From: Armatimonadota bacterium
Lineage (GTDB): Bacteria > Armatimonadota > SYMT01
Reading direction: 5' to 3'
Assembly: GCA_041690135.1 (NCBI GenBank)
Contig: JAWLHY010000012.1
Coordinates: forward strand, 128,001 to 192,000
DNA: 64,000 nt
Under the pieces are notes generated by a model. The model saw only the letters and a program-made list of their open reading frames with translations. It was not told where the DNA came from and did not search any database. How positions within the stretch are numbered: position 1 is the stretch's first letter; each line of letters opens with the position of its first letter. The translations under genes and the position numbers were made by a program. Positions 1-64,000 of this stretch are shown in pieces.

Positions 1-1
1 C

Positions 2-1489
2 GACCACAAGTTCGACCCGATCGCCACGAAGGAGTACTACGCGCTCGCCGGCATCTTCAAGAGCACTACCACCCTGTTCGGGGACCGCGGGAACGTCAAC
101 GTCTCCGGCTGGATGGAGCGCCCCCTCGCGGAGCCGGAGGTCGTCGTCGCGCGGAAGAAGTTCGACGGCGAGGTGAAGAAACTCCAGGACCGGATCAAGA
201 AGTGCAAGGAAGCGGAAGAGAAGCAGCGCCTCGAGAAGGAGCTCGAAGCCCTCGAAGCCCAAGCGCCGCCCGCGCCGCCGATGGCGATGGCGGTCCAGGA
301 CGGAACGGTCGCCGACGTGCCGGTCCACATCCGCGGCAGCCATCTTACCCTGGGTGAGGTTGTGCCGCGGGGCTTCCCGGTGGTCCTGACGGCGGGAAGC
401 CGGGCCGAACTGCCCAAGACCAGCAGCGGCCGCCTGGAACTGGCCGAGTGGATCGCCAGCGAGCGCCACCCGTTGACGGCCCGCGTCCTGGTGAACCGTG
501 TGTGGCAGGGCCACTTCGGCCGGGGCCTCGTCGCCACCCCCAACGACTTCGGCACCCGCGGCGAACGGCCCACGCACCCGGAGCTTTTGGATTACCTGGC
601 AAGCTCCTTCGTCGCAGGGGTCAGGGGCCGGGGGGCAGGGGCCAGGGGTCAGGTTACCATTGCACCTACCGTTTCCCCGGAGCGAAAGGGAGTAGGGGGG
701 AATGGGGGAACGGGAGCCCAGATAGCCGCAGCAGGTTCTGATCTCCGGGGTTCGAGTTACGCATTACGCAATAAGCATTACGCGGGCGGTTCCCCTTACG
801 CATTACGCGATACGCATTACGCAATGGGTTGGTCGATCAAGGCTCTGCACCGGCTGATCCTGACCAGTGCGGCGTACCGGATGAGCAGCGCGCACACGCC
901 GGCTTCTTACCAGGCGGACCCGGAGAACCGGCTGCTGTGGCGGATGAACCGGCGGCGGCTGGAAGCGGAGGCGATCCGGGATGCGATGCTGGCTGCCAGC
1001 GGGGATCTCGACCCCACGCCGGGAGAAGCCGTATTCCAGAAGTATGGGACCGTCTCCAAGTACGATCCGAAGCTGTTCGAGGGCCGCAAGCGGAGCATCT
1101 ACCTGCCGGTGGTGCGCACCGTGGGCTTCGACATGTTCCAGATCTTCGATGCCCCGGACGCGCACGTCACGGCGGGCAAGCGGGACGTGACCACCGTGGC
1201 CCCGCAGGCGCTCTTCATGATGAACAGCCCGCTGGTGCTCCAGCAGGCGCAGAAGCTCGCTGAACGCCTGCTGGCGGAGCCTGCCGCCGGGGAGCGCGAG
1301 CGAGTGGAGCGGGCTTATCTCCTTACCCTGGGCAGGGCGCCGTCGACGAGCGAGGCGGAACGCGTGCTTCAGTATCTGGACAGTCACGACGTCCGAGAGG
1401 GAAAGGCGCCCGAAGCGCTGCGCCGTGAGGCCTGGCAGAGCTTCTGCCAGACGCTCTTCGCGACCGCGGATTTCCGGTATGTCTATTGA
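2..1489 (+). CDS. PSD1/DUF1549-DUF1553 (planctomycete cytochrome-type) protein, 5' truncated by window edge
   Basis: Frame 2 is open from the window start: [19 protein letters not shown], then [66 protein letters not shown] and RSIYLPV. Lies upstream of a DUF1501 gene, as is typical. Confidence 0.9.
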
Positions 1490-1526
1490 GGGTGGTCCGA
1501 TCCATCTCTTGAAGCAGGAACCGAGT

Positions 1527-3017
1527 ATGAGCCCGAAAGATCCAGTCTCCACCTGCCCGGAGTGTGACACCGTCCCGGCGCCCCACACGCAACGGGCCTA
1601 CACGCGCCGGGACATGCTCCGCCTTTGCTCCGCGGGCTTCGGCTCGCTCGCCTTCAGCGCGCTGCTGGCCCAGGAGGCAAGAGGCGCACAGGGAGAAAGG
1701 GCGCCCGTGTCCGGCGGTCGCAGTCCCCTCTCGGCACGGCAGCCGCACTTCACGCCGCGCGCCAAGCGGGTGATCTTCCTGTTCATGCACGGCGGTCCGT
1801 CGCAGGTCGACACTTTTGATCCCAAGCCCCGGCTCGACCGGGAGAACGGGCAGGTGGCGGACCTGAAGCACCCGGTAGGGATCAGCGATCCCAAGGGCAA
1901 GATCATGAAGTGCCCCTGGGAGTTCCAGCAGTACGGCGAGTCCGGGATCCCGGTGAGCAGCCTGTTCCCGGAAACGGCGAAATGCGTGGACGACCTCTGC
2001 ATCATCCGGAGCATGCACACCGAGGGGCAGTCGCACGGGCAGGCGGTGATGAAACTGCACACCGGCCAGGATGCGCTGGTGCGGCCCAGCATCGGTTCGT
2101 GGGTGCTCTACGGCCTGGGGACGGAGAACGACAACCTCCCCGGCTTCATCACCATTTCTCCCAGCCTGGACCACGGCGGGGTGCAGAACTACGGGGCGGC
2201 ATTCCTGCCGGCGGTCTACCAGGGCACGGCCCTGGGGTACGGCGGACTGCCCACCTCCAAGGCACAGTTCAGTTATGCGAAAAGCCCTCACGCCTCCGCG
2301 GCGGTCCAGCGCCGGCAACTCGACCTGCTGCAGGACCTGAACCGGGAAACGCTGGAGCGCCTGGAAGTGGAGAGCCAGGTGGAGGGGATCATCGAATCCT
2401 ACGAGCTCGCCTTCCGCATGCAGATGCACGCTCCCAAGCTGGTCGACATCAGCAGCGAGTCGAAGGTGACGCTCGATCTGTACGGCATCGGCACCCAACC
2501 GACGGACGATTTCGGCCGCCAGTGCCTCCTGGCACGCCGGTGTGCCGAGGCCGGAGTGCGGTTCATCCAGGTCAGCCACAGCTACAGCCGGGCCGTGTGG
2601 GACCAGCACGGGAACCTGAAGGGCGGCCACGAAAAGAACGCCCGGGAAGTGGACAAGCCGATCGCCGGCCTGCTGAAAGACCTCAAGGCGCGGGGCTTAT
2701 TGGAAGATACCCTGGTGGTGTGGGGTGGAGAGTTTGGTCGCACGCCCAGCGCGCAGGGGAAGGACGGCCGCGACCACAACCCCAAGGGCTTTACCATGTG
2801 GCTGGCCGGCGCGGGCGTGAAGCCGGGCTTCATCTACGGGGCCACGGACGAGTACGGCTACTGGGCGGTCGAGAACAAGGTGCACATGCACGACCTGCAC
2901 GCCACGATCCTGCACCTCCTCGGCCTCGACCACGAGAAGCTGACCTACCGCTACGACGGCCGCGACTTCCGGCTGACGGACGTGTACGGGACGGTGGTCA
3001 ATGAAATCCTCACTTGA
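1527..3017 (+). CDS. DUF1501 domain (sulfatase-like) protein with Tat-like signal
   Basis: TRRDML twin-arginine motif; [53 protein letters not shown]. Confidence 0.92.
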
Positions 3018-3271
3018 TGGATAAGGATGAGGATAAGGATTAGGATAAAGAGTCTGGACCCAAGGCGGGTGCCCTGACCAGGGGGATGGGGTGGATTAGG
3101 TCCAGGAAAAGGATAAAGAGTCCCGGGTAACGACAGGTGCCCTGACCAGGGGGATGGCCACGTCGCTTACGGGTGCTTGATCAGGAACCCAGTTGCTTCG
3201 GCGGGAAGCTCATCCGATTCGGGGAAGTTGCTTCTGGTCTCTCGCTCCTCGCCATGACGGTCGTGTTCATT

Positions 3272-3348
3272 GCCTGAAAGCCCGAAGGCCTGAAAGCCCG
3301 AAGGCCTGAAAGCCTGAAAGCCCGAAGGCCTGAAAGCCCGAAGGCCTG
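3272..3348. repeat. Octamer tandem repeat (GCCTGAAA/GCCCGAAG variants)
   Basis: Read directly in the intergenic sequence. Confidence 0.85.
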
Positions 3349-3365
3349 GCCAGCGGTTTGCCTCC

Positions 3366-4073
3366 TCAGTTGGTTCCGGCGAGGATGGCGAGGTTGGTGA
3401 CTACGGCCAGGGGTTCGGAGCGGATGGCTTTCATCCGGGCGGTATCGCTGTCGGCGGTGGAGTAGGCCTGAGTTGCCCTGGTGAGGAACTGGGTCTGGGT
3501 CGCTTCGGGAAGGGCGGCGAGCGACTCCATGGCGGTTTTGAGGCGGTCACGGTCGGTCGTGGAAAGCTCGGGGTACTGTTCCAGTGCCGCCAGGTAGCCG
3601 AGTTGGGCCCCGTTGGGCAGCTTTTCCACGAGGGGGAGCACCTGACGATCCAGGCGCTGGAGTTCGCCCGGGAGCGTGTTGGCGAGGCCCCGGTGGCGCT
3701 CTTTCAGGGAGCGGACCTCCACGCCAGCGTTGATCGGCGTCTTCCCTCCGCCCGGCTGGTTCTTCAGCACACCGGCGGCGCCCTGCGGCAGAAAGCCGTT
3801 CGTCCTGCCGGCGGCTTTCCCCCGTCCCATCCCCCGGTTCCGGCGGGCCGTATTGCGGTTGAATCCCTGTCGGTTTCTCCCGCCGTTGAAGCGCCCGGCA
3901 CGCAGCCCATTGTTGGCGCGGAATGGAGTCGCCGGCATCCGGCGAATCACTGGGTTCGTGCGTCGACCTCGTAGCGGTGCCGCGTCCGCCCTATCGGCTG
4001 GAGCAAGGACGCCGAAGGCCAGGGTGAAGGAAGCCAGCAGCTTCTGCAGGTCTCGACCCGGCTTGTTGTCCAT
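3366..4073 (-). CDS. Hypothetical secreted protein (signal peptide, Arg/Gly/Asn-rich N-region, helical C-terminus)
   Basis: ORF from MDNKPGRD with hydrophobic LLASFTLAFGVLAPA..ADA signal-like segment. Confidence 0.6.
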   Translation of the reverse strand: MDNKPGRDLQKLLASFTLAFGVLAPADRADAAPLRGRRTNPVIRRMPATPFRANNGLRAGRFNGGRNRQGFNRNTARRNRGMGRGKAAGRTNGFLPQGAAGVLKNQPGGGKTPINAGVEVRSLKERHRGLANTLPGELQRLDRQVLPLVEKLPNGAQLGYLAALEQYPELSTTDRDRLKTAMESLAALPEATQTQFLTRATQAYSTADSDTARMKAIRSEPLAVVTNLAILAGTN

Positions 4074-4526
4074 CGAATTCTCTCCCGTTTTTACCTTGCG
4101 ACCGGAGTTTCCCATAACCCAGAACACTCACCTATGGCGGACGGAAATGCAAGAGGGTGGGATCCGGCGTCCGGCACCGTAAACCTCTGCTGGTAGACTC
4201 CACGAGCGTCCCCCGAGTGGCCCAACGAGATCAACCCCATGAGCTTCGGAACGGAGCGGCCCTAGCTTCGCCGGGTGTACGTCACGTTCCCTACGGTACC
4301 TTACTTCCTGACCCCTCCAATGCACCGAGGGTACCTTACGAGTTACCGATCTTCCCGGCAGGCCCCCTGGTCCACTGACGTGATCGGAGCCCCGACGGTT
4401 CATGGGAGTTCCAGCGTCGAGCGAGATGCTTTCCGGGTGGGTCAGGTTCGTCTTCCCCTGGGTATACGGAACGGGAAAGCCGGTGTCGTGGAGGCCCGAA
4501 GGCGAGGGTTAGGGGGAAGGGGAGCG

Positions 4527-5537
4527 ATGCAGATCGCATTTGTGGGAGACATCATGCTGGGCCGGCTGGTCGGCCAGGAGATCGAGAAGCCGGACCGAAC
4601 CCCCGAAAGCTTCTGGGGCGACGCACTACCGGTGCTCCGGACGGCTGACCTGGTGATCGGCGGGCTCGAATGTGCGGTGACTACGCATCCCCATCCGTGG
4701 AACCGCTACCCCAAGATGTTCCACTTCAAGGCGCCGCCGCGGGCCGCGGAGGTCTTGAAAGCTGGGAATATCGGTCTCGTCGCACTGGCGAATAACCACG
4801 TGCTCGACTTCGAGGAACAGGGCCTGCTCGACACCCTGGAGCATCTCGATGACGCGGGGATCGCGCATGCCGGAGCGGGACGGAACCGGGAAGAGGCCCG
4901 CCGCCCGGTGGTGGTGGACGTGCGAGGGTTCAAGGTTGGCATGCTCTCCCTCACCGACAATGAGCCGGCCTGGGAGGCGGGTATCCAGCGACCCGGAACG
5001 CACTACCTGGATATCGAGCCCACTCCACCCGCCTTCCGGCGGGTAGCGGAAGGCGTGGAGCAGGCCCGCTCCATGGGTGCGCAGTTCGTCGTCCTCTCCG
5101 TCCACTGGGGGCCCAACATGCGGCTGCGCCCGCCCACTCCCTTCCGCGAGTTCGCGCGGGGTTGCCTGGCGCGCGGCGTCGACCTGATCCACGGGCACTC
5201 GGCGCACATCTTCCAGGGGGTGGAGGTCCACCAGGGCAAGCCGATCCTCTACGATACGGGAGATTTCCTGGACGACTATGCCGTCGACCCGGTCCTCCGG
5301 AACGATCAGTCCCTCATCTTCCTGGCGGACGTGGGACCGGAGGGAGTAGAAAGGCTGCGACTGCTGCCCGTAAGGCTCCACCTGGGCCGGGTAGACCTGG
5401 CGACCGGCCCGGACCTGGAGGAGATCTCCACGCGGATGCAGGCCCTCTCCTCCGAACTGGATACGGTGGTGCAGCGGCGGGGCCGGTGGTTGGAAGTCCG
5501 GCTGGAGAGGCAGAAGCAATTGGCCCGCGCCGCCTGA
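4527..5537 (+). CDS. CapA family (PGA_cap) metallophosphoesterase-like protein
   Basis: AFVGDIMLGR, LANNHVLDF, SVHWG, GHSAHIFQGVE, YDTGDFLDDY. Confidence 0.9.
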   Translation: MQIAFVGDIMLGRLVGQEIEKPDRTPESFWGDALPVLRTADLVIGGLECAVTTHPHPWNRYPKMFHFKAPPRAAEVLKAGNIGLVALANNHVLDFEEQGLLDTLEHLDDAGIAHAGAGRNREEARRPVVVDVRGFKVGMLSLTDNEPAWEAGIQRPGTHYLDIEPTPPAFRRVAEGVEQARSMGAQFVVLSVHWGPNMRLRPPTPFREFARGCLARGVDLIHGHSAHIFQGVEVHQGKPILYDTGDFLDDYAVDPVLRNDQSLIFLADVGPEGVERLRLLPVRLHLGRVDLATGPDLEEISTRMQALSSELDTVVQRRGRWLEVRLERQKQLARAA

Positions 5538-5543
5538 GCGGGG

Positions 5544-6332
5544 TCAGGTTGGGAGCTCGACGCCGGGGAATTGTTCCGCGAGTTGTTGCCAGGTGGTGAA
5601 GCCGAGGAAGTGGCTCCAGAGGTCCGCGGCGCCGGCTTCATCGAGATGCGGCCAGGAACTGCGGGCGAACTGGAAATCGCGGGAGATAGCGCGGGCCTCG
5701 TCGTAGATCGGGGTTCCCTCTTCCACAATCGCCAGAAGTCCGTACCGCTCGGCGCGGTTGGGCAGCACCCGCAGGCAGTCCAGGTTGCGGTAGAGCTGGA
5801 TACGCCGCTCGTACCAGTTGGTGTGCACCTTCAGCGTCTTCTCGTGGCGCTTCCCCTCGACGAAGAGGGTGAAGCCCTCGGCAAAGAGCGCGCAGTCGAT
5901 GGTTGAGCCGCCTTCCAGCACCCACCAACCCTTTAGTTTCGGATCGGGCTCCTTCTGCTGTTCCTGCCGGATCTCGCGGATTGCCTCCTGCTCGGCGGAA
6001 ACACTGCCGGCGAGGAGCGCCTTACGCTTCTGGTGGACGGAGGGGCGGTACTGCCGCAGCTCACCGTCGGCGTCTTTGGGCCACTTCAGGCGTCGCGGGT
6101 TGCGGACCAGGTACTCCAGGAAGTCCAGGGGCGGGGCCACCTCGTACTCGAACTGGGGCGGCTGGACCAGCGCACCTAGAGCATCCGGCTCGAGGGAAGG
6201 CTGGATTTCCTCCGCCCGGCTTCCCAGGTTCACGAGGGGTCCCAGCCAGGACCGGCCGGAGGAGTCCTGCTGGTAGAGGGATTCGAAGACCGGGCGGACC
6301 CGCGTGTCAAGCGTATTCGGAACTCGGGACAT
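5544..6332 (-). CDS. Hypothetical protein, possible PD-(D/E)xK nuclease fold
   Basis: EGGSTIDCAL...FVEGKR...QLYRNLD pattern (D...ExK plus QxxRN helix). Confidence 0.5.
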   Translation of the reverse strand: MSRVPNTLDTRVRPVFESLYQQDSSGRSWLGPLVNLGSRAEEIQPSLEPDALGALVQPPQFEYEVAPPLDFLEYLVRNPRRLKWPKDADGELRQYRPSVHQKRKALLAGSVSAEQEAIREIRQEQQKEPDPKLKGWWVLEGGSTIDCALFAEGFTLFVEGKRHEKTLKVHTNWYERRIQLYRNLDCLRVLPNRAERYGLLAIVEEGTPIYDEARAISRDFQFARSSWPHLDEAGAADLWSHFLGFTTWQQLAEQFPGVELPT

Positions 6333-6500
6333 GAATGTTCTCGCAGTCGAGGCGGCGGCTGGACTGAGTGGAACTGTATCACGGTTGCCGGACCGTGCGG
6401 CGCTCCACCACCCGAAAGCTTCCCCCGACAAGCCCGGATCTAACGCAAGACCGGCTGCGAGGGGATTTATTCCGCGGACCTGCTGCGAGGCAGATGGCGA

Positions 6501-7223
6501 TCAGGCGGGATCGTCGCTGGTGTCCGGGTTGGCCTGAGCGGCGAGTTGTGCGGTCAGTTCGGCCAGTCGTCGTTCAAGCTCGGCACGCTTTTGCGCTTCT
6601 TCGTCAGCTCGGGCTTCGGCTTCTTGCCGCTGGCGCTCGGCTTCTTGCCACTGCGCCACCGCTTCCTCATGCCCGGGGATTCGCTGTCCGTCCCGGTTGT
6701 AAATGCTGACGAAGCCTTCCTCATCCCAGCCGAACCAGCGCTGGAGCTGCGCGCTCCAGAGCCGACCGTTCTCATCCGGAACGACGTCCACATAGCGCCC
6801 GTCGATCAAGCGATGGAGGCGCAGTATGCGCCGCTCGAGGTCGATGTACAGGTACTCGGGAACACAGAGGACCGACTCGTACGTCTGGAACTTGCTGCCG
6901 ATATCGCTCCGACGGGTGCGCCGGGAAGCAATTTCTCCCACCAGGAGAGGGGCCGGATCTTCCCAGGCGAGCCAGACCCGAGAAGCGCTCCAGTCCTCCA
7001 TCGGGCCGGCCAGGACTACCAGGTCCGGGCCCACATGCTGGTTGAACTCGCGCGGCTTCCAGTACATGGCGAAGTTTCCGTGGACCGCAAGGGCCGGACG
7101 GAAACTGCGCACCGCCCCCATCAAGTAATTCATCTCACGCTCATGCGCGGGAGGCTCCGGTAAGTTGTCCTCCTCGTGCAGGGGATAGAGCTCGCGCTCG
7201 TTTGTGGTGGCGGGCGCTTCCAT
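6501..7223 (-). CDS. Uma2 (DUF820) family restriction-endonuclease-like protein with C-terminal coiled coil
   Basis: H...GPDLVV...PLLVGEIASRRTRRSDIGSKFQTYE...VPEYLYID; EAERQRQEAEARA tail. Confidence 0.88.
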   Translation of the reverse strand: MEAPATTNERELYPLHEEDNLPEPPAHEREMNYLMGAVRSFRPALAVHGNFAMYWKPREFNQHVGPDLVVLAGPMEDWSASRVWLAWEDPAPLLVGEIASRRTRRSDIGSKFQTYESVLCVPEYLYIDLERRILRLHRLIDGRYVDVVPDENGRLWSAQLQRWFGWDEEGFVSIYNRDGQRIPGHEEAVAQWQEAERQRQEAEARADEEAQKRAELERRLAELTAQLAAQANPDTSDDPA

Positions 7224-7477
7224 GGGTGCGGTTCCGGTCCCTCTAGTTCTAGCCTGTTACACAGATCGAGAGAGTGGCGTTCTGCAAAGGGGTGGGTGCA
7301 AGTACATGAGCATTTACGGTATCCCATAGGGAGGCCGCGCAAGCGCCGTCACTCCGGCAAGTCTCGCTGACCTGCATTGAGAAACAGCCTCATAGCGAGT
7401 GGTCAAGAACTGTTAAGTTATTTCTCTAGCATTCTAAAATCTGTGGGATTAGCAATTTTTGAACTCGCCCCGCGTGC

Positions 7478-8473
7478 TTATAGCTCCTCCAGATTCAGGC
7501 GGTGCTCGCGGAGGAACTCGGCGGCCTGGGGGGCGGTGAAGACACCGTCGTAGCAACCGATGGAGCGGACGCACGAGGCCCCGAGGGCGCTGCCGTAGTG
7601 GACGCACCCTTCCAGATCGAGACCACGGACCATGCCGGTGATAAAGCCGGCGCAGAAGGCATCCCCGGCGCCGGTCTGGTCCACTACCTCGCTGGGGAAG
7701 TGGGTGGCGCGCCAGGCACGGTCCCCCTGCGCGAAGAGGAGGCCCGCGCCGCCGAGGGTGATCACCACCGTCTCGACACCCTTGGCCTGGAGGGCCCTGG
7801 CCTGGAGACGGGGATCGACTTCACCGGTGAGCATTTCGGCTTCATCGTTGTTCGGCAGGAAGACGTCGGCGTATGGCAGAACCGCGTCCAGCTCCCCCCC
7901 GTACTCGAACCCGGTGGGAATGACGACGTCCAGGACCGTACGGATGCCCCGCTCCCGGCAGGCGCGGAAGAGGTTCGCTACCTCCTCGGCGCCCAACCCC
8001 GGCATGGCGAGGTAGCCACCCAGGTAGAAGACCTTCGCGCCTTCCAGGAGGTTCGGAGAGACGTCCGTGCCGCGGAAGTCGCCGTTGGCTCCGAAGGTGT
8101 GGACGAAGCGGCGGTCCTGCCCCTTGCACAGGAGGATCATGGTCTGGGAAGTCTGCGCGTGGGCGGAAACGGCGACGTGGTGGGTATCCACGCCCCGGCT
8201 GGAAAGGTCCTCCCGGACGAACCGACCCCAATAGTCGTCGCCGACCTTGCCGACGACGCTCACGCCGATCTCCTGCTTGGCTACGTTCACGGCGACATTG
8301 GCCGCACACCCTCCGGTGAGGAGGTACATGGCTTCGACCGCGACCAGGTGCCCCTCGCCGGGGAGCCGGTCCATGGGAGTGCACACGTGGTCGGCGACCA
8401 GGATACCCGCACAAACAACGTCGTTTGCCTGCTGCATACGGCCCTTACTCTTGTCTTCCTCTGCTTCGGTCAT
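7478..8473 (-). CDS. PfkB-family carbohydrate kinase (start codon uncertain)
   Basis: GGCAANVA, PNNDEA, VITLGGAG, DQTGAGDAFCAGF. Confidence 0.92.
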   Translation of the reverse strand: MTEAEEDKSKGRMQQANDVVCAGILVADHVCTPMDRLPGEGHLVAVEAMYLLTGGCAANVAVNVAKQEIGVSVVGKVGDDYWGRFVREDLSSRGVDTHHVAVSAHAQTSQTMILLCKGQDRRFVHTFGANGDFRGTDVSPNLLEGAKVFYLGGYLAMPGLGAEEVANLFRACRERGIRTVLDVVIPTGFEYGGELDAVLPYADVFLPNNDEAEMLTGEVDPRLQARALQAKGVETVVITLGGAGLLFAQGDRAWRATHFPSEVVDQTGAGDAFCAGFITGMVRGLDLEGCVHYGSALGASCVRSIGCYDGVFTAPQAAEFLREHRLNLEEL

Positions 8474-8678
8474 GCCCGGGAGCACGCATGCTCTGTTGGG
8501 CGCGCCGTGCCTGAATCCCTGCGCCTGGGGTTGTGGTTGAAATACGATGAATGCTACGCCTTAAGGGTCCGTTAAACTAGAGATGATACCGTGCCGTGAA
8601 AGTGAGGGCGCTACCCACGCAGTAGGGTCGGCGCCGAAAGTAACGCCGCGCACGGGAGATGGAATGGAAGCAGTAGCC

Positions 8679-9389
8679 ATGCGAGAAGAGCCCAGGGTGC
8701 TCGTGATCGAGGACGAGCGCGCGATTGCGGATGCCGTCGCGCTCAACCTCCGCGAGGAGGGTTACCGGGTTACGACCGTGATGCGGGGGGACGAGGGCCT
8801 GCGCGCGGCGACGGGCGAGCCGTACGACCTGATCATCCTGGACCTGATGCTTCCGGGCGTGGATGGCCGGGACATCTGCCGTGCCGTGCGCCGGCGCTCG
8901 CAGACACCCATCCTGATGCTGACCGCCCGGGCCCGGGAGCTGGACAAGGTTCTCGGCCTGGAGATCGGCGCCGACGATTACATCACCAAGCCGTTCGGAA
9001 TGCTCGAACTGATCGCCCGGGTGAAGGCGCTCCTCCGCCGCAGCCGCGTGCAGACGGCGAACGAGGCTCCCGAGGTCGAAGAGGAGTACACGGCCGGCGG
9101 CGTGACGGTAAACGTGGCACGCCGGAAGGTGGTGGTAGACGGCAACCCCGCGGAGCTCCGTCCCAAGGAATTCGAGCTGCTGCGAGCGCTCATCAGCAAC
9201 CGGGGCCGGGTGCTCGAGCGCGACCGCCTGCTGGAGTTGGTCTGGGGCGAGGATGAGTTCCTCGACCGCGGCACGCTCGACGTGCATATCCGGTGGCTGC
9301 GCCAGAAGGTGGAGCGGGACGCGAGCAAGCCGGAGCGGATCCTCACCGTGCGGGGGGTGGGCTACCGCTTCTCCGACGAAGCCGAATAG
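8679..9389 (+). CDS. OmpR/PhoB-family DNA-binding response regulator (no adjacent kinase)
   Basis: VLVIEDE, LDLMLPGVDG, GADDYITKPF, TLDVHIRWLRQK, TVRGVGYR. Confidence 0.95.
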   Translation: MREEPRVLVIEDERAIADAVALNLREEGYRVTTVMRGDEGLRAATGEPYDLIILDLMLPGVDGRDICRAVRRRSQTPILMLTARARELDKVLGLEIGADDYITKPFGMLELIARVKALLRRSRVQTANEAPEVEEEYTAGGVTVNVARRKVVVDGNPAELRPKEFELLRALISNRGRVLERDRLLELVWGEDEFLDRGTLDVHIRWLRQKVERDASKPERILTVRGVGYRFSDEAE

Positions 9390-10765
9390 AGCACCAGGCG
9401 TTCGACCGTTCTTCCGATCCGCATCACGAGCCCTTCCTCCCATGGGCGACCGGCGATCTGTAATCCGACGGGGAGGCCTTCGGCGCGACCGCAGGGGACA
9501 CTCAGGGCGGGCAGGCCGGTGAGGTTAAACAGGTAGGTGTTGCGGACCATGTAGTACTGGGGCGGAGCGACGACCCCGCCCGCCTCCACGGCGGTGGCGC
9601 CGATCCGGGGCGCGGGGACGGACACCGTGGGGGTGAGCAGCACGTCCACACCCGCGAACACCTCCAACAGCTCCCGGCGGACCCCACGGCGGACCCGCTG
9701 GGCGTCCAGGTAATCCGCGGCACTGAGAAAGAGGCCCTCGACCAGTCGCGAGCGGACCCGGGGATCGTAGTCCGCCGAGCGGGTGCGCAGCCATTCCCGA
9801 TGGTAGGCGGTGGCTTCCGCCCGGATGATGACAGCCTGCGCCGCCTGCGCGTGGTCGAGGAAGGGCAGGCGAATTTCCCGGATCTCCGCGCCCTCCCCTT
9901 CCAGAGCAGCGATCGTGCCGCGGACCGCCGCCTCTACCTCCGGATGGAGCGCTTCCCAGAAGAACTCGCGGGGCACCCCGAGGCGGAGGCCCCGCACTCC
10001 GCCCTCGATCTCCTGTGAGTAGGGGGGCACCGGCACCTGGGCCGTGGTCGAGTCGGCCGGGTCATGGCCGGCGATCGCCTCTAACATCAGTGCGGCATCC
10101 GTGACGGTGCGGGTCATCGGTCCGACGTGGTCGAGGGACCAGGCCAGGGGAAGAACGCCCCGGCGAGAGACGCGCCCGTAGGTGGGTTTCAGGCCGACGA
10201 TGCCGCAGAGGGCCGCCGGGCACCGGATGGAGCCGCCCGTATCGGAGCCCAGGGAGCCGTAGCAAAGGCCTGCCGCCACCGCCGCGCCGGAGCCCCCGCT
10301 GGAGCCGCCGGTGAGCCGGTCCGGGTCGTGCGGGTTCCGGCTGGCGCCATAGTGTTCGTTCTCGCCGGTGGCCCCAAAAGCGAACTCGTGCATGTTCAGC
10401 TTGCCGAGCAGCACCATCCCGGCCTGTCGCAAACTGCGGACCACCGTCGCATCGCGCTCGGGGATGCGGTCCTTCAGGATCAGGGAGCCGCCCGTGGTGC
10501 GCACATCGGCCGTGTCGTAGAGGTCCTTCAGCGCCAGCGGCACCCCGTGGAGCGTCCCGCGCCAGTCACCTTTTGCCAGCTCCTCCGCCAGCAGCCGTGC
10601 CTCGTCCCGGGCCGCGTCCGCGCAGAGGGTGAGAAAGCTGTTGAGGACCCCGTCCCGCGCGTCGATCCGGGCCAGGCACGCTTCCGTCGCCTCGACTGGC
10701 GACACGCGTCCGGCGCGGATCTCCGTGGAGAGTTCCGCCAGGGAGAGATCGGCCAGGTTGCTCAT
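9362..10765 (-). CDS. Amidase signature family (GatA/AtzE-like) amidase
   Basis: GVPLALKD, GGSSGGSGAAVAAG, GSDTGGSIRCPAALCG. Confidence 0.93.
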   Translation of the reverse strand: MSNLADLSLAELSTEIRAGRVSPVEATEACLARIDARDGVLNSFLTLCADAARDEARLLAEELAKGDWRGTLHGVPLALKDLYDTADVRTTGGSLILKDRIPERDATVVRSLRQAGMVLLGKLNMHEFAFGATGENEHYGASRNPHDPDRLTGGSSGGSGAAVAAGLCYGSLGSDTGGSIRCPAALCGIVGLKPTYGRVSRRGVLPLAWSLDHVGPMTRTVTDAALMLEAIAGHDPADSTTAQVPVPPYSQEIEGGVRGLRLGVPREFFWEALHPEVEAAVRGTIAALEGEGAEIREIRLPFLDHAQAAQAVIIRAEATAYHREWLRTRSADYDPRVRSRLVEGLFLSAADYLDAQRVRRGVRRELLEVFAGVDVLLTPTVSVPAPRIGATAVEAGGVVAPPQYYMVRNTYLFNLTGLPALSVPCGRAEGLPVGLQIAGRPWEEGLVMRIGRTVERLVLYSASSEKR

Positions 10766-10947
10766 GGGTTTTCCTCCAGGGAAGGCGGGAGGGAGGGCTC
10801 CTCCTCTTCCAGGTGGGGGTAGGAGCGGAGGAGGGCGAGCTGGAGGTGGAGGGATGAGAGGCGGGAGGGAAGGTCGGCCAGCTCTGGCTCGGGTAGAGGC
10901 TGGGAGAGGTTCTCTGCCAGGATTTGGGAGATGCGCTCTGGGGACAT
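10762..10947 (-). CDS. Small GatC/AtzG-like partner of the amidase
   Basis: 61-aa ORF whose stop overlaps the amidase start; helical body plus EP-containing tail as in small amidase subunits. Confidence 0.5.
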   Translation of the reverse strand: MSPERISQILAENLSQPLPEPELADLPSRLSSLHLQLALLRSYPHLEEEEPSLPPSLEENP

Positions 10948-10959
10948 TGTGGATGACCG

Positions 10960-11013
10960 GAGTAAGAGTAAGAGTAAGAGTAAGAGTAAGAGTAAGAGTA
11001 AGAGTAAGAGTAA
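10960..11013. repeat. (GAGTAA)9 microsatellite
   Basis: Read directly. Confidence 0.95.
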
Positions 11014-11100
11014 GAATTGAGTTCGACAGTGCTGTGATGAATGCGAAGACCTTAGGAGTGTGCGTAGGAGTTGGAGCAGTATCGGTAGGAGTGGGTACGG

Positions 11101-11577
11101 CTAACGATGAGGGTCGTCAACCTCTCCCTCTTCAGTGGTAAGCCAGTGGGAAGTCTCCATGTCCGGCAACTCCATGTCCGAGGCGGAGTAGAGGGTAGCG
11201 GTACTGTCGGAGACGCGGCTGGTGTTGTAGGTGATGAGTTTGACGAGCATGCGGACGATGCCAACGAGCTGTTCCTTCGCGGGCGCGATGACTTCCCGGG
11301 TCAGCCGCCGGCGCGAGACGAGCACGTCCAGGCAGGCGGCGCATTCGAGGGCCGACCCGTAGGCGTTCTGGAGGTAGCGAGCCCGATCCTTTGGGGAGAA
11401 CTTGCCGTTTCCTTCTGCGATATTGAGCGCGATGCTGGTTGAGGCACGATCCAGTTGGTCGCGGACGTTTGGAAGGGTTCGGCATTGTCTGGAGGTCTCT
11501 TCCCACCACTGTATAAAGTTCTGAGTCTCCTGGTAGACCGTCAGCTTCTCGTGATCGAAGTAGTACTCCGTGTGCAT
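11101..11577 (-). CDS. Four-helix-bundle protein (23S rRNA IVS protein / bAvd-like family)
   Basis: FDHEKLTVYQ...DQLDRASTSIALNIAEGNGK.SPKDRARYL..AYGSALECAACLD. Confidence 0.92.
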   Translation of the reverse strand: MHTEYYFDHEKLTVYQETQNFIQWWEETSRQCRTLPNVRDQLDRASTSIALNIAEGNGKFSPKDRARYLQNAYGSALECAACLDVLVSRRRLTREVIAPAKEQLVGIVRMLVKLITYNTSRVSDSTATLYSASDMELPDMETSHWLTTEEGEVDDPHR

Positions 11578-11688
11578 CGCTGCTCTCCTCCTCCTTTGGC
11601 CGTCGGAAATCATCATGGGTCTGGGTGGCCATTCTGGACGGCGCCCCTTCTTACTCTTACTCCTACTCCTGCTCTTACCCCTGTCGAG

Positions 11689-12429
11689 CTACCCCTCGTC
11701 TTCAGAGAAGCCGGGGCGGGGGTGGACGCGGAACTCGAGGTGGCGGGGCTCCAGGCCGGGGGGCTCGACGGCTCCGTAGAGGGCATGGGGATGACCACCA
11801 CGGTAGGCCCAGCCCTGATCGCCGTAGGACCAGTGCCACCACTCGGAGGGGTAGTTGGTGAGCCCGGCGGCGAGCATCACGGACCGCAGCAACTCCCGGT
11901 TCCGGCGGGCCTCGGGCGAAAGGCCCTCCGCATCGGCCGGGGCGCCGCCCGGGTCCATGAGCGAGTAGGGGCTGATGAAGTCGAGGATCTCGCCGTGTTC
12001 ATCCACGAGATGGACGTCCACCGCGCCGCCGGTGGTGTGGGGCGGGGGGACCTCCTCGTCCATGGGGGCGGAAAAACGGTGCACCGCCTCCTCCAGGTGC
12101 TCATTGGACCAGTCCGGATGCTCCCTTCGCAGCCGCTCGCGGGTGGCTTCGTGCATCTGGCGCTGGATCTCGGGAGCGCGCCACCCTTCCACCACGGCCA
12201 GGCGGATGCCTTCGGGAAGGCGGTTGGCGGCATCCGCCAGCCTCTCCGCCACCGACTTGCGCGCCACCCGCAACCGCTCATAGGCGAACACCGGGTGCCG
12301 GGGCGTCCAATACAGCTTCGGGCTGAGGGGGAGAAACTCGATCAGTGGCTCCCCATTCTCGTGGATGGGGATGGAGCACAGCTCGGACACGGGCTCATCT
12401 GGGAGAGGTTTTCGCATTTTTTCAGACAC
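11689..12429 (-). CDS. D-Ala-D-Ala dipeptidase (M15D, VanX/DdpX-like)
   Basis: EGWR, PPHTTGGAVDV, NYPSEWWHWSYGD. Confidence 0.88.
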   Translation of the reverse strand: MSEKMRKPLPDEPVSELCSIPIHENGEPLIEFLPLSPKLYWTPRHPVFAYERLRVARKSVAERLADAANRLPEGIRLAVVEGWRAPEIQRQMHEATRERLRREHPDWSNEHLEEAVHRFSAPMDEEVPPPHTTGGAVDVHLVDEHGEILDFISPYSLMDPGGAPADAEGLSPEARRNRELLRSVMLAAGLTNYPSEWWHWSYGDQGWAYRGGHPHALYGAVEPPGLEPRHLEFRVHPRPGFSEDEG

Positions 12430-12600
12430 GGAAGAACACGGATTGAACGGAGAAGCACGGAGTGGCAGAACCCGCCACCGAGGAGTGAAATCTCTACGGG
12501 GTTGGTGCGGTACCAGACCGGATCCAACCTATGCAGTTACCCCTCCCCAGCTCTTCTGCTTCCGCAGTGACTTATCTCCTCATCTTACCGGAAGCCGCAC

Positions 12601-12696
12601 CAGGAAGGCAGGAAGGCAGGAAGGCAGGAAGGCAGGAAGGCAGGAAGGCAGGAAGGCAGGAAGGCAGGAAGGCAGGAAGGCAGGAAGGCAGGAAGG
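12601..12696. repeat. (CAGGAAGG)12 perfect octamer microsatellite
   Basis: Read directly. Confidence 0.95.
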
Positions 12697-12850
12697 CCGG
12701 TCCGGGGAGTTCCTTTCGGAACTCCTGTAGATCTCCTGCAAGGTTCCAACGTAACAGCAAAGGATTGGCTTGCCTGACCTCCGAATGCTCAGAAGGCGGA
12801 GCGGAGTACCGGTCGTTCCCCATGTTGATCCGTGACATCCGTGTCTCTCC

Positions 12851-14170
12851 GTGTCGAAGAATTCGAGGCTGACCGTGGAGTGGAAACGATCTGAAGAGTT
12901 GATGGAGCGCGCCCGGCAGGTGATTGCGGGCGGGGTGAACAGCAACGTGCGCCTGACGGCCGTCCCCCGGCCCCTGTTCTTTTCTCACGGAAAGGGCCCC
13001 CGCATCACGGATGTGGACGGGAACACGTTCATCGATTACGTGCTGGGCCAGGGTCCGCTGATTCACGGGCACAGCCACCCCGAGCTGCTGCAGGCGGCGG
13101 CCGAAGGGATGCAGCGCGGGATGATGTTCGCGGCGCAGCACGACCTGGAGATCGAGCTGGCGGAGCGGGTCTGCCGGAGGGTGCCGACCGCCGACCTGGT
13201 GCGGTTCGGCTCTTCCGGATCGGAAGTGATCCAGGCGGCTTTCCGGATCGCCCGCGCGCGGACCGGACGACGCAAGATCGTCAAGTTCGAGGGGCACTAT
13301 CACGGGTGGTTCGACAACGTGCTGGTGAGCGTGGCTCCCCCGCTCGACCAGGCGGGACACCGGGAAGCGCCGCGGGCCGTGCCCACTTCCAAGGGCCAGA
13401 ACGAGGCGGCCCTGGAAGACCTGATCGTCCTTCCCTGGAACGATCCGGAGATCCTGGAGAAGACTCTGCGCGCCCGGGCAGACGAGATCGCGGCGGTCAT
13501 CACGGAGCCGATCATGTGCAACGTGGGCTGCATCCTGCCCCAGCCGGGCTACCTAGAAACACTGCGGGCACTCTGCGACGAGTTGGGGATCGTCCTGATC
13601 CTGGATGAGGTGATTACCGGTTTCCGGGTGGCCCCCGGCGGCGCGCAGGAGTTCCTGGGGATCCGGCCGGACCTCTGCACGTTTGGGAAGGCAATGGCGG
13701 GTGGGTTCCCTATTGCGTGCCTGGCCGGACGGCGGGACCTGATGGAGATGTTGACCGCCGGCGTCAACCATTCCGGCACCTACAATGCCAACCTGCTGGT
13801 GGTGGCCGCCAGCATCGCGTGCCTGGACCTGCTGACCCGGAACGACGGCGCCGCGTACCGGCACCTGTTCACCCTCGGGCAGCGCCTGCGGGACGGCATT
13901 GCGACCCTGGCCGAGGAGCAGGGGGTGCGGCTGCAGATCCAGGGACCCGGGCCGATGTTCCATGTTGCCTTCGCGGACGAGCCGCTGACGGACTACCGGT
14001 CCGCCGCGAAACAGGACACGCCGCGCTACCATCGGTTGACGGCATCCCTGATGGAGCGGGGCATCCGGCCGTTGGAGCGGGGCCTTTGGTATGTCTCGAC
14101 TTCCCACACGGAAAAGGAGATCGATGAGACGCTGAATGCGTTTGCGGATGCATTGCGGGACGTCTCTTGA
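12851..14170 (+). CDS. Class III aminotransferase, glutamate-1-semialdehyde aminomutase-like
   Basis: GGVNSNVR, KFEGHYHG, LILDEVITGFR, FGKAMAGG PLP lysine motif. Confidence 0.88.
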   Translation: MSKNSRLTVEWKRSEELMERARQVIAGGVNSNVRLTAVPRPLFFSHGKGPRITDVDGNTFIDYVLGQGPLIHGHSHPELLQAAAEGMQRGMMFAAQHDLEIELAERVCRRVPTADLVRFGSSGSEVIQAAFRIARARTGRRKIVKFEGHYHGWFDNVLVSVAPPLDQAGHREAPRAVPTSKGQNEAALEDLIVLPWNDPEILEKTLRARADEIAAVITEPIMCNVGCILPQPGYLETLRALCDELGIVLILDEVITGFRVAPGGAQEFLGIRPDLCTFGKAMAGGFPIACLAGRRDLMEMLTAGVNHSGTYNANLLVVAASIACLDLLTRNDGAAYRHLFTLGQRLRDGIATLAEEQGVRLQIQGPGPMFHVAFADEPLTDYRSAAKQDTPRYHRLTASLMERGIRPLERGLWYVSTSHTEKEIDETLNAFADALRDVS

Positions 14171-14453
14171 CCACGGAGTCACTGAGACAAGGAGAATGTC
14201 ACGGAGAGGGGAGGTCTCTCGCAAAGACGCAAAGCCGCGAAAGAAGGGGAAGAGAGGGAGTCTCTCGCAACGACGCAAAGGTGCAAAGAGAAGGCGGGGA
14301 ACGATGCCTCCTAGTTAACCTTTCGGCTGCGGTGACCTCGGCAGCCCTCACCCCCGCCACCCCCTCGGGGCGTAAACCTCTCCCACGCTGTGGGAGAGGG
14401 GAATTCCGTGCCCATGACAGCCAGAAAGGCGTGGGTTGGGGAGTAGGTGAGAT

Positions 14454-14498
14454 AACCGAAAAGGGGCTTCCCCATTGAAGGGAAGCCCCTTTTCGGTT
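14454..14498. terminator. Long hairpin between convergent genes, probable bidirectional terminator
   Basis: AACCGAAAAGGGGCTTCCC ... GGGAAGCCCCTTTTCGGTT. Confidence 0.75.
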
Positions 14499-14513
14499 TC
14501 TGTGTGACCTCGG

Positions 14514-15653
14514 TTAGAGGATGGTGGCTTTGGGGGCCTGGATCCAGGCGTGGTAGACGTCGTCGACGTCGGCGGTTTTGGTGTCGTGGCGGTGGATGTA
14601 GACCCGGTAGCGGAACCGGAGGGTTTCACCCTTGGGCTGCTTGAAGATCGTTTCCGGAGCGCCCTTTTCGAAGGAGGCGTTGGAGAAGGGGTTGGTGCCG
14701 ACGAGGCCGTAGTTGCGGGCGTGCCAGCGGCAGGGATGGTTCAAATTGCCGGGGTGATCCATCATGGCGATGCCGTAGGTCTTGCCCTGGATGGGGCCGA
14801 CGTAGTCCAGCCAGGCCGCCTTCTTGCCCCAGACTTCCTTCTCGCCGACCTCGCCGTTGCTGTTGTAAAGGTTGCCGCCTTCCTTCTCTTTCATGGTGTG
14901 GAAAACGCGGAACGCGAGGATGCCACCCTCTTTCGTGTCGCCGTACTCGATGTCCTGATAGCTCGCCTTGAGTTGGACATCGTAATCGAGCAGGCGGAGG
15001 TTCGGACCGACGTTGTAGACGCGGATCGTCCGGCGCTCGTCGAGGAGCGGCTTCCCTTCCTTCGAAGTCCAGGTCGCGTCGGCGGTGAAGCCACCGAAGA
15101 CCGGACCCTCCGCGCGGCCCGCGAACTCCTTATGCTTCGTGAAGCCGTGCCGGGGCAACTCCGACCAGTTGTCGGTTCCGCTCACCTCGTCGAAGGCGGT
15201 CCAGAAGGAACGATGGTGCGGGTGGTCCTGGTCCTTGGCGTTCTTCTCCTCGGCCAGGTCCTTCATCGGGAAATTCCGCGTTACGGGAGTGCCGCCGGGC
15301 CCCACTACCGGATGGAAGTAGGGACGCGCCCCTTCCGGGTTGAGGTTGTAGACCGTGAACAGCCCGTCCGGCATCACGATCGCGAGGCCGTGGGCCCCTT
15401 CCTCCTTGAGCTTTACCCCGCCGGCCGGGGCCGCCGAGGCTTTCTCGAGCACGTAACGCCGTTTCTCATTAGCCTTTGTCGAAGGCAAGATCGCGACCAG
15501 GTCATCCCCATCGCGCTGGACGGGCAGCACCTGGCTCGCACCCTGGGCGCGGAGTTGCAGGGCGCCGGTGGCGACGAAGCCTGGCGGCATCGGGAACCGG
15601 ACCGGGGTGGGTAAGGGGCAGTTCAACTGGCTGGTGATCTCGATAACAGGCAT
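14514..15653 (-). CDS. PmoA-like (DUF6807-type) putative carbohydrate-active protein
   Basis: RPYFHPV, DHPHHRSFW, DTKEGG, VWGKKAAWLDY, DHPGN...WHARNYGL.GTNPF. Confidence 0.75.
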   Translation of the reverse strand: MPVIEITSQLNCPLPTPVRFPMPPGFVATGALQLRAQGASQVLPVQRDGDDLVAILPSTKANEKRRYVLEKASAAPAGGVKLKEEGAHGLAIVMPDGLFTVYNLNPEGARPYFHPVVGPGGTPVTRNFPMKDLAEEKNAKDQDHPHHRSFWTAFDEVSGTDNWSELPRHGFTKHKEFAGRAEGPVFGGFTADATWTSKEGKPLLDERRTIRVYNVGPNLRLLDYDVQLKASYQDIEYGDTKEGGILAFRVFHTMKEKEGGNLYNSNGEVGEKEVWGKKAAWLDYVGPIQGKTYGIAMMDHPGNLNHPCRWHARNYGLVGTNPFSNASFEKGAPETIFKQPKGETLRFRYRVYIHRHDTKTADVDDVYHAWIQAPKATIL

Positions 15654-15981
15654 GGGAGGAGTCCTTCCTGGTTCGGGTGGTCAGGTGTTCGGGCATTCAG
15701 GCGTTAGGCATTCAGGCGTTAGGCATTCAGGCGTTAGGCGCTGGACCCCGTGCTGGGATAAACGCCTGGAAAGTGGTGCGTAAGCCGGACCCTTCGGAGC
15801 AGGCTGCTGGGTGAGTTGTGGACGGATCGGACCGATGAGCCGGATCGGACGATTGCCAGCCGGAGGCCCCAGGAGCGGCAGTCGTTCAACCACGCTGCTC
15901 TTCGGTTCGGCGCTTGAACCTTCAACCTGAATTCTCATCTCAAACGTTTGTGCCAGGCGCTATGCCTTAGAACTACGCCAC

Positions 15982-16797
15982 TCAGACCCCGAAAACCTGT
16001 CTCAAATGGCGCAGGCTTTCCCGGGCTATGGTTTCCGGGTCGGGGCTGTAGTCAAACACTTCCACGGAGACGTAGTCCTGGTAGCCGACTTCCCGGAGAG
16101 CGGCGGCGATAGGGCGGAAGTCCGTGTCGCCGAAGCCGGGGCCGCGGCGGTTGGCGTCGTTAGCGTGGAAGTGCTTCACCAGAGGCGCGAACTCCTGGAT
16201 GATCTCGGCCGGGGGCTGCGCTTCCGAACACATAGACTTTACGTCCAGCATCAACTGGAAGTTCGGGTGGTTCAGTTCTCGGACCATCCGCGCGGCTTCG
16301 GCGGCGGTGAGAATGAAGTCAGACTCCGGAGCGGGGAGGGATTCCTGGCAGAGGATCACGTTCCGCTCCGCCAGCAGCGGAAGCACCTGGCGATAAGAGG
16401 CCTGGGTTCGCTCCCAGGCACCCTGCCAGTCGCCGTTTTCCAGGCGGCGCTGGAGGGGTGACCCGAACACCATCACCGGGGCGCCGATATCGCCGGCGAA
16501 ATCGATGAGCGCCTTGAGGTAGTCCACCGTTTTCTGGCGGAGGTTCTCATCCTTCGTGTGGATGTGCAGTCCCTTGGGCGAGGCGAGCAGCCAGTGAAGA
16601 CCGACGATATCGAGCCCAGCGTCTTCCGCCACCTGCCGGATCTCCCGCCGGCGCTCCGCGGAGACGTCGGTCACCGAAGAAGCGAAGGTGAACGGCGCAA
16701 TCTCGACTCCCTGGTAGCCGGTGTCGGCCACGAACCGGCAGACCTGTTCCCAGGGCCAATCTCCGAACGTTTCGTTACAGATGGCAAATTTTTGCAT
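15982..16797 (-). CDS. Sugar phosphate isomerase/epimerase (xylose-isomerase-like TIM barrel)
   Basis: GYQGVEIAP, MLDVKSM, HFHAND.NRRGPG, SVEVF. Confidence 0.88.
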   Translation of the reverse strand: MQKFAICNETFGDWPWEQVCRFVADTGYQGVEIAPFTFASSVTDVSAERRREIRQVAEDAGLDIVGLHWLLASPKGLHIHTKDENLRQKTVDYLKALIDFAGDIGAPVMVFGSPLQRRLENGDWQGAWERTQASYRQVLPLLAERNVILCQESLPAPESDFILTAAEAARMVRELNHPNFQLMLDVKSMCSEAQPPAEIIQEFAPLVKHFHANDANRRGPGFGDTDFRPIAAALREVGYQDYVSVEVFDYSPDPETIARESLRHLRQVFGV

Positions 16798-17220
16798 GGC
16801 GGTGCTAGTTTTCGACGCAGAGGGACACAAAAGGAACAGAAGGTCACGGAAATCGGGTAGGCGAGAGGAAGGGGGTGGTGAGGTTGGTTGATTCCCGTTC
16901 TAGCTCCCACAGGTTCCGGCGCCCCTGGATTGTCTTAACTCCGTTGCGGGCTTGCGGCCGGAAATCCTTGTTGGGTTGCGTGGGATTTGTGAGACCAGGA
17001 TGGGAGGGTTGGTCGGGTGGTGCGTGTCGTTCACATCTCGGGGCGGGCCATAAACACTGATGGTGCGGTAGACGATGGATGCGAGTGCCGTGGTGAAGAC
17101 AGGTGCGGGCCGTGAACATCGAAAGTACGGTGCACGGCAGGCGCGAGAAGTGTGACCAGGGCGGGTGCGGGCCGTGACCAGGGTGTGTGCGAGTTGGGCC
17201 TCTGGATGGTGCCGTGACCG

Positions 17221-17243
17221 ACGGGGACAAGCCCCTGTGCTAC
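17221..17243 (-). repeat. GTAG-type REP-like palindrome
   Basis: Minus strand GTAGCACAGGGGCTTGTCCCCGT: GTAG plus GGGG..CCCC hairpin. Confidence 0.45.
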
Positions 17244-17331
17244 CTTTTCGCGGCACCGTGGACAGAACACTGGCATGCGCGGTGAGCGCAAGTGCCGTGT
17301 ACGGAGCGCATGCGGGGGTTTACAATTTGGG

Positions 17332-18702
17332 TCAGGGGTGGGCGAGGCGGTGGAGGAGTTTGCAGTAGGCGCGGGGGCCGCGCTCGAAGCTGGAGAGGCG
17401 GAAGAACTCGTCGGGGGCGTGGAACCGCTCGTCGTCGAGGGCGAAGCCGAAGCCGACGGTGTAGGCCTGGAGGTGGGTGAGGAATAGCTCGCAAACGGGC
17501 ACGCTGCCGCCGACGCGGATGGAGTAGGGCTCTCGACCATATTCCTCGGTGAGGACCTCGCGCGCCGCGGTGTTGCCGGGGTGATCGTCCGGCATCCGGT
17601 AGGGGCGGGAGGAGCCGGGGAGTGGGGTCACGGTCACCTGGACACCCGCGGGGGCGTGCTTCTCGACATGCCGCCGGATGGCCTCGATGACGCGGCTGCC
17701 GTGCTGGTCCGCCACGAGGCGGCAGGTGATCTTGGCGTGCGCCTCGTTGGGGAGCACGGTCTTGACCCCCTCTCCCTGGAAGCCGCCGTAGACACCGTTG
17801 ATTTCCAGGGTCGGGCGGGCCCAGAGGCGCTCCAGGGCGGTGTACCCCGGTTCGCCGACGAGGGTATTCACTCCCAGTTGGCGGGCAAAGGCCGCTTCGT
17901 CGAAGGGTACGGCGGCGATCGCGGCGCGGTCTTCCGGAGTGAGGGGCACGACTTCGTCGTAGAAGCCCTCGATCTGGATCTCGCCTTCGGGGCCGCGCAT
18001 GGAATCCAGGAGCTGGACGAGGGCGTGGATCGGATTGGGGACGGCGCCCCCATAGATGCCGGAGTGCAGGTCGCTCTCGGCGCCTCGCACATCGATTTGC
18101 ACAGCGCAGAGGCCGCGGAAGGCGACGAGAATCGCGGGCTCCGTTTCGCTCCACTGGCCGCTGTCGGCACTGACCACCATGTCGCAGGCCAACAGCTCGC
18201 GGTGTTGGGCGATGAATTCCGGTAGCTGCGGGCTACCGATCTCCTCCTGGCCTTCCAGGAAGAACTTGACGTTCACCGGCAGCTTTCCTTCAGTCCGCAG
18301 CAAGGCCTCGACTGCCAGGATGGGGATGAGCATGTTGCCCTTGTCGTCCGAGGCGCCGCGGGCATAAATGCGGCCGTCGCGGAGGGTGGGCTCAAACGGG
18401 GGATGGGTCCAGAGGTGCTCGGGATCGACCGGCTGCGTATCGAAGTGGCCGTAGATGAGGATGGTGGGCTTTCCCTCGGCCTGCAGCCACTCCCCATAGA
18501 CCACAGGATGCCCACCGGTCTCCAGGACGCGAGCGTTTCCGATGCCGGCGGCGCGCAGGCGGTTCATCGTCCATTCCGCCGCATCCGCGACGGCCTGTGT
18601 GCACTGGGGGAGTGAGGAGATGCTCGGAATGGCCAGGAACTCCAGCAACTCGTGCAGGAAGCGCTCCCGGTTTTCTGCCAGGTAGTTCTGCAAGGTGGTC
18701 AT
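17332..18702 (-). CDS. M20 family dipeptidase/acetylornithine deacetylase-like peptidase
   Basis: YGHFDTQP, RGASDDKG, EGQEEIGS, DLHSG, HAPDE. Confidence 0.92.
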   Translation of the reverse strand: MTTLQNYLAENRERFLHELLEFLAIPSISSLPQCTQAVADAAEWTMNRLRAAGIGNARVLETGGHPVVYGEWLQAEGKPTILIYGHFDTQPVDPEHLWTHPPFEPTLRDGRIYARGASDDKGNMLIPILAVEALLRTEGKLPVNVKFFLEGQEEIGSPQLPEFIAQHRELLACDMVVSADSGQWSETEPAILVAFRGLCAVQIDVRGAESDLHSGIYGGAVPNPIHALVQLLDSMRGPEGEIQIEGFYDEVVPLTPEDRAAIAAVPFDEAAFARQLGVNTLVGEPGYTALERLWARPTLEINGVYGGFQGEGVKTVLPNEAHAKITCRLVADQHGSRVIEAIRRHVEKHAPAGVQVTVTPLPGSSRPYRMPDDHPGNTAAREVLTEEYGREPYSIRVGGSVPVCELFLTHLQAYTVGFGFALDDERFHAPDEFFRLSSFERGPRAYCKLLHRLAHP

Positions 18703-18902
18703 GGTTGAAGGTTTGCAGGTTGAAAGTTGCAGGGTGAAAGTTGGCAGGTTGAAGCCCCCCTCGGCGGCCAGGGGTCGAAGCCCCCCTCGGGAGCCAGGAG
18801 TTAGGGGTCGAAGGGGCCTTCGGCCGAACAGGGTAAGGGTAAGGAGAGCCGTACCTGGATGATACTCGAATGGGGCTGCGAAAGACCAAGGAGATCTGGC
18901 TG

Positions 18903-20012
18903 CTACTCCGGGTGCAGGACGGCTGTTACGATCTCGTCGGAGAGGTCGTTGAGCTTGGCACCTTCGAGGTTGCTCATGAGGGCCACGGCCACTCCCTGGT
19001 CGGGAAGCAGCAGCAGACGGGTGCTGACGCGCTGCTGGCCGCCGTTGTGGGAGATGTAACGTCTTCCGTTCTTAACGGCGATACCCCAGCCCATGCCGTA
19101 GTTAGTCGGCTTTCCATCCGCCGTGTTCTGTGAGACCCACATTTGTTCCCGCGTCTCTCGCTTGAGCAGCCGGTCCGTGTGCAGGGCGATGGCGAAGCGG
19201 GCGAGATCTTCGACCGTGGAGCAGAGACCGCCGCCGGGGATCTTGTAGCTGGTATCGGCCAGGCGGGAGTTGAGCAGCTCGCCCTGCTCGGTCTTCCGGT
19301 ACCCCTGCGCACGGTGCGGGATGAGGGCGGCGACGCTGTCCTCTCGGATGCGGTCCATGCCGGCGGGCTGGAAGACGGACTCCTGGACGTACTGCATGAA
19401 GGTCTTGCCGGAAGCGCCCTCCACCGCGCAGCCAAGCAGGTTGAACCCGTAGCTGGTGTAAGCGTATTTCGTGCCGGGCTCGTGCAGCAGGGGATCGTGT
19501 TTGAAGAGCGAGAGCCCCTCGGCGAGAGTCGGATAGTAGCGCGTGCTGTTGACTTCATCGCCCTTGTAGTGGCGGATGCCGCCGAGATGGCCCAGCAGCA
19601 GGCGGGAAGTGACCGGCCAGGGTTTTTCGGGGAAGGAGGGGACGTACTTCCGGATCGGGGTGTCGAGGTCGACCTTTCCCTGCTCGACCAGCTGCATGAG
19701 GGCTACGGCCGTGATCGGTTTGCTGATGGAAGCGAGGCGGTAGACGGTGTGGGCGCGGGCGGGCACCTGGTTCTCCAGGTCGGAGACGCCGAACCCACTG
19801 CTCCAGCGCAACTGGTTCTCCGCGACTACCGCCACGGAGAGCCCGGGGATCTTCTGCTCGGACATCTCGCGCCGGATCGCCGCCTCGATCCGCGTCACCG
19901 CGGCCGGGGGAAGGCTGGGCGCACGGTCGTTTTGCCGGGCGCTTATGCTCGCGGGGGCGGAGAGCAGGACCAGAGAGCAGAGGGTGAGGCAGAAGGTGCG
20001 GCGAGTGGGCAT
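18903..20012 (-). CDS. Serine hydrolase, beta-lactamase class C/AmpC-like, exported
   Basis: SISK (SxxK), YTS, HNGG; signal peptide MPTRRTFCL. Confidence 0.9.
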   Translation of the reverse strand: MPTRRTFCLTLCSLVLLSAPASISARQNDRAPSLPPAAVTRIEAAIRREMSEQKIPGLSVAVVAENQLRWSSGFGVSDLENQVPARAHTVYRLASISKPITAVALMQLVEQGKVDLDTPIRKYVPSFPEKPWPVTSRLLLGHLGGIRHYKGDEVNSTRYYPTLAEGLSLFKHDPLLHEPGTKYAYTSYGFNLLGCAVEGASGKTFMQYVQESVFQPAGMDRIREDSVAALIPHRAQGYRKTEQGELLNSRLADTSYKIPGGGLCSTVEDLARFAIALHTDRLLKRETREQMWVSQNTADGKPTNYGMGWGIAVKNGRRYISHNGGQQRVSTRLLLLPDQGVAVALMSNLEGAKLNDLSDEIVTAVLHPE

Positions 20013-20190
20013 GGTGTTCGGGTGTTCGGGTGTTCGGGTGTTCGGGTGGTCAGGTGTTCGGGCGTTGGGCATTGGGTGGTCAGGCGTGCCAGTGGGGGTG
20101 AACGTTTGGGTGGTCTGGGGCTTCGGTTGTGGGTGAATGTTCGGACGGATCGGACGGATCGGACGGATTGGACAAATGGGTCGGATCGGA
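20013..20190. repeat. (GGTGTTCG)n octamer and (CGGACGGAT)n nonamer arrays
   Basis: Read directly. Confidence 0.8.
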
Positions 20191-20196
20191 CGTGTG

Positions 20197-21660
20197 TCAG
20201 GCGGGTAGCCTGGTGTGCCGGGTACTGGAGCCTAAGGGTTCCGGGATTTGGGCGGCAGTTTCCTTTTCGGATAATGGCGGCGAGGTCCTCCCCGGAGTTA
20301 GGGCGCGGAGGGCGATTGCGGGGTGGAAGAGGGAGCCGGCCGGGGCCAGCAGGAAGATGACCTCGAGGAGTGCGCGGCGAACTTTCGGGTCGTACGTGGA
20401 GAGGTGGGTCAGCCGGTCCAGGTAGCGGTGCATGAGGGCGGTGGTCCACCCGGTGGGACGGCCGTCGGTGCTGGGGAAGCGGAAGTCCTCGCCGGTGGCC
20501 ATGAGCCAGGGAAGCTCATTGCGGCGGGCGAGGGCCTGCTGGAACTCCGGGCCGATTCCGGTCAGCGAAACATCCCCCTCCCGCCGTTTCCGGCGCGCGA
20601 GGATCTCGCCCAGCGTGCCGGCGCCGAGGGCCGCAGTGGTCATCCCCTGGCCGTAGACCGGATTGAAGGCGCAGGCGGCGTCGCCGAGGACGACCAGGCC
20701 TTCCGGAAACCGGGAGAGCCGTTCGTAGTGGCGCAGGCGATTTTCGGTGGCCCGATGGGCGGTGATCGGGCTCACCGGCTCGGATTGCCGGATCAGCTCG
20801 TGCAGGGCGGGTGTCGGCAGGCTCTCGACGAACTCCTGGAACCCGGCCTCGTCGATCGGAGGGTAGTCCCCTCCCCCACCGATGAGCGTGAGGATCCAAC
20901 AGTCTCCTTCCATCTCCGCGGCGACCGCCCCGCGGGAGCGTCGCGGGGGTGCCAACTGGCAGTAGAGGACTTTCCAGTCGGCAGGACGCCCGCCAGGGAA
21001 TCGGTACATCCGGCTCACGTACCCGAGGCGGCCGTTGACCACCGTTTCCGCCGGTCGCTCATAGCCGATCGCCTCCAGCCATTGGGGGGTCCGCGAGCCT
21101 CGTCCGCCAGCGTCCACGACCAGGTCGGCGGATAGCGACTCCGGTGCGGAGACCGCTGCGCGATCTCGGGACTCCCTTCGGGCGAGCGTGACCCCAGCAA
21201 CCGCGCTTCCGTCCGGCGATCGGGACAGACCCTCGGCGGTATAACCTTCCAGGAACCGCACGTTGGGGAGCGCCCGCAGCCTTTGCCGGACGCCCCACTC
21301 CAGCAGGTTGCGCGTGCAAGAGAGCGTACGGAGGTCGGAAGGGAAGCGGACTCCCCAACCGGCGGGGGTGAACCAGGCGACGTCCAACATGGGGTCTACC
21401 GGCAGGGCACCCGCCGCCTGCAGCTCCCGGTCCAACCCCGGAAACAACTCCGTCAGCAGGTGGTATCCCTGGACCAGCAGGGTGTGGAAATGACGGGCCT
21501 GGGGAACGCCCGTCCGTCCTTCGGGGACCGCGGCCAGAAGGTCTCGCTCCACAATCGTCACCTGCGCGAAGTGGTCCGAAAGTGCCCGTGCCGCGAGGAG
21601 CCCGGCCATACTGCCGCCAATGACGACGCTATGCGAAGGTGGGTGGTTAGGACGATCCAC
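20197..21660 (-). CDS. FAD-dependent monooxygenase/oxidoreductase
   Basis: VIGGSMAGL, DAGGRGS, GDAACAFNPVYGQGMT. Confidence 0.88.
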   Translation of the reverse strand: MDRPNHPPSHSVVIGGSMAGLLAARALSDHFAQVTIVERDLLAAVPEGRTGVPQARHFHTLLVQGYHLLTELFPGLDRELQAAGALPVDPMLDVAWFTPAGWGVRFPSDLRTLSCTRNLLEWGVRQRLRALPNVRFLEGYTAEGLSRSPDGSAVAGVTLARRESRDRAAVSAPESLSADLVVDAGGRGSRTPQWLEAIGYERPAETVVNGRLGYVSRMYRFPGGRPADWKVLYCQLAPPRRSRGAVAAEMEGDCWILTLIGGGGDYPPIDEAGFQEFVESLPTPALHELIRQSEPVSPITAHRATENRLRHYERLSRFPEGLVVLGDAACAFNPVYGQGMTTAALGAGTLGEILARRKRREGDVSLTGIGPEFQQALARRNELPWLMATGEDFRFPSTDGRPTGWTTALMHRYLDRLTHLSTYDPKVRRALLEVIFLLAPAGSLFHPAIALRALTPGRTSPPLSEKETAAQIPEPLGSSTRHTRLPA

Positions 21661-21899
21661 GGGAGTGGTTCCAAAGATTGGCGGATAGCGGGGGGAACGA
21701 AGCCCACAGGACAGTTAGGCGGAGATATGGGGGGCCCCTCTTCCTCGTGGTGCTGAGGAGTTCGGGAATGCAGGACAGGGTATTGGGGGCGTTGCTTGCG
21801 AGGGAGCGGGGGCAGTATGGAAGTAGCGTGGCAAGGGACCAGCGGGTGTGGGGAGAGAGGGAAGGCATCCGCTGGGGCGGTGGTGAAAGCTCTCCACAA

Positions 21900-22299
21900 A
21901 TCCGATTTCGTGGGCAATGGGATCACTTCCCCCGCGCCCCAGCATGACGGCGCCCGCGCGATCCAGTTTCTGCGGTCGAAAGCCGGGGAATGGAATCTCG
22001 ATCCGAAGCGCTTCGCGGCCTTTGGGGGCTCTGCGGGAACCGGCATTTCCCTCTGGACCGGGCTCCACGACGACCTGGCGGACCCCAAGAGCTCCGACCC
22101 GGTGTTCATGATCTACAACGAGCCGGACGAGGACCTTCCCGCCGGGGTGCGTCCGGGCCAGGGAATCCGTCACCCGCGGTTCGCACGTCTCCTTTCCGAG
22201 CAGATGGACCGGCTCGGCCTCCCCTGGGCCTATCGGCACACGCGGGACGGGAAGGGCGGCAACCCCCAGCGGGAGACGCTGGAGTTCTTCAAAAGGTAA
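21900..22299 (+). pseudogene. Alpha/beta hydrolase (esterase) remnant, N-terminally truncated with probable internal deletion
   Basis: [31 protein letters not shown] nucleophile elbow, running directly into a C-terminal-type segment (PVFMIYNE...GIRHPRF); far too short for the fold. Confidence 0.6.
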
Positions 22300-22336
22300 T
22301 CAAAGGTTGACCAAGGGTAGGGCGAAGGCTGGATCA

Positions 22337-25054
22337 ATGCAGATCACCGCACCGGACCTTCTCGAGCAGATCACCGACGCGTTCTACGCGCTCGATGCCG
22401 ACTGGCGCTTCACCTATATCAACCGGCATGCGGAGCAACTCTGGGGCCGCAACCGTGAGGAGCTACTGGGTAGGCGGATCTGGGACGTGTTTCCCGAGGC
22501 AGTTGGGTCGGAATCCTACCACGCGCATCAGCGCGCGGCGCGAGAGCGGACCGTGGTGCGGACCGAGGCGCTGTCCCCGGTGATCCACGGCTGGATCGCA
22601 GTAACGGTTTATCCGCTCGACGAGGGCCTGACTGTCTATTTCTGCGACATCTCCGAAAAGAAGCAACTGGAAGAAGAGTTCCACGTTGCCCGAGAGCGAC
22701 TCTCGATGGCGCTGGCGGCCGCCCATATCGCCGCCTGGGGATGGGATCTGCAAACCGATCGCACCTTTTACACCGAAAATGCGGAAGAGGTGTTCGGCAT
22801 TAGAGACGACAGTCCTCCCGAGGCGTTCCAGCAGTTGATCGTGCCGGAGGATCTGCCGCGCATCCGCGAAGCGATGGATCAAGCTTTGCGAGGAGAGGGC
22901 GACTACCACGAAGAGTACCGGATCATCCGACCCGATGGGCTCCTTCGATGGGTGGCGAGCCAGGGCCGGCTGCTTTCCAGAGGGGGAGAAGAGCGGATTC
23001 GGTTCGCCGGGGTTTCCCAGGATATTACCACCCGCAAGGAAGCGGAAACGACGCTGCGGGAGAGTGAGAGTTATTTCCGGACGCTGGCGGAGGCCCTGCC
23101 GCAGATCGTGTGGACCGCCGGCCCAGATGGGGTAGTGGACTACTATAACCACCGGATGGTGACCTACTGCGGTGTGGTGCGCGAAGAAATGTATGTCACC
23201 GGCTGGCGGACGGTGCTGCATCCCGACGACCGACAGGTGACTCTGGATGCCTGGGAAGAGGCGGTCCGCACGGGACAACCCTACGAGATCGAGCACCGGG
23301 TTCGCCGGGCGGACGGGGAGTACCGGTGGCACCTGAGCCGGGGTATCCCGGTGCGCGATGCTGAAGGACAGATCGTGCGGTGGTTCGGCACGGCCACCGA
23401 TACCCACGAACAGAAACGCGTCCTGGAGGAACTGCGCATCAATGAGGAACGGCTGCGGCTGGCGGCGCAGGCAGCCAACTTCGGCACCTATGATATCGAC
23501 CTCGTCACCGGTGCAGTCTACTGGTCCCCCGAACTGCGAGAGTTATTCGGAATTCCCGAAAACGGACGGGTGATCCAGGCGCCGGATACCCCGCCCACCC
23601 ATACGCACCCGGCGGACTGGGAGCGGGTGATGGCGGCGGTGCGGGCGGCGAGAGATCCCGGGGGCGACGGCAACTTCGCGGTGGAGCACCGCGTGCTGCG
23701 GCCGGATGGCACCGTCCGCTGGGTGATGGCGCAAGGAAAGACGTGGTTCGTGGGAGAAGGAGCGGACCGTCGCGCGGTGCGGGCGACCGGTACCGTGCTC
23801 GACATGACCGAGCGGAAGCGCCTGGAAGAGAAGCTGCGGCAAACCGCGGCCGATCTTGCGGAAGCGGACCGCCGGAAAGACGAGTTCCTGGCGATGCTGG
23901 CACACGAACTGCGCAACCCGCTGGCTCCTATTCTGAATGCGGCCTATGTACTGGGACGGCGCGGCGCCGCCGATCCTGCGGTACAGCGACACAGTCAGGT
24001 GATCGATCGACAGGTCCGGCACATGGCCCGCCTGCTGGATGATCTGTTGGACGTGGCGCGTATCACGCGCGGCAAGATCGCGCTGCGCCGGGAAACGCTG
24101 GACCTGAGCGCCGCGCTGGAGCCCGTGCTCGAAGGCATCCGGCCCCTGATCGAGGAGCGGGGGCATACACTTACCGTCAACGTTCCCGCGGAGCCGGTAC
24201 GATTGGAGGCGGATCCTGCCCGCCTGCACCAGATCGTGGACAACTTGCTCCAGAATGCCGCCAAGTACACGGAGCCCGGCGGCCGCATCTTCCTGACGGT
24301 GGCGGTGGAAGGTGAGGAAGCCGTGCTACGGGTGCGGGATACGGGAATCGGTATCCCGGCGGAGGTACTGCCGCGGATCTTCGATCTCTTCACGCAGGCA
24401 GACCGCACGCTGGCCCGCTCCGAAGGGGGACTCGGCATCGGGCTAACGATGGTCCGGCGGTTGGTTGAGATGCACGGTGGGGCGGTGACGGCCGCCAGTG
24501 CCGGGCCGGGACGAGGCAGTGAATTCACCGTGCGACTGCCCCGGTCGACGGCGGAGAGACGGAGGCCGGACGAGGGGGAGCCGGAAAGGGCTTCGGAGCC
24601 AGCGGCCGCACCTCCCCCGGTGCAATCCGGGGAGCAAGCGGATCGGACCGGTGAACCGAAAACGAGCCGAACCGGCCAGCCATTCCGGGTATTGGCCGTT
24701 GAGGACAATCTCGACACGGCGGAGAGTCTACGGGAACTGATGGAACTGTGGGGCTACGAGGTGCGGGTGGTCCACACCGGCAGCGAGGGACTGGCCGCCG
24801 CCGGCGCTTTCCAGCCGCACGTGATCCTCCTCGATATCGGCCTGCCGGGAATGGACGGATACGCGGTGGCCCAGGAGCTGCGTAGAGCGTGGCGCGACGC
24901 GGAGGGAAACGCCGCAATCCTGATCGCGCTGACGGGGTATGGGCAGGACGAAGACCGGCGACGCGCCCTGGCCGCCGGTTTCCATTTCCACCTGACCAAA
25001 CCGGTGGACCCGGAGGAACTCCGGCGTACCCTGGCCACCGTTCTCCAACGGTAA
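22337..25054 (+). CDS. Hybrid sensor histidine kinase (4 PAS, HisKA, HATPase, REC)
   Basis: PAS/PAC repeats, EFLAMLAHELRNPL, NAAKYT, DTGIG, GLGIGL, LDIGLPGMDG. Confidence 0.95.
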   Translation: MQITAPDLLEQITDAFYALDADWRFTYINRHAEQLWGRNREELLGRRIWDVFPEAVGSESYHAHQRAARERTVVRTEALSPVIHGWIAVTVYPLDEGLTVYFCDISEKKQLEEEFHVARERLSMALAAAHIAAWGWDLQTDRTFYTENAEEVFGIRDDSPPEAFQQLIVPEDLPRIREAMDQALRGEGDYHEEYRIIRPDGLLRWVASQGRLLSRGGEERIRFAGVSQDITTRKEAETTLRESESYFRTLAEALPQIVWTAGPDGVVDYYNHRMVTYCGVVREEMYVTGWRTVLHPDDRQVTLDAWEEAVRTGQPYEIEHRVRRADGEYRWHLSRGIPVRDAEGQIVRWFGTATDTHEQKRVLEELRINEERLRLAAQAANFGTYDIDLVTGAVYWSPELRELFGIPENGRVIQAPDTPPTHTHPADWERVMAAVRAARDPGGDGNFAVEHRVLRPDGTVRWVMAQGKTWFVGEGADRRAVRATGTVLDMTERKRLEEKLRQTAADLAEADRRKDEFLAMLAHELRNPLAPILNAAYVLGRRGAADPAVQRHSQVIDRQVRHMARLLDDLLDVARITRGKIALRRETLDLSAALEPVLEGIRPLIEERGHTLTVNVPAEPVRLEADPARLHQIVDNLLQNAAKYTEPGGRIFLTVAVEGEEAVLRVRDTGIGIPAEVLPRIFDLFTQADRTLARSEGGLGIGLTMVRRLVEMHGGAVTAASAGPGRGSEFTVRLPRSTAERRRPDEGEPERASEPAAAPPPVQSGEQADRTGEPKTSRTGQPFRVLAVEDNLDTAESLRELMELWGYEVRVVHTGSEGLAAAGAFQPHVILLDIGLPGMDGYAVAQELRRAWRDAEGNAAILIALTGYGQDEDRRRALAAGFHFHLTKPVDPEELRRTLATVLQR

Positions 25055-25586
25055 CCCGAGTATTGGCAATGGGGGCGGGTATTCCAGGGTGTCACCCCTT
25101 TGGGGCCGGTTGCCGCGCGGGTTCGCAGTTGCCGGGGTGAGGGGAGGCTCACACCGCATAACGGGCTACAAGATCACGGCCCGGCGGGTTGCCGATGTGG
25201 CGGGGAAAGGCGCACACGGCCGGACCGGTGCAAGGGCAGGGCCAGGCGGGGACGGAGATCCCGCCCTACTTTTGCGGGTGCAAGGACAGAGGCCGTACCG
25301 TTCGCCAGGAGCTTTGGGGCAGGCATTTGATCCTGGTGGGTTGCCGTGGTGCATTCCGGGTGCGGATGCAAGATCCTGGTCGGGGACAGCCCTAGCTTTG
25401 CCGGGTGTACGACCGCGACCCTACTGTCTGCGTTATGGCTACCGGGGTGCATTCTGGGTGAGGAAGCATGGGGTCTGGTCGGGGTCGGGACCTGACTGGC
25501 AGGAGATATGCCAGAGAGGAGTGGAGGGCGGGTGTCCCCAATTTGAGCGTGAGCGGCGGTGTGGCCGTGAACCTGCAGGAGTGGGT

Positions 25587-26957
25587 ATGAGCGAAGAACA
25601 GAGCTTGCGGATGTCGCGCCGACAGGTCTTGAAGACCGCGACGGCGGCAGGGGTCGGTGCGATCGGATTTCCCACGGTGGTGCCGGCGGCGGCGCTGGGG
25701 CGGGACGGAAAAGTCGCACCGAGCAACCGGATTACGCTGGGGATCATTGGGACGGGGAACCAGGGGCTGAACGATCTCCGCAGTTTTCTACGTGACGAAC
25801 GGGTGCAGGTGGTCGCGGTCTGCGATGTGAACCGCGAGGGGCCGGGCTACTGGAACGGCGGGATCGCCGGTCGGGAACCGACCCGGCGGCTGGTGGACGG
25901 CCACTACACCCAACAGCGAGAGAGGGGCACCTACCGGGGCTGTGACGCCCTGACCGACTTTCGGGAACTGATCGCCCGGCCCGATATCGACGCCGTGGAG
26001 GTCTGCACTCCGGACCACTGGCACGCCATTCCGGTGGTGATGGCGGCCCGCGCCGGTAAGGACATCTACTGCCAGAAGCCACTCTCCCTGACGGTGGCGG
26101 AAGGGCGCGCGATGAGCGACGCCGTGCGCGGGAGCGGGGTGGTGTTCCAGACCGGAAGCCAGCAGCGGTCCGATGCCAATTTCCGCCGCGCCGCCGAGCT
26201 GGTCCGCAATGGGCGCATCGGGAAGGTGCATACCGTACGCTGCGGACTTCCGGGCGGGCGTCCGGATTTCGGCAAGACCGGGGATCGGAAGAAACCGGAA
26301 GCGGTACCCCCGGGTTTCGACTATGACATGTGGTTGGGCCCCGCGCCGGAAGCCCCCTATTCCCCAGCCCGGTGCCACGTGAACTTTCGCTGGATCTATG
26401 ACTACTCCGGTGGGCAAGTGACGGACTGGGGCGGTCACCATCCGGACTGTGCCCAGTGGGGCCTGGGTACGGAGTACACCGGCCCCGTGGAGATCCGGAA
26501 TGCGAAGGCCAGCTTCCCGGAGGACCCACTGTGGAACACCGCCACCGACTTCTACTTCGAAGCGATCTACGCCGACGGGGTCAAGCTGATCCTCTCGAAC
26601 AAAGAGCGAGGTGGCGTCACCTGGGAAGGCACCGAGGGCAAGGTGTGGGCAAACCGCGGGCAGCATGACGCGGAGCCTAAAGGGATTCTGAACTCACAAA
26701 TCGATCCGAACGAAGTCCGGCTCTACGAGAGCAACGACCATTTCCGGGATTTCATCGACTGTGTCATCGCGCGTAAGGAACCGGTGGCCCCGGTGGAGGT
26801 GGCGCATCGCTCCATCACCATTTGCCATCTCGGCAATATTGCGATGCGGTTAGGGCGCGAATCGCTCAAATGGGACCCGGAACGAGAGCAGATTATCAAT
26901 GATCCGGAGGCAGCCAAGATGCTGAGCCGCCCCTACCGAGGTACGTGGAAACTCTAA
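25587..26957 (+). CDS. Gfo/Idh/MocA family oxidoreductase with Tat signal
   Basis: SRRQVLK, GIIGTGNQG, TPDHWH, YCQKP, DWGGHH. Confidence 0.92.
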   Translation: MSEEQSLRMSRRQVLKTATAAGVGAIGFPTVVPAAALGRDGKVAPSNRITLGIIGTGNQGLNDLRSFLRDERVQVVAVCDVNREGPGYWNGGIAGREPTRRLVDGHYTQQRERGTYRGCDALTDFRELIARPDIDAVEVCTPDHWHAIPVVMAARAGKDIYCQKPLSLTVAEGRAMSDAVRGSGVVFQTGSQQRSDANFRRAAELVRNGRIGKVHTVRCGLPGGRPDFGKTGDRKKPEAVPPGFDYDMWLGPAPEAPYSPARCHVNFRWIYDYSGGQVTDWGGHHPDCAQWGLGTEYTGPVEIRNAKASFPEDPLWNTATDFYFEAIYADGVKLILSNKERGGVTWEGTEGKVWANRGQHDAEPKGILNSQIDPNEVRLYESNDHFRDFIDCVIARKEPVAPVEVAHRSITICHLGNIAMRLGRESLKWDPEREQIINDPEAAKMLSRPYRGTWKL

Positions 26958-27171
26958 CAGGTTCTACTTTCATGGGATGGGGATTCGCGCGAATCCCCAC
27001 GTTTACAAGGGGATTTCACCGCGACTTGTGAATCTGACTCCGGTAAACGTGCTGTGTAGAAGAGGAACAACAGCCATTTCGCATCCGAGCCGAAATTAAC
27101 TCTTGTATCTCGTCGCACAGCGAATAAATTGATAGTGGAGAGGGAGTGCGACTCCCAGTAGGGGCACAATC

Positions 27172-27483
27172 ATGGCAACCATCGAAGAAGGAATGCGACG
27201 CCTGGAGGAAACGGCCGACGCCATCGCCGGACGCCTCGGGGCCAAGGTCCACCACACGGAGTGGGCGCTGGGGGGGAAGGGATACCGGTTCATCGTCGAT
27301 CTGCATCCCGACCGCGTGCGCTCGGCGCGGACGGAGTTCAGCCTGACGGAACTGGCCGGATACGGGGGGGAAGGCAAGGAGGGTCTCGACCAGCGTCTGG
27401 AAGACGCGATCAAGATTTCCCTGGACAAGCTGAACATCCGCGCGTCGCGGCTGGGCGGCGCCAAGCGATTGCCGGGCGAGTAA
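27172..27483 (+). CDS. Hypothetical protein (103 aa)
   Basis: Clean ORF with GC-rich third positions filling an intergenic gap. Confidence 0.6.
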   Translation: MATIEEGMRRLEETADAIAGRLGAKVHHTEWALGGKGYRFIVDLHPDRVRSARTEFSLTELAGYGGEGKEGLDQRLEDAIKISLDKLNIRASRLGGAKRLPGE

Positions 27484-27603
27484 CCGCCGGGAACATCCGG
27501 GGACTTTCCGTAAGGGAGGTCGACCCGCCCCGGATGCTTCCGCGCGGACCTACTGAGCCTGCCAAGAAGCACACGCTACGGTTGGGCAAGTAAAAGCCTG
27601 TCT

Positions 27604-28605
27604 TTACGCGTGGGGCCAGGCTTCCCCGCCAGGGGCAGGTGGCGGAAGAATGGGCCAGAGCGCTTCGAGACTTTGCCACACTTCGCCGGGCAATTGCGCC
27701 TGGGCGGCAGCCACGTTGCGCTCCACTTCCGAAGCCGTACGTGGACCCACCAGGGTAACGGCAAAGCGGGGCTCGCGAAGGCTGAACTGCATGGCGACCG
27801 CCGCCAAGTCCACTCCCATTGCCGCGGCCCAGCGATGAAGCTGCCGTGCCCGCTCCAGATCGGCCGGCTGCGAATGCCAGTCGCGAATCCGTTCCATCTC
27901 GTCCATGGCGGCTTCCGAGCCCGCCGCCAACAGTCCCCCGTGGAAGGGGGAGGCGTTCACGAGGGCCAGGTCACGCGCGTGGGCAAGCGGAATGATCTCC
28001 GCCAGGGCCGTGGTGCGGACCAAGCTGTAGTCGTAGGTGGTCTGGATAATGTCGAACCGACCGTCCAGTATTGCGGCTTTCAACTGGGCATGCCCGTGGA
28101 CGCCGATACCGGTGGCGCCGATGAGGCCTTCCTCCCGGAGACGGGCCAGCGTATCGATCCCTCCACCTGGTTCCAGAACCTGCGTCATACGGAGGGGATC
28201 GTGGATGAGAACGGCGTCCAGGTAGTCCGTTTGCAGCATCCGCAGGCTGTTCTCCACGGACCAGCGGATGCCGTCCGCCGAGTAGTCACCGCGTCGGGTT
28301 GGATGGGTGCCGGCCTTGGTGACGAGGCGGAAGCGGTCGCGCCACCTACCACCTTCGGGGTGCGGACGGCTGAGGGACAGGCCGATTCGCCGCTCGCTTT
28401 CACCGTAATGCGGCGAGGTGTCGAGATAATCGATCCCAAGTTCGGTCGCGCGGTAGATCGCTTCAGCGGCGGCGGCATCCTGGGTGTCGCGGTCGGCACC
28501 GGGGATCACTCCCAGCCAGGCGCCGCCCAGACCGAGGGCCGCAACCTCGTATCCCAGGCGTCCGAGACGGTGACGGGGAAGGGGGCCGGCGGTAGGGGTA
28601 CTCAT
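27604..28605 (-). CDS. Aldo/keto reductase
   Basis: LGLGGA, YLDTSPHYGESE, TKAG, DYLDAVLIHDP. Confidence 0.92.
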   Translation of the reverse strand: MSTPTAGPLPRHRLGRLGYEVAALGLGGAWLGVIPGADRDTQDAAAAEAIYRATELGIDYLDTSPHYGESERRIGLSLSRPHPEGGRWRDRFRLVTKAGTHPTRRGDYSADGIRWSVENSLRMLQTDYLDAVLIHDPLRMTQVLEPGGGIDTLARLREEGLIGATGIGVHGHAQLKAAILDGRFDIIQTTYDYSLVRTTALAEIIPLAHARDLALVNASPFHGGLLAAGSEAAMDEMERIRDWHSQPADLERARQLHRWAAAMGVDLAAVAMQFSLREPRFAVTLVGPRTASEVERNVAAAQAQLPGEVWQSLEALWPILPPPAPGGEAWPHA

Positions 28606-31600
28606 AGTTGCTTCCACTGGTTCCAGCGCTCAGCGCGGGCGATCCGCCCCGCCAGAGCCTGGGCGGCGGCCGCAAGCCGTTGATCGACGATGGGAGTTTC
28701 GGCCAGCGCCAGAACGGCTTTCGAGAGCTTTACCGCCTTACCGCTACCGGGCAGGGCCTGCAGCGCCGCGCGAGTTTCGGGATGGGATACGGCGGCCCCG
28801 GACTGAACACATAATTGCTGTAGTAGCTGCAGGAGCGCGCCGAGATCGACCGGGCGCTGATCGGCGGCCGTCACCAGGCCAAGCTCGAGCCCCTGGCGGA
28901 CCGTTTCCGCATGCAGCGGAGAGCTGCGGGCTACCTCGCCGAGGGTTTTGGCCAGGCGCGCACCTTTGACCGGTTGGGTAACCAGCAAGCCGTTGGCGGC
29001 TGCATCCGGACTGGAAGCGGACACGCGTGCCGGATCCTGCTGCCGCAGGTAGAGCCGGCGTTGCCGGGCGGCGGGACCCTCGTTGGTCCATACGAGCGTC
29101 TCCCGCAGCAACTCTCCCAACCAGGGCGCGGTGAGACGGCCGTCGGAAATCGCGGTGATGGCGATATCGGTCGCCAGGCTGCTCTCGCCGGACTCTTTGG
29201 CACCCAGGCCGTACAGAAGCAGACGACCTTCCATCGCACCCAGGTGGGTATCGGGGTTGAGGAGCACCTCGAGCCACACCCGGTTAGCCCACTGGGCTTC
29301 GTACCAGTCAATGTTGTCGAGGAGCGCGTAGGCGCCCGTAGTACACCAGGCCTCTCGCGAGAGCGGCCAGACCGTGGCGCACCAGCGTTGATCGGCGGGG
29401 GAGCGCTCCCAACGGTTTTCGCGGCCGACATCCACGTAATGGAGGACGGTGGCAAGGTCCAGGGGAGCGGTCTCCGGGATGGCCGGATCGGTGACCAGGT
29501 AGGGTTGGACCCACGTGTGGTCGGAGTAACTTGAGGAAAGGCTGCGAAACCGGATCTCCGCTTGCGGCATCCGGCTCGCTCCGGGCCCCAATCCCGGATG
29601 GCGAGCTTCCAGGGCCGGATCGTCGCTCCAGGGAGCGCGGGCACGGGAGGCGGCGACCCAGAGGGCGGCAGTCGGGCCGATCTCCAACCCTTCCCCGCCC
29701 AGGGCGTAGCGGACGGCGTCTCCCAGTTCTCCGCGGAGATCTCCCGCCTCCGCAAGAGCTTCCGCGCGGCCATCCGGCGCGAGACGCAGGAGCGCGAGAG
29801 CCGCCTCGAAGCGGACCTGGGTTTCGGGTGTGTCCCCGAGTTGCGCCCGGACGGCTGGGGAGAGGGTGGGCGCCGGAGGGAGGCCCGCCTGCCATTCCCG
29901 CACGCGCGCCACCAGTACCCGGGGCTCGATCCAGCCGCCGGAGTGCGTGGGCGCACCCAGGAGCGGCGCTGTCTGGCCCGCGGAAGCCCGGACGGAGAGG
30001 GCCAGGATGCGCATGGAGAGGAAGGCCGGCAGGCCGGTCTGGGGCTCACTGGGGGGATCCGGCACCTGCCCCGTCAGCCAGGCAGTGGCGAGCCGGGCCA
30101 GATCTTCCCGCAACGAGGTCTTCGTTTTCCCCAGCAGGTTTCCGGCCCGCTTGCGAAGCGGGGCAACACGGGCCTCCCAACCCTCCGAGCGCTCCCCGCA
30201 CAGGCGCGAGACCCCCTCCAGGACCCGTTCGACGTCATCCGGAGGGCCGTCGTTCTCCAGCACGCGGGAGAACAGTTCCAGAAGCGTGTCCAGGTCGCGG
30301 ACGGGGGAGAGGCGAGTGGATGGATCGAGGCGCGGGAAGGCGAGCGACCGGAGATCCAGGGGCGGAAGGTCCAGTGAGGCAGCTTGCGCGTGCTGCAGGG
30401 CCGCTTCCACGCCGGCAAGAGCCCGGTAGCTTGGGGGCAGCGTTTCGGCCTGAGCAATGAAGGCAGAGAGGGCCGCAGAAGCGGAGGGCGCATTCGTGTT
30501 GGAGGCCTCCGCTTCCGAACCGGTTGCGGCACCCGCCCCCAGCCAGACCTCCAACCGGCCGCGCAGGGAGGGGGCTACGCCCTCCAACAGATCCCGGAGA
30601 CGCGCCGTCAACTCCGGATTCGCAGGATCACCCTGCTTTTCGAGGAGGTCCAGCGCGAGCCCCTGGACCTCCGGCGATTCGTGGAAGAGGGCTTCCGTCG
30701 CGATCGAGGCTCCGCGGGCGGCGAGCGCGGGCTGCCGGCGGAGGGCACGTTCGAGGAGCTTGAGGGCCTGGGTGACGGTGCCCTTCTCCCGGGCCGAAAG
30801 TGCCGATACTATCTGATCCAGAAGGCGATCGTCCGGCAGCGCACCCGCTTTATCGACGACGGCGAGAGCCCGGAGGGCAAAGGCGACCGTGGGAGGGATG
30901 GGGTTGCCAAGGAGAGCGAGGTAGGTCTCAACCCGGGCGGCACGTTCCTCCGGGGTAGGTGCGAGCGCTTCGTGGAAGCGGCTGAACCAGCCCACGCGGA
31001 ACTGCGAGAAGTCCCGCTGGAGTGCCTGTAAACTGGCGTCGAGGAGTCGCTGTCGATCAAGCTGGCCTTCCTGCGACAGCGTAAGGAGCGCGGCCGTCCA
31101 GCCTGCCGAGCGTCCCTTGCCGTACTTGTCGCGGGCAGCGAGGCTGTCTTCTCCGCCACCCTCCACTTCGAACAGGCGCCAGACTTCGTGCTCCAGCAAC
31201 TCCGGATCGCTGCGGAGGAGCTCCAGTGGGTCTTTCGGCCAGACCCAGCCGAGCATGGCCGTGGTGTAGGCATCGCACGACGGCCGTGGGAGGAGGCCCT
31301 CACGAACCATCCGGCGGACGTACAGCCAAACCCCCCTCTGCTCCTGGAGGGCCCACTCGGCCCACTCGGCCAACCAGGTGGGATGTCGTTCCACCAAGGC
31401 CTGGTAGGCGAGATCGCACAGAAAGAACGCTTTCCAGCCCAGGCGCTTTAGCTCGCCGAGGGTGGTCGTGGCCAGTAAGCCTACGGCCGCGGCGTTATAA
31501 ACCAACTGCTGCTCTTCGTGCGTATCCGGGAAGGGAAAACCGGGGGGCGGCACCTGGTTCATGCGGCGGTCGCATGAAACCTCTTGCCAGCGCCGGGCGA

Positions 31601-31709
31601 TCGACGCCACCGCGCGACGCTCGTCTTCGGAGACACCGGCGAACAACTCACGCACCTGTTCGGGACGGCCGGTGCGAATTGCTTCTTCGAGAGTCGCAGC
31701 TGTCAACAT
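28602..31709 (-). CDS. Large helical/HEAT-like protein, DUF6493-like
   Basis: DPELLEHEVWRLFEVEG, LDRQRLLDASL, LLGAPTHSGGWIEPRVLV motifs recalled for this family. Confidence 0.65.
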   Translation of the reverse strand: MLTAATLEEAIRTGRPEQVRELFAGVSEDERRAVASIARRWQEVSCDRRMNQVPPPGFPFPDTHEEQQLVYNAAAVGLLATTTLGELKRLGWKAFFLCDLAYQALVERHPTWLAEWAEWALQEQRGVWLYVRRMVREGLLPRPSCDAYTTAMLGWVWPKDPLELLRSDPELLEHEVWRLFEVEGGGEDSLAARDKYGKGRSAGWTAALLTLSQEGQLDRQRLLDASLQALQRDFSQFRVGWFSRFHEALAPTPEERAARVETYLALLGNPIPPTVAFALRALAVVDKAGALPDDRLLDQIVSALSAREKGTVTQALKLLERALRRQPALAARGASIATEALFHESPEVQGLALDLLEKQGDPANPELTARLRDLLEGVAPSLRGRLEVWLGAGAATGSEAEASNTNAPSASAALSAFIAQAETLPPSYRALAGVEAALQHAQAASLDLPPLDLRSLAFPRLDPSTRLSPVRDLDTLLELFSRVLENDGPPDDVERVLEGVSRLCGERSEGWEARVAPLRKRAGNLLGKTKTSLREDLARLATAWLTGQVPDPPSEPQTGLPAFLSMRILALSVRASAGQTAPLLGAPTHSGGWIEPRVLVARVREWQAGLPPAPTLSPAVRAQLGDTPETQVRFEAALALLRLAPDGRAEALAEAGDLRGELGDAVRYALGGEGLEIGPTAALWVAASRARAPWSDDPALEARHPGLGPGASRMPQAEIRFRSLSSSYSDHTWVQPYLVTDPAIPETAPLDLATVLHYVDVGRENRWERSPADQRWCATVWPLSREAWCTTGAYALLDNIDWYEAQWANRVWLEVLLNPDTHLGAMEGRLLLYGLGAKESGESSLATDIAITAISDGRLTAPWLGELLRETLVWTNEGPAARQRRLYLRQQDPARVSASSPDAAANGLLVTQPVKGARLAKTLGEVARSSPLHAETVRQGLELGLVTAADQRPVDLGALLQLLQQLCVQSGAAVSHPETRAALQALPGSGKAVKLSKAVLALAETPIVDQRLAAAAQALAGRIARAERWNQWKQL

Positions 31710-31747
31710 AGTGGTTGGGGGTTAGGGGTCAGGGGCTGGGGGTTGGA

Positions 31748-31830
31748 GTGAGTAGGAGTAAGAGTAAGAGTAGGAGTAGGAGTAGGAGTAGGAGTAGGAG
31801 TAGGAGTAGGAGTAGGAGTAGGAGTAGGAG
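31748..31830. repeat. (GGAGTA/GAGTAA)n hexamer microsatellite
   Basis: Read directly. Confidence 0.92.
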
Positions 31831-31845
31831 TTCGGTTGTTAGTTG

Positions 31846-34800
31846 CTAATGGTCTAGGGTGTGGCGGACGAGGCGGAGGAGCTCCGCTTTGCCGAAAGGC
31901 TTGTGAAGGAGGGCGGGCTCCGAGAGCCACTGGCCCTGCCGGAGTACGGTATCGTCTGTATAACCCGTCATGTAGATGACGCGCAGGCCAGGAAGGCGGG
32001 ACTGGAGTGTTTCAGCCGTCTCGCGACCCGAGAGCCCTCCGGGCATCACCAGGTCTGTAAGGAGCAGATCGATACTCGCCGCGGAGTCAGTGGTTGCACG
32101 CTCTGTGTTCCGGTGCCGATTGGTAGCCAGTTCGACGGCCTCCGGTCCGCTCCCTGCCGAGAGCACGCGATATCCAGCCCCCTTCAGCATCTGCGCGAGG
32201 AGCGCCCGAACCGCGGGTTCATCTTCTACCAACAAAACGGTCTCGGAGCCACGCCATACTTCTTCCGGTAGGTCCTGGCTAGCGGGCGCTGGTGTTTCCG
32301 CCAGCGCTTTGGGGAACCAGAGGCGAAAGGTGGACCCCCGGCCGGGTGCGCTTTCAACCGTGATGTACCCACCCGACTGCCGCACGATCCCGTACACGGT
32401 GGAGAGGCCAAGACCAGTGCCGCGGCCCAACTCCTTCGTGGTGAAGAAGGGCTCCCAAATGTGCTCGAGCACTTCGGGCGGCATCCCGATCCCGGTATCT
32501 TCAACCCAGACCTCCACGTAAGAACCACGCGGTAACTGAATCTCACCGGGGGAACGCTCGTCGTGGAGGCGCAGGTTGCGAGCCCCCAGGGTGATACGGC
32601 CTCCATTCGGCAGCGCATCCCGGCTGTTGACCACCAGGTTCAGCAGCACCTGCTCTATTTGTCCCGGGTCGGCGCGTATCTCCCCGACATCGGGAGCAAG
32701 GCAAGTGTGCAGCTCAATGTCCTCGCCAATCAGCCGGCGAAGCATGCTCTCGATACCCACCAGCAAATCGCGGACGGAGAGGAGCCGAGGTTGAAGTAGC
32801 TGCTTCCGGCTGAACGCCAGAAGCTGGCGGGTGAGGCCCGCGGCACGCTCTCCGGCCCGGCCGATTTCGAGCATTCCTTCGCGAGCGAGATGGTCGTGTG
32901 GGAGGCGGTCGGCAATGAGGCTGGAGTAGCCGTTGATTACGGCGAGCATGTTGTTGAAGTCGTGAGCTACTCCACCGGCCAGGCGTCCTACGGCTTCCAT
33001 TTTCTGGGCCTGCAGCAACTGCGACTGGAGGCTGTGCCGCTCGCGTACGTCCCGCGCGGTGCCCGTAACACCGACTACCTGCTCTTGTTCGTAAATGAGC
33101 CTACTGCTAACTTCGAGCGGAAGGCGGGTGCCATCGCGGCAGACCACTTCCACCTCATACGTGGTTTGGCCGCCCTTTTGGCCTCCGGAGCCGACGAGTT
33201 TCCTCCGGGTCATCTCACGAGCGACGGCCAGGTACTCGGGGGCAATGAGCTGGTCGGCCGACATCGTCAGGATTTCGGCGCGGGTAAAGCCGGTGAGTTC
33301 TTCACCTTTGCGATTCCAGTCGGTGAACCGACCATCCAGATCGTGGCTATAGACCACGTCATTGGCGTTGTCGAATAGCTCGCGGTACCGCTCTTCGCTA
33401 CAGCGCAGGGCAGCCTCCGCGGAACGACGCGCGGAAATATCCTCGTGCACTCCCACGAAGTGGGTTAAATGACCGGTGGCGCTCAGGACGGGGGCGATGG
33501 AGAGCCGAGCCCAATAGGCGGTTCCGTTCCTCCGGTAGTTCAGGATATCGGTACTCACAGCCTGCCGTTCCCGGACCGCTTCTCGCAACAACCGGCACGC
33601 CTGCGGGTCGGTTTCGGGTCCCTGCAGGAAACGAGGGTTCCGCCCCAGGACCTCCCACCGATCATAGCCAGTTTGCGCGGAGAAGGCCCGGTTGACGTAG
33701 ATGATCGGGTGATCTTCCCGGCGGGCATCGGTGATGAGAATCCCCTGTCCGATGGCTTCTATGGCGCGCTCCCGCAGATGGAGCGTGCTCTCCAGCCAGA
33801 CCTGCTCCGTAAGGTCGGTGGCAAGGCAGAGGATATCTCCCGTGTCGCCAAGCTCGGCAGTCTCTCCAGTCTCTCCAGTCTCTTCCCCTACCCTGCTCTG
33901 CGGTTCTGCCGCCAGGGAAGTGAGCGAGAGGGAGATGGTCACCTGGGTACCATCCTTGCGGTGCGCCGGCAATTCGAGGCCGGAGACGGCACCGCAAGCG
34001 GAGGCCTCCGCCAGGCACGCCGCGAAGGTCTCCGCCTCCGCACCGGAAAACAGTGGAAGCGATTGTCCCTCGATCTCGGCGGCCGACCAACCGAAGAGCT
34101 TCTGCGCAGCGCGGTTCCAGAGGCGGACTGTTCCTTTGGCGGTGAGGGAGAAGATCGCCAGCGGCGAGGCCTGAAACAGGGCGGAGAGAAGGTCGTGCGT
34201 CTGCCGCAACCTGGCCTCGCCGGCAGATCGCTCCAGATGGCGACTAAGACTTTCCGCCACTGTGAGGAATCCCTCCCGATCCGAGGGAGAGAGGGGACGG
34301 CGGGCCAAGAGGGCCACATAGCCGAGTAGTTGCTCCTCCGCGTACAGGGGATAGCCGGCATAGGCGTGGAGGCCCTCCCGAGCGGCCCACTCCCCGTCGA
34401 TGATGGCCGTCTCCGTCTGCACCCGGTCCGAAATACGCGGCGCCCAGCCGGCTTCCGGCGGTAAGAGTAGTGGCTGGGGAAGGCGTTGTTGTTCGGCATC
34501 CCGGTGCCCATGCAATCCCGCGCTCGCCTGGAGGCAGAAGTAGCCGTCGGAGTCCACCGTCCAGACCCGCGCTTGTTCGGCATCGAGATAGCGCACCAGG
34601 AGCTCCGCGCCCTCTTGCAGGGCGTCTGCCGGCAACCGCTTGCGGGCCAGAGCGGTCGCGAGATCAGCACGCAGGGCCAGGAGACGGGCTCTCTGTTCGG
34701 AATGGCGGATGCGCAGGAGCGCTCGCACATGGGCGACCAACTCCTCCGGCTCTACCGGGGTTATCAGGTAGGCATCCGCCCCGCCCTGGAGGCCTTCCAC

Positions 34801-35085
34801 GCGATCCGCGGTGCGCGTGAAGGCAGCGGAGTACATGAGGACCAGTGGGGGCGCTACCGCCGGCAGTGCCTTGAGGCGGGCGCACACCGCATGCCCAGTG
34901 AGATCCGGAAGCTGGACATCGAGCAGTACCAGGTCGGGCTGTACCTGCCATGCCAACTCCAAACCCGCCTCGCCGGAACGGGCTTCCAGGACTTGAAATC
35001 CGGCCCGTTCGAGGATTCGCCGCTGCCAATAACGGCTGGCATCCTCATCATCGATCAAAAGGATCGGCGGTCCCAGTTCAGCCAT
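31846..35085 (-). CDS. Hybrid histidine kinase (REC-GAF-PAS-LOV-like PAS-PAS-HisKA-HATPase-REC)
   Basis: N- and C-terminal REC domains, [31 protein letters not shown]. Confidence 0.93.
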
Positions 35086-35350
35086 CCACTACCCCTACTC
35101 CTATCCCCCCAGAAGAAGATGACCGGAGGGGTGGGATATTGGTCGTTATAGCAGCAACCAGCAGGCAAATACAGCGAGAGGTAAACCACCAGGTCGGCAC
35201 TTAAAGATAACTTTTGTTTGAAATTGGGGTTGAGATTCGGACGGCTTCGGACTATTAGCGTGGTGGGAAAAGGCACTGGATAACGGCCGGCCGGACTGAC
35301 GGCTACCGCGTGGTCGTTAGCCGCCAAGAGCCTGGTGAAAGGAGAAGTGA

Positions 35351-35713
35351 ATGGAGCACAGCAAACAAATCGGTCAGCTCACAGCGGCATTGGGGATGGT
35401 TCAGGTTGAACTCGTGTACTCCGCGGGCGGAGATGACCCCTTTGAGCATGCTGGCGCGAGCGAGTTAGCCACGGTACTGCGAAGGGTAACCCCCGCGTTG
35501 AACCGGTACGGCCTGGCGGTAGTGCAGGGATTCGAGCCGGCGCCGGAGCGATACCTGAAGCTCGCTACCATGGTGATGCACCGGTCCGGGCAGTGGCTGC
35601 GTAGCACCGCGTTGACTCCCCTGGCGGAGGAGACAGTTGACGCGTTCGGCGCGGCGGCAACGGAGGCGCGGTGCCTGGGGTTGCTGACGGCCCTGGGAAT
35701 CTCGGACTGGTGA
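35351..35713 (+). CDS. ERF-family (phage single-strand annealing)-like protein, short/divergent
   Basis: ALxxxQ start, PALNRYGLAVVQ, LATMVMHRSGQWLRS, FGAAATEARCLGLLTALGI resembling the ERF G(S/A)AxTYARRY motif. Confidence 0.6.
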   Translation: MEHSKQIGQLTAALGMVQVELVYSAGGDDPFEHAGASELATVLRRVTPALNRYGLAVVQGFEPAPERYLKLATMVMHRSGQWLRSTALTPLAEETVDAFGAAATEARCLGLLTALGISDW

Positions 35714-35801
35714 GGGGTGAGTGGTGAGGGGAGGGCGGATCACGATCACGACTGCGATTCCGATTGGGATGGGTGTTCAGGGCAGGAAGGGAGGGGAACG
35801 G

Positions 35802-36242
35802 ATGAAGGGATGTGCGGGAAGAGGTGAAAGCCTGGGAGCGGGAGACGAGTGGGTGCGGACGGCGGATGGTCGCGGCAAGGGGCGGGAGCGGCAGGGCCAA
35901 AGCGGGGCGGGGCTGACGGCGCGGCAGGCGGAGGTGTTACGCGTACTGAGAGAGCACGTGCGGCTACACGGATGCGCGCCGACGATGCGCGAGATGATGG
36001 AAACACTCCAGGTGCGTTCCACGTGCACGGTGGCCCGGATGCTGGAGACGCTGCGCCGGAAGGGCTTTCTCAAGCAGACCCGGGCCTATGCGTACCGGAG
36101 TTACTGGCCGGCGGACCTGCCGACGTACGCGGAGTTGCTGGCCGAGCTAGAAGTCCTGCGATCCGGAGCCCGGGTTGGCGAATTGTCCGATCGGAGCGAG
36201 GGAGAGGCCAACATACGAGGCAGCCGGAATCAGGGGGGCTAG
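35802..36242 (+). CDS. LexA-type winged-HTH DNA-binding protein lacking the peptidase domain (start uncertain)
   Basis: LTARQAEVLRVLREHVRLHGCAPTMREMMETLQVRSTCTVARMLETLRRKGFL. Confidence 0.75.
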   Translation: MKGCAGRGESLGAGDEWVRTADGRGKGRERQGQSGAGLTARQAEVLRVLREHVRLHGCAPTMREMMETLQVRSTCTVARMLETLRRKGFLKQTRAYAYRSYWPADLPTYAELLAELEVLRSGARVGELSDRSEGEANIRGSRNQGG

Positions 36243-36294
36243 CGCGGTGAATTACTTTTTACCGCTACAAACGGACCAAGTGCGAGATGTGAAT

Positions 36295-36582
36295 ATGAGA
36301 GAAGCGATTGAGGGTGTGAGGAAGGGCTGTCGCCGGGAGGAAGCACCGAACGTGGAGAATGCAAGAGCCGTCGTGCGGCTACGAGAGGCGATCCACGTGT
36401 CGCAGGTGGAACTTGCCCAGCAGGCGTCCCTGTCACGAATGACACTGGCGCGTATCGAAAGCGGAGAGCGATCCATTTCGGCGCAGGAGTGGCGTGCGTT
36501 GTTGAAGGCTCTGGATGGGTTGAATCGTCGCCGGCAGCGGGAGTTTGCCCAGGTGCTGCGGGAGGTAGGGAGTTCGATCTAG
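36295..36582 (+). CDS. XRE-family HTH transcriptional regulator
   Basis: LREAIHVSQVELAQQASLSRMTLARIESGE. Confidence 0.8.
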   Translation: MREAIEGVRKGCRREEAPNVENARAVVRLREAIHVSQVELAQQASLSRMTLARIESGERSISAQEWRALLKALDGLNRRRQREFAQVLREVGSSI

Positions 36583-36889
36583 TACGGCACAATGGCCTCG
36601 CAGATTCCACTTCGCTCTCGCGGGGTACCGGAGCCGCACTCCACACGGCACGACAGGTGCAAGACCACAGCCAGGCGGAGGCGGGCTGGTGGTGCCGGAC
36701 GTGCAGGAACGGGTTGGCGCGGTCCGGGTTTGGGGCGAAGGGGCAGAGGGTAAGGGAGGGCTGTCTGGCGAAGAAGCACGGCCGCCCTGCAAAGGTGGCC
36801 GTGAGGAGAACCGTGGCCGCCTCTACCGGAGATTGGGTGGAGGCGGTGTTTTCTTGTACGTCGGACGAGGAGCGTTCTGCAAAGGGTGG

Positions 36890-37120
36890 TTGTAGGTTTG
36901 CACGTTGGAAAGTTTGCAGGTTGGAAGGTTGGGGATCCTGGGGTCTGCAATGGGTACGGTTTGGCGTGAGATGGGAGCTGAGTTGGCAGCCCCCCTCGGG
37001 GGCCAGGGGTTGGCAGGTTGGCAGGTTGACAGGTTGCAGGTTGGAGGTTGAAAGTTGAAGTCCCCTCGGGGGCCAGGGGTTGGCAGGTGGAAGGTGGAAG
37101 GTTGGTAGGTTGAAGGTTGA
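36890..37120. repeat. Degenerate heptamer/octamer array (AGGTTGA/AGGTTGGC) with two CCCCTCGGGGGCCAGGGG units
   Basis: Read directly; similar arrangement at 18703-18810. Confidence 0.7.
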
Positions 37121-37141
37121 ACCTGACGTGGGGGGCAGGGG

Positions 37142-40100
37142 TTAGGGATGTGGGGTTTCGGCTTTGGAAGGGTGCTCTGGGGTGGGGTGGTGGGGTTGAG
37201 GGTGGGGGCAGTAGCGGGCGAGGGTGTGGAGGAGCTGGGGTAGGTCGATCGGTTTGGGGAGGCACTCCGTGGCGCCGAGCTTCAGCATCTGCTCCCGGCA
37301 GTGCTCCGCGGCGGTGATGACGATGACCGGCACCTGGGAGAGGGCGATGTCTTCCTGGCGCTCGCCGAGGAAGGTCCAACCATTCATCACCGGCATCATC
37401 AAGTCCAGGAGGATGACGGCGGGCGGTGGGCTCGTGCGCAGGTAGTTGAGGGCGACCTGACCATCGGACGCGGGGACGACACGGTAGCCCTTCTCGCGCA
37501 GTACTTCCGCCAGGCTTTCCCGGACGTCGGGGCTGTCTTCCACGAGGAGGAGGCAGGCGGGAGGCGTGGTCTCGGACGGCGCTTCGGAGGGTGAGTTATC
37601 CCCAAGCGTATCTCCGGCCGACGCTGCTCCGAGGAGCCGGACCAGATGATCGGGTTCCACGGGCTTGACCAGGTGGTGGTCGAACCCCGCTTCTCGGGTG
37701 CGGAGGGTGTCCTCCGCCTGCCCGTAGCCGCTCACCGCGATCAGTTGGAGCCCGGCCGTGGCCGGGTCGCGGCGGAGAACTGCGGCGACATCGTAGCCAC
37801 TGATGCCGGGCAGGCCGATATCGCACAGCACCACGTCGGGACGAAAGCTCCGGACCAACTCGAGGCCGCGCTCGCCGTCCAGGGCGACCTCCGACTCGTG
37901 CCCCAGCAGCTCCAGAAGATCCAGAAGCGTTTCCGCGGTGTCGCGGTTATCTTCGATCACCAGCACGCGGCGACGGCGCGCAACGGCAGGTGTTTTCATC
38001 CCCGTACCGGGCGTGGCAGACGTGGCAGGTGCGGGTTCGCGCGGCAGCCGGAGGGTGAACTCGGCACCGCGCCCCGGGCCTTCGCTGGCGGCCCGCACCT
38101 CCCCACCGTGCATCTCCGCGAGGCCCCGGACGAGGGCGAGCCCCAGCCCCAGCCCGCCCTGGCTGCGGGCGAGGGTACGGTCGGCCTGGGAGAAGGCGTG
38201 GAAAAGGCGGGGAAGCATCTCCCGCTCAATGCCGATGCCGGTATCCCGTATGGTGAGAACGGCCCAGTAGTCGTTCTCGGGATGCAGTTTCAGTGTGATC
38301 GTGCCACCGGGGTCGGTGAACTTGAGCGCGTTGTGCAGCAGGTTGCCGATCGCCTGAGCGAGCCGGGTGGGATCGCCTCGTACCCACAGCGGCGCCTCCG
38401 GCAACTCGACTCGGAAGGTGAGCCCGGCCTGTTCCAGCGGGGGCTGGTGGTCTTCCACCACGGATTGCACCAGGGCACGGAAGTCGAGTAACTCGAACCG
38501 CAGCAGCAGTTTGCCTTGGGCGATGCGACTGACGTTCAGGAGATCGTCGATGAGGCGCGCCTCATGCTGTACCTGACGTTTGATCGTATCCACGGCGCGC
38601 CGCAGGCGAGGGTCGGGCAGGTCGGAGAGGGCGAGGACCTGTACGGCGTTGCGGATCGGGGCGAGGGGATTGCGCAATTCGTGGCCCAGCATCGCCAGGA
38701 AGTGGTTCTTGTTTTCGTCCGCCAGGCGCAGATCCCGGAAGAGGCGAGCGTTATCCAGCGCCAGTGCGGCCCGCCGGGCCAACTCCTCCGCCAGGGAGAG
38801 GTCTTCCGGCCCATAGCGGCGGTTCGGGCGGCTCGACACCAGCGTGAGCGCGCCGAGGACCCGCCCGCGGGCCGCGAGTGGTACACAGAGATAGGAGCGA
38901 GGCCCAAGCTGGCGCACGACCTTTTCGTGTTCCGGGTCGCGCGCGATCTCCAGCAGTTTTGTTTCCGGAACCTCCGCCTGCAACAGCGGCCGGCCGGAGC
39001 GGATGACGCGGGCGCTGGGATTTTGGGATTGCAGGTCGGGCGGATAACGTCGCAGCACCGCCGCCAGGCCCTGGTGTTCGTGGGCCTGACTGACCGCCAC
39101 CCGGCGGGGCGGACCCTCCGGTTCGAGCACGTCCACCAGGCACCAGTCGCCGAGAAAAGGGACGACCTGGCGGGCCATTTGCTCCAGGACCGCTTCGTAG
39201 TCCAGCGAACTGGTGAGCACGCGGCTGACTTCCGCCAGGAACTCCAGGCGCCGTTCCGCCGTTTCCGCTCGCTCGCGCGCATGGCGTTCGTCTTCATAGA
39301 CGCGGGACTGATCGAGAGCGAGCGACATCGTTTCGGCGATGAGCTCCAGAAGATGAGCTTCCTCGTCGCTGAAGCGACGCGGCTGGAGACTGCCGAGGGA
39401 GAGGACGCCGATGAGCGCTCCCCGGAGGAGAAGGGGTGCTCCCATCACGGAGATCACGCCCCGCCGACGCCGCACCTCCGTACAAAGATCCCGGGGATCG
39501 ATCCGCTCCCGGCGGAGCAGACGGCGTTCGACAGCGACCTGTCCCGCGAAACCCTGACCGAGGGGAGTCCTCCAACCGAGGTCGTCTTCGGCTTCCAGGC
39601 CCGCGGAAGCGTGGGCCACTAATTCGTCTCCCTCGCAGAGGAGCAGCGTGGCGGTGTCGACCTCCAGCACCTCACAGACGCGGTGCAGCATCTCCTGCTG
39701 GACCTCCGCGAGGGGGAGGTGGCCCAGGGCCGCCTCGGTGACCCGCTGCCGACGCTCGAGCCGGCGCGAAAGGAGCTCCGCTTCCGCACGGGCCGTTTGC
39801 TCGCGGACCAGCAGCCGATCTCGCTCCTCCTCTTCCCGGTGGCGCCCAGAAATGTCCGTGACGGCACCCAGAACGCGCACGACCCGTCCCTGTTTATCCC
39901 GCACTCCGTAGGCCCGATCGGAGACGACCGCATAGGAGCCATCGCGGCGCCGGAAGCGGTACTCCATCGACCAGTTCGGACCTCCCGCGCGGAACCAGGC
40001 GTGGAGCCTCTGGAGGACCCGATCGCGATCCTCGGGGTGGATCCGTTCCTCCCACCAGGCGAACTGCGTGCCGGCTTCAGAGAGCGGGTAGCCGAACACC

Positions 40101-41113
40101 GGCTCCATGGCGCCATCCCACAGCCCACGGTCGGGCACCATGTCCCAGTCGTAGAGGACCTCGTGGGTGGCCTGGGTGACGAGGCGGGTCCGCTCGCGGT
40201 CGCGGCGCCACTGCTGCTCCGTCTGCTGGCGCTGGACGAACTGGCCGATGAGGATGCCGAGCGCGGCCGTGGTGCGCACCAGGTCGTCGTCCGGTTCCTG
40301 GACGACGCGACTGAAGAATTCGACCACGCCGTAGCAGCGATCCCCCAGCGCCAGCGGGAAGGCAAAGACGGCGCGCAAACCCGTTTCCGCCAGCAATTGC
40401 AAACGGCGGAACTCGGTGGCACGGGTGAGGTCCGGGATCCAGCGCGGCCGGCCGGTCGCATAGACCGTACCGATGAGCCCTTCTCCAGGATGGGAGGCGA
40501 GTCCCCGGTTGATCTCATCCACGGAATTACATCCGGCGGAGGGGGAGCGCCAGAAGGCTACGCAGCGGAGCTCTTCCTGGCGGCCCCGGGGCAGCCAGAA
40601 GGCGCCGCAATCCCAGGGGGCGAGGCGAGAGAGCGTTGCCAGCAAAGCCGGAGCGGCCTTGGTCACGGATCGAGCTTCGGCCAGGATCGCGGCGACGGAC
40701 TGGTGCACGCCCCGGCGCAACTCGGCGTGGTACTGGGTGGTGATATCTCGGAAGGTAGCTACCGCCGCGAGAATCTGCCCGGCCGCACCGCGAAGAGGGA
40801 TGACATTCGCCTCGACAACCAGGCGGGTGCCATCCGGCCGCTCCACGACCATCCGGCCATCCCGGATCGGTTCACCGGTGCGCAGCACGGCGGCCATAGG
40901 GCAATCGGCGTGCGGGATGAGTTTGCCGTCCAGGTCATAGAGGCGCACCGAACCGCAGTAGACCTCCGCCGTGTCGCCCAATTGCGGCTCCCGACCCCAG
41001 AGTTCGACCGCCCGGCGGTTGAACCGCAATAGGCGACCCGACGGCGCCTCGCAGAGGTAGGCCGCCACGGGAAGGAGATCGATGAGCTGGCTGTCCAGGT
41101 CGGTCAGTCGCAT
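37142..41113 (-). CDS. Hybrid histidine kinase (PAS-GAF-PAS-GAF-GAF-HisKA-HATPase-REC-REC)
   Basis: HFLAMLGHELRNPL, NALKFT, DTGIG, two C-terminal REC domains. Confidence 0.93.
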   Translation of the reverse strand: MRLTDLDSQLIDLLPVAAYLCEAPSGRLLRFNRRAVELWGREPQLGDTAEVYCGSVRLYDLDGKLIPHADCPMAAVLRTGEPIRDGRMVVERPDGTRLVVEANVIPLRGAAGQILAAVATFRDITTQYHAELRRGVHQSVAAILAEARSVTKAAPALLATLSRLAPWDCGAFWLPRGRQEELRCVAFWRSPSAGCNSVDEINRGLASHPGEGLIGTVYATGRPRWIPDLTRATEFRRLQLLAETGLRAVFAFPLALGDRCYGVVEFFSRVVQEPDDDLVRTTAALGILIGQFVQRQQTEQQWRRDRERTRLVTQATHEVLYDWDMVPDRGLWDGAMEPVFGYPLSEAGTQFAWWEERIHPEDRDRVLQRLHAWFRAGGPNWSMEYRFRRRDGSYAVVSDRAYGVRDKQGRVVRVLGAVTDISGRHREEEERDRLLVREQTARAEAELLSRRLERRQRVTEAALGHLPLAEVQQEMLHRVCEVLEVDTATLLLCEGDELVAHASAGLEAEDDLGWRTPLGQGFAGQVAVERRLLRRERIDPRDLCTEVRRRRGVISVMGAPLLLRGALIGVLSLGSLQPRRFSDEEAHLLELIAETMSLALDQSRVYEDERHARERAETAERRLEFLAEVSRVLTSSLDYEAVLEQMARQVVPFLGDWCLVDVLEPEGPPRRVAVSQAHEHQGLAAVLRRYPPDLQSQNPSARVIRSGRPLLQAEVPETKLLEIARDPEHEKVVRQLGPRSYLCVPLAARGRVLGALTLVSSRPNRRYGPEDLSLAEELARRAALALDNARLFRDLRLADENKNHFLAMLGHELRNPLAPIRNAVQVLALSDLPDPRLRRAVDTIKRQVQHEARLIDDLLNVSRIAQGKLLLRFELLDFRALVQSVVEDHQPPLEQAGLTFRVELPEAPLWVRGDPTRLAQAIGNLLHNALKFTDPGGTITLKLHPENDYWAVLTIRDTGIGIEREMLPRLFHAFSQADRTLARSQGGLGLGLALVRGLAEMHGGEVRAASEGPGRGAEFTLRLPREPAPATSATPGTGMKTPAVARRRRVLVIEDNRDTAETLLDLLELLGHESEVALDGERGLELVRSFRPDVVLCDIGLPGISGYDVAAVLRRDPATAGLQLIAVSGYGQAEDTLRTREAGFDHHLVKPVEPDHLVRLLGAASAGDTLGDNSPSEAPSETTPPACLLLVEDSPDVRESLAEVLREKGYRVVPASDGQVALNYLRTSPPPAVILLDLMMPVMNGWTFLGERQEDIALSQVPVIVITAAEHCREQMLKLGATECLPKPIDLPQLLHTLARYCPHPQPHHPTPEHPSKAETPHP

Positions 41114-41619
41114 GGGGTGTCCGCCATAGGTCTCCGTCCTCGGTCTCGAGACGCACGCGCGCGCCGCTTCTTTTTACAGGCTACCCCGGAGGTGGGGTTC
41201 GCCACCCTGGCAGTTCCGTCCCGGGCCGCTTTCCACAGGACCTGGTTCAGGGCGTAGCCGGCCGGGGGGAGCGGGTTGGGCAGAAACTGCCCAAAGAGGG
41301 GCCTCTCGATGGCTAAATTCGCGCTGGTCGGACTATCTACCCAGCGGGAGGACCGCATCGCTCCCTGAGTCACGGCAGGGTCAGGGCTTTGTACCGCTGG
41401 TGAGACGTCGCGCTCACTGACCGTGACACAGGCAGCGGTGTTTTTGCGTTGCCGGCCGCTGAGAAGGGGCCAAATCTCTCGCAGACCCATACGGGTCCGA
41501 ATTGGAGCCGCCAAGACGCAAAGGAAGACGCATAAGGTGAGGAAAGTGCGGCCGGAGGGGCGTCCCTTCGACCGCTGTTTTTGTCTCTGAAGAGACGCCT
41601 GATGATCCGGAAATCGGAG

Positions 41620-41660
41620 GGGCAGGGCGGGCTGCGGAGCCTTCGCAGCCCGCCCTACCC
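41620..41660 (-). repeat. GTAG-type REP-like hairpin
   Basis: GGGCAGGGCGGGCTGCG-GAGCCTT-CGCAGCCCGCCCTACCC. Confidence 0.6.
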
Positions 41661-41666
41661 GTCTCA

Positions 41667-41830
41667 GAGCCTGTCTAAGAAATGGAGGAGCGGCCTGCAA
41701 CTGGCTGCGAGCCGGGCATGCGTTGTCGGGCCGCCAGGCACGGTCATGCTTCGAGAACGAGCCCGGCGTCCCTCCTAGCCTGCCCGGCTCTCGCTCAGTT
41801 TCGGCTTCGCTCCCATTCTTAGACAGGCTC
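41667..41830. mobile_element. 164-bp MITE with 15-bp terminal inverted repeats and TCA target-site duplication (IS5-family-like ends)
   Basis: TCA|GAGCCTGTCTAAGAA ... TTCTTAGACAGGCTC|TCA. Confidence 0.8.
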
Positions 41831-42067
41831 TCAGGTTCTTATCGGGGTGGCGACCCACCCCCAGGAAGCACGCCAGATCTACGCTCTCGGGGAGTCGGGA
41901 CAACTCTGGCGGTAAGGAGCAGCGCAGTGGCATCAGGAAGGAAGACAAACACCATTGACTGGCCCGCTTGGACCAGCGCCCCTCGGATTCGGCCCACCGG
42001 CGGAGCCAGTCATCCGCAGCACCGGACCCCAGAGCGGCCCGGTGCGACCTCTGCGAGGGGACCCGTG

Positions 42068-45000
42068 ATGAAGGCGCCAGCCAGGCCGAAAGTACCAGCG
42101 CCTGCGGGTGGCACCCTCCTAGCGTGGCAACGGCAAGTGGCGGAACTGAACCGCGAGATCCAACAGATCAAGCAGTGGCAACAGCAGCCCGGCACGGTCT
42201 ACGGCACCGCCCAGCGAATGATTGAAGCGCGGATCACCCGCATGAGCCTGCTGAAGCAGCGGATCGAGGAAGCGAAGCGCGGGGTTCGCACGCCGCCCAC
42301 CCATCCCCAATCGGTGGAGCGGCGGAGCGCGCAGGCAAAGCAAGCCATGGCGCGGTCCGCGGCCCACCGGCGCGCAAAGAATGCTTTCAACGCCACGGTG
42401 CCGATCGACCTGATCCGCCTGGAAGCGGAGCGGGAGAGCCCTCTGACCCAGCAGGTCGCGAGTGGTCTGGCGGGAGTGGTGGGTGCGGACCCCTACCAGG
42501 ACGAGTCGCGGGCCATTCTCCGCAAGCGGCAGCAGAAGGGCACGGCGCCGACCCTACGAGTCCAGCCCGCAGAGGTGGGCCAGATCCAGGCCCTGCGGCC
42601 CTATGTGGAGGACTTCCTGAACGCCACGCGCCGGGATTACCACACGCTGCGGAAGCAGGGGATCACGCCGCTTTCCGTGGACCGGCTGCGCGCGTATCTC
42701 CAGCAGGAATATGCGGGTCGCCGGAAGCTGACGGCGGCGCAGGAACGGGCGTTGCCGGGCATCCTCGCCGGGCTGCAAGTGCGGTGGGACGAGCGGGTGC
42801 GCGGCGCCAAGCGCGTAGGCGCCCGCCTGGCGGAGAATGCCGTCGGCGTGGCGACCGGCGGAGCGGGCCTCTTGCCGCGCGCGGCGGCGGCGGCCAGCGC
42901 GGGGATCGTCGCGCAGGCGTTCGTCGATACGAACCATCCGGAACTGACCGCGGCGGAACGGCTCCAGTCGGCCGGCACGGCGGGTCTGTTTTCGGCCGGT
43001 GCGGAGGGTCTCGGCGCCGCGTGGCAGGCAGCGCGCAAGGTGAAGAGCCCCACGGTCTCCCCGGGACCGGTATCGCCGCACCCGGTACCCGGGGCGCCAC
43101 ACTCCGCAAAGCCGGGGCCCGCCGGAGGGCCGTTCGCGGAAGCGAAGCCGGGGAACTCCCTTCCGGCAAAGGCTCCCTCTCCCGGCCCGGCTCCCCGGCC
43201 CCGCCCGGGAACGCGCGTGACGGTGAAGACGCCCCGCGGCGCCCGGATTACCGGGGAGGTCACCCGCTCCTCGCCGGACGGTCGGACGGTGTACGTGCGG
43301 AACTCCGCCACGGGTAAGGAGGTGCCGGCCAGGGTACCGCCAAAAGGCGCACCAGGCGTGCCCCAGAAGGGCGCGCCCGCGACACCCTCGAAAGCCCCTG
43401 CGAATCCGAAGCAGCCGGCGGTAGGCGGTCCCCAGCCTACTCCGGCACCGCAGCAGGCGTCTCCGGCCGCGAAGCCACCGTACCCGCCGGTGCCCGCGCG
43501 CCCCGCGGAACCCCCGGCCGTTACCGGATGGTCGGAGCCTACTCCCGCTTCGCAGGGAACCTTGACCACGGCGCAGCATGGGGGACACCCCGGCGACGAA
43601 CGCCCGCCTGGCAAAGCAGACGGCGAACGACGTGGCCGGGGCCGCCCCGGCTCCCCGCAGCCGGCCGGAGGGGGCACCGGGTAACCGCAGTGCTCCGGCG
43701 TCACCGGGCGCCACCGGCAACCGGAAACCGGGTACCGCACCGGACGCGACGGGCAACCCGAAACCCGCTACCGCACCGGACCCGGTGGAAGCACGGTCGG
43801 GCCAGCGCGGCGATACACCCCCCGCGGTGCCGGAGGCGCCGGTGACCCGGGGAGGCCCGGAACCGGAAGGGGTCCCGGCGAAAGCGACCGGATCTCGTCG
43901 GCGCCGTCCGGTGGAAGGGATGCACGACTCCGCCCTGACGGGAACGGCGGCCACCGCCACGACGCGCGCCGCCGCGCGCGCCACCGGGCGGACGGCACCG
44001 GGAATCCCCACCGGCACGCCCGTGGCCACCCCTACGGGCGGGAGCATGGCCTCCCCCGGCGGGCCACCTTCCCCCGGCGGAACACCCCCCACGGGGGGAC
44101 CGCCCCGCGGCGCGCCACCCGGTGCCCCCGGACAACCGCAACCGAGAACCACTACCGCCCCCGCGCAGCAGCCGGGGGCGGTCGGCGTTTCTGGCTCCGC
44201 GGGAGGGAGCAAAACCCCCACGTCCCAGAGCCAGGGAAGGCCTCCGGGACTCACCCCGGGTGGCCCCCCATCGGGGCCGCTTCGCCAGGCGGAGGTCGAG
44301 GAGGACATCCGCGACGTACTGGCGCGGCTCCGGAGCGGCGGCCGGAAAAGCAACGAGAACGGCGCCTTCACCCGCGCGGGGGATGAGCAGCGGCTGAGAG
44401 ACCTCCGGCAGGAGCGGCAGGACCTGGTGCGCGGCCGGGGCGGGCGGTACCGGGTGGGGGAGCCGGTGGTCGGCACCCGGCACAACGGGACAAGGGAGGC
44501 GCTGGTCTACGACGGGATGGCCAGCGACACGCACGCCTACGTGAGAGACCCCAGGACGGGACGGCGGCGTTCGGGAACGGTGCCGGTCGAGCGCCTGCGG
44601 ATACCAGCACCCGGTGTCCCCAACAGCCGTCGTGCAAAGCTTCATGCCCACTTGGATGCAGCGGAAGCCGCCGCCCGGCAGAAGTTGAGTGCGCTCCGGG
44701 CTTCGCGCCGGGGCGGGAAACTCGCTGCCGGGCTTGGCGGCTTTAGTGACCTGCTGGAGGAAGCACCGCACTGGATCGAGATCGGCGCGGTGCAGATGGC
44801 ACGTGGACTGCTCGAGTTCGACGCCTGGTCGCGCCGGATGCTGGAGGAGTTGGGGGACGAACTGCGGGCCACGGGGCGGAACGTGGATGAATTACTCCGG
44901 GAGATCTGGGGTCTCTCACGAAGAGTACATGGTGAAGAAACACATAGCCGTGGCAAACAAACGTCCGATCTGATTCTAGGGAAGAAGAGCCTCGCGTTCA

Positions 45001-45526
45001 CGCCCGCCGAAAGGGAATTAAAGCCGCTTCACTGAAGCCTAAGAGCAAGAAGGGTGCTGCCAACTACCTCAAAGCCGCGGAGGAGCGTGAGTATCCAGAT
45101 AGCGCTGCCTTCCCTTGGGGAGAGGGTGATTTTAAGGTGTGGTTCGACAGTGCGAATATGGAAACTTTCGTGGCGGCATGGACTGATAAGACCGTTAGAC
45201 TAGCTATCGAACGGCGGATCCGCCACCCCGGAGGTCTCCACGAATGGTTGATGACCGCACGGGCAGACAAATTCAAGGAGTGGGGTATGTCTATTGCGCT
45301 GATTCATGAGCTACGTACCCGCATAGTAGATGTGGAGTGGGTTAATCCATCTGGGCGCCACGGTGGAAAGGGTTCGGGGCGAGCTCACAGGGAAATCTTA
45401 AAGCTGATCGACGCCAGTGCGACCTATGGCGAGTATGTAGTTGCTTTGAACAAGTGGGCCGACAGTCGCCTTAAGGGTGGTCGGACTGCATTGCCTGATG
45501 GACTTCAGATTGTGGAGGGGAGATGA
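42068..45526 (+). pseudogene. Putative polymorphic toxin A, split by two compensating frameshifts (ORFs 42068-43684, 43578-45035, 44948-45526)
   Basis: Same architecture as 54899-59203: coiled coil, Pro/Gly linker, shared pre-toxin domain at ~44292-44597. Lower-GC C-terminal domain RHPGGLHEWLM...HGGKGSGRAH lies in a frame open from 44948. Confidence 0.6.
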
Positions 45527-46203
45527 CGGAGAGTAAGCTATACGAATTCTGGCAATCCGTTGTGGGCGTAGACGAAGATGAGAGTTGGTCTGAACCAGCC
45601 GACTTGGTCTTCCTTTTCCAGAATTTTCGTCCCCATGGTCAAGGAGTAGAGAGGATTCTCAATGGTTTTTGGGGAGCGAGGCAAATGCTTCCGCGATTGC
45701 TGGAAGTATACAAAGCCACTGCCTCAGGATGGGATGCGCGTCCAGTTGCATTTGATTACTTCCTAGTGACTGAACCTACGCACATCGATGACTCCCGCGT
45801 AGAGGAGTTAATCAGGAGCTACCTGGACAAGATGAAGCGTATGGCCGAAGAGATCAACTACAGGCAGACTGCGTCGAATCTATCGGTTGTTGAGCGAGTG
45901 CAGATCGTCCGGGCGCAAGATGCACCCCACTCATTGGATTTGAGCAGAACCGAGGACTTGCTTTATGCAATGCAGAGTGACTTTTTCAGCTTGACGCCGA
46001 GCCAACCCAGTGAACTGTGGTTGCTGGAACCCGCGTTGTATTCGATGGCCAATGATAACCCGCTTACGTACCATCTGCTCTGGCCCTTGAAGGCGAAAGG
46101 CAGTAGTGTAGAAGAACCGTTTCTACCCTACTTCGAACTTTGGAAACATGCAGTAACCCTCAGGTTGGATGCTGATCGGGCAACCGCTTATATTCCGGCA
46201 TGA
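45523..46203 (+). CDS. Candidate immunity protein for toxin A
   Basis: ATGA overlap with the toxin-domain stop; same lower-GC composition; no recognisable motif. Confidence 0.6.
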   Translation: MTESKLYEFWQSVVGVDEDESWSEPADLVFLFQNFRPHGQGVERILNGFWGARQMLPRLLEVYKATASGWDARPVAFDYFLVTEPTHIDDSRVEELIRSYLDKMKRMAEEINYRQTASNLSVVERVQIVRAQDAPHSLDLSRTEDLLYAMQSDFFSLTPSQPSELWLLEPALYSMANDNPLTYHLLWPLKAKGSSVEEPFLPYFELWKHAVTLRLDADRATAYIPA

Positions 46204-46592
46204 CGAACACAAGCATGGAGGGTGCCGAAACAAGTAGCCGGATCCATTTCTGGATGAGGTCGTGGGTCGGGCTGTCGGCACCCGCACTGGGACAACCGCG
46301 GCCACGACACTGGCCGGAAGCGTCGGCTCACCCGCCGGGGGAGCCCCGGCAGGCGGAGCACCCCCCACGGGGGGACCGCCCCGCGACGCGCCGCCCGGTG
46401 ACTCCGGACAACCGCAACCGAGAACTACCACCGCCCCCGCGCAACAGCCGGGGGCGGTCAGCGTTTCTGGGTCCGGCTCGGGGGCGTCGACGGCCGGGAG
46501 GAAGCGGGTTGGGCAGAAATTGCCCAGAAAGGGGCCTCTCGATGGCTAATTTCGCGCTGGTCGGACTATCTACCCATCGGGAGGACCGACCG

Positions 46593-47015
46593 GTGAACAG
46601 TGATTTCGAAACCCAACTGTCCGAATACTGCCGCGAGGCCCGGCTGACAGCCGTACAGACGGAGATCGTGGAGCTCTACCTGATCCTGGAGATGCCGCCA
46701 GCGCAGATCCGCTTGAAGACGGGGCTGAAACGGGTGAGCCAGGTGCAGGCGGAACTCGCCAAAGCGCTCCGGAGGCTGCAAGCCGTGGCGCCCGGCTTCT
46801 GGGAAGAGGGGAACGCCTTCCCCCGGCACCTGCTGGCGGCGGTGCGCAACCGTCCCGAACGCGACGAGCGGCCGCGGGACGTACGGGGCGTGACCCCGGA
46901 CCGGGAGGCGGAGCGGGCGCCGCGGGTGCGGATGGTGACCGCGGGCGACCGGCGCCTCCGGCAGGACCTCCGCAGCGCGGCCCGGTTGTGGGCGCGGTCG
47001 CGGAGTGGTGCATAG
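46593..47015 (+). CDS. Sigma-70 region-4-like HTH protein, possible late-operon regulator
   Basis: LTAVQTEIVELYLILEMPPAQIRLKTG..VSQVQAELAKALRRL; GGGAGG RBS before GTG; sits ahead of lysis/packaging genes. Confidence 0.55.
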   Translation: MNSDFETQLSEYCREARLTAVQTEIVELYLILEMPPAQIRLKTGLKRVSQVQAELAKALRRLQAVAPGFWEEGNAFPRHLLAAVRNRPERDERPRDVRGVTPDREAERAPRVRMVTAGDRRLRQDLRSAARLWARSRSGA

Positions 47016-47337
47016 GGACTACCAAGACACGAGTGCTTCAGTTGGGCGAGTAAACTCACGCCTACAAACAGCGACTGCCCACACCCACTCCGTGGGTGCC
47101 CGGCGCCCGCCTCCGTCGGCTGGAAACAACAATGCAGTTGTTTGCTGCCAAATCCTCAGGTTCCGCAGTCACACAACGCTTGATCGGGGTGTCCACTGCG
47201 CTCCGGGCGGCGCACTCATTAACATCACTCCCTGAATTACGGCAGGGTCAGGGCTTTGTACCGCTGGTGAGACGGCGCGCTCACCGGACCGTGATACCGC
47301 AGCGGGTATTTCTTTGCCTACCGGAAAGGGGGTGGGG

Positions 47338-47619
47338 GTGGACTTCAAGGAGGTGCTGATGGGCGTGCAGCTCGTCGTGTCGCTCCTCACGCTGCTGGCC
47401 CTGATCTTCGGCGCGGGCCGCTTTACGAGCCGCATCGAGGAAGGGCTGGTGGGCGTGCGCGATGACCTGAGCGAGCACACGCAACGGGAAGAGAAGCGGT
47501 TCGACGAGATCCGCGGCAAGCTCCACACGCAGGCGGACCGGCTGCAGGAGCTGACTACGACGCAGGCGACACAACACACACGGCTGGCCCACCTGGAACA
47601 GGGCGGCAGCCGGCGCTGA
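47338..47619 (+). CDS. Holin-like membrane protein (one TM helix plus coiled coil)
   Basis: VQLVVSLLTLLALIFGAG TM segment; lies upstream of the endolysin. Confidence 0.55.
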   Translation: MDFKEVLMGVQLVVSLLTLLALIFGAGRFTSRIEEGLVGVRDDLSEHTQREEKRFDEIRGKLHTQADRLQELTTTQATQHTRLAHLEQGGSRR

Positions 47620-47644
47620 CCACGGAACAACGAAAGGATGGTGG

Positions 47645-47890
47645 ATGATGGACCTCTCTAATTGGGTGCTGGCCCTGCTCGCGCTCTCCCCGAAGACGAA
47701 GGGATTGGCGAAAGCGCTCCGGTGGCTGGAAGCCAGCATGGAGGAAGACGAGAAGCTGCGGGCACTGGCGCCGGGCGAACAGACGGTGCTGGAGCTGCCC
47801 GATGCCCTGGACCCGAAGCTCCGCTCCCGAGGCGGAAAGCGGTTTTCGGTCGACGCGGTGGTCGTAAAACGGCTGGGAGAAGAGCGATGA
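47645..47890 (+). CDS. Small hypothetical protein of the lysis cassette
   Basis: ORF between holin-like gene and endolysin, ATGA overlap with the latter. Confidence 0.55.
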   Translation: MMDLSNWVLALLALSPKTKGLAKALRWLEASMEEDEKLRALAPGEQTVLELPDALDPKLRSRGGKRFSVDAVVVKRLGEER

Positions 47891-48597
47891 GCGACTTCGA
47901 ACGAGCGATGGCCTTCGTGCTACGGCACGAAGGCGGCTACGTCCGCGACCCTGACGACCCGGGCGGCGAGACGAACCAGGGGGTTACGCGGCGGGTGTAC
48001 GACACGTATCGCCTGGCCCAGGGGCTGGTGACCCGCTCCGTGCGGCTGATCAACCCCGAAGAGGTGCGGGAGATCTACCGGACCCGCTACTGGCAACCCG
48101 CACACTGCGAGGGCATGACCTGGCCGCTGAACGCCGCGGTGTTCGACGCGGCGGTGAACACGGGAGTCCGCCAGGGCCGGAAGCTGCTGCAGCGAGCGCT
48201 GGAGGTGACGGACGACGGCCAGTGGGGACCGGAGACGGCCGCGGCCGTGCAGAAGGCGGCGCCGAAGGAGACGGCGCTCCGGATGGGCCGGGAGCGGATT
48301 GAGTTCTACCATCGCCTGGCGGAGGAACGACCGGCCCTCTCCAAGTTCCTGCGCGGCTGGGTGCACCGGGTCAACGCCTTGAGCGGGCTGATCGAAGAAC
48401 GGCCGGAGGAGACGCCGGTGACGGTGCTGGTGGACGGCCGCGAGCTTACCGGGGTGGCGACGCTGACGGAGCAGGGGGTCACGGTGCTGCTGCGGCCGGT
48501 GGCGGAGGCGCTGGGGGCGCGGGTGCACTGGGATGGGAGGACGAGGACCGTTAGGGTCGCTTCCGCGACGGATCAGGCGGTGGGCAGTAGGCAGTAG
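47887..48597 (+). CDS. Endolysin, glycoside hydrolase family 108, with C-terminal copper-amine-oxidase-N-like (stalk) domain
   Basis: HEGGYVRDPDDPGGETNQGVT, FDAAVNTG, FLRGWVHRV; C-terminal LLRPVAEALGARVHWDGRTRTV. Confidence 0.88.
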   Translation: MSDFERAMAFVLRHEGGYVRDPDDPGGETNQGVTRRVYDTYRLAQGLVTRSVRLINPEEVREIYRTRYWQPAHCEGMTWPLNAAVFDAAVNTGVRQGRKLLQRALEVTDDGQWGPETAAAVQKAAPKETALRMGRERIEFYHRLAEERPALSKFLRGWVHRVNALSGLIEERPEETPVTVLVDGRELTGVATLTEQGVTVLLRPVAEALGARVHWDGRTRTVRVASATDQAVGSRQ

Positions 48598-48716
48598 GCA
48601 GTGGAGGGCCTTCGGCCGATTGGATGAGGATTAGGATGAGGATCGGCCTGCGGCCTCTGGAAGGCAGTGGGTAGTGGAGGGATGGAGGGGTGAGGGGTGG
48701 GTGGAGAGGCGGGTGG

Positions 48717-48820
48717 GAGTAGGAGTAAGAGTAAGAGTAAGAGTAGGAGTAAGAGTAAGAGTAAGAGTAAGAGTAAGAGTGGGGATAGGTAGAGTATGAG
48801 TGGGGATAGGCAGAGTATGA
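48717..48820. repeat. (GAGTAA/GAGTAG)n microsatellite inside the phage-like operon
   Basis: Read directly. Confidence 0.9.
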
Positions 48821-48850
48821 GTGGCTCCGGGATGGGGGAGGTGTGGGAGG

Positions 48851-49450
48851 ATGATGATGGAGAGGGATGAAGATCGACCGGGGGAGGGGCGCGGGGGGCA
48901 GGAGGTGGTTGGTGCGGCTGGGCCGCGGGTGCGGGAGTCGCTGGATGCGCTGGAGCAACTGCTGAAGGGCCTGGAGCGGGTGAACCTGCTGATGGATGCC
49001 TGCGACGCGTGGCTGCGGGATGCCGAAGACCCGTCGCGCTACCACCTGGGGCCGCGCGCGTCGGAGATCGAGGTGCTTTATGAAGTGGAGCTGCCGGCGA
49101 AGGACGGAGCCCGGGCGCGGACGGAGAAGCGGCGCAGGAAACTCTCGGAGCTGCTCGCACTGATGAAGACGCTGGACGAGGGCGACGGGAGCGTGGTGTA
49201 CACCGAGGTGAAAGAGACCCGGTATGCCGATCCGCGCGACCTGGTGCTGAAGACCTCCGTGGAGGCCCGGCAGATCGTGTCGCTGGCGGTGGACCTATCG
49301 CGCAGCCTGGCGGACGTACGCGCCATGGAAACGCTGCGTGACGCCATGCTGGCGGAGTGGGCGAGGATGGCTCCGGAAGCGGCGGAGCGGATTGCGGAGG
49401 CGGTGCGCCGGGTGGCGATGGTCCACCGAAACGGGACCAGCACCGCCTGA
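48851..49450 (+). CDS. Hypothetical helical protein, candidate terminase small subunit
   Basis: Position immediately upstream of the TerL ATPase ORF; helical composition; no diagnostic motif. Confidence 0.45.
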   Translation: MMMERDEDRPGEGRGGQEVVGAAGPRVRESLDALEQLLKGLERVNLLMDACDAWLRDAEDPSRYHLGPRASEIEVLYEVELPAKDGARARTEKRRRKLSELLALMKTLDEGDGSVVYTEVKETRYADPRDLVLKTSVEARQIVSLAVDLSRSLADVRAMETLRDAMLAEWARMAPEAAERIAEAVRRVAMVHRNGTSTA

Positions 49451-49467
49451 ACAGGAGGGACGGATCA

Positions 49468-50259
49468 ATGGCTACCGGATCGCGGGCACGTTTCGACGTG
49501 CCCGCTTTTGTTTCGGACCTGCTGCCGAGGATGAAGCCGTACCTGCCTCCGGAGCCGGAGCAGGCGCCGAACCCCTACAAATCGAGCTTCCTCCTGTTCC
49601 TGCGCGATTGCGTGTGGACCGTGGACGAGGCGCGAGGCGGCGAGGTACGGCGCTGGCCCTGGGGGGTGGGCAAAGACGGAAAGAGCTGGGAGGAGTACTG
49701 GAATGACTGGGACGTGGCACTGCACAAGTATCCTCGCCTGTTTGTCGACAAGACGCGCCGCACGATGGCGTCGAATGTGGTGGTGGCGTGGGACCTCTGG
49801 CTGCTGGCCGGGGGGACGGACGGGAAGGCTCGCTGGCCGGAACTGGCCGGGAACGATGGCAACCGCTCGGTCCTGATCCAGAGCAAGAAGCTGGAGGGAG
49901 AGACCGGCAGCCAGGCGTTCATCGCGAAGATCAAGCGGATGTGCCAGCACTTTGAAGATCGCGGCGGCCGGGAGCTGTGGCCGGACTTTCCCGAATGGGA
50001 GATCGGCCTGACCAAGGGGCACTTCAGCAACGGGAGCCGGGTGGAGGCGGTGGCGCAGGGCGGCGACCAGGTGCGGGGGCCCGGCTCCACCCACATCCAC
50101 ATCGAGGAAGCCGGGTTCATGGACCAGGTCCAGGAGAGCATCGAGACGGCGATCCCGGCGCTGGCGGGCGGGGGGCACATCACCGTGGTGACGACGCCGA
50201 ACGCCAACGCGACCTACCTGAAACGGCTGCGGGCCGGGGAACTGGGGGCGAGAAGATAA
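49468..50259 (+). CDS. terL: Terminase large subunit, ATPase half
   Basis: DKTRRTMAS (KsRq.g.S-type Walker A), VRGPGSTHIHIEEAGF (Walker B), VVTTPN (motif III). Confidence 0.72.
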   Translation: MATGSRARFDVPAFVSDLLPRMKPYLPPEPEQAPNPYKSSFLLFLRDCVWTVDEARGGEVRRWPWGVGKDGKSWEEYWNDWDVALHKYPRLFVDKTRRTMASNVVVAWDLWLLAGGTDGKARWPELAGNDGNRSVLIQSKKLEGETGSQAFIAKIKRMCQHFEDRGGRELWPDFPEWEIGLTKGHFSNGSRVEAVAQGGDQVRGPGSTHIHIEEAGFMDQVQESIETAIPALAGGGHITVVTTPNANATYLKRLRAGELGARR

Positions 50260-50260
50260 G

Positions 50261-51217
50261 ATGCTGCGGATGTTGGACACGCCGGATGAGTGGGGGATCC
50301 TGGAGATCCGCGGGATGGAGCACACGCCGGAATACGACCCGGACGTGATCGGCGCGGGGATGAGCGTGCAGACGTACCGGCGGGAAGTGCTGGGGGACTG
50401 GAGCGCCACCACCGGGAAGGTGGTGTACCCCGAGTTCGGGGCGATCCACAAGGCGCTGGACCCCCTGCCGTTCGATCCGGGCCGTCCGCTGGTGTGCGGC
50501 TGGGATTTCGGCGGATCTCCCACCAGCGGGACCCCCGCCTTCGTACCGACCCAGCTCAACGCGCGGAGGCAGTGGCTGGTCTACCCGCCCCTGGTGCCCG
50601 GCGAGCAGGAGACGGTGGGGATCTATGAGTTCACCCAGTGGGTGGCCCAGTACCTGGCCGAGGAGTTCGCCGCCCCGGCCGGCCTCGCGCTGCCGGAGCT
50701 GAAGCTGGTCCACATCGGCGACCCCGCGGGTGACTACCACCCGCCCCGTACCCAGGGCATGACGAGTAGCCGCCTGGAGATGCGGAGCTGCTATCAGATC
50801 ATCGAGCGCGGGCTGCAGGTGGTGGTCGGGCACACGGAGTTTGGCCAGCCGATCGTGGAGGAGAAACCGGGCTTCGGCTGGCGCGTGAAGCGCGGCGAGG
50901 TGACCCTGGCGAAGCGGATGGAAGCGCTGCGCTCGCGGTTGACGATGCTGGTGGACGGCGGTCTGCCGGCGCTGGTGGTGGACCCGGCGGCCAAGATGAT
51001 CATCGACGGGTTCGAGGGCGGCTATCACTACCCGCAGCGCCAGGATGGGCGGTACGAGCTGGACCCGGCGAAAAACCACTTCTCCCACCCGATGAACGCC
51101 CTGGAGTACGCGGCGAGCCGGTTGGGGACGGCCTTCGCGCCGGAGCCGGACGACGAGGGGCCGGCCCGGGGCCGGGAGTTCACGACGCGGACGCCGGGGA
51201 GGCGGAGACCGGATTAG
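50261..51217 (+). CDS. terL: Terminase large subunit, RNase H-like nuclease half
   Basis: YRREVLGDW...VYPEF, CGWDFG, IGDPAG, KNHFSHPMNALEY. Confidence 0.75.
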   Translation: MLRMLDTPDEWGILEIRGMEHTPEYDPDVIGAGMSVQTYRREVLGDWSATTGKVVYPEFGAIHKALDPLPFDPGRPLVCGWDFGGSPTSGTPAFVPTQLNARRQWLVYPPLVPGEQETVGIYEFTQWVAQYLAEEFAAPAGLALPELKLVHIGDPAGDYHPPRTQGMTSSRLEMRSCYQIIERGLQVVVGHTEFGQPIVEEKPGFGWRVKRGEVTLAKRMEALRSRLTMLVDGGLPALVVDPAAKMIIDGFEGGYHYPQRQDGRYELDPAKNHFSHPMNALEYAASRLGTAFAPEPDDEGPARGREFTTRTPGRRRPD

Positions 51218-51536
51218 GACCATGATAACGATAAGGATAAGGAGAGGGATGGCAGAACCAGATCTCTTCTTATCGGGGCGGGGTGCGTGCTTCTGCGCTT
51301 TCGGCCCCCTACCCCGGCTATGCCGATTAGGATGAAGATGAAGATTAGGATAGGGAGAACGCACTTCGGCTGTCACGGCTTCTTCTCTGGACTCCAAGTG
51401 CGTGCTTCCGCGCTTTCGGCTCTCCCCCCAATCCAAGGGAAGTGCGAGTTCGGGACTGGTGCAGCTGGTGAGGCCGAGCTGATGTGAGGATTGACTCCGG
51501 TCAGGATTGAGATCACGAGATGACGCTGGTAGGTGC

Positions 51537-51568
51537 GGGCGACCTGTGGGGTCGCCCTTTTCTTTTTT
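51537..51568 (+). terminator. Rho-independent terminator upstream of the GroES-like gene
   Basis: GGGCGACC-TGTGG-GGTCGCCC-TTTTCTTTTTT. Confidence 0.75.
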
Positions 51569-51582
51569 CTGGGGAGGGCGGG

Positions 51583-52515
51583 ATGAGACAACGGTTGTTG
51601 GGGACAGTCCGGGAAAGCAACGGGCTGGAAGGTAGCGACGGCCTGGCGGGGTGGTACCAGCCGGTGGGGTCGTATTACCTGGTCCGGTTCCTCGAAGCGG
51701 AGACGGAGAGCGCGGGGGGCATTGCGCTGCCGGAGACGGCGCTGCCGGACGTGCAGAGCGCGCTGGTGCTGGCACACGGTTCCGGTCCGGTGCTGGCGAA
51801 CGGGCGGCGGTACCCGATGCAGGGCGCCGTGGGGGACGTGGTGGTGAGCCAGTCGTTCCGGTTCGAACGGATGGACGGGCAGGCGTTTCTCGCGGATGAG
51901 AGCCTGGTGGCGCTCCAACGGTGGGATGGCGAGGGGCATGGGGCGCTGCAGGCCGCGGGGGACTGGGTGCTGGTGCGGCCGGATGGAGCGAAGCAGGTGG
52001 ATGCGGAGACGCGCGCGACGGTGCAGGCGCGGGAGAGCGGCGTGCTGGTGGCCTGCGCGAGCGTGGGCGGCGGGCACCTGCGGGAGCAGCAGCGCGGCGA
52101 CGAGATCGTCCGGGAACTGGAGGCGCTGGTCCGGACCGAGGCGTTCCGGCAGCAGCCGAGCGAGTTCTATCGCCACCGCATGATCCACGACTACCTGGAC
52201 GGCCTGTGCCAGTGGGAACTGCAGGCGCTGGGGACGGCCCTGAAGCGGAAGGGCGAGACAAACTGGCGCCACTACGTGCCGCCGCGGCCCCTGGCCCGTG
52301 CGAGTGCGGGCGTGGTGGTGAGCGTGGGGCCGGGCCGGGTGCTGCGAGACGGCACCCGCCGACCACCGGGGGTGCGGCCGGGTGACCGGGTGCATTTCGA
52401 TCGGCAGTTCCAGGCGGTGGCGCTGTTGTCGGAAGGGGACAGTCTCTGGGCCGTGCGGGAGCAGTTCCTGGCGGCCGTCGAGGTGACGGAGGAGAAGACG
52501 AATGCAGGGTCCTGA
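51583..52515 (+). CDS. Tandem GroES/Cpn10-like co-chaperonin with a large insertion in the second domain
   Basis: YQPVGSYYLVR..ETESAGGIALPETA..VLAHGSG..GDVV, then GDWVLVRPD...[insert]...GVVVSVGPGRVLRDGTRRPPGVRPGDRVHF. Confidence 0.75.
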   Translation: MRQRLLGTVRESNGLEGSDGLAGWYQPVGSYYLVRFLEAETESAGGIALPETALPDVQSALVLAHGSGPVLANGRRYPMQGAVGDVVVSQSFRFERMDGQAFLADESLVALQRWDGEGHGALQAAGDWVLVRPDGAKQVDAETRATVQARESGVLVACASVGGGHLREQQRGDEIVRELEALVRTEAFRQQPSEFYRHRMIHDYLDGLCQWELQALGTALKRKGETNWRHYVPPRPLARASAGVVVSVGPGRVLRDGTRRPPGVRPGDRVHFDRQFQAVALLSEGDSLWAVREQFLAAVEVTEEKTNAGS

Positions 52516-54802
52516 GAGTTTATTCCCCCCGGAGGAGCGGTTTCCGGGCGCGGATCCGCGGAACCCATGGTCCGCGCAGCCGGGGCAGCCGGCGAACCTG
52601 ACCGGCGAGGCGCCGGGGTGGCCAGCGTCACCGGACGAGGAAGATGAAGACGAAGAAGCGGGGACTCCGGGCGGAGAGGAAGCGAGCCCGGCGCCCCCGG
52701 AACTGGGGCGGCTGGCGGAGACGGTGGACTACACCGTGCGGCTTTCCGAAGCGGCCCGGAGGCGGTTGGGAACGCAGATCTGCCGCGAGATCGAGCGGTA
52801 CGAGGCGGCGGTGCAGTCGCGGAAAGAGCTGCTGCAGGAGTGGCGGCGGGATTACGAGATGGTCCCCTCGGCCGGTCCGGAGCCGTGGGACCATGCCAGC
52901 TCCCTGCGGGCGCCGTTCGCGCGGGTGGCGGCCGACCAGCATGCCACGCGGTTGAACAGCCAGATCGTGCAGGCCGATCCCCCCTTCGCGGCGAGAGCCC
53001 GGACGCCCGAGGCGGTTGAACGCGCCCCGGCGATCGAGGAAGCCCTGGCGGCGATCCTGGAGGAGGCCAACTGGAAGGACGTGGCCCGGGAAGTGCACCG
53101 GGAGATCACGGCGGGGGCTGCCTGCCTGGTGTGCGTGACGTACGCGCGCAAGACTGCCCGCGTGCCGCGCCTGAAGGTGAACTTCGACGAGCAGAGCTTC
53201 GCCCGGCGGGTCCGCGGCGGCACGCCCGTGGAAGAGGCCTTCCGGGGAGCCGTGGAGTCGCGGCGGGACGGTACGCCCCGGGTACGGCTGGAGTTCGAAG
53301 ACACGGTGACCTACGACGGGGTGAAGCTCTCGTGCGTGCCGTGGGAGGACCTGATCGTGCTGCCCGTGAACGCCACCGACCCGGAGCACATCTGGGGCAT
53401 CGGCGAGCGGGTGCGGCTCCGCGGCTTCGACCTGCGGGAAGGCGAACGGGAAGGGCGTTATCTCAAGAATGCAGTGGAAGAACTCCTCCGCTCCCCCGGC
53501 GACAGCCCCGACGCGGACGACGTGGAAGACACCGAGGAATTCAGCGCGGTCGAGCTGGAGGACGGCGCGTATGAAGATTCTCTGTACCGGGAATACGACT
53601 GCGCCGAGCTGTGCTGGTACGACGACCTGGACGGCGACGGGTTCCAGGAATGGTACCTGGTGACGGTCCACCTCCCCACCGGGAAGGTCCTTCGGGCGCA
53701 GTACTCGCCCTACGAGCACGGTCGTCCCTACTACGTACTGTTCAACTACCTGCCCCGGTCGCGCCAGCTCTTCGGCCAGGGGGTGATCGAACTGCTGGCG
53801 ACCACCCAGGACGGCGCCACGGCCACCATCAACAACTTCAACGACCTGGTCTCGCTGCTGGTGGCGATGGCGGGGTCGTTCTTCGTGGACGAAGACAGCG
53901 GCATCGAGCCGGAGCGGTTCGTGTTCGCGCCGGGCCGGCCCGTGAAGTGCCAGGACCCGCAGCGGACCATCCTGCCGATGCCGGTGGCGCAGAACATTCC
54001 CGTCGCCCTGCAGGCCTGCCTCCAGGCGCTGGAGATGTACAAGACCTGGGCGGACCTGCTGACGGCGACCTCCAACCCGGTGGTGGGCCGGGAGACGGCG
54101 GGCCAGCACACGCTGGGCGAGCTGCGGATGGTGGTGGGCAACGCGATGGCCGTGTTCGAGGACAAGGCCGCCGGCGTGGCCCTGACGTGGGCCAAAGTGT
54201 GGGACCTGGTCCGCTGGACGGTGGCCCAGTACGCCGAGCACGGCCAGGTGCGGTACCGGAAGACGGCGCGGCCGGGGGAGGCCCCCGAGTTCAAGGCGGT
54301 GGACGCCGAGTTGCTGAAGGCAGAGATCGATCTCTCTCCGGCCGGCCTCGCCGAGTGGGCGGACGCCCAGGCGCGGGTGGCCCGGAACATGTTCGTGAAC
54401 GGCCTGCTGCTGCAGGACCCGCAACTGGCGACCGTGCCGGACGTGAAGCTGACGCTGCTGGAACAGACCCTGCGCGACGTGAAGCACCCCCGCGCGGAAC
54501 GGCTGCTGGAGATCATCCGGCAGGCCCTGGCGCAGCAGCAGCAGATGCAGCAGCAAATGCAGCAGATGCAGGCGCTAATGCAGGCGGCTGCGCCTCCCGG
54601 TCTCACCACGGAGAACGCGGAGGAAGGAACCCAATCAACCGCGGAGACGCAGAGGACGCTGAGGGGACGCGGAGAGGTAGGAAGAGAGGGACGGGACCAT
54701 TCGCACGCCCATGCTAACCAGTTGAGAGCGCAACTTGCGGAAGGAGATGCTGAAAGTACGCACGGAGCGGCTGGTAGGAGTGGCAGCCTGGCTCCCAGGT
54801 AG
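52502..54802 (+). CDS. Phage portal protein-like (podovirus/P22-type size)
   Basis: 766 aa after the terminase; ELCWYDDLDGDG..EWYLVT, PYEHGRPY, FGQGVIELL...Q, T..E.RM, Gln-rich tail as in podoviral portals. Confidence 0.7.
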   Translation: MQGPESLFPPEERFPGADPRNPWSAQPGQPANLTGEAPGWPASPDEEDEDEEAGTPGGEEASPAPPELGRLAETVDYTVRLSEAARRRLGTQICREIERYEAAVQSRKELLQEWRRDYEMVPSAGPEPWDHASSLRAPFARVAADQHATRLNSQIVQADPPFAARARTPEAVERAPAIEEALAAILEEANWKDVAREVHREITAGAACLVCVTYARKTARVPRLKVNFDEQSFARRVRGGTPVEEAFRGAVESRRDGTPRVRLEFEDTVTYDGVKLSCVPWEDLIVLPVNATDPEHIWGIGERVRLRGFDLREGEREGRYLKNAVEELLRSPGDSPDADDVEDTEEFSAVELEDGAYEDSLYREYDCAELCWYDDLDGDGFQEWYLVTVHLPTGKVLRAQYSPYEHGRPYYVLFNYLPRSRQLFGQGVIELLATTQDGATATINNFNDLVSLLVAMAGSFFVDEDSGIEPERFVFAPGRPVKCQDPQRTILPMPVAQNIPVALQACLQALEMYKTWADLLTATSNPVVGRETAGQHTLGELRMVVGNAMAVFEDKAAGVALTWAKVWDLVRWTVAQYAEHGQVRYRKTARPGEAPEFKAVDAELLKAEIDLSPAGLAEWADAQARVARNMFVNGLLLQDPQLATVPDVKLTLLEQTLRDVKHPRAERLLEIIRQALAQQQQMQQQMQQMQALMQAAAPPGLTTENAEEGTQSTAETQRTLRGRGEVGREGRDHSHAHANQLRAQLAEGDAESTHGAAGRSGSLAPR

Positions 54803-54833
54803 ACAGGCTGAAGCGGGTGTGGGGCGGAGCGAT

Positions 54834-54861
54834 GGGCTGGGGGTATCCCCCGGCCCTTTTT
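54834..54861 (+). terminator. Rho-independent terminator between portal and toxin B
   Basis: GGGCTGGGGG-TAT-CCCCCGGCCC-TTTTT. Confidence 0.7.
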
Positions 54862-54898
54862 GTTGGACCGGCGAAACGGCGGCATGGGGAAGGGTGTG

Positions 54899-57800
54899 AT
54901 GATGAGAGACGGGAGCGGAAACACAGGTGCAGCAGGAGGGACAGCCTTTCACACAACCAGCCCATATGCGGGATCGATACGGAAGTATGAGCAGGAGCTG
55001 GCGCGGCTGGAGCGGAAGTCCGCCGAGTGGAAAGGGGTGATGAGCGACCCGACGCAGCCGCCCGGACGGCAGAAGGCGCTGTTCGGGAGGCTGCAGGGGA
55101 GTGAGGCGTCGGGCCGGCCGGCGCCGGGGACGGTGAACGCGCGGGCCTTGCGGCTGCGGGCGCAGATCGACGCGTTGAAGCTGGCCGAGCGCGTGTACCA
55201 GGCCGACCCGACGACCGAGACCCGGCGGCGGCTGGACACCTATCTGAACCGGGGAGCCCGGATCCGGGACGAGCGGGACTGGGTGTGGAACGAACGGAAG
55301 GCCCTCCGGACGGTACAGCAGGAAGTGGAGAAGCTGCAGGGCCTGCCGGGTTTCGGCAACGCGCAGACGCAGTATGCGGCCCGATATAACGCCTATTTGA
55401 AGCGCGGCGGCGCGCTGCGGGCGCTGGAAGGGCAGCACGAGGCGGAGCGGAAGACATTCCAGAATTACCAGCCCAAGCCGGCGCCTACCGCACCTCCGTT
55501 CGGCTCCAGGCGTACCCCTAGCCGGACGGAGCCGCCGCAGCCGGGGGTAATTCCCGCCGGGTTCGTTCCAACCCAAAACAGCAAGCCGACCACGACCCCG
55601 CCCGTGAAACCCCGCCCCGGTGCGTCGCGAGGCCGGGCGTTCAACCCGTTTAGCTACAACGTGTACGGTCATCAGCCGGATTTCGGCGAATGGGCGGGCC
55701 AGCAGGCGGTCAAGGGGATCGAGAGCATTGGGCGGGTCCTGGGGTTTGGCGGCACGATCGACGCTTCCAAGCTGCCCAGCAAACAGTACGCCGAGCTCTA
55801 CCCACCGGTGTATCTCTCCGAGGACGACCAACAGTTGGCCCGGGAACTGGCGGAGATCGGGCAACTGCGGCCCCACGTTGCGGGGGTGATCTCTCCCTTT
55901 GTGAAGGCCTACCGGTCGGAACTCGGGCGGCTCCCGCGTACAACGCAAATGCTCATTCAAGCTCAAGCGGCGGCAGGAGTCGGTGCGCCGGGCCCCTCGG
56001 CGGAGGAACTTCGGAAGGCCGTACCGCAGGAGGTCTACGATCAGCGTTATGCGGAAGCCATCGCGCGCAGCCTGGGCGGAATGAACGAGCAGGGGCTGAT
56101 CGCTTCCTTTGAAGCCAAGCTGGGCCGGCCATTGACCTCGCTGCAGAAGAAGGCCGTGGGCGCCATCGCCGCCGCAGAACGCCTCAAGCTGTTGAACGAG
56201 GGGAACTACACCCAGGCGCTTTCCGGTGACCTCCGTAACGTAGTGATCAGCTATGCCGCGGGGGCGGGGGCGGGGCAGTTCTTGCGGTATCTCAAGGGGC
56301 CGGCGGCCGGACTGGCGCAGAAGCTGGGCACGCGGCTCCCGCCGAAGACCCAGGCGGCGATAACGACCCCACTGGGCAAAACGTCCACCCAGGCGCAGCG
56401 GCTGACCGAGCCGGTCCGGAGGAAGGTCCCGCCCGTGGTGCGGGAAGCGCTGATCAAGACGCTGGACCCGGTGGAGCATACGGCCGCGGGGGTGTCCGAA
56501 GCGGCAATCCAGGCGTTTGAAGTGGCCTCCGACCCCCACCTGACCTCCGGCCAGCGAGCGGAAGCGCTGCAACGGGCGTTTGTGGAAGGGGCGAAGGCCA
56601 ACCTGGGCTTCGAAGCGATGCTCCAGGGGGTGCTCCTGGGCCGGCACGTCTGGCGTGGAAGAGGCAAGGTGGGTGGCGCCGACCTGTCGCGCCTGCGGGA
56701 CCAGGTGGCCAAGGATTTCCGCACCCTCGAGCCCCAGTTGGAAGTCGATCCGGAGGCGCTCGACCGGATGTCCGGAGTACCCGGCCTGGGGAAAGCCTAC
56801 GCGATCGTCCGAAGGGGCCAGGCTAAAGGCGCCAGGTTCGGCGTGGTGGAGGGGTATGGGATCGTGGAGATCGGGGCCGAGCAAAACGGCCGCGTGTTTG
56901 TGCGTGCCGTGGCCCAGCCCAGACAGCGGTTCGAAGTGCCCGCGGACCGCCTGCACGAACTCACGCTGCCGAAGCCACCCGTCGGCACGCGCCCACCCGC
57001 ACCCGCCGGAGCACCTACAGGGAAGCCGGATACCAGCCGGAGGACTCGCCCGCAGGGGGCGCCTCCCACGGTAAAGCCTGCAACGGTACCCCAGACAGCG
57101 GGCAACCCGAAGCCGGGCCCGAACGCGTCGATGCACCCACCGAACTCCATGGCGGGAGCCCCGAAACCGGGAGAAGGCCCGGCAGGAGGAGGCAAGAAAA
57201 CACCCGCAGAGAAGACAGGTGTCCCCTGGTCCGCCAAGCCCGTTGATGCGGGCACCGGCGAGGGGCACGGGGGGCACGGGGATCCCGGCGCCAGCCATGC
57301 GCCGCAGGGGATGGAACCGCCTGGGGACGGCCTCCCGCAAACCGTGCGGACCGCAGTGGCGGAACCCCCCTCCGGCCCAGGCAAGACGAGGAACGGTAGA
57401 GCGACCCAAGACCCCACGCACTCGCCTGGAAATGGGGCTCCCGATCCGCGTGCGGATTACTCCGCCACCCAATCCAGGAGTACGGTAGTAGATGACGGTG
57501 CCGGCTCCAGGAAGAGTGCAGAGGGTCCGGTTGGCGGCAAACCCGGACGCGACGGGGGAGCCGGTACCGGCTCCGGTCCGGACAGCCGCAGGAAACCGTA
57601 CGGCCGGAGTGGCTCCACCAGCTCTTCTGGGACACCGCCCCCCGGAGGCGCTCCGGCGGGAGGGCCGCCGCCCAATGCTGGAGGTGCTCCGCCGGGAGGG
57701 CCACCACCCAATGCCGGAAATACCGGCCGGTCAGCCCCGAAACCCACCACCGCCCCCGCGCAACAGCCGGGGGCGGTCGGCGTTTCTGGGCCAGGTCGAG

Positions 57801-59203
57801 GGGAGTTACCAACAACGCAAGGCCAGGGGAGACCGGTCCCGGTAGAGGCAACCGGGGATCCCGCGGGAGCGAAGCCCGGGCAGTCACCGGACACCCACCG
57901 CAGAACCGGACCGGGAGTGGCCCGGTCCGTAGAGGCTCTGCGGCGCGAAGTGGACGGGGAACTGCGGGAGGTGCTGAAGCGGCTGGAGAGCGGCGGACGC
58001 ACCGCGCAGGGAACGGGGCGCTTCACCCGTGCGGGGGATGTGCGGCGCCTGGAGGAGCTTCGCCGCGAGTGGCGGGACCTGGAGCGCGGCTGGGGCGGGC
58101 AGTACCGGATCGGTGAGCCGGTGCTCGGCATCCGGTGGGACGGTCGGACCGAAGCGCTGATCTACGACGGGATGGCGAGCCCCACGCACGCCTACGTGAA
58201 GGCCGCAGGGACGGGGTTGCGGCGGCCAGGCACCGTGCCGGTGGGGAGTCTTGCAGGTGCAATGGCGGCTCAGTCGAAGCTGAATGCTCCCACTACGCCA
58301 GCTACTTCGGGTGCTCCCACACAGAACTTGACACCTCCTTACATGCAAGCCATTCCGTTGAAACAGTCCATCGGGGGATCTGACAGTATTGCAAATGCAT
58401 CACATGGCAAGCGCCCGGAGGTGTTCGGTCGTCCCAGTGGGATTGAGCAGTATGCTAACGATCATCCGAAGCAGCACGCACAATCGAATGATCGAGGCGA
58501 GAGCATTCTCGCATTCCCTGAAAAGAATAAGAGCTCCAAGAAAGTAGAAGAGAAAACTGGTAAGGGCAAGAAGGACAAGAGGCCAGAGCAGATCAAGGAG
58601 TGGGAGGGTCGCCTTATTGACGAGTGGGGGTTGAAGGAAGTATATCTCGGTGAAACAATCCACATCGCGCAATGGACCTATACGGGTTTAAAGAGCCTGC
58701 GCGAACTCGGCCTACCACTTCCAAAACGTGTGCTCGTAGATGCTACATCGTTTGCGACGCGTGGCCGAGTGGCACAAGCGGACATTGACACTCGAAGTCT
58801 TCACGTCAACCCGCTCAGTAAGTATTTTTCCAGTCGCACTGCAATGCGAGAGCAGATTAGAGACGACTTCGATAGTGGATACGCTTCGACATCTCACGAG
58901 CATCACATCCTACGGCATGAGTGTGCCCACTTTGAGCACGCTGATGTGGTTGGGGCACAGGTTATTAAGGCGGAAATGACAGCACACGGAGCGTTCCCGA
59001 CAAACCTGGTTGGGGACGATGGAACACCCAAACCGATACCTCCTGGTGACCCAATCGATACTGCTCGCTTGGTAAGTGGCAGAGCAGTAGACAGTGCCTC
59101 CGAGTTTGTTGCTGAAGTGAGAGCTAAGGCTCTGAACGGTGAATCAGTTGAGGAACTTGTGCGAGAATGGTATTATTACTTTGGTGGGCCAACGCTTCCG
59201 TGA
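54899..59203 (+). CDS. Putative polymorphic toxin B (intact): coiled-coil N-terminus, Pro/Gly linker, pre-toxin domain, C-terminal zincin metallopeptidase
   Basis: HILRHECAH (HEXXH) plus downstream SEFVAE; abrupt GC drop at ~58250 where similarity to the 61.5-62.5 kb copy ends. Confidence 0.7.
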   Translation: MMRDGSGNTGAAGGTAFHTTSPYAGSIRKYEQELARLERKSAEWKGVMSDPTQPPGRQKALFGRLQGSEASGRPAPGTVNARALRLRAQIDALKLAERVYQADPTTETRRRLDTYLNRGARIRDERDWVWNERKALRTVQQEVEKLQGLPGFGNAQTQYAARYNAYLKRGGALRALEGQHEAERKTFQNYQPKPAPTAPPFGSRRTPSRTEPPQPGVIPAGFVPTQNSKPTTTPPVKPRPGASRGRAFNPFSYNVYGHQPDFGEWAGQQAVKGIESIGRVLGFGGTIDASKLPSKQYAELYPPVYLSEDDQQLARELAEIGQLRPHVAGVISPFVKAYRSELGRLPRTTQMLIQAQAAAGVGAPGPSAEELRKAVPQEVYDQRYAEAIARSLGGMNEQGLIASFEAKLGRPLTSLQKKAVGAIAAAERLKLLNEGNYTQALSGDLRNVVISYAAGAGAGQFLRYLKGPAAGLAQKLGTRLPPKTQAAITTPLGKTSTQAQRLTEPVRRKVPPVVREALIKTLDPVEHTAAGVSEAAIQAFEVASDPHLTSGQRAEALQRAFVEGAKANLGFEAMLQGVLLGRHVWRGRGKVGGADLSRLRDQVAKDFRTLEPQLEVDPEALDRMSGVPGLGKAYAIVRRGQAKGARFGVVEGYGIVEIGAEQNGRVFVRAVAQPRQRFEVPADRLHELTLPKPPVGTRPPAPAGAPTGKPDTSRRTRPQGAPPTVKPATVPQTAGNPKPGPNASMHPPNSMAGAPKPGEGPAGGGKKTPAEKTGVPWSAKPVDAGTGEGHGGHGDPGASHAPQGMEPPGDGLPQTVRTAVAEPPSGPGKTRNGRATQDPTHSPGNGAPDPRADYSATQSRSTVVDDGAGSRKSAEGPVGGKPGRDGGAGTGSGPDSRRKPYGRSGSTSSSGTPPPGGAPAGGPPPNAGGAPPGGPPPNAGNTGRSAPKPTTAPAQQPGAVGVSGPGRGELPTTQGQGRPVPVEATGDPAGAKPGQSPDTHRRTGPGVARSVEALRREVDGELREVLKRLESGGRTAQGTGRFTRAGDVRRLEELRREWRDLERGWGGQYRIGEPVLGIRWDGRTEALIYDGMASPTHAYVKAAGTGLRRPGTVPVGSLAGAMAAQSKLNAPTTPATSGAPTQNLTPPYMQAIPLKQSIGGSDSIANASHGKRPEVFGRPSGIEQYANDHPKQHAQSNDRGESILAFPEKNKSSKKVEEKTGKGKKDKRPEQIKEWEGRLIDEWGLKEVYLGETIHIAQWTYTGLKSLRELGLPLPKRVLVDATSFATRGRVAQADIDTRSLHVNPLSKYFSSRTAMREQIRDDFDSGYASTSHEHHILRHECAHFEHADVVGAQVIKAEMTAHGAFPTNLVGDDGTPKPIPPGDPIDTARLVSGRAVDSASEFVAEVRAKALNGESVEELVREWYYYFGGPTLP
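57220..58250 (+). repeat. ~1-kb direct repeat copy 1 (copy 2 at ~61506-62520; diverged partial copies at ~44080-44600 and ~46260-46470)
   Basis: Near-identical DNA and protein (PVDAGTGEGHG...GLRRPGTVPVGSL). Confidence 0.9.
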
Positions 59204-59257
59204 CTGTCGGCCAGAGTTTTGCACGGCACGTTTTTGACACGGAAGGAGAAGATCTCA

Positions 59258-59527
59258 ATGGAAAAGGACTTGAAGAGGCAGGAGCTTCCTTGGGACTATC
59301 AGTGTCGCTTCTGCGTACACTTTGATAAGGAGAATCCTCATAAATTGCGATGTGATGCGTTCCCTGATGGGATACCTCTGGAGATCGCCCATAACGTTGT
59401 AGACCATCGACTTGCCTTCCCAGGAGACAACGGCATCCGTTATGTATCGATTCCGGGAAAGCGGAAGTCACCCTTTATTGAGGATGAGGAGATGAGCGAA
59501 GTGAGGCAGATTGAGCAAAATCGTTGA
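59258..59527 (+). CDS. Small Cys-rich candidate immunity protein (CxxCxH...CxAFPDGIP...DH...PGDNGI)
   Basis: Motif read directly; follows the HEXXH domain; paralog at 61059. Confidence 0.7.
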   Translation: MEKDLKRQELPWDYQCRFCVHFDKENPHKLRCDAFPDGIPLEIAHNVVDHRLAFPGDNGIRYVSIPGKRKSPFIEDEEMSEVRQIEQNR

Positions 59528-59661
59528 TTAAATACTAAAGGGTATGGTCGCTCACCCAGTAGACTCCTGCGAATCCGGGCTGTATCTGCAGACTGGATCC
59601 CAGTAGCTCCGCCCCCGCGCAGAAGCCGGGGGCGGTTGCCGTTTCTGAGCCCGGCCCGGAG

Positions 59662-61056
59662 ATGGCAGGAGAAACTCCGGGGCTGGGGCCGCAGCAGGGG
59701 AAGCCGCAGCGGATTCCCCGGTCGCAGCAGGCCCCAGCACCGGTAACCACAGTCAGGACGCCGGTCGCGCCGCCGGAGCTTCCGGGTCCCGCGCTGGCGC
59801 AGCAGTTGCCGGCGGGGCAAAAGGTCCGGCACATCACCGGGCTGCGGGAAGCGGCGGACTGGCTGCCGTGGTTCCTCGCCGGGGGCGGGCCCCTGCCACG
59901 GGAGATCAAAGCCGGGGGCAAGGAGATCCTGGCGGAAGGGCGGGGACCGTACTCCGTGGTGATCGAGCTGGACCCTAGCCGGGTGACGGGGCGGCAGCTG
60001 CATGCGAAAAGCGAGGTGTACGGGCTGAACCACATCGGCCCGGATGCGGTGACAGCGTTCGTGGCGCCCAACCGGCTGGTGCTGCGGCGGTACCGGGCCA
60101 AGCCGGGGATGGAGGCCGCGTTCGACTTCGAGAACGCCCAGAAGGTGAAGCACGGCTACCGGGTGCTGCGAAGGGGACGGCTGACTCCGTTGCTGGCTAC
60201 TGGACCTCAGTTCACGGCAAGGCACGGAGTCCAGACCAGTGATGACAACATCTGGCGCGATGCTCCGGAGGTAGGGAGTGCCCGAGATCGGACGCTTGAA
60301 CGGCGCCCACTGCAAGCGCTTCCCGGCCCGGAAGACACTTCATCTGCTCGTGATACACCGTGGTCCAGGAGCGAGCAAAAGCGACAGCGGCGAGCCGCAG
60401 AGCGGGCTCAACGGGAGATTCGAGGTATCGATGAAGCTTCCTGGGCGGACTTCTCGTAGATGCCGGGTAGGATCGCTGAGCGGATTATCGACGAACTGGC
60501 TGCCTTGCAGCGAGACTTCCACTTCACCGTCCGGGGCATCTATCCTTCAGACCATCGGATCTGGTGGAGTGCCAGACCGCAAAGCACCAGTTACTTTGAG
60601 ACCGATGGACACCTGCTTGCCTATGGCGTTGATCGGTGGCATCCTGACGCAATTGAAGCCAGTCTCCGAGAACTACAGGCACAAGAACATACCAGCCAAG
60701 CGTCGAAATCGCTCGTCGCGGCCGTGGATCATGACGTATGCCATATGATGATCGATCAGGCTATTCAGCAAAGGAGCGGAAGCATCAAAGCCAGACTGGA
60801 GCAACGTGTTCAGGAACGTGTGGAACAGTACCGGCAGGAACTGGGAGAGGCTGCTATTGTGGAAGAGTTAGGAGATTACGCGTGGTATGGGACGCTGCGC
60901 AACCGGAATGAACCGGGCCGTGAGCCTCTGGACACGGCATGGAAGGAGACGATAGCCCAGGCCTTCTCCGCCTATCGTGCGGACCGCGAGACCGTGAGTG
61001 AGCCTACCGCGCGTCTGGTAGAGGATATCCTGGAAACGTTGGACTTGAGGAGGTAA
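59662..61056 (+). pseudogene. Orphan toxin cassette C with an in-frame TAG at 60457-60459 and a degenerate metallopeptidase motif
   Basis: ORFs 59662-60459 and 60460-61056 are in the same frame; VDHDVCH and ETIAQAF parallel the HECAH and EFVAEV of toxin B; junction motif at 59608. Confidence 0.55.
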
Positions 61057-61058
61057 GC

Positions 61059-64000: not shown

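Follow-up and report, generated by a model that had tools for sequence, protein, structure and literature searches.

Described polymorphic effector systems

In CdiA and Rhs proteins, PT-VENN and DPxGL respectively serve as boundary motifs that are accompanied by orphan cassettes. Among phages, T7 gp16 is an example of an internal virion (ejection) protein with an N-terminal lytic transglycosylase. Toxin genes of the MuF type have been found to sit immediately 3' of portal genes, with small ORFs following 89.4% of 191 muf toxin genes (Jamet et al., 2017, PMC5576092). In the sections drawn on here, pre-toxin domains, with PT-VENN among those listed, have been described together with a MuF phage-capsid route (Zhang et al., 2012, PMC3482391), and polyvalent virion proteins have been described as very long multidomain proteins, encoded among virion genes in phages of the portal-terminase type and presumed to be packaged and injected (Iyer et al., 2017, PMC5512222). 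Phage polymorphic toxins of the MuF and polyvalent kinds are known mainly from single genes, with tip exchange and particle loading being largely conjecture.

The present analysis concerns a block of approximately 104 aa in a 64,000-nucleotide stretch of an Armatimonadota contig (the window; positions prefixed C12 are those of the contig). Here a single element unites two unlike proteins, each probably of the virion, and a number of spare cassettes with one junction module and one DNA hairpin, and the locus makes tip exchange in phage directly testable. Our preferred reading, to which a probability of roughly 0.55 is given, is that the domain constitutes the last native module, a pre-toxin adaptor and recombination handle, of a lineage-restricted phage-borne polymorphic effector system.

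A phage-like element and its giant proteins

Judged by gene content, the setting of the domain carriers is a phage-like element at about C12:169.2-219 kb, with portal, terminase, capsid, adaptor and lysozyme genes, and not a classical secretion system. The main genes and gene parts are as follows.

42068-43684, + strand: P0006, N-terminal part of a second giant-protein gene (probable start M116 of ORF 41723-43684)
43578-45035, + strand: P0004, 485 aa, with linker, hairpin motif, domain copy 1 and a helical tail common to P0007
50261-51217: terminase-like ORF (PHROG terminase match)
52502-54802, + strand: portal gene (PF23899 SU10_portal, E 1.2e-20; phrog_1216 portal, E 2e-17)
54860-59203, + strand: ORF of P0003, 1447 aa (1434 aa from the probable start M14 at 54899), giant protein directly 3' of the portal gene
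58253-59203, + strand: variable tip of P0003, low in GC, with an HExxH string
61522-63600, + strand: P0005, 692-aa orphan cassette with linker, hairpin copy 5, domain copy 3 and a DUF3626-type tip

The element also encodes a GH108 lysozyme, Phage_capsid_4 and two SU10_adaptor ORFs. No integrase, recombinase or replication gene was found among the ORFs scanned, some small ORFs lying outside the scan, and a search for att repeats at the element ends returned no match longer than 11 nt. Possibly the element is defective. When the portal was used as query, 0 loci were obtained in genome contigs and 3 weak loci (24-28% identity) in viral contigs. The host lineage is poorly sampled, with 8 genomes of its order in the comparison set. 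An aminotransferase gene, considered as a guide to host taxonomy, gave matches from several phyla and was uninformative in this respect.

Two giant proteins, P0003 and P0007, are probably virion-associated. P0003 starts (54860/54899) immediately 3' of the portal gene end (54802), in the packaging module, where head proteins of the MuF type are placed. As in MuF toxins, a large gene directly after the portal is followed, beyond a variable C-terminal end of putative effector type, by a small ORF. Unlike in MuF toxins, no MuF domain (Phage_Mu_F or Phage_min_cap2) is detectable in the N-terminal part of P0003 (Pfam, E <= 1), an array of spare cassettes shares a common handle, the junction domain is new, and a second carrier, the SLT-bearing P0007, lies at the element's other end; in the main text of the MuF paper, the word 'orphan' occurs 0 times (PMC5576092). 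For P0003, neither Pfam (E <= 1) nor PHROGs (E <= 0.01) nor NCBIfam gave any family, and when its residues 250-700 and its tip were used as queries only P0003 itself was found.

The 1790-aa ORF P0007 closes the block of structural genes, next to capsid and adaptor ORFs and to large structural ORFs, and has a lytic transglycosylase at its N-terminus (PF01464 SLT, 2.2e-31; phrog_342 'internal virion protein with endolysin domain', 1.4e-27, profile positions 17-177 of 1235), a start like that of internal virion proteins. The likeness extends only to this SLT part and to the location in the gene block; the remainder of P0007, domain and tip included, is without counterpart. The protein also carries a Zeta_toxin-like P-loop domain (1.2e-7) and an HExxH-containing end. 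Its middle part matched one of 401 phylum genomes, its own. Residues 132-590 of P0006 match residues 237-737 of P0007 (29% identity, E 4e-40); P0006 and P0004 are in different frames, overlapping at 43566-43684. A BLASTP comparison of P0006 with P0003 gave a best E of 0.35, and no likeness was detected between the N-terminal parts of P0003 and P0007. No match to phages was obtained by tblastn with P0003, the C-terminal part of P0007 or the class-B cassette protein P0008, and PHROG searches gave 0 matches for P0003, P0004 and P0006.

Copies and conservation of the junction domain

Translation confirmed that the block is real and present in three long + strand ORFs of the window. The genome holds a fourth copy, 24 kb past the window, so the count of three in the sequence-only reading stands for the window and falls short for the genome.

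44292-44597, + strand: domain copy 1, in P0004, in frame as first given
57947-58252, + strand: domain copy 2, in P0003, beginning at E1030, with predicted helical hairpin and Tudor/SH3-like barrel
62218-62523, + strand: domain copy 3, in P0005, in frame as first given
C12:216078-216389: domain copy 4, in P0007

For the middle copy the end first given (58252) is correct; the start, placed at about 57945, is 2 nt out of frame and reads with stops, the true codon start being 57947. Over 114 aa, identity to the P0003 copy is 84% for P0005, 55% for P0004 and 56% for P0007, with 55 of the 114 columns invariant across the four copies (55-84% identity). When the P0003 copy was compared by tblastn with the 9.1-Mb genome, four strong matches were obtained (E 5e-72 to 4e-26) and the remaining 16 rows listed all had E >= 1.1, which excludes chance as an explanation of the repeat. 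All four copies fall within 46 kb of one contig. In all six pairs the dN/dS of the domain is below 1 (0.32-0.55); this does not fall below the linker's value (0.29-0.65) and thus gives no sign of special protein-level constraint. Values of dS are 0.21-0.67 in the domain versus 0.34-2.3 in the linker.

Predicted fold and family relationships

An AlphaFold2 run on the four-sequence alignment of the copies produced a confident prediction (mean pLDDT 84.8, pTM 0.73), with helices at 5-24 and 38-56 and a small beta-barrel at 68-113, which bears out the earlier guess of a helical hairpin plus a small SH3-like barrel. The likeness of the predicted barrel to Tudor/SH3-like barrels is weak in structure searches. 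Residues ~61-114 superpose on the TDRD3 Tudor domain with an rmsd of 2.2 over 54 columns (TM 0.74 on target), and VIA aligned the barrel with 53BP1 and PWWP barrels at Z 4.9-5.1, Z ~5 being background by the tool's own note. The best Foldseek E was 5.3e-3, with 0 matches at E <= 0.001, and the best VIA match was to an MscS-like channel (Z 7.2), with none of 48,161 chains at Z >= 8. These scores are weak, sequence similarity to such barrels is absent and there is no conserved aromatic cage. Among the 48,161 chains, none above background has a helical hairpin ahead of a barrel of this kind. The junction barrel was also considered as a duplicate of a barrel-like stretch that precedes the first linker (P0003 653-704, P0006 494-542, P0007 647-700) and this was rejected, with an hhalign probability of 3.6%.

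The statement in the sequence-only reading that the domain is not a named family has held up. The 114-aa domain gave 0 matches in Pfam at E <= 10, where the known pre-toxin domain profiles (PT-VENN, DUF637 and similar) showed no sequence match to it either, 0 in NCBIfam, no PHROG family, nothing meaningful in a PDB sequence search and no usable match in the ESM Atlas. On the strength of the model, it is a predicted folded pre-toxin module of ~100 aa belonging to no known family. The accompanying idea of a widely conserved pre-toxin family was not sustained: a four-copy profile run against 1.84 billion representative proteins gave six matches at E <= 1e-3, four of which are this genome's own. 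The other two, P0013 (a 1817-aa repeat protein) and P0014 (115 aa), were judged spurious on reading the sequences. Among the longer proteins of a 5.8-billion collection, with 8000 candidates scored, the same profile gave four matches, all from this genome. As a query the domain matched one of eight whole genomes of the host order and 7 of 401 genomes of the phylum sample, six of the seven matches being partial only (E 1.1e-3 to 8.5e-3). No homologue outside this genome was found in the protein-profile and whole-genome searches, and its co-occurrence with diverse tips consequently cannot be compared across lineages. By sequence comparison, the known range of the family is thus far a single element in a single genome, plus close relatives in metagenomes.

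Constant and variable regions

The P0003 and P0005 genes show 81-89% DNA identity starting at about 57213/61499, through the Pro/Gly-rich linker and into the domain, and are wholly divergent past it. The similarity therefore begins in the linker, upstream of the point where it had been placed. Its end, given as directly after GTVPVxxL, is correct for the three window copies, in which the DNA repeat family stops at 44601/58256/62527, within 4 nt of the last Leu codon. It is not correct for P0004 against P0007: the tail of P0004 aligns with P0007 at 59% identity over the domain and, after a 24-aa indel at the junction, ~110 residues beyond it. From this alignment, the sequence after the domain in these two proteins is a shared helical module and not a tip, leaving only three kinds of sequence behind the four copies. 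The tips of P0003 and P0007 are unrelated (BLASTP best E 1.5).

A break in composition accompanies the end of homology. At the last codons of the domain, GC drops from 0.72-0.73 to 0.52-0.54 (P0003, domain 0.729 and tip 0.523; P0005, domain 0.716 and tip 0.538), with the P0007 tip at 0.557 and the small ORFs downstream at 0.485-0.583. Homology end and GC drop coincide, in agreement with the constant/variable boundary role first proposed.

The P0005 tip matches DUF3626 (PF12294) with an E of 1.9e-8 and 34.1 bits against a cut-off of 27, over profile positions 23-116 of 301 only. Of 50,697 phage records, 20 also gave a match to it, and the related phage proteins carry ADP-ribosyltransferase or DUF3626 annotations; among the 20 are Mycobacterium phage Tierra gp9 ('capsid maturation protease and ADP-ribosyltransferase') and a Lactococcus phage P1045 'minor capsid protein', whose genes both adjoin the portal gene on its 3' side and precede a small ORF. 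By homology, this is a DUF3626/ADP-ribosyltransferase-like tip, and minor capsid proteins encoded next to the portal in unrelated phages bear it as well, a further likeness to MuF toxins. No other tip has a recognisable toxin family; for that of P0003, neither a homologue nor a toxin family was found in Pfam and phage searches among others.

Small low-GC ORFs behind the P0004, P0003 and P0005 tips are probable immunity genes, none matching a known immunity family. The ORFs next to the 3' end of P0007 lie on the opposite strand.

45137-45526 and 45523-46203, + strand: two small ORFs after P0004, GC 0.541 and 0.507, immunity candidates, no family match above threshold
59258-59527, + strand: P0010, small ORF after P0003, GC 0.485, immunity candidate, phrog_33375 (unknown function) at E 4.4e-7
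63626-63916, + strand: small ORF after P0005, GC 0.546, immunity candidate, no family

Hairpin motif and cassette array

Upstream of the domain lies a 28-nt perfect hairpin (CCGCCCCCG, loop, CGGGGGCGG) encoding APAQQPGAV. It occurs eight times, only in this element, in direct orientation and always in frame as APAQ(Q/K)PGAV. Only four of the eight hairpin-marked cassettes contain the domain, which is thus not needed at every junction.

44155-44182, + strand: hairpin copy 1, in P0004
46238-46549, + strand: truncated linker fragment with hairpin copy 2 (46431-46458), cut short by the repeated leader-like element
57750-57777, + strand: hairpin copy 3, in P0003
59609-60459, + strand: hairpin copy 4 (59609-59636), then class-B cassette P0008, no domain
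62021-62048, + strand: hairpin copy 5, in P0005
63997-64000, + strand: hairpin copy 6, running off the window (C12:191997-192024), then a truncated class-B cassette

Further truncated fragments occur at C12:191960-192340 and 218414-218761. An ordinary intrinsic terminator was considered for the hairpin and rejected on weak evidence, as it was not called by the scan and the element's canonical terminators (49482, 51537, 54834) have T-runs. Rfam gave 0 matches at E <= 0.1 on 41000-64000.

Proposed role and alternative explanations

The polymorphic-toxin template of a constant part with variable C-termini is seen here in the common linker and domain of P0003 and P0005 followed by divergence, and orphan cassettes with a shared 3' constant region are seen in P0005 and P0004, with eight hairpin units in direct order. 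The ends of P0003 and P0007 share one order, namely Pro/Gly-rich linker, hairpin (APAQQPGAV), domain and a different low-GC tip, with the same putative handle carried by the spare cassettes P0005 and P0004. By analogy with CdiA and Rhs orphan cassettes, the linker-hairpin-domain stretch would act as a homology handle through which tips are swapped by recombination, and as protein the domain may form a compact folded adaptor between disordered linker and effector. The two giant proteins would be packaged in the particle and delivered from it, the tips being putatively toxic and the small ORFs protective. A bolder version, in which the 28-nt hairpin is a dedicated recombination site, the cassettes reassort effector and immunity units between the two virion proteins and the domain is a protein-level dock for loading and ejecting tips, is considered improbable; if true, the system would be comparable in logic to integron attC arrays or pilin silent-cassette conversion.

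The linker and domain are the only element common to all four proteins, and the N-terminal parts of P0003 and P0007 show no detectable likeness; this would also fit a packaging or docking signal that binds a head or portal component, any carrier including P0004 and P0005 being loaded and then ejected. Both of these cassettes start inside the linker, carry the domain and have an ATG and open frame, and an AAG in P0003 corresponds to the ATG at the matching place of P0005. Such a signal is nonetheless unlikely, if the foremost of the rival accounts. The domain of P0003 and P0007 lies 70-75% along the protein, after already large N-terminal parts; the class-B cassettes have the hairpin without the domain; and the P0005 and P0004 ATGs are without a Shine-Dalgarno-like sequence, most neighbouring starts inspected having a purine-rich one, which fits silent cassettes. 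A processing site, cut at or just after GTVPVxxL by the polypeptide itself or by a phage or host protease so that the tip is freed in the target cell, appears rather improbable. The GTVPV string at the junction is invariant in 4/4 copies, as are D84, S88 and H91 in the barrel, and pre-toxin domains have been described as possible proteolytic processing sites in the section of Zhang et al. drawn on here (PMC3482391), but no peptidase or autoproteolytic fold was found among the structural matches, a ~50-residue barrel is unlikely to be an enzyme, and the domain of P0004 and P0007 is succeeded by another module common to the two.

The confinement of the family to one element of one genome could instead reflect a domain without function, left over when a decaying prophage underwent segmental duplication and gene conversion, with the boundary as an insertion point of foreign DNA. 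The lower dS in the domain than in the linker fits homogenisation by conversion, and signs of decay include the P0006/P0004 frame break, the truncated fragments (46238-46549; C12:191960-192340; 218414-218761) and the lack of an integrase among the ORFs scanned. We regard this as quite improbable, considering that the frame is open and the fold confidently predicted in each of the four copies, that dN/dS is below 1 in every pair with 55/114 columns invariant, and that soil metagenome relatives ~90% identical in DNA retain the stretch (X2 record 11, 57748-59659). Least probable of all is nucleic acid binding, in which a basic hairpin joined to an SH3-like barrel, resembling the C-terminal domains of integrases, would hold the effectors on the packaged DNA, and these would leave the capsid together with it. 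In its favour, Tudor, PWWP and chromo-type barrels align with the barrel, including one whose structure was determined with ssDNA (6kco, Z 5.1), the weak Foldseek rows include retroviral integrase chains and the domain is arginine-rich; yet all structural matches lie below the reliable level (Foldseek E >= 5e-3; VIA Z <= 7.2), acidic residues largely offset the arginines as judged by eye from the sequence, and no known DNA-binding motif or conserved aromatic cage is present.

Comparison with other systems and metagenomic relatives

Returning to the adaptor and handle reading, the junction resembles PT-VENN and DPxGL in that a conserved block stands right before the variable, putatively toxic tip, downstream orphan tips repeat the block and are followed by candidate immunity genes, and composition breaks at the junction. 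It differs in having no sequence relationship to them (0 Pfam matches), in being a predicted folded module of ~100 aa rather than a short motif, and in its carriers, which are phage proteins and not type V or type VI secretion substrates. With polyvalent proteins P0007 shares at least two effector-type domains in one polypeptide among virion genes (SLT and Zeta_toxin). Tip-plus-immunity cassettes with homology handles, as proposed here, are not described in the part of the polyvalent protein paper drawn on, and its text has 0 occurrences of each of 'DUF3626', 'Zeta toxin', 'SH3' and 'linker' (PMC5512222). Generality is limited, the domain being known from one element and close metagenomic relatives.

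The relatives come from two metagenome runs, X1 (root) and X2 (soil), with contigs about 85-99% like parts of the window, and no RNA run was among the sequencing runs listed as containing it; contig coverage excludes 62677-64000 and 45335-46001 in both runs and 58675-59341 in X1, gaps which carry no weight. Contig joints such as 61792 -> 57529 were considered as rearrangements and are explained by mapping to a paralogous copy.

The phage-like element and its large proteins

The proteins that carry the junction domain, a block of about 104 residues preceding variable ends, sit inside a phage-like element on contig C12 (JAWLHY010000012.1), of which the window is 128001-192000. This element includes the following features, given in window positions unless C12 is named:

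47662-48597: GH108 lysozyme with a peptidoglycan-binding domain
50261-51217: terminase-like ORF
51520-52515: Cpn10-like ORF of 331 aa (Cpn10/GroES-like domain at aa 47-113, Pfam 1.2e-17; phrog co-chaperonin)
52502-54802: SU10-type portal gene
43578-45035, + strand: P0004, a 485-aa ORF carrying the domain
54860-59203, + strand: P0003, a 1447-aa ORF carrying the domain
61522-63600, + strand: P0005, a 692-aa ORF carrying the domain
C12:216078-216389, outside the window: domain copy of P0007, a 1790-aa ORF

Past the window follow a Phage_capsid_4 protein, two SU10_adaptor ORFs and large ORFs of 980, 848, 210 and 729 aa, and then P0007. Both flanks of the element are host-type, with a PAS/GAF histidine kinase ending at 41113 on the left and a LysR regulator, a sulfatase and a ThuA-like gene from C12:219948 on the right. 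No integrase, replication genes or att repeats were found in the element, which may therefore be defective or domesticated. The portal gene is separated from the start of P0003 by 58-97 nt and by a canonical, strong terminator-like hairpin with a T-run (54834-54856), so that transcription of P0003 may depend on read-through or on a promoter of its own. The Cpn10-like ORF, far longer than a normal GroES, overlaps the portal start directly upstream.

At the N-terminus of P0007 is an SLT lytic transglycosylase (E 2.2e-31), and this part is also hit by phrog_342 ('internal virion protein with endolysin domain', 1.4e-27). Mid-protein, at aa 859-955 and between two Pro-rich linkers, this ORF (L003:9382-14754 in local coordinates, C12:212382-217754) contains a Zeta-toxin-like P-loop domain (PF06414, 1.2e-7). 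P0007 is homologous at aa 237-737 to P0006, the ORF at 41723-43684 (E 4e-40), and at aa 1126-1477 to P0004 (59% identity, E 2e-106). P0006 and P0004 overlap at 43566-43684 in different frames; taken together, they resemble a paralogue of P0007 that is shorter, broken in frame and located at the element's left end. A single frameshift in the overlap would fuse them into a protein of about 1000-1100 aa, depending on the start, which lacks the SLT and Zeta-like parts. The change of frame may reflect gene decay, an error in sequencing or programmed frameshifting.

Copies of the junction domain

The three copies in the window described in the sequence-only reading were recovered, the first and third in frame; the middle one had been placed 2 nt out of frame (true block 57947-58252), and a fourth copy, in P0007, lies beyond the window. 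A tblastn search of the whole 9.1-Mb assembly (25 contigs) returned these four copies (E 5e-72 to 4e-26) and no fifth, every other match having E >= 1.1. The 114-aa alignment contains 55 invariant columns, with 55-84% identity to the P0003 copy, and splits the copies into a P0003/P0005 and a P0004/P0007 subtype. Values of dN/dS are 0.32-0.55 in the domain and 0.29-0.65 in the linker. At synonymous sites the domain copies have diverged less (0.21-0.67) than the linkers (0.34-2.3), whose alignment is less reliable.

Sequence and composition change at the junction

P0003 and P0005 share 81-89% DNA identity from about 57213/61499, across the Pro/Gly-rich linker and the domain. The repeat family stops 4 nt beyond the last Leu codon in each of the three copies of the window, at 44601, 58256 and 62527. 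The proposal that similarity stops after GTVPVxxL thus holds to within 4 nt for these copies at the DNA level, but not for P0004 and P0007 as proteins, which share a further helical module of about 110 aa after the junction. Composition changes as well, against a GC of 65% for the whole window and 0.688 for the portal gene.

GC content on the two sides of the junction
P0003: domain 0.729; tip 0.523
P0005: domain 0.716; tip 0.538
P0007: domain 0.712; helical module 0.657, then tip 0.557

Small ORFs downstream of the tips range from 0.485 to 0.583 in GC. Since the GC shift falls at the same place as the end of homology, native DNA meets foreign DNA at the end of the domain.

After the junction, P0003 has about 90 low-complexity residues and then about 220 more that include an HExxH string, a tip for which no homologue was found. 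P0007 has an unrelated HExxH-containing end after the shared helical module, and in P0004 a deletion of 24 aa falls right at the junction. The ORF at 59258-59527, a small one that follows P0003, has a CxxC...C pattern and hits phrog_33375 (4.4e-7), a family of phage proteins of unknown function; its product may be an immunity-type protein that recurs in phages.

In P0005 a Ser/Thr/Gly-rich stretch precedes a DUF3626-type domain (34.1 bits, cut-off 27). A tblastn search with P0005 matched 20 of 50,697 phage records, every one via aa 444-689, including:

Mycobacterium phage Tierra gp9, 'capsid maturation protease and ADP-ribosyltransferase': 33.7% identity, E 2e-8
Lactococcus phage P1045 'minor capsid protein': E 1e-10
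Bacillus phage SP-15: E 3e-17
Nodularia phages: annotated DUF3626

SopF is an ADP-ribosyltransferase. DUF3626 is mentioned in a paper on Salmonella SopF. In Tierra and P1045 the matching gene lies directly 3' of the portal gene, similarity falls at the C-terminal end of its product and a small hypothetical ORF comes next, the layout described for MuF toxins in PMC5576092.

A translated hairpin and class-B cassettes

A 28-nt hairpin motif (CCGCCCCCG, a 10-nt loop, CGGGGGCGG) occurs eight times on the + strand of C12, from 172155 to 218622, and is absent from its - strand and from the other 24 contigs (<=4 substitutions allowed). The stem arms are identical in all eight copies, variation being limited to three loop positions; mean pairwise identity is 0.95, compared with 0.50 for the preceding 30 nt and 0.40 farther downstream. 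Folded as RNA, the hairpin gives -38.4 kcal/mol (z-score -3.85). It always lies within an open frame, encoding APAQ(Q/K)PGAV. The domain follows 35-50 residues on in four of the eight copies, class-B sequence in three (59609, 63997 and C12:218622), and the copy at 46431 is truncated. At copies 4 and 6, homology starts at the hairpin itself, directly after a tip-plus-small-ORF unit. The universal mark of the cassettes is therefore the hairpin more than the domain, and it may act in DNA, in RNA or through the peptide alone. The class-B cassettes, in which the hairpin comes first, are:

59609-60459: P0008, full length, with native-like GC (0.678)
63997 onward (C12:191997-192340): truncated
C12:218622-218761: truncated

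Here a conserved GLGPQQGKPQR...GLREAADWLPWFLAGGG stands where the domain would be; no homologue or family was found for it.

Fold and family status

The domain, which the sequence-only reading did not recognise as a named family, had no match in Pfam (E <= 10) or NCBIfam; P0003, P0004 and P0006 had none in PHROGs, and a PDB sequence search gave two chance-level rows only. The guessed helical hairpin and small SH3-like barrel agree with AlphaFold2 (four-sequence alignment; mean pLDDT 84.8, pTM 0.73), which predicts helices at 5-24 and 38-56, a low-confidence loop at 31-33 and a small barrel at 68-113. Foldseek found no PDB match at E <= 0.001; its best rows were Tudor domains covering the barrel only (TDRD3, E 5.3e-3, rmsd 2.2 over 54 columns), and BFVD gave small uncharacterised phage proteins with similar scores. 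In a Foldseek-independent search, none of 48,161 chains reached Z >= 8; an MscS-like channel came top (Z 7.2), and Tudor, PWWP and chromo barrels lay at about Z 5, background level by the tool's own scale. The predicted fold thus says little about function.

Role of the domain

The locus has the architecture of a polymorphic toxin system, with a body in common, foreign tips that vary, small ORFs downstream and spare cassettes bearing the handle (linker, hairpin and domain). The phage-virion character of the carriers groups it with MuF toxins and polyvalent proteins, as described in PMC5576092, PMC3482391 and PMC5512222. The reading we favour, with a probability of about 0.55, is that the domain is the handle's last native module. 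As a protein it would act as a folded adaptor, and as DNA it would form part of the homology block through which tips are exchanged.

It is also possible that the domain is a packaging signal, a processing site, a nucleic-acid tether or a relic of duplication. An obligatory signal at the protein level is opposed by the four hairpin cassettes without the domain and by the extra shared module that follows it in P0004 and P0007.

This kind of system is already known. New are a junction domain without a family, the fact that two different giant proteins of a phage element use it, a spare-cassette array within a phage element and a conserved translated hairpin; in open-access texts no description was found of such a cassette array on ejection-type proteins.

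Distribution

A domain profile recovered only its own four copies from the longer class of a 5.8-billion-protein collection, and these plus two further weak matches, judged spurious on inspection, from 1.84 billion representatives. Whole-genome searches found the domain in one of the eight genomes of the order, the only eight in the collection searched, and 7 of 401 genomes of a phylum sample matched, six of them weakly and partially. Two metagenome runs contain contigs related to the element, with DNA identities of roughly 85-99%. In the soil run X2, one contig spans 48920-57644 and another 57748-59659, the latter comprising hairpin, domain, tip, small ORF and next hairpin. Close relatives of the element therefore exist in soil; no distant ones are known.

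Other sequence features

A conserved, non-coding-looking element of about 190 nt occurs in three copies (81-94% identity), one each upstream of P0006 (41264-41417), of the lysis/terminase/portal block (46482-46588 and 47223-47318) and of the capsid/tail block (C12:194861-195041, L001:2861-3041). It holds several short inverted repeats and a mini-ORF beginning MA(K/N)FALVGLST, had no match in Rfam, and may be a regulatory RNA or a leader common to late operons. The second copy is split by a 634-bp insertion (46589-47222), absent from an X2 contig in which 46588 is joined to 47223. Positions ~425-555 of the insertion are a short repeat that is scattered across the genome, on at least 16 contigs, and the insertion lengthens the mini-ORF into a longer one that, by eye alone, resembles a helix-turn-helix protein. 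A hint at the host lineage comes from adjacent PSD1/DUF1553 and DUF1501 genes at 113-3017 (E 1.6e-88 and 1.8e-149), a pair much expanded in Planctomycetota and relatives.
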